From positions 73,514 through 97,513 of the forward strand of contig JAHBXZ010000005.1 in NCBI GenBank assembly GCA_019636215.1: a stretch of 24,000 nucleotides of DNA, in the 5' to 3' direction. Under the pieces are notes generated by a model. That model was not told the DNA's origin. It made no database searches and worked only from the letters and a program-made list of their open reading frames with translations. Positions within the stretch are counted from its first letter, which is position 1; each line of letters starts with the position of its first letter. The stretch comes from Planctomycetota bacterium (GTDB taxonomy: Bacteria > Planctomycetota > UBA8742 > UBA2392). A program made the translations under genes and the position numbers. Of the stretch, positions 1-24,000 are shown one piece after another.

Positions 1-1
1 C

Positions 2-718
2 GTGCGCTTTGGCGCCACCACCCCGCGCGAGGACGCCCGCAGCCTTTCCCCCGCGGCCCAGGACGCCACCACCGGTGTGCTCTCCTGGGCGGGCACCGGG
101 CTGGCGGGTCTGTTCACCCTGCTGCTGTGGATGCTGCTGATCCCGATCTACAGCTGGTACTTCATGGTCGGCTATGACGGCGTGGTGGCCAAGGCCCGGC
201 AGTACCTGCCCGGCGCGCATCGCGAACGGATCGAGCGCATCGCCCGCGAGATTGACGGCATGCTGCGCGCGTTTTTCCGCGGGCGCATCATCGTGGTGCT
301 GATCATCGGCACCATGACAACGGTGATGTACCTGATCTTTGGCGTGAAGTACGCCGTGCTGCTGGGCATGATGGCCGGGCTGGGCGTGCTGATGCCCTAT
401 GCCAGCATCATTGTCAGCTGGATTCCCGCGTTGATCCTGATGGGCATTGCCGGCGATTCCGTCGGTGCGATTGTCGGCATGAGCATTGCCTTTCATGCCA
501 TCCAGGCCATCGAGCAATACGTGCTTACCCCCAAGCTGCTGGGCGACGCCGTGGAGCTGCACCCCGTCACGCTGCTGGTCGGCGTGTTTGTGATGGCCAG
601 CCTGTTCGGGCTGTTCGGGGCACTGCTGGCCGTCCCGCTGACGGCCATTGCCAAGACCCTGGGACGCGAATTTCTGTTGCCCTACTTCAAGAGCCTGGCT
701 GCCGAGAAACCGGGGTAA
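2..718 (+). CDS. AI-2E family transporter (PerM/YdiK-like, UPF0118), 5'-truncated by window edge
   Basis: Open to the window start. Multiple hydrophobic TM segments and the family-typical C-terminal block 'AFHAIQAIEQYVLTPKLLGDAVELHPVTLLVGV...GALLAVPL'. TAA stop at 716-718. Confidence 0.85.
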   Translation: MRFGATTPREDARSLSPAAQDATTGVLSWAGTGLAGLFTLLLWMLLIPIYSWYFMVGYDGVVAKARQYLPGAHRERIERIAREIDGMLRAFFRGRIIVVLIIGTMTTVMYLIFGVKYAVLLGMMAGLGVLMPYASIIVSWIPALILMGIAGDSVGAIVGMSIAFHAIQAIEQYVLTPKLLGDAVELHPVTLLVGVFVMASLFGLFGALLAVPLTAIAKTLGREFLLPYFKSLAAEKPG

Positions 719-741
719 AGAGTGATGCACCAACCCGCGTT

Positions 742-862
742 GAACCACGAATCGACACCAATCTTCGCAAATCAACAGCCATAGACTCGCAGCTCCGCTC
801 GCTGGGTGTCCCCTTCAGGCCAGGATTTTTGATTCGTGCCGATCCGTGAAGATTCGTGGTTC
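742..862. promoter_or_regulatory. Repeat cluster upstream of the NUDIX gene: three 10-bp-phased direct repeats GATYCGTG plus a distal 12-bp inverted partner
   Basis: Direct repeats are gattcgtgcc (831), gatccgtgaa (841) and gattcgtggt (851). gaaccacgaatc (742-753) is the exact reverse complement of gattcgtggttc (851-862). The cluster lies in the 187-bp intergenic gap before the ATG at 906. Confidence 0.35.
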
Positions 863-905
863 CATGCAGTTGCAGTTCAACCCGGAATTCAAAGTCTAAA
901 GTCCA

Positions 906-1400
906 ATGCCACCCGCCCACAAAGACGAAGTGCCCGGTGCCATCCGCGTGGCCGCGCGCGCTCTCATCATTGAGGAAGGCCGTCTTCTGGTCATGACCAT
1001 GCGCGACGCCACCGGTGAATGGTGCGTTACTCCGGGCGGGGGTGTGCATCGGGGCGAGACACTGGGCCGGGGCCTGCGCCGCGAGGTACACGAGGAGATC
1101 GGCATAGAGGTCACGCCCGACGACATCGTGTATGTGCGCGAACTGATCGGCAGCAGCGCAAAGGTACGTTACGGCGGACTCCAGGCCGATACCCACCAGC
1201 TGGAGATCTTCTTTCACTGCAAACGGCGCGGCGAAGTGCGCATGGGCGCAACCCCGGACAGCCACTGCACTGGCTTTGCCTGGGTGCCGCTGAAGGAACT
1301 CAAACAGCGCAACTTCTTCCCGGAGGCGCTGGCGGAGCGCCTGGCCCGGGATGTGCACACCGGCTTCATGCCTCACGGCAACTACCTGGGCGACGCCTAG
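906..1400 (+). CDS. NUDIX hydrolase
   Basis: Complete Nudix box GX5EX7REUXEEXGU, read as 'GGVHRGETLGRGLRREVHEEIGI'. 164 aa, a typical size. Confidence 0.85.
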   Translation: MPPAHKDEVPGAIRVAARALIIEEGRLLVMTMRDATGEWCVTPGGGVHRGETLGRGLRREVHEEIGIEVTPDDIVYVRELIGSSAKVRYGGLQADTHQLEIFFHCKRRGEVRMGATPDSHCTGFAWVPLKELKQRNFFPEALAERLARDVHTGFMPHGNYLGDA

Positions 1401-1428
1401 AACGGGCCCGCGCGGGCAGGAACAGAAC

Positions 1429-2166
1429 ATGCTGCGTGCCGCGCTGGACATCCTGCTTCCGCGCCACTGCCCGGTTTCGCGCCGGCCGCTGCTGGCCGAT
1501 GAGCCCGGCCCCGTGGCACCCGAGGTGTTGCGCGCCATGGCCGTCTGTGGCCCGGACTATTGCTCGCGCTGCGGCGCACCGCAGGGGCCCGGCGTCGGCG
1601 TGGTGGCCGCCTGCGACAGTTGCCGCGCCGCCAGGGACGGCTTTGGCACCACAGAGATCACCGCCGTCGGACGCTACACCGAACCCATGCGCAGCATGTG
1701 CAAGGCCATGAAGTTCGGCAACGCACGCGACATTGCCCGGCCGCTGGCAGCGTACCTGACACAGTTGCTGATGGACCGCGGCGTGGCACAGCAGGTGGAC
1801 GTGGTTGTCCCCATGCCGCTGCATGTGCTGCGACGTTTTGAACGCGGCTACAACCAGGCAGAGCTGCTGGCAGCGCCGATTGCCCGGGCACTGGCCAAGC
1901 CCCTGCTGGCCAACGCCATGCGGCGAACCCGCGGCACCGAGCGCCAGGCCCGGCTCTCACCGCTGGAACGCCGACGCAACGTGGATGGCGTTTTTGTTGT
2001 GCGCCCTGCGTTTGTCGGCACCATCGCCGAAACCAGCGTACTTTTGGTGGACGACGTGATGACCACCGGCAGCACGTTTGCGGCCGCAGCCCAGGCACTG
2101 AAGACCGCAGGAGCCAAGGCCGTGTACGGGGCAATCGCAGCCCGGGCCGCGCTGGATGATGAGTAG
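1429..2166 (+). CDS. comF: ComF family protein (phosphoribosyltransferase domain)
   Basis: N-terminal Cys clusters (CP...CSRC...CDSC) and the C-terminal PRPP-binding motif 'VLLVDDVMTTGSTF'. The ATG at 1429 is preceded by AGGA. The longer ORF start at 1351 overlaps the NUDIX gene and is rejected. Confidence 0.8.
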   Translation: MLRAALDILLPRHCPVSRRPLLADEPGPVAPEVLRAMAVCGPDYCSRCGAPQGPGVGVVAACDSCRAARDGFGTTEITAVGRYTEPMRSMCKAMKFGNARDIARPLAAYLTQLLMDRGVAQQVDVVVPMPLHVLRRFERGYNQAELLAAPIARALAKPLLANAMRRTRGTERQARLSPLERRRNVDGVFVVRPAFVGTIAETSVLLVDDVMTTGSTFAAAAQALKTAGAKAVYGAIAARAALDDE

Positions 2167-2340
2167 CAGACGGGGGCTCGGGAATCGGGGTTCGGTCATC
2201 CCCCGCACCCCGCACTTCGCATCCGGTGCTTCGCACCTCACCGTCTGCCCCGCACTTTTCCGCGTGAGAATCCGCGACCACCTCGCACTATCCCTGAACC
2301 CATGCGCCGGGCATTCCGGCGTTTGACCACGGAGAAACGT

Positions 2341-4056
2341 ATGAAGCGCGCATTCCGCAGCCTTTTTGTCCTGGCACTGCTTGCCTGCCTGCTGGCGCCG
2401 GCCACCCTGACAAACGCCCAGGAGAAGCCGGCCGAACCAAAGGCTGAACCAAAGGCCGAGACCAAGAAAGACCCCAACCAGGTGACCTTCGACTTTGAGT
2501 TCGAAGGCCTGATGTTTGTCCAGACCAAGGTCAACGGCAAAGGCCCCTACAAGTTCCTGTTCGACAGCGGCGCCACGCAGTCCGTGCTGAACGCGCGCCT
2601 GGCCCGCGAACTTGAGCTCAAGCTGCACGACAGCCCGGGCGGTGTGCAGGGCGTGGGCGAGGCCAAAGACGTGAAGATGGTTGTTCTCGACAGCATGGAC
2701 ATCGGCGGCTTTGCCAAGGGCAAGACGGTCGCCGCCAGCATGGATCTGGACCACATGTCCGGCACCATGGGCTATCACATGATGGGCATCATCGGCCAGA
2801 ACGTGATCAAGCTGATGAAGAAGATCGAGATTGACTTCTCAACCAGCAAGATCACCGCCACCAAGTGGGGCGACCGCGAAGCCGGCAAGCCTCAGGACCA
2901 GGACGAAATGCTCGCCCGCATGCTTGAGGGCGGCGGTATGGGCGGAATCCCCGGCATGCCACGCCTGCCCGGCATGCCCGGCGGCCCCGACGACGACGAG
3001 AAAGACCCGGGCAAGGACGACGACTTCAGTTTTGCCCCGGCCATGGGTGCCTACCTGATGCCCGGCACCCGCACCAGCGGCGCGCAGTTCTTCCAGGACG
3101 AGCGCAAGACCGAAGCCGCCCCGGCCCAGGTCACCGAAGGCATGACACTGGACTACACCACCGTCAGCGTGCCGATGCTGGGCGACCTGGTTCCGTACTG
3201 GTACGTCACCGGCACCATCAACGGCCAGGAACGCACATTCATGTTCGACACCGGCGCCTCAATGCTGCTGGCGCTGGGCACGGAAATGTCCACCGAAATG
3301 AAGCTGCCCACCAGCTTCAGCTACCCTGTCAAGGGCATCGGCAAGGGCGAAGCCAAGTCCGGCATGGTGGACAGCATCAAGTTCGGCAACCTGACTGTCA
3401 CCGACACCCCGGCCACCATCATGGACCTGCCCAAGATGAGCGACCAGATGCCGGATATGATCAAGCAGCTGCTGCCCATGCTGGGCAACCGCATCAAGCT
3501 GGATTTCGACGGCATCGTGGGCGTCACCCTGGCCACGCGCTACAAGAAGATGATCGTCAACTCCAAGGCCAAGGACATTGAGTTCGTCCCCTACGCCAAG
3601 GGCGAAGTCAACAAGCTCAACCCCTCCCGCGGCGAGGAATACATGCGCGACGCCGTCGTCCGCACCTGGAACGGCAAGGCCGGCAAGATCGGCCTGAACG
3701 GCGACAGCGTGAAGCTTGACGACTGGGCCGCCCACGGCCTGAAGTCCGGCGGGCTGATGGTCGAAAGCGTCGAAGCCGACGGCCCCGCCGCCAAGGCCGG
3801 CATTGCCAAGGGCGACATCATCACGCACCTGGTGGGCGAAGCCGACCTGCCTGAAATGGAAGACACCAAGGCCGAAGATGGCGACACCGAAATCCGCGAC
3901 ATGCCCGGCCTGATCATCTGGGGCTGCATGAAGGACCCCGGCTATGAGGCCACCCTGCGCATCAAGCGCGGCGACAAGGTGATGGACGTGAAAGTGAAGC
4001 TTGGCGACTACGGCTTCAAGGGCGAGTTCCCGGAACGCTTCAAGCAGAAGAAGTAG
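2341..4056 (+). CDS. Secreted protein with two retropepsin-like aspartyl-protease domains and a C-terminal PDZ domain
   Basis: Signal peptide 'MKRAFRSLFVLALLACLLAPATLTNAQ' with GGAG 7 nt upstream of the ATG at 2341. Two clan-AA catalytic motifs: 'FLFDSGATQSVL' (DSG codons 2563-2571) and 'FMFDTGASMLLAL' (DTG codons 3247-3255). A Gly/Pro/Met-rich acidic linker separates them. PDZ-like 'GLMVESVEADGPAAKAGIAKGDIITHLVG' near the C-terminus. Confidence 0.75.
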   Translation: MKRAFRSLFVLALLACLLAPATLTNAQEKPAEPKAEPKAETKKDPNQVTFDFEFEGLMFVQTKVNGKGPYKFLFDSGATQSVLNARLARELELKLHDSPGGVQGVGEAKDVKMVVLDSMDIGGFAKGKTVAASMDLDHMSGTMGYHMMGIIGQNVIKLMKKIEIDFSTSKITATKWGDREAGKPQDQDEMLARMLEGGGMGGIPGMPRLPGMPGGPDDDEKDPGKDDDFSFAPAMGAYLMPGTRTSGAQFFQDERKTEAAPAQVTEGMTLDYTTVSVPMLGDLVPYWYVTGTINGQERTFMFDTGASMLLALGTEMSTEMKLPTSFSYPVKGIGKGEAKSGMVDSIKFGNLTVTDTPATIMDLPKMSDQMPDMIKQLLPMLGNRIKLDFDGIVGVTLATRYKKMIVNSKAKDIEFVPYAKGEVNKLNPSRGEEYMRDAVVRTWNGKAGKIGLNGDSVKLDDWAAHGLKSGGLMVESVEADGPAAKAGIAKGDIITHLVGEADLPEMEDTKAEDGDTEIRDMPGLIIWGCMKDPGYEATLRIKRGDKVMDVKVKLGDYGFKGEFPERFKQKK

Positions 4057-4078
4057 CCCGGCAGTCCGCGAGACAACC

Positions 4079-4114
4079 CTGGGGCGCCAATCGGCGCCCC
4101 AGTTCTTGTTTTCG
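4079..4114 (+). terminator. Rho-independent terminator after the protease gene
   Basis: Perfect 10-bp stem ctggggcgcc (4079-4088) / ggcgccccag (4093-4102), loop aatc, followed by ttcttgttttcg. Confidence 0.7.
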
Positions 4115-4244
4115 CTACGACATCAGGGAAGGAACAGCCTTCTACTTTCGTTTCACCTTCACTTGACGATTACTGAGCATACAGTTAGGACCATGCACTA
4201 AATGACCAAGCACAAGTAACTTTGTTTGTGATCGGGCGCACAAT

Positions 4245-6521
4245 TTGCTAGTTTGTCGCCAGATGGAGTTCCCAGCCAGACGTCCTGATCCTGCCGAGGC
4301 CCCCAACCCAACCATGAATGCAATGACCCAATCTGCGGCGATTCCTCTTATCGGCACACACCGCAACCTGCGGGCGCTGGTTGATTACAGCGCCGGTTTT
4401 GCCCGCCAGGCCAAGGCTTCCGGCCAGCGCCTTCTGTGGGCGCCGGCCCACGCGCTTGGTGGTTGTGTCAGTCTGCGCACATGGATTCTCGACCAGGCCG
4501 TGCAGGCACTGGGTGAAAACGCCCCCGAGGAAACTTCGCTGCTGCTGTCCGGCGCGGCCGATGCGATTGTCATTATCGACCCGGCCTCGGCCGATGCGGC
4601 CAGCCTGCACTGGTTGACGGATCTGTTGTCGTGCTCGCAGGAAGTCGCTGACTTGGCGGCCATCCCGCCGCTGCCCCAACTGATTGTACTGGCAACCAGT
4701 CGCAGCACAGGCGAGCCTGCGGTTGCCCAGTTCCTGGAAAAGCTGGAATCGCTGGGCGCCGAAGATATCCGCATCGCCGGCACAGAGTCCGGCAACGGCG
4801 ACATCAGGCGGCTGCTGGATCGCAATGACGACCTGCTTGCGGCCGTTGCACTGGCACCTGTGCCACTGACACTGGAAGACCTCAACGCCGTGGCCAGGGC
4901 CAGCGGCAAGAACACACTGCCGGTCAGCGACCTGCTGGATGCCGGGCTGCTGCAGGTGATCGGCGACCTGGTGGTGCCCGCCGCCACCGACGCGCGCAAG
5001 ACCCTGCGCGAGGCCCTGAGCCCCGAATCGCTTTCCCGCGGCGCGGCCTTGCTGCTGCCGATTGTGGAAGCCCGCCACGAATCGCTGCCTGATGCGCGAG
5101 TAGAGCTTGCACTGCGCAGCGGCGACGGCCGGCGCGCGGCCAAGCTTGCCCGTCGCCGCTACGACGAGCACGTCAATGCCAACCGCCTGGAAGAAGCCAT
5201 GCGCCTGCTGGAGCTCGGGCGCGAGTTGCAGTTCCCGATTGAAGGCGGCAAGTACGCCGCGGAAATCGACGAGGCCCGCATTGCCTGGCTGGCGGCACAG
5301 ACCGGCCAGTTCGAGAAGGCCCGCAGTATCGTCACTCGCCTGGCCAAGAACCGCGGTGCCTACGGGCAAAGCGAGTTTGTCCAGCACGTGGCACTTGCCG
5401 GGCGCGAGCTTGCCCTGAAGGGCCAGTATGACGTGCGACTCGCCGACAGCCTGCTGCGCCGCGCGATCCGCCTGGTGGAAGGCGACCTGGATGCCCACGT
5501 TCGCCTGACGCTGCTGCGAGTGGAACTGCTGGCATCGGATGTAATGAAGCTTGAGGAACGTTCCGGCTGGCTGCTGAACCACATCAACGGCGAGATCCTG
5601 GACGAACTTTCGCCGGCCACGCTGGCGCAGTTCCTGCAGGATACCGCACTGCGCATGTGGCAGCGCGACGACGTTCGCGGCGCCATGCGCCGCCTGCGCA
5701 AACTGCTGGTCATGGAACTGGGCGACCGCCGCAAGTCCCGCGCCATGCTGTTGATGGCGCGCTGTCGCCTGTATGTCGAAGACCGCGATGCCTCCGCCAG
5801 GTTCGCCCAGGGCGCGTTGAACCACGCGCTGCGCGCGGCCGACCTAGCGCTGGTGAAGCAGTCGGCGGCGTTTGTCCGTCAACTGCAGCAGCACCAGCCC
5901 CGTGAACTGCCGCCGATTGCGGCGCCGGGCAAGGGCGCCAAGGCGTTCCCGCGCATTCCGGCCATGGCCCAGGTGCAGACCGCGCCGGTTGCGGATGTCA
6001 GCAACGTCTTTGATGTGCTTCAGGCGCGCTTTGGCGTGACCGGCTGGGTGCGGCGCCGCGGCAGTGAAGTGCAGACCCACGGCAAGCCCGGCAACCCATC
6101 CACCGCGGTGTGGGCCTACCAGGAAACTGACGGCCGGCCGGCCCGCGTGGCGGGTTCCGGCGAATCGCCCGGCGCCGTGGCGCTGGCGCGCCAGGAAGGC
6201 AGCGACATTGTGTTCCTGCAGGCCGGTGCTGATTTTGAATCGCGCGCCGATTCCCTGCTGCAGCTGCTGCTTTCCGATCGCGATGAAAACCGCCCGGCCG
6301 GCCCGTTGCGCCGCGCCGACGTGATTGCCGACTACTATCGCCGCGCGCTGGACCACGGCACAGAAAACGGCCTGCACACCACCATGGAAATGCTGTTCAA
6401 CAAGGATGTGCTGATCTACTTCGAGGAACAGGGCATCGGCAAAGACGAAATGGCGCGCAAGCTCGATGTTTCGCGTGCCACCCTGTACCGCATGTACGCG
6501 CGATCCGGCCTGAACATCTAA
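4245..6521 (+). CDS. Large cytoplasmic regulator with a C-terminal Fis/NtrC-type HTH, helical-repeat middle and a degenerate sigma54-activator-like N-terminal region
   Basis: C-terminus 'GKDEMARKLDVSRATLYRMYARSGL' is a typical HTH_8 motif. The N-terminus 'PLIGTHRNLRALVDYSAGFARQA...' resembles the LIGxSxxM entry of bEBP AAA+ modules. No Walker A, GAFTGA or ESELFGH motif is visible. The start is uncertain (ATGs at 4245, 4263, 4314, 4323; no clear SD). Confidence 0.6.
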   Translation: MLVCRQMEFPARRPDPAEAPNPTMNAMTQSAAIPLIGTHRNLRALVDYSAGFARQAKASGQRLLWAPAHALGGCVSLRTWILDQAVQALGENAPEETSLLLSGAADAIVIIDPASADAASLHWLTDLLSCSQEVADLAAIPPLPQLIVLATSRSTGEPAVAQFLEKLESLGAEDIRIAGTESGNGDIRRLLDRNDDLLAAVALAPVPLTLEDLNAVARASGKNTLPVSDLLDAGLLQVIGDLVVPAATDARKTLREALSPESLSRGAALLLPIVEARHESLPDARVELALRSGDGRRAAKLARRRYDEHVNANRLEEAMRLLELGRELQFPIEGGKYAAEIDEARIAWLAAQTGQFEKARSIVTRLAKNRGAYGQSEFVQHVALAGRELALKGQYDVRLADSLLRRAIRLVEGDLDAHVRLTLLRVELLASDVMKLEERSGWLLNHINGEILDELSPATLAQFLQDTALRMWQRDDVRGAMRRLRKLLVMELGDRRKSRAMLLMARCRLYVEDRDASARFAQGALNHALRAADLALVKQSAAFVRQLQQHQPRELPPIAAPGKGAKAFPRIPAMAQVQTAPVADVSNVFDVLQARFGVTGWVRRRGSEVQTHGKPGNPSTAVWAYQETDGRPARVAGSGESPGAVALARQEGSDIVFLQAGADFESRADSLLQLLLSDRDENRPAGPLRRADVIADYYRRALDHGTENGLHTTMEMLFNKDVLIYFEEQGIGKDEMARKLDVSRATLYRMYARSGLNI

Positions 6522-6623
6522 ACACAGGCCGGTTGCCGCCCTACTTCCATCCGGTGCCTGCGCTGCTATCCTTCGCGCCCTCACGGGCACGAAGTGGGCG
6601 CGTTTGGGCGCCCGGAGGCTTCC

Positions 6624-6902
6624 ATGGCAAACCTGATCCGCATTCCCACTCCTCTGCGCAACCTGACCAAGAACGAGGCCGAGGTCAACGTCGAGGCCGG
6701 CACCGTCGGCGCGGCCCTTGAGGCGCTTGAAAAGAAACACGGCGGCATCAAGGCCCGCATCTGCGACGAAAACGGCAACGTGCGCCGCTTTGTCAACGTC
6801 TACGTCAACGACGAAGACATCCGCTTCATGCAGAACCTCGAAACACCGCTGAAGCCGGGCGATTCCATCTCGATTGTTCCCGCCATCGCCGGCGGCTGCT
6901 AG
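6624..6902 (+). CDS. CysO/MoaD/ThiS-family ubiquitin-like sulfur-carrier protein ending ...AGG-C
   Basis: GGAGG lies 6 nt upstream of the ATG at 6624. 'RFVNVYVNDEDIRF...GDSISIVPAIAGG' closely matches the CysO-type pattern (FVNIYVNDEDVRF...GDSVTILPAVAGG). A single Cys codon (6897-6899) follows the GG before TAG. Confidence 0.8.
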   Translation: MANLIRIPTPLRNLTKNEAEVNVEAGTVGAALEALEKKHGGIKARICDENGNVRRFVNVYVNDEDIRFMQNLETPLKPGDSISIVPAIAGGC

Positions 6903-6911
6903 GACGCGGCC

Positions 6912-8282
6912 ATGACTGACCCCGATGGCAAGCGCGTGATCCGCGTCGGCATGCTGGGTTGCGGCGTTGTCGGCGCAGGCCTGGCCAAGCTGATTGCCAA
7001 GCACAGGCCGGACTTTCACCGCAACGGTTTTGACCTGCGCCTGACCCGCGTGGCCGTTCGCGACCTTGCCAAGAAACGCGACTGCGACCTTGGCGGCGTC
7101 AGCGTCACAACCGACGTACGCGCCGTGGCTGACGCCCCGGATATTGACCTGCTGGTCGAAGTCATGGGCGGAACCGGCCTTGCCGTGGATGCCGGCTGCG
7201 CGGCACTGGCGCGCGGCGTTCCGCTGGTCAGCGCCAACAAGGCCGGGCTGGCGCGATCACTGCCCCGGTACATCGAGGCCGGCGCCCAGGGCAAGGCCGC
7301 CATCGGCCTGGAATCCGCCGCAGCGGCGCACATCCCGATTATCGAAACGCTGGAACGCAGCCTGGCCTGCGAAGAAATCAGCCTGATCAAGGGCGTGATC
7401 AACGGCAGCACGAATTACATCCTTACGTTCATGGAACGCGCCGGCTGTGAGTACCCGGCCGCGCTGGCCGATGCCGCCGCCAAGGGCTTCACGGAGGCCG
7501 ATCCCCGCCTTGACGTGGAGGGCATCGACGCCGCCGAAAAGCTGACGCTGCTGGCCTTCAAGGCCTTTGGCGCCTACGTGCCGCCGGACCGCATCCACAC
7601 CGAAGGCATCACGCGCATCACCCAGGCCGACATCCGGCTGGCCCAGGGGCTGGATCACCGCATCAAGCTGGTGGCCGCGGCGCGACGCACGCCGCAGGGG
7701 CTGAACCTGCGGGTTCACCCCGCGCTGATCCACCGCGGCGAGCTTCTGGCCGATGTGGACAGCGAGTTCAACGCCATCATCCTGGAAGGCCCGTCCTTCA
7801 ACCAGTTGACGTTCCTGGGCAAGGGCGCCGGCCAGTTGCCGACGGCCAGCGCGGTGCTGAACGACATCGTCCGCATTGTGCGCTTCCCGGCGGCAGGCAG
7901 CCTGCCCGGCTTCCTGCGGGCCGGTGCCGACAACACCCAGGCGGCGCGGGGCGGCAGCCTGGCGCTGTGTTACTTCGTGCGCATGGGCGTGGCCCAGGGC
8001 GCTGACCGCCAGGTGCTGGCGGGGCTGGGCGGACTGGGGCTGCCGGTGCTGGCACATTCTGCGGTGGACCAATCGGGCCGGCGATTCCTTGGTGTAATCA
8101 CGGACATTGTTGAAGAAAGTCGTATCCTTTCGCTGCTTCCGGAGATCGGGCGGCTGCCGGGGGTGGCAGAGGCGCCCGTCTTTATCCGGCTGGATAAGGA
8201 CAACTATCGTGACATCGTCGATCGCGAACAAAGTGCGTATTTCGGTACCAGCCTCCAGCGCCAACCTGGGCCCGGGGTTTGA
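6912..8282 (+). CDS. hom: Homoserine dehydrogenase
   Basis: N-terminal Rossmann motif 'IRVGMLGCGVVGAGL', catalytic-domain blocks 'VSANKAGLA' and 'GVINGSTNYIL...EADPRLDVEGIDAAEKL', and a C-terminal ACT-like region. Genomic context with thrB. Confidence 0.9.
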   Translation: MTDPDGKRVIRVGMLGCGVVGAGLAKLIAKHRPDFHRNGFDLRLTRVAVRDLAKKRDCDLGGVSVTTDVRAVADAPDIDLLVEVMGGTGLAVDAGCAALARGVPLVSANKAGLARSLPRYIEAGAQGKAAIGLESAAAAHIPIIETLERSLACEEISLIKGVINGSTNYILTFMERAGCEYPAALADAAAKGFTEADPRLDVEGIDAAEKLTLLAFKAFGAYVPPDRIHTEGITRITQADIRLAQGLDHRIKLVAAARRTPQGLNLRVHPALIHRGELLADVDSEFNAIILEGPSFNQLTFLGKGAGQLPTASAVLNDIVRIVRFPAAGSLPGFLRAGADNTQAARGGSLALCYFVRMGVAQGADRQVLAGLGGLGLPVLAHSAVDQSGRRFLGVITDIVEESRILSLLPEIGRLPGVAEAPVFIRLDKDNYRDIVDREQSAYFGTSLQRQPGPGV

Positions 8283-9207
8283 TTGCCTGGCCCTGGCACT
8301 GGAACTGCGCCTGACGGCCGAGGTCGCCTGGTCGGGCGACCGCGTGAAGCTGCATGACTTCACAAGCCCGCTGGCCTGGTGGGCCCAATGCGTGGCGCCG
8401 TTTCGCAGCTACAGCGGCACACTGGTGGACTTCGACGACGAACTGATCGAGAAACCCAACCTGTTTGCCGTGTCTTTCTTCAAGGCCGTGGTGAACGCCG
8501 GGCCCGAGTACAACCTGCCGGCACGGCTGGAGGCAAAGATCCACAGCGACGTGCCGATCGGCCAGGGCCTGGGCAGCAGCGCCGCGGCCGTGGTCGCGGG
8601 GGCCGCCATTGCAGAATCCTGGCGCAAGGGTGCCTATGACGCCGAACAGGTGTTCCAGGCCGCCGTTGAGATTGAAGGCCACGCCGACAACGCCGCGGCT
8701 GCCGCGTTTGGCGGCCTGCAGGCCGCCCTGTTGCAGGGTCGCAAGACGCGCGGGCGCAGCCTGCCCTGGCACTCCAGCCTGAAGGTGGCGCTGTGCGTTC
8801 CCTCTGAGACCCTGAAAGAAAACACCAGCGCCACCCGGCGCTGGCTGCCTGAAAACCTCAAGCGCACGGAAGCCGTCAGCAACCAGCGGTCTTTGTTGAC
8901 CCTGCTGTACGGGCTTGAAACCGGCGACGGCGACGCGATTGCCGCGGGCTTTGAAGACCGCCTGCACGTGCCCCACCGCAAGGCCATGATCGCGGGCTAT
9001 GAGGACATCGTGGGCACGGCGCGCGAAGCAGGCGCGTTCGGTGCAACCATCAGCGGCGCGGGCGGCAGCATGATTGCCATCGGCAACGGCGACATGGCCA
9101 AGGTGGCAGGCGCCATGGCGGAAGCCTACAGGCGCCACGGCATGGAAGCCCGGCCCATGACGCCCGAAGTCGCCAAGCAGGGCCTGAACCAGGAGCCCGG
9201 AGCATAA
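8209..9207 (+). CDS. thrB: Homoserine kinase (GHMP family)
   Basis: 'VRISVPASSANLGPGFDCLALAL' N-terminus and GHMP motif 'PIGQGLGSSAAAVVAG'. Start assigned to the GTG at 8209 (AAGGA 8 nt upstream); the GTG at 8233 is an alternative. The ORF-track ATG at 8107 would add a non-homologous Arg/Cys-rich leader. Confidence 0.85.
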   Translation: MTSSIANKVRISVPASSANLGPGFDCLALALELRLTAEVAWSGDRVKLHDFTSPLAWWAQCVAPFRSYSGTLVDFDDELIEKPNLFAVSFFKAVVNAGPEYNLPARLEAKIHSDVPIGQGLGSSAAAVVAGAAIAESWRKGAYDAEQVFQAAVEIEGHADNAAAAAFGGLQAALLQGRKTRGRSLPWHSSLKVALCVPSETLKENTSATRRWLPENLKRTEAVSNQRSLLTLLYGLETGDGDAIAAGFEDRLHVPHRKAMIAGYEDIVGTAREAGAFGATISGAGGSMIAIGNGDMAKVAGAMAEAYRRHGMEARPMTPEVAKQGLNQEPGA

Positions 9208-9216
9208 CGCAGCAAA

Positions 9217-9244
9217 CAGGAGCCCGGAGCGTAAGCGACGGGTC
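9217..9244 (+). repeat. REP-like element, short form (left flank of RAYT); preceded by a partial direct copy at 9190-9207
   Basis: Sequence identity to 9877-9904 (28/28, inverted) and 18939-18966 (27/28, inverted). 9190-9207 'caggagcccggagcAtaa' compared with 9217-9234 'caggagcccggagcGtaa' matches 17/18. Confidence 0.85.
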
Positions 9245-9303
9245 AAGTCACAATAGAATTTCACCACGCGGCAGCGCTTCCGCAAAGCCAGCAGGGCCGT
9301 GCC

Positions 9304-9822
9304 ATGGCCTTCAACCAGCCCAAGGCCTACCTGATCACGTTCACCTGTTACGGCACGCGTCTGCATGGTGACGATCGGGGCACAGTCGACGATGATCACA
9401 ACATTCACGGCACGCCTGTGCTGCCCACGAACCACGACCAGCAGGACGTTGCGCTTCGCCGGATGAACCACGGGCGTGTGTTGCTTGATGCCCCAATGCG
9501 CACGGTTGTCGACAGGACCATTCGGGGGGTCTGCGATCACCGCGGGTGGGACCTGCTTGAAATCAACGTGCGGACTAACCACGTTCATGTCGTCGTAGCC
9601 GCCCAGTCGAAACCTGAAAAAGTGATGAACGACTTCAAGGCATGGTGCACGCGCAAGCTTCGTAAGGCCGACCTCGCCAAGCCCGCAGCCACGATCTGGA
9701 CCGAACACGGCAGCACCCGTTGGCTGTTTACAGAATCCGCTGTCCGCAAGGCCTGCTTCTATGTGCGCCAGGCGCAAGGACCCGACTTGCCCTGGGTCGA
9801 AGACATGGAGGATCCGAAGTGA
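9304..9822 (+). CDS. REP-associated tyrosine transposase (RAYT) / IS200-like Y1 HUH transposase
   Basis: 172 aa. HUH motif 'NHVHVVVAA', conserved N-terminus 'AYLITFTCYGTRLHGDDRG', C-terminal Tyr context 'ACFYVRQAQG'. Flanked by inverted REPs. Confidence 0.8.
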   Translation: MAFNQPKAYLITFTCYGTRLHGDDRGTVDDDHNIHGTPVLPTNHDQQDVALRRMNHGRVLLDAPMRTVVDRTIRGVCDHRGWDLLEINVRTNHVHVVVAAQSKPEKVMNDFKAWCTRKLRKADLAKPAATIWTEHGSTRWLFTESAVRKACFYVRQAQGPDLPWVEDMEDPK

Positions 9823-9876
9823 CGCCACCTTAGGCGGGCTCGCACCCGCTTGCGCAATGCGAGTCCCCTTTGGCTC

Positions 9877-9904
9877 GACCCGTCGCTTACGCTCCGGGCT
9901 CCTG
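9877..9904 (-). repeat. REP-like element, short form (right flank of RAYT); overlaps the pcm 3' end
   Basis: Exact inverted copy of 9217-9244. The last 5 codons and TAA of pcm (9887-9904) lie inside it. Confidence 0.85.
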
Positions 9905-10537
9905 TATCAGCGGCACGAAACTCACGCTGCCCAGGTAGCTGCGATCGACCGTGCCGTCCTCGGCGCGGGTCACCAGCGTCATTTCCTGGCCTTCGCTTGA
10001 CCCCAGCGGTATCACCAGCCGCCCGCCGGGCGCAAGCTGTTCGATCAATGCGCGCGGCACCGCAGGCGCCGCCGCAGCAACCACGATGCGGGCAAACGGC
10101 GCAAACGCGGCATGCCCCAGGTTGCCGTCGGCTTCGATCACGGTTGCATTTTCGACGCCCGCGCGGCGCAGGTTCTCACGCGCAACCCGCGCGAGTTCGC
10201 CGATGCGCTCCAGCGCGTACACGTGCCTGCACAGGCGCGCGGCCACGGCCGTCTGGTACCCGCAGCCCGCGCCGACCTCGAGCAACGTCGCGCCCGGCGT
10301 AAGCGCCAGAAGCTCGGTCATCCAGGCCACGATGTAAGGCTGGCTGATGGTCTGCCCGTGGCCGATCGGCAACGGGCGATCTTCGTACGCAAAGGGCACC
10401 TGCGTTTCGGGCACGAACTCGTGGCGCCGCACACTGCGCATGGCATCCAGCACGCGCTCGTCACGCACACCGCGCGTCATGATCTGTGTTTCGACCATGC
10501 GCAGCCGCGCACGGACAATTTCGGTCTCTGAGGTCAT
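9887..10537 (-). CDS. pcm: Protein-L-isoaspartate(D-aspartate) O-methyltransferase
   Basis: 'RHEFVPE...PLPIGHGQTISQPYIVAWMTELL...LEVGAGCGYQTAVAARL' matches canonical Pcm motifs. Its ATG overlaps the upstream gene's TGA as ATGA (10534-10537). Confidence 0.9.
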   Translation of the reverse strand: MTSETEIVRARLRMVETQIMTRGVRDERVLDAMRSVRRHEFVPETQVPFAYEDRPLPIGHGQTISQPYIVAWMTELLALTPGATLLEVGAGCGYQTAVAARLCRHVYALERIGELARVARENLRRAGVENATVIEADGNLGHAAFAPFARIVVAAAAPAVPRALIEQLAPGGRLVIPLGSSEGQEMTLVTRAEDGTVDRSYLGSVSFVPLIQEPGA

Positions 10538-11544
10538 TCCTGCTTCTTGCTGTCCTGCTCGATCTTCTTGATCATTTCCAGCGCGACTTTGCCCGCGCGC
10601 AGGTCTTTCTTCAATTCGCCCCAGGTCTTCAGCGCGTTCATCAGTGTCTGGTCGCCCTGGGGTTCGCTTTTGTCAATCAGACGCTTCAGGTCCTCATACC
10701 CCTTCAGTTCGTCTTTGTTGGCCTTGTCTTTGCGAATGGCCTCAAAGGCTGCCTTGGCCTGCTTGCCAAGTTCGTGGCCCTTGAAATCTTTTTCCATCAC
10801 TTCAAGCGCGGGCATGGCCAAATCAAAGCGTTTGTCGGCCGTCCAGGCGGCAATGCGTTCATTGCGGCGCGTGGCCAGGTCTTTGGCGCGATCCATGATC
10901 AACTGCGCGGACTCGCGTTCAGAATCTGTCAGTTCGCCCGCTGCCAGCTTTTCGGCCTCTGCCAGTGCCGCACCGTATTCGCGCGCGGCGAAGCTGCGGC
11001 CGGCCTTGGCCAGCTTCTCTGCCAGCACCTGCGTTCCCAGGCCGGGGTACACCAGTTTCTTGAGTTCGCGCTGCAGCACGGTGTCGTAGTCGCCGCGGCC
11101 GTAAAACGCGACATTGCCGTCCACGCCGATCACCGTGGTGCGGTAGATCTGGTCCTCGTGCACATAGTGGCCGAAGTCGTTGTCTTCGTCATAGAAGCCG
11201 CCCATCGGCACGCAGTAGGTGATGCCTTCGGCCTTGCAGTAGTGGTGCAGTTCGCGCGGCGTTTCGCGCAGGCGGTGCACGGCAAACACCCAAAGTCCCT
11301 TGCCGCCCCAGGTCTTGAAAGTAGAGGCAAGCTGCGAGGCGATCTTGCGAGAATCAAGGTCCTTGACGTTCCATTCCAGCACGACGATCACGTCGCCCTT
11401 GCAGTCGTCCAGTGTGCGATGAAACTCGTAGGGGTTCACCAGCCGCCCGCCGGCCTTGAACTTGGGCGCGGGCTGGCCGACAACAACCGTGCCCGCGCAC
11501 AACGGCGCGGCCAGCAGCGCAAGCAATGCAACCAGAAAACGCAT
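10534..11544 (-). CDS. Secreted thioredoxin-fold (TlpA/AhpC-like) protein lacking the CXXC motif, with a C-terminal Lys/Glu/Ala-rich helical domain
   Basis: Signal peptide 'MRFLVALLALLAAPLCAG'. It aligns without gaps to the neighbouring paralog across the redox region, but reads 'EWNVKDLDSRK' where the paralog reads 'YWGTR(TGA)GPCVK'. Both share 'YPGLG' and the helical tail. Confidence 0.7.
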   Translation of the reverse strand: MRFLVALLALLAAPLCAGTVVVGQPAPKFKAGGRLVNPYEFHRTLDDCKGDVIVVLEWNVKDLDSRKIASQLASTFKTWGGKGLWVFAVHRLRETPRELHHYCKAEGITYCVPMGGFYDEDNDFGHYVHEDQIYRTTVIGVDGNVAFYGRGDYDTVLQRELKKLVYPGLGTQVLAEKLAKAGRSFAAREYGAALAEAEKLAAGELTDSERESAQLIMDRAKDLATRRNERIAAWTADKRFDLAMPALEVMEKDFKGHELGKQAKAAFEAIRKDKANKDELKGYEDLKRLIDKSEPQGDQTLMNALKTWGELKKDLRAGKVALEMIKKIEQDSKKQE

Positions 11545-11649
11545 GCCGAACAGGATAACAAAGCCGGCCGGACGGTAACCCGTTTTCGGAAATCGAGGTC
11601 GGTCAAAACTGTCGGGCCGCGGTACCGACTCTCAGACCCCGCAACGCAA

Positions 11650-11673
11650 ACGGCCCGGCTTTCGCCGGGCCGT
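11650..11673 (-). terminator. GC-rich hairpin between the two thioredoxin-fold paralogs (possible terminator or attenuator)
   Basis: 10-bp perfect stem acggcccggc / gccgggccgt with a 4-nt loop. The minus-strand tail ttgcgttgc is only weakly U-rich. Confidence 0.35.
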
Positions 11674-11689
11674 GTTTTGAACCGTTGCA

Positions 11690-12685
11690 CTACTTGATCT
11701 CTGAGGCAAGTTTTGCGGCTTCTTCGCCCGCAGCGAGTGCTTCGTTCTTCTTGGCGAAGGTCTCCAGGTTCTTCTTCTTCACCGCCGCGACCTTTTCTTT
11801 CTCGTTGGCCTCAAGCACCTTGGCCAGCGCGTCCCAGGCCTTCAGTTCTTCCTTCACTTCCTTGTCGGCCTTGAGTTCCTTCAGCTCGGATTCGGCCGCG
11901 GTGGCCGCTTCCATGCCCTTGAACCCCTTGCCCGACAGCGTTTCCAGTGCCTTCACGGCCTCGTGGTACCGCTTGGCGCCCTTGGCCGCGTCAATCTTGC
12001 CGCGCAGCGCCGTCACCTTTGATTCCACGCGGGCGATAATGTACTCCGCGTCGGCCGCAACCGCCGCGTCTTCGCCCTTCTTTTCCTTCACCTTGGCGGC
12101 TTCTTCGGCGGCCTTGGCAAATTCGCCGGTGCCGAACAGGACCGCCGACTTCTCAAGGTCCTTCACCACGTCCAGCTTGCCCAAGCCCGGGTACTTGATG
12201 CGCTTGAGCTGGGTTTCAATCACGGCCTCGTAGCCGCTGCGACCCTGCCAGACAACCTTGCTGTCAGGCCCGATCACAAAGGCGTACGGAAGACCGTTAC
12301 CACCCTGATAGTTTTCAAAGCTGGACCCGTTGCGAATCGGCATGGGGAATGTCAGCCCCCTGTCCTTCGCGTACTGCGTAATGTCGTCCAGCGTGCCGCC
12401 CTGGCTTTCTACCAAAAAGATGTTCAGTCCTTTGCCGCCGTGTTTGTTCCAAAGTGCTTGGATAGAAGGCAACGCCTTCACACAGGGCCCTCAGCGTGTC
12501 CCCCAGTACTTGATCAGTACGACTTCGCCTTTGCATTGTTCCATGCTGATGGCTTCGGGCTTGTTCACGCACACCGTCGCACTGAATGCAGGTGCGTCTT
12601 TTCCCGTGATGTCCACCTGTGCTTGCACCACAGGGGCCATCGCCAAAAGCATGCCGCCCAACAGCAGCATGACTACCTTGTTCAT
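11690..12685 (-). CDS. Secreted TlpA-like thioredoxin-fold protein with in-frame TGA at the first Cys of the redox motif (candidate selenoprotein, UGPC), plus a C-terminal helical domain
   Basis: Track ORFs 12491..12685 and 11690..12481 are in the same frame, separated only by TGA (12493-12491) and 3 codons. The joined sequence reads '...KGEVVLIKYWGTR-TGA-GPCVKALPSIQALWNKHGGKGLNIFLVE...GLTFP...GLPYAFVIGPDSKVVW', a full TlpA-like fold. Signal peptide 'MNKVVMLLLGGMLLAMAPVVQAQ' with GGAG upstream of the ATG at 12685. Confidence 0.6.
12459..12484 (-). other. Candidate bacterial SECIS hairpin downstream of the in-frame UGA
   Basis: On the mRNA, UGA is followed by GGGCCCUGUGU, then GAAGGC-GUU-GCCUUC (window 12479-12465). 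This is a perfect 6-bp stem with a GUU triloop starting 18 nt after the UGA. The lower stem is extendable with a mismatch and a bulged U. Confidence 0.4.
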
Positions 12686-12839
12686 CCCATTCTCCAGGTA
12701 TGGGGCCAGCGTTGTGCTGGCTGTTCAATTCGTGTGCCAAACTGACCTATAGCTTACGGCCAAAGTTCCCAACTATGGAACTCGTTCTTCCTATGTTATC
12801 TAGAAGGCCGGAAACGGCGCTCTTGGGTCACCTAAGTCC

Positions 12840-14885
12840 ATGGCACTAGTCACTTTAGATGGCATTTCTGTGCATTTTGGCGGCCCGACCTTGATGCAGC
12901 GGGTCAGCCTCGACATTGAGCCCGGCCACAAAATCGGCCTGATCGGCCAGAACGGCACCGGAAAATCGACCCTGCTCAAGATGATTGTCGGCGAGGCCGA
13001 GCCCACCGACGGCCGCATCGTGCGCCAGCGCGGCCTGAACGTTGCCTACCAGGCCCAGGAGTTGCGCTATGAACCCGGCGCCACGGCCTTTGAGGAAATG
13101 CGCCGGGTGTTCACGCAGGACCTGCAGCGCCAGCAGCGCCTGCACGAGATTGAAGAAGCCCTCGCCACCGCCGACGCCGACGAACGCCCCAAACTGCTGG
13201 CGCACTACGACAAGTTGCAGGCCGAGCACGACGCCCGCAGCGGCTATGACGTGGACCGGCGCATCGGGACGGTGCTGACCGGCTTGGGCTTGCCCGAGAA
13301 AGCGTGGACGCAACCCATTGCCAGCTTCAGTGGTGGCGAACGCAACATCATCGGGCTGGCGCGCATTGTGCTGCAGGAACCCGAGCTGATGCTGCTGGAC
13401 GAGCCCAGCAACCACCTGGATATGGAGGGCATAGAGTGGTTCATCAGCTTCCTGCGCCAGACGCGCGCAGCCGTGGTGATGGTCAGCCACAACCGCCACC
13501 TGCTGGATGCCACCGTGGACCAGATCTGGGAGCTGCACGGGCGCAAGATCACGCAATGGACCGGCAACTACAGCGATTTCGCGCGCCAGAAGCAGGAGGC
13601 GCTGGCGCTGCAGGAACGCCAGTTCAAATCGCAGCAGCGGCTGATCAAGCGCATCCAGTTCCAGGCCCGCCGCCTTCTGGATATGGCCAAGGCCTATGAC
13701 GACCCCGGCCAGGCCAAGCGCGCCAAGGCGATGCTGCAGCGCATTGAACAGATGGACAAAGTTGAGGCCCCGGACAAAAGCGAACACCGCTTTCACGCAA
13801 ACCTCAGCGGCGCCAGCCGGCACGGGCACATCGCGCTGGAAGTGTCGGGGTTGACAGTCGCAGTTTCAGCCCGGAGCGCAAGCGACGGGGTAGTTGCCAT
13901 CAGCCCCGAATCTGCGCCGCAACGCATCCTGTTGAACGCCGCCAATCTCGAAATCCACTTCGGCCACCGCGTGGCGCTGGTCGGCCCCAATGGCTCGGGC
14001 AAGACCACGCTGTTCAACGCGATCCTGCGTCACGCCAGTTGGGACAACCCCGACATTGACGTGCAGGACGGGCCGTTTCACATCAAGGGGCGGCTGCGCG
14101 TGGGCAAAAGCGCCAAGATCGGCGACTACAGCCAGATCCACGACCAGAAGCTGCCCCACAACGAAACGCTGATCACCTGGCTGATGAACGTGACCGGCCT
14201 GCGCTTTGAGCCCGCCAGCGCGATGCTGCACCGGTTTCTGTTCAACCGCGACGACCTCGAGCGGCCCATCGGCACGCTAAGCGGCGGCGAAAAATCGCGC
14301 CTGCAACTGGCGCGGCTGGTGCACGAGAAAGTCAGCTTTCTGATGCTGGATGAACCCACCAACCACCTGGACATCCAGGCCTGCGAACAGCTTGAAGAAA
14401 TGCTGGAAGAGTACGAAGGCACGCTGCTGGTGATCAGCCACGACCGCTACTTCCTGGACAAGCTGGTCAATCGCGTCGTGGAACTGAAAGACCAGCAGCT
14501 TCAGGTGTTTGAGGGCAGCTTCGCGCAATGGTGGCAGCAGCGTCACCAGCAGGCCCAGGAAGGCCGCAAGGGCGCGCTGCAACTGCACAGCCAGGCCAAG
14601 GCCTTTGAGCAATCCGCCGGTGCCGCGCAGCGCGAAGCCCAGAAGGCGCACCAGCGTGAACAACACCGGCTGCGTACGCAGATCAAGGCCATTGAAGGCA
14701 AGATTGAAAGGCTCGAGGCCAGGCAGAAAGAACTGGAGCAGAAGCTGGCCGAGGCCTTCAGCGCCCAGGGCACCCAAAGCGCGCACGAGGCCGCGCACAT
14801 CCACGCGGCCTTCGAGGCCACAAGAAAAGAAATCGCCGACCTGTACACCGAATGGGAAGCATTGGCCGAGGCGGTGGAGGGGTAG
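12840..14885 (+). CDS. ABC-F family ATPase (two ABC domains and a C-terminal coiled coil), carrying an in-frame REP-derived insert in NBD2
   Basis: Walker A 'GQNGTGKST' and 'GPNGSGKTT', signatures 'FSGGERNII' and 'LSGGEKSRL', Walker B 'LMLLDEPSNHLD' and 'FLMLDEPTNHLD'. No TM segments. Gln/Glu/Arg-rich helical tail. Confidence 0.9.
   Translation: MALVTLDGISVHFGGPTLMQRVSLDIEPGHKIGLIGQNGTGKSTLLKMIVGEAEPTDGRIVRQRGLNVAYQAQELRYEPGATAFEEMRRVFTQDLQRQQRLHEIEEALATADADERPKLLAHYDKLQAEHDARSGYDVDRRIGTVLTGLGLPEKAWTQPIASFSGGERNIIGLARIVLQEPELMLLDEPSNHLDMEGIEWFISFLRQTRAAVVMVSHNRHLLDATVDQIWELHGRKITQWTGNYSDFARQKQEALALQERQFKSQQRLIKRIQFQARRLLDMAKAYDDPGQAKRAKAMLQRIEQMDKVEAPDKSEHRFHANLSGASRHGHIALEVSGLTVAVSARSASDGVVAISPESAPQRILLNAANLEIHFGHRVALVGPNGSGKTTLFNAILRHASWDNPDIDVQDGPFHIKGRLRVGKSAKIGDYSQIHDQKLPHNETLITWLMNVTGLRFEPASAMLHRFLFNRDDLERPIGTLSGGEKSRLQLARLVHEKVSFLMLDEPTNHLDIQACEQLEEMLEEYEGTLLVISHDRYFLDKLVNRVVELKDQQLQVFEGSFAQWWQQRHQQAQEGRKGALQLHSQAKAFEQSAGAAQREAQKAHQREQHRLRTQIKAIEGKIERLEARQKELEQKLAEAFSAQGTQSAHEAAHIHAAFEATRKEIADLYTEWEALAEAVEG
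13861..13918 (+). repeat. REP-like element, long form, inside the ABC-F coding sequence
   Basis: 'cagtttcagcccggagcgcaagcgacggggtagttgccatcagccccgaatctgcgcc'. It matches 55/58 to the reverse complement of 15151-15208 and shares the core with the short-form REPs. Confidence 0.85.
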
Positions 14886-14930
14886 GGCGTTGCGCGGGTA
14901 ACCGCAAGTGGCCAACAGCAGCCCACACGT

Positions 14931-14955
14931 CAGCCCGGCCTGCAAAGGCCGGGCC
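14931..14955 (+). repeat. 25-nt hairpin element CAGCCCGG-NN-TGCAAA-NN-CCGGGCC (may also terminate ABC-F transcription)
   Basis: 'cagcccggcctgcaaaggccgggcc': 8-bp stem, 6-nt loop, 46 nt after the ABC-F stop. No strong T-tail. Confidence 0.45.
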
Positions 14956-15087
14956 TTCGGAACGCCCGATTTCGAATCACGAATGCGGGTCGGGCGAACA
15001 ACCGCAACCGGGTAGAGACCGACGTAGCTGGCGACCGCCATCCGATCGCGTTGGGCGGCCACACTTGCGCGACCTGCATTGTGACGA

Positions 15088-15112
15088 AGGCCCGGGGTTT
15101 GCACCCCGGGCT
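15088..15112 (-). repeat. Inverted second copy of the 25-nt hairpin element
   Basis: The reverse complement reads 'cagcccggggtgcaaaccccgggcc'. It is identical to 14931-14955 except cc->gg and gg->cc, paired changes that keep the stem intact. Confidence 0.45.
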
Positions 15113-15150
15113 GACGCGGGAACATCGGCTTGTGATGGTTGGGCGCCCTT

Positions 15151-15208
15151 GGCGCAGATTCGGGGCTGATGGTAACTACCCCGTCGCTGACGCTCCGGGC
15201 TGAAACTG
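15151..15208 (-). repeat. REP-like element, long form, intergenic; inverted mate of 13861-13918
   Basis: 'ggcgcagattcggggctgatggtaactaccccgtcgctgacgctccgggctgaaactg' matches 55/58 to the reverse complement of 13861-13918. Confidence 0.85.
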
Positions 15209-15232
15209 CGGGGCTTCTGTTTGCTCCTTGGG

Positions 15233-16384
15233 CTACTTGGCCCCTGCGGCGATGGTTTCCTGCCACTTGGCCGGGATTGCGCTGACGGGCCGGATGTAGC
15301 CCAGGCTTTCCATGGTTTCGCTGTCCTGCAGCACTTCGGTCGGGATGCCCGCGAACTCCCAGCGCGCGTTGACGGCCGTGCCGCCACTGTTGCCGGCGCT
15401 GATCAGGCAATCGCTTTTCAACCACTGCAGGCGGCCCTTGCGTTCCACAAACCCGCTTACCACGCCGCGGGTCAGGCTGATGCTGCACAGGCTGCGCGCG
15501 CCGCCAATCGCCGGGTAACCGATGCAGCGGAGGTCGTCGTCCAGTTCGGGCTCGGACCTGGCCAGCGGCAGCCAGGTGAAGTTCGGCTTCTCGATCGGTT
15601 TGCCGTCAAGGTCGGCCACAATCTGCACCATGGCAAGGTCCAGCGCCTTGTCGCTTGCCACCAGCTTTGCCAGGTGCGACTGGCGCGCAACCTGCCGCGG
15701 GCTGTGGGTGAAGCTGACATAGATGCCCTCGCTGACCGGCTGGTCGTTGTCGTCGGTCAGCACGTGCAGGCAGGTGACAATCAGCCCGCCGGGAGTCACC
15801 ACCGTGCCGCTGCCTGTGCCGAACTCCGTGTCCAGCCGCACGCAGGCATCCAGCGCGCGCTGCATGGGCGCAAGCCCGGCCATGGCGCGAAAGGGCGCAA
15901 CGGCGGCGCGGGCCGCTTCGGGCGGCTTGTCGAATGTCAGCGTCATGGTGAACGTCAGTTCTTCTTCGGCCTCGGCCACCAGGCTGCCGGCGTACACCCA
16001 CCACTTGCCGGGCTTCAGCGGCGGCTCGGTGGTGGCGTCCAGCATGACTGTTTCGTTCACGCGGGGCGTCGTGCGGTCCAGCACGGCACGGTCGGCAAGG
16101 TCCTCATAATCCTTGGCCTTGCTGCCGCGCAGCAGAACCATGTCGATGTCGGCGTTGGCGTCGCTGACCACAAGGAACATGCTTTTGGCGTCACGAGGCA
16201 CCTCAAACGAGAACCCCTGCAGAATCGCCGTATCGGCGGGCAATGTGACTTCCGCGGGTGTGCCGGCCTTGAGTTCCAGTATGGCCTCGGCCAGTTTGAC
16301 CTGCGCCACTTCGGCGTCCTGCGTCGCGGCCACAATCGAGCCGCCAAGCAACATCGCCGCCATCGTCAGTGCCAGTGTGCGCAT
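15233..16384 (-). CDS. Secreted trypsin-like (S1 family) serine protease with an N-terminal pre-peptidase-like beta domain
   Basis: Catalytic-triad contexts 'VTCLHVL' (His), 'DLAMVQI' (Asp) and 'AGNSGGTAV' (Ser). Signal peptide 'MRTLALTMAAMLLGGSIVAA' with GGAGG 6 nt upstream of the ATG at 16384. Confidence 0.8.
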   Translation of the reverse strand: MRTLALTMAAMLLGGSIVAATQDAEVAQVKLAEAILELKAGTPAEVTLPADTAILQGFSFEVPRDAKSMFLVVSDANADIDMVLLRGSKAKDYEDLADRAVLDRTTPRVNETVMLDATTEPPLKPGKWWVYAGSLVAEAEEELTFTMTLTFDKPPEAARAAVAPFRAMAGLAPMQRALDACVRLDTEFGTGSGTVVTPGGLIVTCLHVLTDDNDQPVSEGIYVSFTHSPRQVARQSHLAKLVASDKALDLAMVQIVADLDGKPIEKPNFTWLPLARSEPELDDDLRCIGYPAIGGARSLCSISLTRGVVSGFVERKGRLQWLKSDCLISAGNSGGTAVNARWEFAGIPTEVLQDSETMESLGYIRPVSAIPAKWQETIAAGAK

Positions 16385-16461
16385 GAGGCCTCCGGTTTCT
16401 GTTTCGCCCGATGATGGTGCGGGCAGGCATTCCAGCAACGGGGCGGCTGCGCAAATGGTGG

Positions 16462-16497
16462 CGAACGAAAACAGGCCGGGTCACAGGACCCGGCCTG
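16462..16497 (-). terminator. Rho-independent terminator after the NHL lipoprotein gene
   Basis: On the minus strand: stem caggccgggtc / gacccggcctg (11 bp), loop ctgt, followed by ttttcgttcg. Confidence 0.7.
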
Positions 16498-16513
16498 CCG
16501 AAGGGACGTTGCG

Positions 16514-17692
16514 TTACGGGTTGATGCGCACAATCCGGTTGTTGGCCATGTCGGCGAAGTACAGCTTGCCGTCGGGGCCGAAGGCAAGGCCTGCCACCGC
16601 GTTGGCGCCCAGGCCGGTATCCAGCCAGTTCAGGCGGTTTCCATTGAAGTCAAAGGCGTGGATGATGCCCGTGGCAAAATCAGAAACGAACAGCATGCCC
16701 GCGTGGAACTCCAGCCCTGCCGGTGTCGTCAGGAAGCTGCCCGAAGGCACCAGGCTGGTCACGCTGGCACCGGCAACACGCCAGGCAATGCCGTCGCCGC
16801 TGTGGCAGGTGGCCGCCGTGGGTGTGCCGCCGCTGGCAGGGTCAAGCACGGCAATCCGGCCGTTGCCGCTGTCGGCAACGTACAGCTTGTTGGTCGAGGC
16901 ACTGAAGTACATGTGGCTTGGCACACCGGCGACGGTGGCAATCGCGTCCTCGGCATAGTGCCAGCGCTCGCCGTTGCTGTGGTCGTCGTAGCCCGCCAGG
17001 TGATCCGCCTTGAAGTTATAGCGCGTCAGGCAGACCTTGGGCGTGCCCGCAACCACCGTGTTGTAGGCCTCGCCCACCACCCAGAAGATGTTGCTGGCCT
17101 CGTGGCAGATGCCCTTGGCGAAACGCGTGGAATGCAGCATGTCCAGGTGCGACCCCAGGCCCATGGGCGGCGCGGCGGGCGGGTAGTGGCCGATCACGTT
17201 GCGGTCCAGCGACCACAGTGTCGGGCCCATGAAGTTGTCGCCCGTACGGGTGGCATCCTGGGCCGTGGCAAAGGTCCACCCGTTGCCGACGGTGGATGTG
17301 TTGGCGCCCATGGCTATGCCGAAGCCGTTGGCAAAAAAGTGGCCCCAGTTGCCGTCGTTGGCGCTGTTGATGCGCTCGCCGGTGATGGTGGCCGCCGCGA
17401 CGTTGTCCCAGATCACCAGGCTCTGGTCGCCTCGGCTGACAATCCACAGCTCGCCCGAAGTCAGGGGCGAAAACGCAAGGTCCGACGGCGAACTCAGGGC
17501 AAGGCCCGGGGCCGTCAGCGACGTGAACGTAACCGAAGAAGGCGAGTGGTCGCCCGTGCCAAGCTGGGGCGCCAGGGGCGCCGGCGGGTTGCCTCCGCCG
17601 CCGCTGCTTCCGCCACCACTGGATCCGCCACCGCCACAACCGGCCAACAAAAGCGCAATTGCGGCCAGGGCCGCGCTGGTCTTGCGAAGCAT
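16514..17692 (-). CDS. NHL-repeat beta-propeller lipoprotein
   Basis: Lipobox 'LLLAGC' followed by a Gly/Ser linker. NHL-type repeats 'NKLYVADSGNGRIAVLD' and 'GKLYFADMANNRIVRI'. GAGGAG upstream of the ATG at 17692. Confidence 0.8.
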   Translation of the reverse strand: MLRKTSAALAAIALLLAGCGGGGSSGGGSSGGGGNPPAPLAPQLGTGDHSPSSVTFTSLTAPGLALSSPSDLAFSPLTSGELWIVSRGDQSLVIWDNVAAATITGERINSANDGNWGHFFANGFGIAMGANTSTVGNGWTFATAQDATRTGDNFMGPTLWSLDRNVIGHYPPAAPPMGLGSHLDMLHSTRFAKGICHEASNIFWVVGEAYNTVVAGTPKVCLTRYNFKADHLAGYDDHSNGERWHYAEDAIATVAGVPSHMYFSASTNKLYVADSGNGRIAVLDPASGGTPTAATCHSGDGIAWRVAGASVTSLVPSGSFLTTPAGLEFHAGMLFVSDFATGIIHAFDFNGNRLNWLDTGLGANAVAGLAFGPDGKLYFADMANNRIVRINP

Positions 17693-18046
17693 TTTGTCTC
17701 CTCGCTGTCTACTGCTCCGCACCTGCACACTACGCTACAAACCACGACGGTTTTGCCCCGGTAAGGCCTGTAACCCGTTGTGATCAGTTTTGTTCAAACG
17801 TCTGCATCGGAAACTGGTTCGGCAAAGACAAATCCATGACACAAGCTGCCACGAAACGGCATGGCGACAGCTTGGCCGCCCAAGCGACAAAGGCCGCCAA
17901 AGGCGGGTTCAGGCTTTGGCGGTGGCGTCTTGGCAGTTCTTTGCGCATTGCCGTTGCCGCTTGACGGTGCCGCGCGCTGGCGCTTGCTGCTATCGCTCTG
18001 GGGCGACGGTGCTTGATTCCTGCCGCTGTACCGTAACAATCCGGCC

Positions 18047-18814
18047 ATGCGTTTCCCGTACACTCTGCCGATCCTGCGCGGCACGTTGCTGGCCCGCAAC
18101 AAGCGCTTTCTGGCCGATGTGCGGCTGGATTCCGGGGGCATCATCACCGCCCTTTGTGCCAACACCGGCAGCATGAAGTCCTGTTGTGAACCCGGCCGAC
18201 CGGTGTTGCTGAGCGACAAAGGCCAATGCACCGGCAAGTACTCGCACCTGTGGGAGTCCATCCACATGGGGCAATGCTGGGTCAATGTCAACACTGGCCT
18301 GCCCAACCGTGCCGTCGAACAGCTGGTGCTGGCCGACGCCCTGCCTGGCTTGGCCGGGTGGCCGTTCTTGCGGCGCGAAGTGAAGTACGGCCGCGACGGC
18401 AAAAGCCGCATCGACCTGCTGCTGACCAACACCGCGCCGCCCAAGAAACGCAAGAAAGACCCCGACCCTGTGCCGCGCGGCAAACCCAACGACCGGCCTG
18501 ATTGCTACATCGAAGTCAAGAACACCAGCATGAAGGCCGGCGAACTTTCCGTGTTCCCCGACGCCGTCACCGAGCGCGGCCAGAAACACCTGGTTGAACT
18601 TACGGCCCTGGCCCGCAAAGGCACCGGCGCGGCGATGGTTTACTTTTGCGGGCGCACAGACACCCAGGCCTTTCGCCCCGCCGACGAGATTGACCCCGAG
18701 TACGGCAATCTTCTGCGCAAGGCCGTCAAAGCCGGCGTGCAGGTTCTGCCCTTGCAGGTACGCTTTGATGAAGCAGGCTGGGAGTTTGTGAAGCTGCTGC
18801 CGGTGGAGCTGTAG
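18047..18814 (+). CDS. sfsA: SfsA family protein (sugar fermentation stimulation protein A / nuclease-fold DNA-binding protein)
   Basis: 'GTLLARNKRFLADVRLDSGGIITALCANTGSM', 'RIDLLL', 'YIEVKNTS', 'FPDAVTERGQKHL' and 'VLPLQV' match conserved SfsA blocks. It also carries a basic insert 'APPKKRKKDPDPVPRGKPND'. Confidence 0.85.
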   Translation: MRFPYTLPILRGTLLARNKRFLADVRLDSGGIITALCANTGSMKSCCEPGRPVLLSDKGQCTGKYSHLWESIHMGQCWVNVNTGLPNRAVEQLVLADALPGLAGWPFLRREVKYGRDGKSRIDLLLTNTAPPKKRKKDPDPVPRGKPNDRPDCYIEVKNTSMKAGELSVFPDAVTERGQKHLVELTALARKGTGAAMVYFCGRTDTQAFRPADEIDPEYGNLLRKAVKAGVQVLPLQVRFDEAGWEFVKLLPVEL

Positions 18815-18822
18815 GTGGTACA

Positions 18823-18874
18823 GGGTTCTGGGTTCTGGGTTCTGGGTTCTGGGTTCTGGGTTCTGGGTTCTGGG
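18823..18874 (+). repeat. Heptamer microsatellite (GGGTTCT)x7 plus GGG
   Basis: Perfect tandem copies counted directly, giving eight GGG runs with 4-nt spacers. It starts 9 nt after the sfsA stop. Confidence 0.95.
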
Positions 18875-18910
18875 CAGCAGTCACGAAGGGGTAGGCTGTA
18901 GTACCAGTGT

Positions 18911-18938
18911 CCGATTCCCGATTCCCGATTCCCGATTC
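18911..18938 (+). repeat. Heptamer microsatellite (CCGATTC)x4 (GGGAATC-phased on the minus strand)
   Basis: Perfect tandem copies counted directly. It directly abuts the REP copy at 18939. Confidence 0.95.
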
Positions 18939-18966
18939 GTCCCGTCGCTTACGCTCCGGGCTCCTG
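18939..18966 (-). repeat. REP-like element, short form, immediately after the murJ stop
   Basis: 'gtcccgtcgcttacgctccgggctcctg' matches 27/28 to 9877-9904. Confidence 0.85.
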
Positions 18967-20820
18967 TCACGCCCCTCGCCGCTTGCGCAGGTTCAGGGCC
19001 TGCTCGACCTCCGGCGCGCGCAGCGCCAGGCTCAGGCCGCCATAGATCACCACTCCTGCCAGCACACCCGCGCCCACGCTCAACAGCAGGCTCCAACGCC
19101 CGGTCAGGCCGAACTTGCCTGCCAGCCCCAGCTGGATCGCGTAAGCCCCTGCCCCCATCACGCAGGAAACCAGCAGCGCGCGCAGGATGCTGCGCGGGAT
19201 CTCGCGCACTTTGCTGGGGCTCATGGGCTGCGCCAGGCGCTCGCTGGTGGCCGGCACAGCAGCCGCGCGCAGGCTTTCCAGTACGGTGCCGCGCAGCCTG
19301 CGCTTGAGATACCAGATCATCATCGCCAGGTTGAGCGCGCCGGAAATCGCCGTGCCCAGCGCCAGCCCGGCCTCCTTCAAGGGTGTCTGAAGCAGAATCA
19401 CGTTGGCCACCAGGTTCACGGCCACACAAACCAGTGCCAGGCGCGTAGGCGTGCGGTGGTCGCGCAGCGCATAGAACGCCTTGGTCAGCAGGCTCTGGAC
19501 GCTGACAATCGGCAGGCTCACACACAGCATCACCAGCACCAGCGCCGAACGCTGCAGCATGGCCGGGTCACTGTTGCGCCCGCCGAACAGCAGGCTGGTG
19601 ATCGGCAACGCCAGCGCCGCAAGACCGGCCGCGGCCGGCAGGGCCACAAAGGCAATCAGGCGCGCGCTGTTCAGCAGGCTGGCAGTGAACTTGTCCAGTT
19701 CATTGGCCGCGGCAAACCGCGACATCAGCGGGAACATCGCCGTGCCCAGCGCCACACCCACCAGCCCCAGCGGAAACTGAAACAGCCGCGTCGCGTACGC
19801 GTAACTTGCCACAGCGCCGTCGCCCGGCACCAGCAGTTCGGCCAGCAACTGGTCGGCAAAGGTGTTCACCTGAAACACGGCCAGCGCAAACAGCATCGGC
19901 GCCATGGCCTTGAAGGTCTCGCGCAGGCCGGGTTCGCCCAGTGCCAGCCGCGGGCGCGAAAGCAGCCCCACCCGCTTCAGGTCCGGCATCTGCAGCAGCC
20001 ATTGCGCCATGCCCGAAACCAGCACGCCGATCGACATGACGATGATGGCCATGTGCGGCTGGTCGCGCAGCGGCGACAGCAGCAGGCCCACCAGCACCCC
20101 CACCCAGATCAGGTTGGCAATCGCCGGCGTGATGGCCGGCAGGCCGAAGCGGTTCCAGCAGTTCAACGCCCCGGCCTGCAGCGCCGACAGGCAGATGAAG
20201 ATGACATACGGCAGCAGGATCGACAGGTACTGCCGGAACGCCGCAAACTTCACCGGGTCGCCAAACCAGCGCGCCGGCACCAGCCACACCATCGCCAAAG
20301 ACAGCACACACACAACGCCCAGCCCCGCGGCCAGCAGAAACGCCATGGTGCCCAGCAGCCGCTGCGTGGCCTGCATGTCGCCGCGCAGGCGGTAACGGGT
20401 CAGCACCGGGATCATCGCGCTGGAAAGCGCGCCCTCGCCGAACAGCTTGCGGAACAGGTTGGGGATGGTGAAGGCAATGAAAAACGCGTCAATCTCGCGC
20501 CCGAACCCGAACAGCATGGCCGTCAGCACGTCGCGGGCCAGCCCGCTGACCCGGCTGACCAGCGTGGCCAGGCTGATCACCATGGCCGAGCCCAGAACAC
20601 CCCGCGCGGGCGCGACAACCCGGGCCGAACGCTGCTCTTCCTCGATGCGGACGGAATCGGCCGCGATGTCACCCGCCGAAAGGCCCTCCGAAACGGCAAC
20701 CGGACCAGCCGCCTGGGGCGTCGGGTCCGGTTGGGGAGATGTTTCAGCCATGGGCGTGCTCTTGCGGGTGGCATGGCCGCGAGGGCCGGGCAGACACATC
20801 GGCGCAGACGCCGATGCCAC
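18967..20820 (-). CDS. murJ: Lipid II flippase MurJ (MviN family)
   Basis: 'SRVSGLARDVLTAMLFGFGREIDAFFIAFTIPNLFRKLFGEGALSSAMIPVL' is the canonical MurJ N-terminal block, followed by about 14 hydrophobic segments. The start is uncertain: GTG 20820 is the longest, with ATGs at 20799 and 20751 as alternatives. The first 70 aa or so are non-homologous and Pro/Ala-rich. Confidence 0.85.
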   Translation of the reverse strand: MASASAPMCLPGPRGHATRKSTPMAETSPQPDPTPQAAGPVAVSEGLSAGDIAADSVRIEEEQRSARVVAPARGVLGSAMVISLATLVSRVSGLARDVLTAMLFGFGREIDAFFIAFTIPNLFRKLFGEGALSSAMIPVLTRYRLRGDMQATQRLLGTMAFLLAAGLGVVCVLSLAMVWLVPARWFGDPVKFAAFRQYLSILLPYVIFICLSALQAGALNCWNRFGLPAITPAIANLIWVGVLVGLLLSPLRDQPHMAIIVMSIGVLVSGMAQWLLQMPDLKRVGLLSRPRLALGEPGLRETFKAMAPMLFALAVFQVNTFADQLLAELLVPGDGAVASYAYATRLFQFPLGLVGVALGTAMFPLMSRFAAANELDKFTASLLNSARLIAFVALPAAAGLAALALPITSLLFGGRNSDPAMLQRSALVLVMLCVSLPIVSVQSLLTKAFYALRDHRTPTRLALVCVAVNLVANVILLQTPLKEAGLALGTAISGALNLAMMIWYLKRRLRGTVLESLRAAAVPATSERLAQPMSPSKVREIPRSILRALLVSCVMGAGAYAIQLGLAGKFGLTGRWSLLLSVGAGVLAGVVIYGGLSLALRAPEVEQALNLRKRRGA

Positions 20821-20823
20821 GGG

Positions 20824-21636
20824 TTACCCCTTGCCGGCCTCAGCCCCGAAGCGCTTCTCCAGTTCCTTTCGGATTTCCGACACGTAGCCCTTTGCGATTT
20901 CCTGCAACGGCTTCTGTTCCTTGCCGTCGCGCACCCGCACGCTTACCTTCACGCGCAGGCTTTCGCCTTCGGTGCGGTCGTAAATCGTGATCCGCACGTC
21001 GTCCTGGTTTTTCTCCAGCGGGTTCTTCTTGGCGGCGCGGATGAACCCGCGGTCTTTCTCGGACTGTTCGATGGCACCGTAGGCCTTGGCTACGGCCTCG
21101 GCGGCTTCAAAGGCCTGGCCGGGCTTGACCTTGAAGTAGGCCACGGCCTCGTCATCGGCCACGGCGTCTTCACTGGTGGTATCCAGGCGGCCCTTGTCGG
21201 GGTCTTCGTCGCCACCCTTCCACTTCTTGATCACCCGCCACACCGCGTTGGTGTACTCCTTGGCGATGTCCTGGCGCTCGCCGCCGTCGGCGTTCTTGGA
21301 AAACCAGGCGTGCACAATCAGGCGCGAAACCACCTTGCCGTCCTTGGTTTTGTCGTACACCTTGCCGCGCAGGTTGTAGCCCATGGTCGAACTGGAATCC
21401 GGCGGCAGGTTCAGGCCGGTAAGCTCCATCTTTTCGGCGTCTTCCTTGTCGATGCGGCCGTTCTGCTTCACGACCAGCCGGAAGGCCTCCCAGGTGTCGC
21501 GGGTGCTGGCCTCGTAATCCTGCAGCCAGCCGTCGGTGCTTTCGGGCTTGCCGGTAAACGAAAAGAACTCGGCTGCTTCACGGCAACCGCCAAGCGTAAT
21601 CATGGCCAGTACGGCAATCAGCATAGCGTGCTTCAT
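20824..21636 (-). CDS. Hypothetical lipoprotein
   Basis: Lipobox 'MITLGGC'. Charged soluble body with no motif I recognise. Tightly packed between the adenosyltransferase gene and murJ, with 4-nt and 3-nt gaps. Confidence 0.65.
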   Translation of the reverse strand: MKHAMLIAVLAMITLGGCREAAEFFSFTGKPESTDGWLQDYEASTRDTWEAFRLVVKQNGRIDKEDAEKMELTGLNLPPDSSSTMGYNLRGKVYDKTKDGKVVSRLIVHAWFSKNADGGERQDIAKEYTNAVWRVIKKWKGGDEDPDKGRLDTTSEDAVADDEAVAYFKVKPGQAFEAAEAVAKAYGAIEQSEKDRGFIRAAKKNPLEKNQDDVRITIYDRTEGESLRVKVSVRVRDGKEQKPLQEIAKGYVSEIRKELEKRFGAEAGKG

Positions 21637-21640
21637 GGTT

Positions 21641-22201
21641 TCAGCTCTTGTTAGGGGTCCAGGGAATGTCGGCCACCTTGGCGCGATGGTTCGCCAGCCG
21701 CGCCATGGTGAACAGCCAGTCAGAAAGCCGGTTCAGGTATTTGATTCCGGGCATCAGGCGCTGCGACAGCTTCGGAAAGCTGACACGCACCGCGCTGGTT
21801 TCGCGTTCGGCGCGGCGGCAGACGGTGCGGGCCAGGTGCAGCACTGCGGCCAAACGCGTGCCGCCGGGCAGGATGAAGTTGCGCAGCGGGGCAAGCTCGG
21901 TGTCAGCGGCGTCAATCTGCTGTTCCATCGTGGTGATCAGCGCTTCGTCGAGTTTGGGCGTGGTCGGCGACAACTGGTCGCCGGAGGCCAGAATCGCCCC
22001 CAGGTTGAACAGCTCCACCTGGTGGGCCTGCATGCGGGCGCGGATCTCGGGGTCGCCGTCTTCGGCCGCGACAACGCCAATCAGCGAGTTAAGCTCGTCC
22101 ACTGTGCCATAGGCGGCAACCCGCGCGTCGTGCTTGGGCACCCGCGCACCGCCGAAAAGTCCGGTCGAGCCATCATCGCCGGTTTTGGTGTAAATCTTCA
22201 T
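21641..22201 (-). CDS. PduO-type ATP:cob(I)alamin adenosyltransferase
   Basis: 'MKIYTKTGDDGSTGLFGGARVPKHDARVAAYGTVDELNS' is the hallmark PduO/MMAB N-terminus. The start is the ATG at 22201 rather than the ORF-track start at 22231. Confidence 0.85.
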   Translation of the reverse strand: MKIYTKTGDDGSTGLFGGARVPKHDARVAAYGTVDELNSLIGVVAAEDGDPEIRARMQAHQVELFNLGAILASGDQLSPTTPKLDEALITTMEQQIDAADTELAPLRNFILPGGTRLAAVLHLARTVCRRAERETSAVRVSFPKLSQRLMPGIKYLNRLSDWLFTMARLANHRAKVADIPWTPNKS

Positions 22202-22253
22202 CGCGGCGCAGTGTAGCAGCGCCGGGCGCAAGCGGGGTAGGTGTGTAACGGCT

Positions 22254-22328
22254 GTTGACGGTTTACAGTCGACCGTTCACGGTCAAGGCCGGAAACAGCT
22301 CTGCCGTTGACGGTCAACCGTTGACCGT
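22254..22328. promoter_or_regulatory. Cluster of five TTGAC(C/G)GT motifs forming overlapping palindromes in a divergent intergenic region (putative operator or promoter array)
   Basis: TTGACGGT at 22255 and 22307, and TTGACCGT at 22321. Inverted copies (ACGGTCAA on the + strand) at 22279-22286 and 22310-22317. Palindromes GACCGT-TC-ACGGTC (22271-22284) and ACGGTCAAC-C-GTTGACCGT (22310-22328, 9-bp arms). Confidence 0.4.
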
Positions 22329-22356
22329 GGACCGCACGCCGTACACCATTTGCCCC

Positions 22357-23097
22357 ATGACCACCCTTGACCCCCGCATCAAGACCGCACTGGTCACCGG
22401 CAGCGCCCGCCGCACCGGCCGCGCCATGGCCCTGTGGCTGGCCGCCCGGGGGGTGCGCGTGGCCGTGCATTACCGCGGCAGCCAGGCCGAGGCCGAACAG
22501 ACCCGTACCGAATGCGACGCCCTGTGCAAGGGGGCCATCACCGTGCAGGGCGACCTGACCGACGCCGCCCAGGCCCAGCGCGTGGTCGAACAGGCCGCGA
22601 AGCAACTGGGCAGCCTGCACCTGCTGGTGAACAACGTGGGCAACTACCTGCGCAAGGACCTGTTTGAACTCAAACCCGAGGAATGGCGCGACCAACTGGA
22701 AAGCAACCTGTACACGGCCTGGTACGCCATGCGCGCGGCGGTGCCAATCATGCGCGCCCAGGGTTTCGGCCGCGTGGTGAACCTGGGCTACGCCGCCGGC
22801 GAGCGCCCCACCTTCAACCGGCTTACGGTGCCCTATCACATCGCCAAGACCGGCCTTGCAACGCTCACACGCAGCGCCGCCGCCGCCGTGGCCAAACAGG
22901 GCATAACGGTGAACACGATTGGCGTGGGGATTCTGGAGAACAGCGTGATCAAGCCCGTGAACCCGCCCGCCGGGCGCTTTGCCGGGTTTGAGGACATCTG
23001 CAACGCGCTGGGGTTTTTCTTGTCAACCCAAAGCGACCACATCAACGGCAGCCAGCTGGACATCAACGGCGGCTGGATCCCCGAACAGATTCTGTAG
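22357..23097 (+). CDS. SDR-family oxidoreductase
   Basis: Cofactor motif 'ALVTGSARRTGRAMA', 'NNVGN', and catalytic 'YHIAK' (YxxxK). The start is the ATG at 22357; the upstream extension to 22255 is read through the palindrome array. Confidence 0.85.
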   Translation: MTTLDPRIKTALVTGSARRTGRAMALWLAARGVRVAVHYRGSQAEAEQTRTECDALCKGAITVQGDLTDAAQAQRVVEQAAKQLGSLHLLVNNVGNYLRKDLFELKPEEWRDQLESNLYTAWYAMRAAVPIMRAQGFGRVVNLGYAAGERPTFNRLTVPYHIAKTGLATLTRSAAAAVAKQGITVNTIGVGILENSVIKPVNPPAGRFAGFEDICNALGFFLSTQSDHINGSQLDINGGWIPEQIL

Positions 23098-23119
23098 ACC
23101 GACCCGCCAACAGCCCTTT

Positions 23120-23226
23120 CAGCCCGGAGCGGCAGCGACGGGGTAGTTGGCCGCTGACTACCCCGTCGCTCTAAACGCAATGCGTTTCCGCGCGACCGTC
23201 GCTTCGCGACCTTCCGCTCCGGGCTG
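23120..23226. repeat. Inverted REP doublet (REPIN-like nested hairpin) between convergent genes
   Basis: Outer arms cagcccggagcgg (23120-23132) / ccgctccgggctg (23214-23226) are exact complements. Inner arms agcgacggggtagt (23134-23147) / actaccccgtcgct (23157-23170) form a perfect 14-bp stem. An extra palindrome aaacgca-a-tgcgttt lies at 23172-23186. Confidence 0.75.
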
Positions 23227-23291
23227 ACACTGCTGTGCTTGCGGCCAACCGGGCACGGACGGCGGGCCAGAGGCCCGCGGTCCGAACTCCC

Positions 23292-24000
23292 CTACTCCGC
23301 CCACTTGGGTTTGCGTTTCTCTAAGAACGCGGCGATGCCTTCTTTGCATTCGTCGGTGCTTCTGGCCATCGCGTTCATGTCGCTGGCCCACACCAGGCCG
23401 TCTTCCATGCTCATGCCGTGCAGCCGCCAGAACATACGCTTGACTGTGGCCATGGCCTGGGGGGCGTTCTTGCGCAGGCTTTCCACCAGCTGAAGCGCGG
23501 CGGCCTCGAGGTCGGCCGCCACCACCACCTTGCTGACCAGACCCATGCGGTGGGCCTCGTCGGCGTCCAGTGTCCGGCCGCTCAAACACAAATCACGTGC
23601 GTTGCGTTCGCCCACCTGGTGGGTCAGCAGCACCATCACAATCGCCGGTATGAACCCGATCTTTACTTCCGGGTAGCCAAACGTCGCGTCGCGCGTGGCA
23701 ATCACAAAATCGCAGCAGCTTGCCAGGCCGCAGCCGCCAGCCAGCGCCGGGCCGTGCACCAGCGCGATCGTGGGCTTCGGAAACGTATACAGCTTGATGA
23801 AGAAATCGCGCAGCGCGTGGCTGGAACCCTGGTTCTGCTGCACGCTGGCGGCCTGCATGGCCTTGATTTCTTCAAGGTCAGCGCCCGCACAGAACGCCGC
23901 GCCGTTGCCACGGATGATCACGCAGCGCACGTCATCGCGGTGGCGCAGGGCGTCCAGTTCGGCGCCAAGCGCCGTGACCAGTTCGGTGCTGAGGGCATTG
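23292..24000 (-). CDS. Enoyl-CoA hydratase/isomerase (crotonase) family protein, 5'-truncated by window edge
   Basis: 'VRCVIIRGNGAAFCAGADL' and 'FGYPEVKIGFIPA' are crotonase signatures. The reading frame stays open upstream of the track's Met (23930) to the window end ('NALSTELVTALGAELDALRHRDD'). Confidence 0.85.
   Translation of the reverse strand, partial: NALSTELVTALGAELDALRHRDDVRCVIIRGNGAAFCAGADLEEIKAMQAASVQQNQGSSHALRDFFIKLYTFPKPTIALVHGPALAGGCGLASCCDFVIATRDATFGYPEVKIGFIPAIVMVLLTHQVGERNARDLCLSGRTLDADEAHRMGLVSKVVVAADLEAAALQLVESLRKNAPQAMATVKRMFWRLHGMSMEDGLVWASDMNAMARSTDECKEGIAAFLEKRKPKWAE

Follow-up and report, generated by a model that had tools for sequence, protein, structure and literature searches.

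The 172-aa gene at 9304-9822 and the short hairpin repeats around it probably form a REPtron of class 3 of the HUH-Y1 proteins, consisting of a single-locus gene and a cognate family of short hairpin repeats (probability roughly 0.75). The window in which they lie is the whole 24,000-nucleotide stretch that was analysed. It has a G+C content of 64%, and its ABC-F protein and the neighbours of this protein find matches solely among Planctomycetes MAGs; as judged from the sequence, the source is an uncultured Planctomycetota bacterium. As a clean new example of a rare branch already described, the locus, whose gene looks domesticated, adds no new type of system. What can be regarded as established is the protein's fold with its catalytic residues, as derived from homologues and a predicted model, the hairpin architecture, the bracketing of homologous genes by hairpins with compensatory stem variants, the dispersal of copies within the window and the single fixed position of the gene. 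A sequence-only reading of the locus had seen a classic REP/RAYT arrangement. It was right in spirit, as inverted cognate repeats with further dispersed copies enclose the gene in a REPtron-type rather than an IS200-type layout, and wrong in calling the system classic and its repeat family unassignable.

The gene order around the class 3 gene is thrB-gene-pcm. The features of the locus and the repeat copies in the window are listed here.

9190-9216, + strand: decayed REP-A copy at the thrB 3' end, reduced to its foot, 5' arm and TAA loop
9217-9244, + strand: left REP-A arm of the exact 28-bp inverted repeat, caggagcccggagcgtaagcgacgggtc, with foot CAGGAG and hairpin 9223-9242
9304-9822, + strand: 172-aa class 3 HUH-Y1 (TnpA_Y1 / RAYT-like) gene, an ORF recognised by Pfam PF01797, motifs and model
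9877-9904, - strand: right arm of the 28-bp inverted repeat (REP-A), exact reverse complement of caggagcccggagcgtaagcgacgggtc, with hairpin 9879-9898
13859-13918, + strand: REP-B 60-nt unit with hairpin 13870-13889, in frame within the ABC-F gene
15151-15210, - strand: REP-B 60-nt unit with hairpin 15180-15199, convergent intergenic, 23 nt past the stop of a Trypsin_2 gene
18937-18967, - strand: REP-A singlet with hairpin 18941-18960, its foot CAGGAG abutting the murJ TGA stop
23105-23240, no strand assigned: composite REP-B doublet in the gap where an SDR gene and an enoyl-CoA hydratase gene converge

As the sequence-only reading had it, the 172-aa HUH/Y1 gene lies inside exact inverted repeats; repeat finding extends the 28-bp pair to 35 nt at 94%. 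The 22-nt core of the repeat, AGCCCGGAGCGNAAGCGACGGG, was searched for with a tolerance of at most one mismatch and with 100 shuffles as control. Six matches were found in the window (9221+, 9879-, 13868+, 15180-, 18941- and 23121+), compared with none in the shuffles, which bears out the claim of a dispersed core. Half-copies of the core lie at 9190-9203 and 23214-23226. Cleavage in the loop was considered as the origin of these partial copies and rejected, since plain decay or tandem duplication explains the alignments just as well. The repeats had been described as dispersed through the window; dispersed they are, but all are confined to 9.2-23.3 kb. No copies were found in 1-9189 or in a further 9 kb upstream, which together make up 18 kb to the left of the gene, a result that weighs against the REPtron reading. 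On the right, a 270-aa protein gave no matching record for an extension of the contig.

The copies fall into two subfamilies, REP-A and REP-B, which have the same hairpin and different flanks. REP-A has the foot caggag (at 9217, 9904 and 18967). REP-B has the foot tttcag and a 3' GTAGTT tail (13859-13918, 15151-15210 and 23117). The two 60-nt REP-B units form an inverted pair (95%) 1.2 kb apart. The composite doublet contains a full (+) hairpin (23123-23142) plus a split (-) copy (23153-23166 and 23214-23226), and it folds as a single long hairpin (DNA, -48.9 kcal/mol, z -8.0). Against the REPtron reading, REP-B, with its other foot and tail, could belong to another enzyme.

Each repeat unit consists of a 5' foot and a 20-nt hairpin made up of 4 bp, a tandem G·A, 2 bp and a GNNA loop, so that six Watson-Crick pairs accompany the tandem G·A. 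The left-arm hairpin reads CCCG-GA-GC-GTAA-GC-GA-CGGG, and the G·A/GNNA form is available on one strand only. As DNA, a single unit folds weakly (-5.3 kcal/mol, z -1.9 to +0.6). As RNA, the sense strand gives -13.5 kcal/mol (z -3.8) and the complement -8.6 kcal/mol; the stronger fold of the sense strand indicates that the structure is strand-specific.

Other repeats were also observed in the window. Two perfect heptamer tandem arrays, (GGGTTCT)x7.4 at 18823-18874 and (CCGATTC)x4 at 18911-18938, sit between sfsA and murJ and adjoin a REP-A copy. Short-read contigs of other samples (those with SfsA) break at these heptamers, and (CCGATTC)n is present too in the related species L216 (at 8767). 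A 39-nt inverted pair (737-775 / 829-867) between the AI-2E transporter and NUDIX genes contains the 20-mer CCACGAATCGACACCAATCT, which recurs in the thrB-pcm spacer of L216 (6869); its presence in both marks a second dispersed repeat family common to the two species. A further inverted pair (14928-14959 / 15085-15116) is a perfect hairpin with an 8-bp stem and the foot cgTCAG, which resembles the REP-B foot. Its (+) copy is GCCCGGCC-TGCAAA-GGCCGGGC and its (-) copy GCCCGGGG-TGCAAA-CCCCGGGC; as the two differ in both arms, the change in the stem is compensatory. Contig L212 begins exactly at this element.

Over residues 59-132, the 172-aa protein matches the Pfam domain PF01797 (Y1_Tnp) with 35.9 bits, the cut-off being 23. 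Its HUH motif is H93-V-H95 and its catalytic residue Y153, with Q158, in the motifs RTNHVHVVV, IWTEHGS and FYVRQAQ. H93, H95 and Y153 never vary among 25 aligned homologues, Q158 is near-invariant, and the N-terminal 35 residues, including 8-35, are conserved. With the Pfam score above its cut-off and these residues invariant, the assignment to HUH/Y1 made from the sequence alone stands. Because the match in a PDB sequence profile search was merely marginal (E = 0.35), comparison of structures was needed. The AlphaFold model (pLDDT 87.5) has a helix at 144-156 over Y153. All 30 Foldseek hits in the PDB with E <= ~0.002 (TM 0.45-0.64) are either IS200/IS605 TnpA (ISDra2, IS608 and Sulfolobus) or the E. 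coli RAYT 4ER8, with a probability of 1.0 for 2XMA, 2F4F, 2VJV and 4ER8. The predicted model, these hits and the invariant residues together point to a ferredoxin-like HUH-Y1 fold. The closest relatives of the protein show at most 55% identity, are mostly proteins of Planctomycetota and Acidobacteriota MAGs, and carry the generic COG label RayT as their JGI name. The family comprises at least 833 clusters at 50% identity (E <= 1e-30). Several of the top class 3 profile matches (P0241, P0243, P0244, P0259, P0338 and P0346) lie inside predicted proteins of 850-1579 aa; such very long matches may be fusions or read-through gene calls.

HUH-Y1 proteins are divided into class 1 (IS200), class 2 (RAYT) and class 3 by Quentin et al. 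2018 (BMC Genomics 19:475, PMC6006769), who called class 3 small and "previously unknown". Their set held 24 class 3 proteins, the IS or REPtron nature of which was left open, and class 3 was suggested as a possible link between IS200 and domesticated REP enzymes (PMC6006769). TnpA_Y1 proteins of this class have the motifs NHVH, W[TA] and a Y----Q of the YV..EQ type, a length of ~178 aa and an extended conserved N-terminus. They occur at ~1.2 copies per genome in Planctomycetes, Acidobacteria and a few Proteobacteria, and their genes are flanked by atypical imperfect hairpins with the 5' foot CnGA, present in many copies (PMC6006769). The protein described here has NHVH, W-T and Y----Q (YVRQAQ), 172 aa and conserved residues 8-35. 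Like class 3, the locus also combines the host phylum, a near single copy and several imperfect flanking hairpins with a foot.

The repeats point to the same class. Table S1 of that study gives the flanking structures CACGAGCCGGAAGCGTGAGCGACGGGT and ACGAGCCGGAAGCGTCAGCGACGGGC for Planctomyces limnophilus (ADG69454.1), CCGAGCCGCGACCGTAAGGGAGCGGA for Legionella and CAGAGCCGCGACCGTTAGGGAGCG for Solibacter (PMC6006769). The P. limnophilus structures and the core in the window are near-identical to each other, and the hairpin architecture is that of the Table S1 entries, whereas the foot is CAGGAG or TTTCAG here and not the stated CnGA. The Planctomycete version of the hairpin (CCCG-GA-GC-GNNA-GC-GA-CGGG) and the Legionella/Solibacter version (CCGC-GA-CC-GNNA-GG-GA-GCGG) are three compensatory pair swaps apart. 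As both the motifs and the Table S1 structures match, gene and repeat both belong to the described family, and a repeat family that had seemed beyond assignment can be placed. Stem covariation, doublet geometry, phylum-wide distribution and insertions in coding sequences are absent from Quentin et al. 2018 and are given here. In the literature after that study, no experimental work or activity data on class 3 were found.

The REP/RAYT systems of class 2 (E. coli yafM, PDB 4ER8; Pseudomonas REPINs) share with this locus a single-copy HUH-Y1 gene in inverted cognate repeats. They share also the fold and the dispersal of singlets and inverted doublets, mostly downstream of genes, as known from Proteobacteria; in the window this dispersal was observed across 14 kb. 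The label "classic", however, does not fit. The Y-motif here is YV...Q and not the YIxxNP of RAYTs, and the NCBIfam RAYT model (NF047646, REP_Tyr_transpos) gives 23.6 bits, under its equivalog cut-off of 80. The hairpin is weak, short and imperfect, unlike the long palindrome of REPs, and has no 5' GT[AG]G tag; REP-A lacks GTAG, and in REP-B it lies 3' of the hairpin, not 5'. TIRtrons/TIRYTs are Y1 genes that lie in inverted repeats; these repeats make up moderately abundant families, with Acidobacteria among the hosts (Di Nocera et al. 2013, PMC3733652). Their TIRs differ in that they were described as long and largely unrelated to hairpin REPs and were not tied to the class 3 hairpin architecture (PMC3733652). 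Rickettsia palindromic elements resemble the present repeats in that they are palindromic and lie in frame inside genes; no link has been drawn between them and the class 3 hairpin architecture.

An ordinary autonomous IS of the IS200/IS605 type would explain the gene and its two terminal hairpins as one mobile unit, and the other copies as solo ends or MITE-like elements. Like the TnpA of IS608 and ISDra2, the protein has the HUH-Y1 fold (these being the best Foldseek hits) and a Y...Q motif, and the repeat is a hairpin with a 5' foot. The Y----Q motif is closer to class 1 (IS200) than to RAYT, and the IS200 model is the best-scoring NCBIfam model (NF033573, IS200/IS605 transposase), although its 35.5 bits lie under the equivalog cut-off of 55. 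The left and right ends of IS200/IS605 elements are recognised on the same strand, as seen in the IS608 and ISDra2 structures. The hairpins flanking the present gene, by contrast, are on opposite strands, and the locus differs further in having no tnpB and in its dispersed repeats without a gene. No plasmid matched the protein when plasmids were searched, and among viral contigs the core was found in three, none of which has the gene. This explanation is regarded as quite improbable; copy number and the history of the locus, which also bear on it, are treated below.

Hairpins of this architecture recur at homologous loci. Scanning metagenomes yielded 80 loci whose encoded homologues have 42-52% identity, and these loci were searched together with L122 and the window (82 loci) for the class 3 architecture, with the stem sequence left free. 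Perfect hairpins numbered 114, compared with 0 in shuffles. The 401 matches to the six fixed bases have a bimodal distribution, with 114 at zero mismatches and 61 at one mismatch (chance expectations 0.1-0.3 and 2-4, respectively). A hairpin lies within 250 nt of the gene in 43 of the 80 homologous loci. The nearest upstream hairpin is on the "+" strand in 32/40 and the nearest downstream hairpin on the "-" strand in 25/36, and the foot-outward bracket of the window is the predominant geometry. Thirteen stem types, which are compensatory variants, were found. Proteins with a common stem type are 55.5% identical, as opposed to 48.5% otherwise, a difference that none of 2000 permutations reached. 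This tracking of stem type and protein is the cognate pairing of gene and repeat that is expected of a REPtron. At one locus (L175), GCCC/CC hairpins bracket the gene and CCGG/GC doublets lie at 4216-5353, 1216-2353 nt downstream of the gene; the two hairpin types suggest two systems in one genome.

An identical protein is encoded on 14 contigs from several samples, all with the context thrB-gene-pcm, and no paralogue of more than 55% identity was found among 5.8 billion proteins. The gene thus appears to be single-copy at one fixed locus, in line with the single RAYT copy that had been expected. Position 9890 is C in the window and G in nine other contigs of the same species, where the inverted repeats match at 27/28; the repeat called perfect is so in the strain of the window, but not in these nine. 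In the right hairpin the change hits the loop at its first base (GTAA -> CTAA), and in pcm it is synonymous (GCG -> GCC). Unusually low diversity near the gene (1 difference in 800 nt) was considered and set aside: with a background of ~0.5% outside one variable block, it is not significant. That strain-variable block (11500-12750) has up to 84 differences per 250 nt compared with ~1 elsewhere. An AhpC/TSA-like gene of 330 aa (L001, 12387-13379) is present in L001, L003 and L006 and absent from the window, L002, L004 and L007. A 97-aa fragment with 90% identity (P0015) was rejected as an orthologue, as it comes from this very locus in the same species and carries homopolymer frameshifts.

Three related species (76-78% DNA identity, ABC-F 80-88%) keep the synteny and lack the class 3 gene. 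The segment 9208-9874 is absent at their syntenic thrB-pcm junction, so the gene was either gained or lost at that site. L215 has no repeat here; only 3 nt separate thrB from pcm, and pcm ends in FVPLVS and a stop. In L216, the thrB end carries a fuller but decaying REP, CAAGAGCCCGAAGCGTAAGCGACGAAG, that encodes KQEPEA and a stop. The pcm end of L216 carries a perfect REP, 28/28 identical to the window copy, that encodes QEPGA and a stop, with no RAYT gene there; the two REPs are 170 nt apart, and their spacer holds other repeats. The presence of a perfect REP without a RAYT gene at the locus indicates that copies persist without a local gene, which counts against the REPtron reading. The alignment of L216 with the window breaks off at 9207 and restarts at 9875, which makes 9208-9874 (spacer, left REP and gene) specific to the lineage of the window. 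As judged from this comparison, the pcm-end REP is older than the species split and has retained its 28/28 identity. Perfect hairpins number six in the window and 0, 1 and 0 in ~22 kb of each of the three relatives.

The absence of 9208-9874 from the junction in the related species speaks for an autonomous IS200/IS605-type element. Against such an element, the gene occupies one locus in all 14 contigs and has no close paralogue, and the mean of 1.2 copies per genome in class 3 (PMC6006769) likewise speaks against it. The same comparisons bear on whether the locus is a decaying relic, with an inactive gene and repeats that are immobile fossils. Decayed copies occur at 9190 and at the thrB end of L216, the right-arm loop is mutated in most strains, and one assembly has frameshifts in homopolymer runs. 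The frameshifts (L218) are probably errors, since they lie in homopolymers of a short-read unitig. Moreover, no catalytic residue is lost, the ORF does not vary across the 14 contigs, six hairpins are perfect, the 60-nt REP-B pair is 95% identical, and repeat content differs between species (6 vs 0, 1 and 0). A relic is therefore very improbable, and a class 3 REPtron remains the preferred reading.

The repeats contribute to the ends of host genes. Both thrB and pcm end in five residues, QEPGA, that are encoded by REP-A. For thrB (homoserine kinase, ending at 9207), the decayed copy at 9190 provides these residues along with the stop codon, and the stop TAA of pcm (9887-9889) lies within the GTAA loop of the right hairpin. 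The copies had been said to lie always at gene ends or between convergent genes. This is contradicted by the REP-B unit at 13859-13918, which is in frame inside the 681-aa ABC-F ORF (12840-14885, codons ~340-360). The insert falls between LEVSGLT and RILLNAANLEIHFG, the start of the second ABC domain, and EttA of E. coli and distant ABC-F homologues have no insert at the corresponding site. Close relatives have species-specific ABC-F inserts of 6-70 residues. Those of L216 and L217 are palindromic in DNA (GGGCATAGGGCATGGAG... / ...CTCCAATGCCCTATCCC), and the L217 insert contains PSPMPQA repeats. Within the clade, in-frame inserts have a hot spot where the second ABC domain begins (window 13840-13930; L215-L217 ~11021-11200).

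At least 120 stretches, from at least 72 species-representative assemblies, contain the core with all 20 fixed bases exact. Among the matches listed, at least 68 of the 72 core-bearing assemblies are Planctomycetota, and the taxa include Gemmataceae, Pirellulales, Planctomycetaceae, Thermoguttaceae and Phycisphaerae. The 120 listed stretches all come from genomes other than the window's own. Conservation across them is limited to the core; the two loop bases are free and the foot depends on the genome (CnGAG 46, ACnAG 61). In these listed genomes, adjacent hairpins are paired tails-inward in 22 cases and heads-inward in none, with spacers of 2-54 nt, and six pairs are direct tandems. The tails-inward doublet has the geometry that brackets the class 3 gene. 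In one Gemmataceae contig (L063, 5393-5540), five direct tandem cores occur with a period of ~31 nt. A RAYT homologue accompanies the core in only 1 of the 120 listed stretches, which is expected for dispersed repeats, yet gives little direct linkage of gene and repeat.

The breadth of this conservation, with 20 fixed bases exact in at least 68 Planctomycetota assemblies, would also be in keeping with hairpins that are primarily host RNA or DNA elements under selection (3' stabilisers, terminators or protein-binding sites), the Y1 gene being a passenger. A tandem G·A with a GNRA-type loop is a typical stable RNA motif, and the fold is stronger in sense than in antisense (-13.5 vs -8.6 kcal/mol). 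In addition, the six hairpins of the window all have the sense orientation relative to the nearest 3' end of a gene, and the pcm-end copy matches at 28/28 positions between species with an overall identity of ~78%. A general bias for the transcription sense was not borne out in the other genomes. When orientation was determined at the 120 listed loci with a GC3-based gene caller, singlets near 3' ends were sense in 27 cases vs 21 antisense (p = 0.47). Searching Rfam gave no family that matches the hairpins, and no tRNA genes were found; the hairpins also have no U-tract. Against a passenger gene, the stems co-vary with the lineage of the adjacent Y1 protein, and the geometry of bracketing is fixed. 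A primary role as host elements is accordingly considered unlikely.

By analogy with TnpA of IS608 and ISDra2 and with TnpA-REP of E. coli, the REPtron would operate as follows. The class 3 protein would bind the repeat hairpin on single-stranded DNA. It would then cut and rejoin the DNA beside the hairpin through Y153, while H93 and H95 would hold a metal ion during cleavage. Such cleavage and rejoining may spread single units and tail-to-tail doublets, mostly to sites just past stop codons.

A broader proposal, put forward tentatively and rather doubtful at present, is that the hairpin with its 20 fixed bases exact is common to class 3 systems throughout the phylum. Enzyme and hairpin would then be an ancient pair, the variable foot a retargeting guide, and the repeats elements that were repeatedly built into proteins. 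The basis for this is the occurrence of the hairpin in at least 68 Planctomycetota species assemblies of both classes, with the foot and two loop bases variable. If the foot acts like the guide tetranucleotide of IS608, a short guide would redirect cleavage with the enzyme-hairpin pair unchanged. In that case the tolerated ABC-F loop, and the C-termini of thrB and pcm with their stop codons, would be repeats built into proteins.

No branch of the HUH-Y1 proteins has been studied less than class 3. The locus and the survey give a precise target for biochemistry, a 20-nt G·A/GNNA hairpin with a variable foot and a fixed foot-outward geometry. They also present short repeats that reshape housekeeping genes by new C-termini, stop codons and an in-frame insertion.

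Follow-up and report, generated by a model that had tools for sequence, protein, structure and literature searches.

Gene layout and the in-frame UGA codon

The window, which is the whole 24,000-nucleotide stretch of DNA analysed here, contains on its minus strand two open reading frames of 64 aa (12685..12491) and 263 aa (12481..11690) that share the same frame. Reading through from 12685 to 11690 gives one complete coding sequence (11690..12685) of 331 codons plus a TAG stop, and the only internal stop is the TGA at 12493-12491, which is codon 65. The sequence around it reads VVLIKYWGTR-TGA-GPCVKALPS, placing the TGA at the position of the first Cys of a CxxC motif, so that this codon (12491..12493) would encode selenocysteine (Sec, U65) and open a U-G-P-C redox motif. 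The codon at 12482..12484 encodes Cys68, the putative resolving Cys of the UxxC motif, and is a Cys codon (TGC or TGT) in 22/22 Sec-type loci of the codon alignment. With C in place of the stop, the frame yields a complete AhpC-TSA/Redoxin domain that extends across the TGA. Pfam reports AhpC-TSA with 41.8 bits (cutoff 26) and Redoxin with 38.8 bits (cutoff 26.6), both for residues 28-149 with the stop inside the match; the gathering thresholds of PF00578 and PF08534, which were used to assign the protein to the TlpA/ResA-like Redoxin group, are thus both exceeded. Full-length homologues (approximately 330 aa) carry CGPC. A sequence-only reading of the window had proposed that the two ORFs belong to one frame and that the TGA, with its A at 12491, falls on the first Cys of a thioredoxin CxxC motif, and the read-through frame, the Pfam match across the stop and the CGPC of the homologues bear this out.

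The gene starts with a predicted Sec-type signal peptide (12617..12685, MNKVVMLLLGGMLLAMAPVVQAQ), read from the sequence pattern: it has an n-region, a hydrophobic core and an AQ end with small residues, and all homologues share this pattern. It is followed by a thioredoxin-fold, TlpA/ResA-like catalytic domain (12191..12616, approximately residues 24-165), assigned by Pfam and by NCBIfam similarity to the ResA subfamily, and by an all-alpha C-terminal domain (11693..12178, approximately residues 170-331), delimited by the helices of a homologue model and by the C-terminal part of NF041382. The structure was taken from the AlphaFold model (pLDDT 92) of a Cys homologue, P0008, which is 57% identical to the window protein. 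In this model the CxxC lies between a strand (58-64) and a helix (69-85), which puts it at the N-terminus of helix alpha1, and the C-terminal domain consists of eight confident helices. The top PDB matches of the model were ResA (1st9/2f9s), 4nmu, DsbE (3gl3) and Etrx2 (2yp6), and the TM score to the ResA, DsbE and Etrx structures was approximately 0.7 when normalised to the target.

Immediately downstream of the TAG stop lies a GC-rich hairpin (11656..11672), which in the minus-strand RNA consists of CGGCCCGGCGAAAGCCGGGCCG and then UUUGCGUU; by its sequence it is terminator-like, and a consensus scan gives the stem on the plus strand as well. A downstream gene on the minus strand encodes a paralogue of 336 aa (10534..11544) that has neither CxxC nor UxxC and reads EWNVKDLDSRK at the motif position, and it is presumably redox-inactive, judged by this motif. 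Pfam found no domain in it. Its TGA stop overlaps the ATG of pcm (9887..10537, minus strand) as ATGA (10537-10534). The pcm gene encodes protein-L-isoaspartate O-methyltransferase (Pfam PCMT, E = 1.4e-62) and its synteny is conserved: the paralogue adjoins pcm in 13 related loci with 41-75% identity. The usual array in relatives comprises a Sec copy, a Cys copy and a redox-dead copy in tandem upstream of pcm. The tandem Cys copy is absent from the window organism, which leaves the Sec copy as the sole one with a redox motif at this locus.

Conservation of the UGA codon and of both gene halves

TGC and TGA differ by a single base, and the window by itself cannot separate a selenoprotein gene from a pseudogene, that is, an ordinary CGPC TlpA-like gene with a recent TGC to TGA mutation or with a sequencing or assembly error. 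The sequence-only reading had therefore asked whether relatives carry Cys or TGA in this column, and had named relatives with TGC and without a conserved hairpin as the outcome that would speak against a selenoprotein. We identified 29 further Sec-type loci in 18 species-level Planctomycetota MAGs and four metagenome contigs, with several genomes containing two or three Sec-type copies each. The proteins are 38-88% identical to the window protein, and TGA is present at the same codon in 30/30 Sec-type loci including the window, as is the hairpin described below. These loci were assembled independently and their synonymous sites are near saturation. In the same loci we found 17 Cys-type copies, the majority arranged in tandem with a Sec copy, which have TGC or TGT at the codon aligned with TGA. 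Thus, the TGA forms Sec/Cys pairs with these paralogues, and in other organisms it is retained with coding conservation on both sides. The residues directly before U differ among the copies (TR, TK, IN, PK, VK and IT).

In the stretch of 40 codons that precedes the TGA, dN/dS is 0.01-0.23 with pS values of 0.5-0.7, and the downstream region gives much the same picture. Purifying selection acts on the gene on either side of the TGA, which shows that both halves are translated. The low dN/dS upstream of the stop and the position of the Sec copy as the only redox-motif copy of the locus in the window organism both argue against a pseudogene.

Translation of both halves could also yield two separate products, a secreted 64-aa peptide and a cytoplasmic 263-aa protein that starts at a GTG four codons after the TGA. 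This codon is GTG in 19/22 aligned copies and serves as start for gene callers; in loci L021-23 a non-start codon, CTG, takes its place. The conserved GTG can be explained by the base of the downstream hairpin, since its G and U pair in the variants with longer stems. Moreover, the split would fall between strand beta1 and helix alpha1 of the thioredoxin fold and remove the nucleophile, and the two parts are always in one frame without a spacer. We therefore consider two products highly improbable.

The same GTG accounts for the form of the gene in public databases. In all of approximately 45 homologue clusters (50-96% identity) the called protein is a fragment of approximately 263 aa that starts with MKALPS, four codons after the TGA. 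NCBI MAG records name them "hypothetical protein", "peroxiredoxin family protein" or "TlpA family ... partial". Every public copy seen is hence cut at the Sec codon and has lost the signal peptide and the active site.

A SECIS-like hairpin and the decoding of the UGA

Directly downstream of the UGA a SECIS-like hairpin (12465..12479, minus strand) was identified by folding, conservation and compensatory sequence classes. It consists of the 5' arm GAAGGC (12479-12474), the loop GUU (12473-12471) and the 3' arm GCCUUC (12470-12465), with a 6-bp stem that begins 11 nt and a loop that begins 17 nt after the UGA. The bSECIS model has a loop of 3-9 nt with a G in the first two loop positions, a stem of 4-16 bp, 16-37 nt between UGA and loop and an MFE of −7.5 kcal/mol or lower (PMC13188914). 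The hairpin of the window lies within all of these limits, having −7.9 kcal/mol on its own (the full downstream structure reaches −22 to −23 kcal/mol), and the geometric limits are kept in 30/30 loci. All 30 TGA copies have a stem of 5-8 bp, a loop of 3-6 nt with G-U at loop position 1-2 or 2-3, and a UGA-to-loop distance of 16-17 nt; the local hairpin energies range from −7.7 to −13.5 kcal/mol.

In a single sequence the hairpin is weak evidence: 23 of the 666 TGA triplets in the window (3.5%) precede a loosely SECIS-like hairpin by chance, and the 67-nt fold of the window sequence has a z-score of only −1.9. Chance does not account for the joint conservation of codon and hairpin across 30 loci. 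The hairpins fall into five sequence classes, between which pair changes are compensatory: both sides have changed at four of the six stem positions, and the inner pairs stay intact in every class. The main-class hairpin is invariant, and it is a few divergent classes that supply the covariation. Pairs were counted with our own script across the hairpin classes; the alignment from the covariance-model search, in which noise stood among the true sites, was set aside for this count. In the main class the third-position entropy of codons +4 to +8 is zero, and the window of nine codons with the lowest entropy in the whole gene begins at the Sec codon. A covariance model built from the hairpin matched only the Sec sites of the TlpA-like family in 516 kb. 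The hairpin is absent from the Cys-type copies: the mean z-score against synonymous-codon shuffles is −2.1 for the Sec-type and +0.2 for the Cys-type copies, and the mean local dG is −10.9 and −7.8 kcal/mol, respectively (Mann-Whitney p = 0.003). Rfam gave no match, neither for the hairpin region at a permissive E-value nor for the whole window at the gathering threshold; to our knowledge, bacterial SECIS elements are not usefully modelled in Rfam.

Taken together, the conserved TGA, the purifying selection on both sides and the covarying hairpin with its frozen synonymous sites exclude a recent lesion or a sequencing error, and the probability left for a pseudogene is close to nil. The nonsense mutation which the sequence-only reading had kept as the alternative can thus be dropped, and its UGPC selenoprotein candidate is supported by the same three lines of evidence.

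A reassigned genetic code was ruled out. TGA is an ordinary stop in the window for hom, murJ, the paralogue, an IS200-like ORF and the cobalamin adenosyltransferase gene, the first three as expected from the initial reading, and in nine related loci the Sec gene itself ends in TGA. No other credible candidate emerged when the window was scanned for further ORFs split by TGA. An all-against-all comparison of read-through ORFs in the flanks for U/U or U/C pairs returned mostly off-frame low-complexity matches, as is typical for high-GC DNA.

Recoding of the UGA might also proceed without Sec, either by hairpin-driven near-cognate readthrough with Trp, Cys or Arg or by a tRNA(Sec)-like tRNA that depends on SelB and carries Cys. 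What the data show is recoding and a conserved hairpin, rather than the identity of the inserted residue. In addition, selA, selB, selD and tRNA-Sec are found neither in the 24-kb window nor in approximately 490 kb of related flanks: ARAGORN detected no tRNA-Sec in the window and 23 loci, and tblastn with E. coli SelA, SelB and SelD gave no match in the window and all loci, which is a weak negative as the queries were approximate. Sec decoding has been documented in other Planctomycetes, namely Gemmata, Isosphaera, KSU-1 and the Porphyra isolates P1 and P2 (PMC4807772; PMC5029168 supplement). Against recoding without Sec stands that the UGA is located exactly at the catalytic Cys of the CxxC motif, where Trp or Arg as nucleophile would kill the enzyme. 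The hairpin fits all bSECIS constraints, including the spacing of 16-17 nt and the G-U in the loop (PMC13188914), and known bacterial selenoproteins show UxxC in PF00578/PF08534 more often than any other pattern (PMC2398784). Insertion of a residue other than Sec is therefore very improbable, and we infer that Sec is inserted at the UGA.

Proposed function and comparison with known systems

We conclude, with a probability of approximately 90%, that 12685..11690 (minus strand) is one gene that encodes a secreted TlpA/ResA-like oxidoreductase with a UGA-encoded Sec nucleophile (U65-G-P-C68). With the same confidence the TGA-split gene is regarded as a genuine selenoprotein candidate and is placed, as a new member or a new subfamily, among the UxxC Prx-like/Redoxin selenoproteins already known. 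The mechanism that we propose takes E. coli fdhF and the general model of bacterial SECIS elements as its pattern. The hairpin in the coding sequence, with its stem 11 nt and its apical GUU loop 17 nt after the UGA, would be bound by SelB-GTP-Sec-tRNA(Sec), and Sec would be delivered to the ribosomal A site instead of release factor 2. The signal peptide would then direct the protein to the periplasm. There, Sec might attack disulfides or oxidised thiols of the substrate, and Cys68 might resolve the intermediate as a selenenylsulfide, with re-reduction by a membrane reductant such as CcdA/DsbD (not encoded in the window). Binding of a partner or a substrate is the probable role of the C-terminal helical domain. 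Export to the periplasm, the redox chemistry and the partner proteins are thus all proposed by inference.

The hairpin and the fdhF SECIS of E. coli are both located within the open reading frame just 3' of the UGA and both have an apical loop containing G-U. The minimal fdhF element follows an 11-nt spacing rule, and the stem in the window likewise begins 11 nt after the UGA. In sequence the two are not similar, and the hairpin of the window differs from the fdhF element in its shorter stem (6 bp), its 3-nt loop and the lack of a bulged U. GAAGGC-GUU-GCCUUC is a compact and very strongly conserved bSECIS that could be used as a search model.

The TGA-split gene very probably belongs to a well-known class of selenoproteins that is routinely truncated by gene callers, and its assignment as a Sec protein is unsurprising. 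The main value of the finding therefore lies in annotation, and the knowledge of selenoprotein biology is unchanged. Recognition of the family adds two to three selenoproteins per genome in little-studied uncultured Planctomycetota, including MAGs from wastewater and activated sludge, and the presence of such a family would imply a working Sec-decoding system in these organisms. The tandem Sec, Cys and redox-dead copies are a natural case for the study of Sec/Cys exchange.

UxxC selenoproteins with PF00578 or PF08534 are long-established families, published as "Prx-like 1" (PF00578, UxxC) and "Prx-like 3"/Redoxin (PF08534, UxxC) (PMC1794560; PMC2398784; PMC13188914, Table 1), with HEU0032618.1 (Redoxin UxxC) and WP_010940744.1 (Prx-like thiol:disulfide oxidoreductase) as representatives (PMC13188914, Table 1); another published representative, for UGC TlpA, is MDE0950781.1. 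The window protein has the domain and motif that define these families, and membership was judged by this definition. It shares with them the same Pfam domains above the cut-offs, Sec in place of the first Cys of CxxC, a bSECIS immediately downstream inside the coding sequence and abundant Cys homologues. Fusions to extra domains have been reported for Prx-like 3, and the window protein also carries an extra domain. The lineage of the window differs from both families in that it is found only in Planctomycetota MAGs and has a signal peptide, a conserved all-alpha C-terminal domain of approximately 160 aa and, as a rule, a tandem array before pcm. A typical peroxiredoxin (PxxxTxxC, with T/S three residues before the Cys and no CxxC) was rejected: the motif here is W-G-x-x-U-G-P-C, which indicates a CxxC-type reductase and not a peroxiredoxin function.

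The Cys enzymes TlpA, ResA, CcmG (DsbE) and Etrx resemble the window protein in their thioredoxin fold, their W-x-x-x-C-x-x-C type site and their export to the envelope, but the window protein has a UGA-encoded nucleophile and a large helical C-terminal domain. Since its NCBIfam scores are far below the equivalog and subfamily cut-offs (ResA 63 versus 170, TlpA 24 versus 230), no named enzyme is its orthologue. NF041382 ("VPGUxxT family thioredoxin-like (seleno)protein, type 1") is likewise a thioredoxin-like selenoprotein and has a homologous helical tail: residues 174-329 of the window protein match profile positions 192-349 of 349 (E = 2.5e-19). However, the N-terminal catalytic domain of the window protein is unmatched and its motif is WGxxUGPC. 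Membership in NF041382 was rejected, as the score is 69.8 bits against a cut-off of 350, the match is confined to the C-terminus and the VPGUxxT motif is absent.

The Sec-type copies take up the basal branches of a rough NJ tree. It is possible, although on balance doubtful, that all of the following holds together: that the gene represents an undescribed selenoprotein subfamily of one Planctomycetota lineage which combines a WGxxUGPC TlpA-like domain with a VPGUxxT-type helical tail, that Sec is ancestral and the tandem Cys copies are derived, and that the Sec, Cys and redox-dead copies form a conserved pcm-linked envelope redox module in which the Cys copy is a backup at low selenium.

The internal TGA codon and its conservation

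The gene at 12685-11690 (minus strand) is a single frame of 331 codons, in which the TGA at 12493-12491 is the sole internal stop; the terminal stop is TAG. The sequence-only reading had joined a 64-aa and a 263-aa ORF into one candidate UGPC selenoprotein. The window sequence agrees with it on the coordinates, on the two ORFs sharing a frame and on the TGA falling at the first Cys of a W-x-x-x-C-G-P-C motif. The product starts with a signal-peptide-like segment, MNKVVMLLLGGMLLAMAPVVQAQ, and reads ...EQCKGEVVLIKYWGTR-[TGA]-GPCVKALPS... around the stop. With Cys in place of the stop, the Pfam matches to AhpC-TSA (41.8 bits) and Redoxin (38.8 bits) span residues 28-149, across the TGA. Elsewhere in the window TGA is an ordinary stop, as the same reading had held for hom (6912-8282), murJ (18967-20820, minus strand) and the neighbouring paralogue (10534-11544, minus strand); it also ends a cobalamin adenosyltransferase gene and an IS200-like ORF, and the standard genetic code is therefore used.

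A protein search with the read-through product yielded 60 relatives, each from a metagenome or a Planctomycetota MAG. About 45 clusters (50-96% identity) are annotated as fragments of ~263 aa, nearly all starting with M/V-KALPS, which corresponds to a GTG four codons 3′ of the TGA; full-length relatives (~330 aa, 48-58% identity) carry CGPC. DNA was retrieved for 25 genome and 12 metagenome loci. Counting the window, 30 loci have TGA at the aligned codon (Sec-type copies), and the Cys-type copies have TGC or TGT there. The other 29 TGA loci, found in 18 species-level MAGs and on 4 metagenome contigs, encode proteins 38-88% identical to that of the window. Every one of the TGA loci keeps the N-terminal part (signal peptide, GKDAPxF and two conserved Cys) in the same frame. 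The 40 codons preceding the TGA give pairwise dN/dS values of 0.01-0.23, with pS of 0.5-0.7, and the downstream part is comparable; the outlying value of 0.70 between the relatives' loci L001 and L018 is attributed to an indel that puts the ungapped comparison out of register. The conserved TGA, the conserved frame and the low upstream dN/dS rule out a sequencing error, a pseudogene or a recent nonsense mutation.

Several genomes contain two to three TGA copies, at separate loci or in tandem (L008, L026, L010/L016, L014/L017, L007/L022). The tandem pairs lie at 10130 and 11242 in L008 and at 338 and 1431 in L026, and a second, divergent Sec-type copy is found elsewhere in many genomes (second loci L016, L017, L021, L022, L023), which therefore gives two to three selenoprotein paralogues of this family per genome. 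Motif variants among the Sec-type copies are UPPC (L008b, L028) and UPTC (L015).

In the protein database all Sec-type copies (clusters P0001-P0056) are cut to the fragment that begins past the UGA, and no public copy found by the protein search is annotated at full length. At NCBI the fragments are called, for instance, "hypothetical protein", "peroxiredoxin family protein" or "TlpA family protein disulfide reductase, partial", and one entry at JGI (P0055) bears the name "3-dehydroquinate synthase class II", apparently through an annotation error.

The hairpin downstream of the UGA

In the window, 11 nt separate the UGA from the hairpin GAAGGC-GUU-GCCUUC (12479-12465). Taken alone this hairpin is weak evidence, since the 67-nt fold has a z of -1.9 and a loosely similar hairpin lies 3′ of 23 of the 666 TGA triplets in the window; it is the comparative picture that makes the case strong. 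All 30 TGA copies have a stem of 5-8 bp, a loop of 3-6 nt with G-U at loop positions 1-2 or 2-3, and a UGA-to-loop distance of 16 or 17 nt. The published model for bacterial SECIS elements (bSECIS), hairpins in the coding sequence 3′ of the UGA, asks for a loop of 3-9 nt, a stem of 4-16 bp, a G within the first two loop positions, a spacing of 16-37 nt and an MFE ≤ -7.5 kcal/mol (PMC13188914); the element agrees with it at every point.

The hairpins fall into five sequence classes. The main one, GAAGGC/GCCUUC, comprises 24 loci; the others are GGGGGC/GCCCUC, UGCGGC-AGUU-GCCGCA, GGGGC-AGUU-GCCCC and (UA)GCUGC-CGUGCC-GCAGC(UA). Of the six stem positions, four differ on both sides between classes, and no class has a disrupted inner pair. 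Within the main class, third-position entropy is zero at codons +4 to +8 (GTG AAG GCG TTG CCT) in proteins down to ~50% identity, and the lowest-entropy 9-codon window of the whole gene starts at the Sec codon. In the 17 Cys-type copies this site encodes another peptide, L-x-S-M-P-E, and such a hairpin is absent. Mean z against synonymous-codon shuffles is +0.2 for Cys-type and -2.1 for Sec-type copies, and mean local ΔG is -7.8 and -10.9 kcal/mol, respectively (Mann-Whitney p = 0.003). The conserved VKALPS peptide seen in Sec-type copies is thus largely a by-product of selection on the RNA. With a covariance model built on the UGA and its hairpin, the Sec sites in the main and L028 classes gave 46-61 bits; apart from those sites, nothing in the 516 kb searched exceeded 17 bits.

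Several Cys-type copies can form a looser, longer-range GCCUG...CAGGC pairing at nt +10 to +39 after the TGC, spanning the SECIS-equivalent region (-15 to -16 kcal/mol in L003, 11241-11270, and L005, 11294-11323). This stem is not kept in all Cys copies and could be chance or a relic.

Conserved TGA, upstream purifying selection and a conserved, covarying hairpin support the proposed UGPC selenoprotein. Also observed are the single frame, the pairing of Sec with Cys in the paralogues, purifying selection on either side of the TGA, the fixed hairpin spacing, the frozen wobble positions and TGA acting as a normal stop in other genes. From these sequence comparisons we put the probability that the gene encodes a selenoprotein at about 0.9. 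By analogy with E. coli fdhF and the bSECIS consensus, SelB-GTP-Sec-tRNA(Sec) would bind the hairpin loop and decode the UGA as Sec. No sel genes or tRNA-Sec were found in the window or in the retrieved flanks of related loci.

Gene neighbourhood and Sec/Cys evolution

The lineage-wide gene order is ABC-F ATPase, Sec copy, usually a Cys copy, a paralogue without CxxC, and pcm, and the linkage of this array to pcm is conserved across the lineage. In the window the ATPase gene (12840-14885) is transcribed divergently from the Sec copy. The 336-aa paralogue (10534-11544) has neither CxxC nor UxxC, reads EWNVKDLDSRK at that site and gave no Pfam domain; it is conserved beside pcm in 13 related loci (41-75% identity), perhaps as a binding partner or as a redox-dead "pseudo-enzyme". 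Its TGA overlaps the ATG of pcm (protein-L-isoaspartate O-methyltransferase, 9887-10537, minus strand) as ATGA at 10534-10537, which suggests translational coupling. L005, the closest genome locus (88% identical), is among the relatives in which a CGPC copy separates the Sec copy from the redox-dead paralogue (region compared: 11000-12250 of L005). The window has only a 145-bp spacer there (11545-11689), with a terminator-like GC hairpin at 11656-11672; the Cys copy was lost or never gained, so that the Sec copy is the sole array member with a redox motif.

In a rough NJ distance tree without support values, Sec-type copies (L019/20, L021-23) occupy basal branches, most Cys copies form a nested clade, and the Sec and Cys copies of L018 are mutual closest relatives. 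This hints that Sec is the ancestral state and suggests conversion to Cys after duplication, possibly more than once. Speculatively, the Cys paralogue could take over when selenium is scarce.

Between pcm and a GHMP-kinase gene (8107-9207, probably thrB, next after hom) lies the IS200-like Y1 transposase ORF (9304-9822, plus strand; Pfam E = 9e-9), possibly what remains of a mobile element at the border of the conserved array. Two plus-strand ORFs, of 758 aa (4245-6521) and 915 aa (18907-21654), had no significant Pfam or NCBIfam match; the latter is antisense to murJ and probably a spurious high-GC ORF.

Protein architecture and relation to known selenoproteins

The Cys homologue P0008 (57% identical to the window protein) was modelled from a 45-sequence alignment (pLDDT 92.2, pTM 0.82). 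A thioredoxin fold is predicted for its residues ~30-160, in which a beta strand precedes the CxxC and a long helix follows it; residues ~175-330 are predicted as eight confident helices. The top Foldseek PDB matches were 4nmu (a Bacillus thiol-disulfide oxidoreductase), ResA 1st9, 2f9s, 1su9, DsbE-like 3gl3, Etrx2 2yp6 and the DipZ C-terminal domain, with a TM of ~0.7 normalised to the target; no counterpart of the helical domain was found among the top hits. A peroxiredoxin was rejected on the motif, which has a CxxC-type dyad and lacks a conserved Thr/Ser three positions ahead of the active residue. The signal peptide would export the protein, U65 would be its nucleophile and C68 its resolving residue, and a CcdA/DsbD-type system would re-reduce it; the helical tail might, speculatively, bind a partner or substrate.

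The NCBIfam models nearest to the catalytic domain are ResA, StoA, TlpA and DsbE, all scoring far under their cut-offs, and no NCBIfam selenoprotein model covers this domain. The tail (residues 174-329, about 11696-12166) is homologous to the C-terminal half of NF041382, "VPGUxxT family thioredoxin-like (seleno)protein, type 1" (E = 2.5e-19), and so are residues 172-325 of the redox-dead paralogue. However, the window protein lies outside NF041382, because its catalytic domain and motif differ, and it scores 69.8 bits against a cut-off of 350. The sequence similarity suggests that the helical tail is an accessory domain common to different thioredoxin-like selenoproteins.

Sec decoding is documented in several Planctomycetes (PMC4807772; PMC5029168 supplement). 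The value of the case lies in the annotation and in a clean example of a conserved bSECIS; it will not surprise a specialist. UxxC selenoproteins with PF00578 or PF08534 were described in 2005-2008, rank among the most abundant bacterial selenoprotein families and have already been reported fused to unknown domains (PMC1794560, PMC2398784, PMC13188914), under names such as "Prx-like thiol:disulfide oxidoreductase", "Prx-like 1", "Prx-like 3" and "Redoxin family protein" (PMC1794560, PMC2398784, PMC13188914 Table 1). The window protein is best placed among these known UxxC selenoproteins, possibly as a new subfamily, since no NCBIfam selenoprotein model covers its catalytic domain and none of the public copies found is annotated at full length.

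Follow-up and report, generated by a model that had tools for sequence, protein, structure and literature searches.

A REP-family element translated in frame within a hypervariable loop of a planctomycete ABC-F ATPase

The gene for an ABC-F ATPase in an uncultured planctomycete contains, within the second of its two ATPase domains (NBD2), a short stretch of DNA that recurs in inverted orientation beyond the end of the gene. This raises the question of what the repeat is, how it came to be read as part of a conserved protein, and whether the inverted mate has any function together with it. We addressed this using the 24 kb of DNA that surround the gene, referred to here as the window, along with orthologous loci and metagenome sequences. 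Look-ups of the genes at the edges of the window found no record of their exact products.

The inserted unit belongs to a REP family

A repeat search of the window identified two arms of 60 nt, at 13859-13918 (+) and 15151-15210 (-), that are 95% complementary (57/60 positions) and lie 1232 nt apart. An earlier note on this DNA had described them as inverted repeats at 13861-13918 and 15151-15208 with 55/58 identities, which agrees with our result except that the arms are slightly longer. The first arm comprises exactly 20 codons, A341-P360 of the ABC-F protein, read as AVSARSASDGVVAISPESAP; in the frame of the gene 13859-13918 is translated as AVSARSASDGVVAISPESA(P), and the ORF translation places it, as had been described, between 'IALEVSGLTV' and 'RILLNAANLEIHFGHRVALVGPNGSGKTT' in NBD2. 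It had also been suggested that the frame in use avoids TAA and TAG codons present in the others; of the two remaining forward frames only one is closed, by a TAG, and the copy has no TAA; three of its six frames are open. The mate is extragenic and lies 23 nt past the stop codon of a trypsin-like peptidase gene that converges with the ABC-F gene.

The 60-nt unit combines a single complete REP core with an extension on the 3' side. The core, GCCCGGAGCGnnAGCGACGGG, is present in six copies in the 24 kb; the 21-nt form gave six matches in the window against 0.02 expected from shuffled sequences, and a 29-nt piece of the unit gave three matches against 0.00 expected. Within the ABC-F unit the core (GCCCGGAGCGCAAGCGACGGG) occupies 13869-13889 (+) and forms a small imperfect hairpin, CCCG-GA-GC-GCAA-GC-GA-CGGG. 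All six copies of the 20-nt core CCCGGAGCGnnAGCGACGGG fold in this way, with a 4-bp stem, a GA/GA mismatch, two further base pairs and a 4-nt loop, so that the core is a short imperfect palindrome in the 20-40 nt range of REPs. The whole unit at 13859-13918 folds no more stably than shuffled sequences (z about 0), and we therefore claim no stable hairpin for it.

The further copies in the window fall into two subtypes. Two copies, at 9216-9250 (+) and 9871-9905 (-), form the 5' flank and the inverted 3' flank of a transposase gene of the RAYT type, and another copy of this flanking subtype at 18934-18967 (-) adjoins a heptamer array. The subtype of the ABC-F unit (TTTCAGCCCGGAGCG..AGCGACGGGGTAGTT) recurs at 23117-23149 (+), with 94% identity over 33 nt; the 3' part of this copy is a perfect hairpin (z -3.77), and it is followed at 23215-23233 (-) by a partial inverted copy of the 5' end of the unit (18/19). 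As this third copy lies 9 kb away, the subtype of the ABC-F unit is a dispersed one. The copy at 9871-9905 gives a PCMT gene its last codons and TAA stop, and a truncated copy at 9189-9207 (+) makes the C-terminus (QEPGA*) of a GHMP-kinase gene; these two overlap gene 3' ends and supply stop codons, and the remaining copies are intergenic. The copy in the ABC-F gene is wholly intragenic and translated, which places it in a known class of exceptions to the extragenic location of REPs (PMC3733652). Dispersed copies are also found in the relatives L083, L004 and L082, and in metagenomes.

The gene between the inverted copies, at 9304-9822 (+) and some 4 kb from the ABC-F insert, encodes a putative Y1/HUH transposase of 172 amino acids. 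The product matches Pfam Y1_Tnp (35.9 bits, cutoff 23) and, below the cutoff of 80, NCBIfam REP_Tyr_transpos (23.6 bits). It carries a predicted HUH motif, HxH at H93 and H95, together with a conserved candidate catalytic Tyr153, and all three residues are invariant in an alignment with REP-flanked homologues from two unrelated metagenome contigs, L179 and L160 (phmmer E values 1.8e-34 and 7e-32). Homologues at 44-55% identity bear the JGI name 'REP element-mobilizing transposase RayT'; a PDB sequence search gave no significant relative. The REPs around the gene are 94% complementary, the arrangement expected of a REPtron, and in L179 the homologous gene likewise lies between two inverted cores, whereas in L160 the two cores are in direct orientation.

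REP/RAYT systems, including REPtrons and REPINs, are reportedly found in Proteobacteria and other phyla. The system in the window resembles them in its short imperfect palindrome, its many dispersed copies, most of them shortly after the end of a gene and frequently paired as inverted doublets, its Y1/HUH gene between two inverted REPs, and the provision of stop codons to neighbouring genes by REP ends. Classical REPs carry a GTAG tag 5' of the hairpin. No such tag (GTAG or CGTC) lies 5' of the hairpin here; GTAG is instead found 3' of the core in one subtype (13869, 15180 and 23122) and never in the RAYT-flanking one. The transposase score below the NCBIfam cutoff is another difference. The symmetric REP doublet (REPIN) is supposed to be the usual mobile form, whereas the ABC-F unit has just one core, followed by an extension. 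We conclude that 13859-13918 is a genuine REP-family element, a proposal of the earlier note that is borne out by the copy number and by the presence in the window of a RAYT between inverted REPs.

The ends of the unit are complementary at 8/9 positions (CGCAGTTTC / GAATCTGCG), but direct reading of the sequence revealed no target-site duplication flanking 13859-13918 or 15151-15210, and a MITE was rejected on this basis. No Rfam family matched the window at the gathering threshold or the region 13700-15400 at E<=1.

The host gene and its variable loop

The ABC-F gene at 12840-14885 (+) is the sole long ORF in its region and encodes 681 amino acids including the insert. The product has two complete ABC domains, a linker and a C-terminal coiled coil (Pfam ABC_tran twice, ABC_tran_Xtn and ABC_tran_CTD) and scores 420.9 bits against NCBIfam ribo_prot_ABC_F (cutoff 380), so that the assignment of the ORF to ABC-F made previously is upheld by both profile collections. 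The Walker A (GQNGTGKS/GPNGSGKT), signature (SGGE, twice), Walker B (LLDEP/MLDEP) and H-loop (SHNR/SHDR) motifs form a complete set; two linked ABC domains with all motifs and no membrane domain are the features of the ABC-F class. The protein is 100% identical to P0001, an 'ABC-F family' entry from a Planctomycetes MAG.

A second, independent assembly from another sample (contig L081) is 99% identical at the nucleotide level and encodes an identical ABC-F protein, insert included. The two strains differ in the gene at 25 synonymous and no non-synonymous positions, 12 of the synonymous differences falling in its 3' kb. Since all differences are synonymous and the protein is unchanged, the insert is neither an artefact nor the mark of a pseudogene, and on this sequence comparison the gene with its insert is intact and under purifying selection. 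L081 stops at about window position 14956, in a repeat-rich spacer and before the mate.

In the AlphaFold model of the protein (pLDDT 87.5 overall) the insert lies between strands E331-342 and E362-373 (beta1 and beta2 of NBD2), immediately ahead of the Walker A strand. The insert is predicted to be a low-confidence surface loop, with block means of 65 and 56 and values below 50 at 352-354, in agreement with the surface position that had been raised for checking. It adjoins the A-loop position of NBD2, which in this clade has Val in place of the aromatic residue.

It had been supposed, by comparison with the short loop of NBD1, that the repeat was an insert just before the Walker A strand. The in-frame insert before Walker A stands, but the loop that received it was not pristine. 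Outgroup orthologues have a 5-residue loop, FAYGD, whereas about 40 closer orthologues carry unrelated inserts at exactly the same place, giving loops of 9-59 amino acids, with the left and right junctions the same in all. These inserts are mostly hairpins with heptamer-repeat arms, and they differ even between genes that are 89-91% identical. Insert-less sublineages (P0020, P0024 and P0027-29) are nested among the insert-bearing ones. An equivalent segment of similar sequence in orthologues had been named as what would speak against an insertion: such a segment is indeed present, yet of unrelated sequence in every orthologue but that of L082, which shows a diverged REP core at an identical codon offset. 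Identity in the flanks between the window and L082 is 0.72/0.68, not raised above the 0.71 of the whole gene, and there is therefore no evidence of lateral exchange between the two inserts. As the roughly 40 closest orthologues carry inserts, the REP unit entered, or replaced, a segment that was already expanded and fast-changing.

Among the inserts, clear copies outside the loop but within the respective ~20-kb locus were found (blastn-short, 11-mers) for that of the window only; k-mer controls, for which orthologous genes acted as confounders, were left out. Across 440 kb of planctomycete loci, 15 of 25 period-7 arrays fall in the beta1-beta2 loop of NBD2, and the heptamer array at window 18823-18938 has tandem G/C-rich units like those of the orthologue inserts. 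A text search found no paper on heptanucleotide repeats in planctomycetes. The composition of the inserts tracks the DNA hairpin, a Gly/Ser/Glu-rich arm being followed by a Pro-rich arm, with no protein motif. Overall, the loop is a permissive and hypervariable site in which the REP insert is probably tolerated selfish DNA.

Origin of the insert

The explanation that we favour, at a probability of roughly three in four, is that the insert is a passenger of a REP/RAYT system lodged in this permissive loop. The host genome would carry a palindromic repeat mobilised in trans by an HUH single-strand-DNA transposase, and one 60-nt member of the family would have taken the tip of the beta1-beta2 hairpin in the second ATPase domain. 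Because the unit has 20 codons with an open frame and the site is solvent-exposed, the protein would have stayed functional and the insertion been kept, persisting as a passenger, neutral or close to it, that encodes a disordered loop of 20 amino acids. The site was already an expanded, hairpin-bearing segment of fast turnover in the ancestors, which probably rendered it permissive and at the same time an attractive target for a hairpin-targeting element. The mate 1.2 kb downstream would be merely another copy in the usual extragenic place of REPs, and not a functional partner. We infer arrival mediated by the RAYT, neutrality of the insert, and the direction of copying between the 60-nt units at 13859 and 15151.

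It is possible, although we hold this only tentatively, that the loop in this planctomycete ABC-F lineage is a dedicated hotspot, a 'translated BIME' in which hairpin DNA, both heptamer-armed quasi-palindromes and REPs, is made, inserted and replaced again and again, always in frame, faster than about 10% nucleotide divergence accumulates. If so, either single-strand hairpin elements of the RAYT/REP type target an existing intragenic hairpin, or selection keeps some hairpin in mRNA or DNA at this place in a translation-factor gene regardless of its sequence.

Templated repair or gene conversion could also have produced the insert without transposition, if the loop is a quasi-palindrome that is hypermutable in situ and was overwritten from a nearby REP, or copied outward to one, through a switch of template from one hairpin to another at a distance of 1.2 kb. 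Consistent with this, most orthologue inserts are heptamer-armed hairpins that are not repeated elsewhere in the roughly 20 kb of locus around each, the loop holds the majority of the period-7 arrays noted above, and the junctions are identical on both sides in all orthologues. The left end of the unit, CGCAGTT, moreover resembles the ancestral CGAAGTT, a case of microhomology, and the nearest copy is the best match of the unit. Against it are the third copy of the same subtype 9 kb away, the presence of the RAYT, and the occurrence of the same core in frame in unrelated genes elsewhere; we consider this route unlikely. The ABC-F unit bears no target-site signature by which transposition and gene conversion could be told apart.

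An adaptive role at the protein level, with the insert and the variable loop tuning the ATPase or the interaction with the ribosome near ATP site 2, appears improbable. Some insert is kept in about 40 orthologues, two strains have the insert fixed in a gene under purifying selection, and the insert abuts the A-loop position, where the aromatic residue has already been lost to Val, and may have some effect on ATP site 2. However, the inserts share no conserved sequence, their composition follows the DNA hairpin rather than a protein motif, the structure model has low confidence there, and the nested sublineages have lost the insert completely.

The earlier note had proposed that the inverted pair might form a long-range duplex in read-through mRNA, or invert 13919-15150 and so sever NBD2, switching the ABC-F protein off. 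Sixty nucleotides at 95% identity would suffice for RNA pairing or RecA-dependent recombination, and a simple promoter and terminator scan, otherwise uninformative, detected no intrinsic + strand terminator from the ABC-F stop codon to the mate. The proposal is nevertheless unsupported and highly improbable: the mate is in an ordinary REP place behind a convergent gene, no other locus shares the arrangement, relatives at 88% identity keep the gene without the pair, the differences between strains in the 3' kb are all synonymous, and there is no Rfam match. An invertible switch in particular was set aside as improbable. The 20 ORFs scanned include no invertase or recombinase other than the RAYT, and the gene is collinear with all its orthologues. 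The chance that a repeat-induced chimera placed the REP in the gene is negligible even though MAG assemblies, L081 among them, break at these repeats, since the 1%-divergent assembly from another sample has the same insert and protein, which settles the doubt raised earlier about an artefact, the frame is kept, and the flanks on both sides align to orthologues.

Related systems and the spread of the core

REPs in frame within genes have already been documented, as Rickettsia RPEs and in O. terrae, Thauera, and Xanthomonas recB and uvrA, and two Xanthomonas species carry REPs of different kinds at nearly one position of recB (Di Nocera 2013, PMC3733652), which is a modest earlier parallel to a hotspot. 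The ABC-F insert is like these in being an in-frame palindrome of about 20 residues in a conserved, apparently functional protein, with non-coding copies as well; it differs in its planctomycete host, in its target, an ABC-F translation factor, and in the many unrelated hairpin inserts that occupy one loop in about 40 orthologues, reuse of a site on a scale that PMC3733652 does not describe. As in-frame REPs have been described before, the insert is a clear new example of a known phenomenon, at an unusually busy insertion site. Beyond Rickettsia and Proteobacteria it provides a clean case in which selfish palindromic DNA is translated in a conserved gene under selection, with the putative responsible transposase in the same window and a REP family widespread in environmental bacteria.

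The loop is of more interest than the REP insert itself. Like enterobacterial BIMEs it is a fixed position at which the number and type of REP-like hairpins vary among close relatives, but BIMEs are extragenic and the ABC-F mosaic is translated. Cyanobacterial STRRs are heptanucleotide tandem repeats, and the orthologue inserts and window 18823-18938 share with them tandem G/C-rich heptamers; the planctomycete arrays differ in forming complementary hairpin arms in frame in a gene. A loop beside an ATP-binding element that keeps gaining hairpins is a natural experiment in the absorption of junk DNA by a protein, lets one ask whether hairpin elements home to existing hairpins, and offers a permissive site for ABC-F engineering.

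A text search of searchable papers gave no relevant match to the core sequence. In metagenomes the core is present in at least 120 stretches, in loci with GC contents from 0.44 to 0.76, and roughly every second core is paired with an inverted one, the median separation being 10 nt. It also occurs in frame within genes for PrmC, CysRS, a class-I aaRS, PSD1/DUF1553 and a helicase-like protein. The REP-derived peptides ARSASDG, EPGAxATG, SPERxRR and QEPGA* recur in many predicted proteins, which calls for caution in annotation.

A REP-family unit in frame in the ABC-F gene

The repeat search of the window returned inverted arms at 13859-13918 and 15151-15210, each of 60 nt, 95% complementary and spaced by 1232 nt, which bears out the claim of an earlier note that inverted repeats are present and that the first arm lies in frame within an ABC-F ORF. 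A 29-mer from this unit has 3 matches in the window (0.00 expected) and a 21-nt core has 6 (0.02 expected). The first arm, exactly 60 nt or 20 codons long, is translated as AVSARSASDGVVAISPESAP, corresponding to A341-P360 of the 681-aa ORF 12840-14885 (+). The suggestion that the gene uses a frame avoiding TAA and TAG held only in part: the third forward frame is closed by TAG, but the focal copy contains no TAA and is open in three of six frames, ABC-F using one of two open forward frames.

The ORF encodes an ABC-F ATPase in which two ABC_tran domains, an ABC_tran_Xtn linker and a C-terminal domain are recognised; it scores above the cutoff of the NCBIfam ribo_prot_ABC_F model, and each half carries the full set of Walker A, signature, Walker B and H-loop motifs. 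The protein is 100% identical to that of a Planctomycetes MAG. Moreover, an independent assembly of another sample supplied a contig (L081; Logan SRR36362362) that covers the locus at 99% identity (123 differences in 12,117 nt). It encodes an identical ABC-F protein, insert included, and none of the 25 differences within the ORF, 12 of which lie 3' of the insert, changes an amino acid. An assembly artefact and a pseudogene are therefore both excluded, and the insert is genuine. The L081 contig stops at window position ~14956, in the spacer behind ABC-F, which is rich in repeats; the break shows that they limit short-read assembly.

The core, GCCCGGAGCGnnAGCGACGGG, has six copies in the window (9222+, 9879-, 13869+, 15180-, 18941- and 23122+), which fall into two subtypes, ACAGGAGCCCGGAGCGTAAGCGACGGG at 9216, 9871 and 18934, and TTTCAGCCCGGAGCGnnAGCGACGGGGTAGTT at 13864, 15174 and 23117. 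It can be seen that two copies inverted to each other (9216-9250 and 9871-9905) flank a 172-aa ORF (9304-9822) that scores above the cutoff for Pfam Y1_Tnp, the IS200-like HUH transposase family; a Y1_Tnp ORF between inverted REPs is the arrangement by which a REP-associated tyrosine transposase (RAYT) is defined. Homologues flanked by the same REP were found at two metagenome loci (L179 and L160; phmmer E 7e-32 and 1.8e-34), and H93 and H95 of the HUH motif and Y153 are invariant in the three proteins. The transposase has 422 homologues in a large protein database; they come from Planctomycetota, Acidobacteriota and other groups, and JGI annotates many of them as 'REP element-mobilizing transposase RayT'. 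The window protein scores below the cutoff of the NCBIfam RAYT model, no solved structure close to it by sequence was found, GTAG does not occupy the canonical 5' position of the window REP, and the core was not found in searchable papers. A scan of metagenome contigs located the core in at least 120 stretches; among the matches listed, the loci range from 44 to 76% GC and roughly every second core is paired with an inverted copy, a median of 10 nt away, as a REPIN-like doublet. Judged from sequence, the REP label is right in its strict, mechanistic sense for this predicted RAYT-associated family.

Insertion of the RAYT gene is specific to the lineage of the window (window 9216-9905 versus L083 6839-7039); in L083, an 88% relative, the GHMP kinase-PCMT spacer is only 189 nt and holds a solo REP without the gene. 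The copy at 23117 runs on into a near-perfect 17-bp hairpin (23133-23169; AGCGACGGGGTAGTTGG / CTGACTACCCCGTCGCT) beyond the stop of a short-chain dehydrogenase gene, with a fold z of -3.77 for the 81-nt stretch folded.

Among the metagenome matches listed, the core also lies in frame within five other protein genes, encoding a PrmC methyltransferase (L201 546-1481), a PSD1/DUF1553 protein (L135 5703-8249), a class-I aminoacyl-tRNA synthetase (L193 1533-3977), a cysteinyl-tRNA synthetase (L147 42-2306, -) and a helicase-like protein (L136 6570-10484, -); in these proteins Pfam domains flank the core on both sides, or span it. Within the window, REP copies at 9887-9905 and 9189-9207 supply the final residues and stop, QEPGA*, of two housekeeping genes, PCMT (9887-10537, -) and GHMP kinase (8107-9207, +). 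PCMT takes its TAA stop from the GTAA loop of its REP, and this REP is kept in L083 (7020-7039). Intragenic, in-frame REPs are known in several phyla, including Rickettsia RPEs, Opitutus terrae, tRNA synthetases and uvrA, and two Xanthomonas species carry different REPs at about the same recB site (Di Nocera et al. 2013, PMC3733652). Events of this kind are thus already known, and the ABC-F case is a further instance.

The NBD2 loop among orthologues

We aligned 60-65 orthologues and computed a neighbour-joining tree without the beta1-beta2 loop of NBD2. This loop has 5 residues in all outgroups and reads FAYGD in insert-free orthologues; in ~40 closer relatives it has 9-59 residues because of an insert at exactly the same place, the insert sequences being unrelated and their types patchy on the tree. 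There are three other kinds of insert in the five closest relatives (80-88% identity), P0010 and P0014 have entirely different inserts at 91.4% nucleotide identity, and P0020 has none whereas its sister P0016 has an 87-nt block (genes 88.6% identical at the DNA level). The window REP unit therefore did not enter a pristine loop, and the picture of insertion into a short one, drawn earlier from NBD1, needs correcting. An equivalent segment of similar sequence in orthologues, which the earlier note had named as counting against its reading, was found in part: the segment is there, but the sequences are unrelated, with the exception of one diverged core. That core, ACCCGAAGCGTGAGCGAAGGG, begins the insert of L082 (67% identity) at the same codon offset and in the same frame as in the window, and the variant recurs in two copies in L083; flank identity gave no sign of lateral exchange of REP-type inserts between L082 and the window.

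At the DNA level most inserts are hairpins in which both arms are complementary tandem heptamers (for example GGGCATN...CCCCATG, GGGAGTC...GACTCCC, GGCGGCA...TGCCGCC and GTGCGGA...ACGCCGC), the heptamer differing from genome to genome. Such inserts lie at L205 11013-11105, L207 11020-11087, L208 1061-1158, L013 11027-11154, L015 11039-11272, L083 11025-11111 and L084 11020-11099. When folded, several inserts are much more stable than their shuffled versions (L082, z -7.1; L083, z -6.1; L015, z -4.5), and of the 25 period-7 arrays detected in planctomycete loci totalling 440 kb, 15 fall in this one loop. The window insert is the only one in the sample with clear additional copies within its own locus. 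On these comparisons, what the REP unit entered or displaced was a hairpin segment already in place and changing fast; this hotspot behaviour is the part that is worth following up.

Heptamer arrays also occur outside the loop. Two perfect ones, (GGGTTCT)x7.4 at window 18823-18874 and (CCGATTC)x4 at 18911-18938, lie in the spacer after sfsA, the latter adjoining a REP core, and similar arrays lie just past the ABC-F stop in L015 (12240-12343). In L083, (TTCCCGA)x3.7 at 8764-8789 falls inside a called gene (7675-8853, -). The gene has 392 aa there and 336 aa in the window (10534-11544), which could reflect either a start called wrongly or a further repeat inserted in frame.

Structure prediction, which the earlier note had proposed, gave an AlphaFold2 model (65 orthologues, mean pLDDT 87.5) in which the insert falls within a low-confidence segment. 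This segment, residues 341-361, has block means of 65 and 56 and drops below 50 at 352-354; it separates strand 331-342 from strand 362-373 and lies immediately ahead of the NBD2 Walker A strand and helix. The aromatic residue of FAYGD, ~23 residues before Walker A, we take to correspond to the A-loop that is established for ABC ATPases. This position is Val (V342, 13863-13865) across the window's clade, insert present or not, and Y/F in outgroups; ATP site 2 may bind adenine differently in the Val-bearing clade.

Origin of the insert and its inverted mate

Most likely, the unit was mobilised by RAYT on single-stranded DNA, or copied via template switching between hairpins, into a permissive loop that already bore a hairpin. 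Its length of 20 codons and the lack of a stop in the frame used would have allowed it to survive, and it would have been retained as a passenger, translated into a disordered loop.

The earlier note had also proposed that the inverted pair mediates an inversion severing NBD2 or forms long-range mRNA structure, which we regard as very improbable. No intrinsic terminator was detected by a simple scan between the ABC-F stop and the mate, which would permit a read-through duplex, but nothing supports one. The pair is absent from relatives, a scan of 20 ORFs revealed no invertase, and purifying selection acts on the 3' part of the gene. Furthermore, a third copy of the focal subtype lies 9 kb away and the mate occupies an ordinary REP place, lying 266 nt past the ABC-F stop and 23 nt past that of a convergent trypsin-like peptidase gene, in a 348-nt spacer that also holds another pair of hairpin repeats (I11).

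A second hairpin repeat pair in the spacer downstream of ABC-F, at 14925-14959 / 15085-15119 (CGTCAGCCCGGCC-TGCAAA-GGCCGGGCC), is 88% complementary and starts with CGTC, and may represent a CGTC-tagged REP family.
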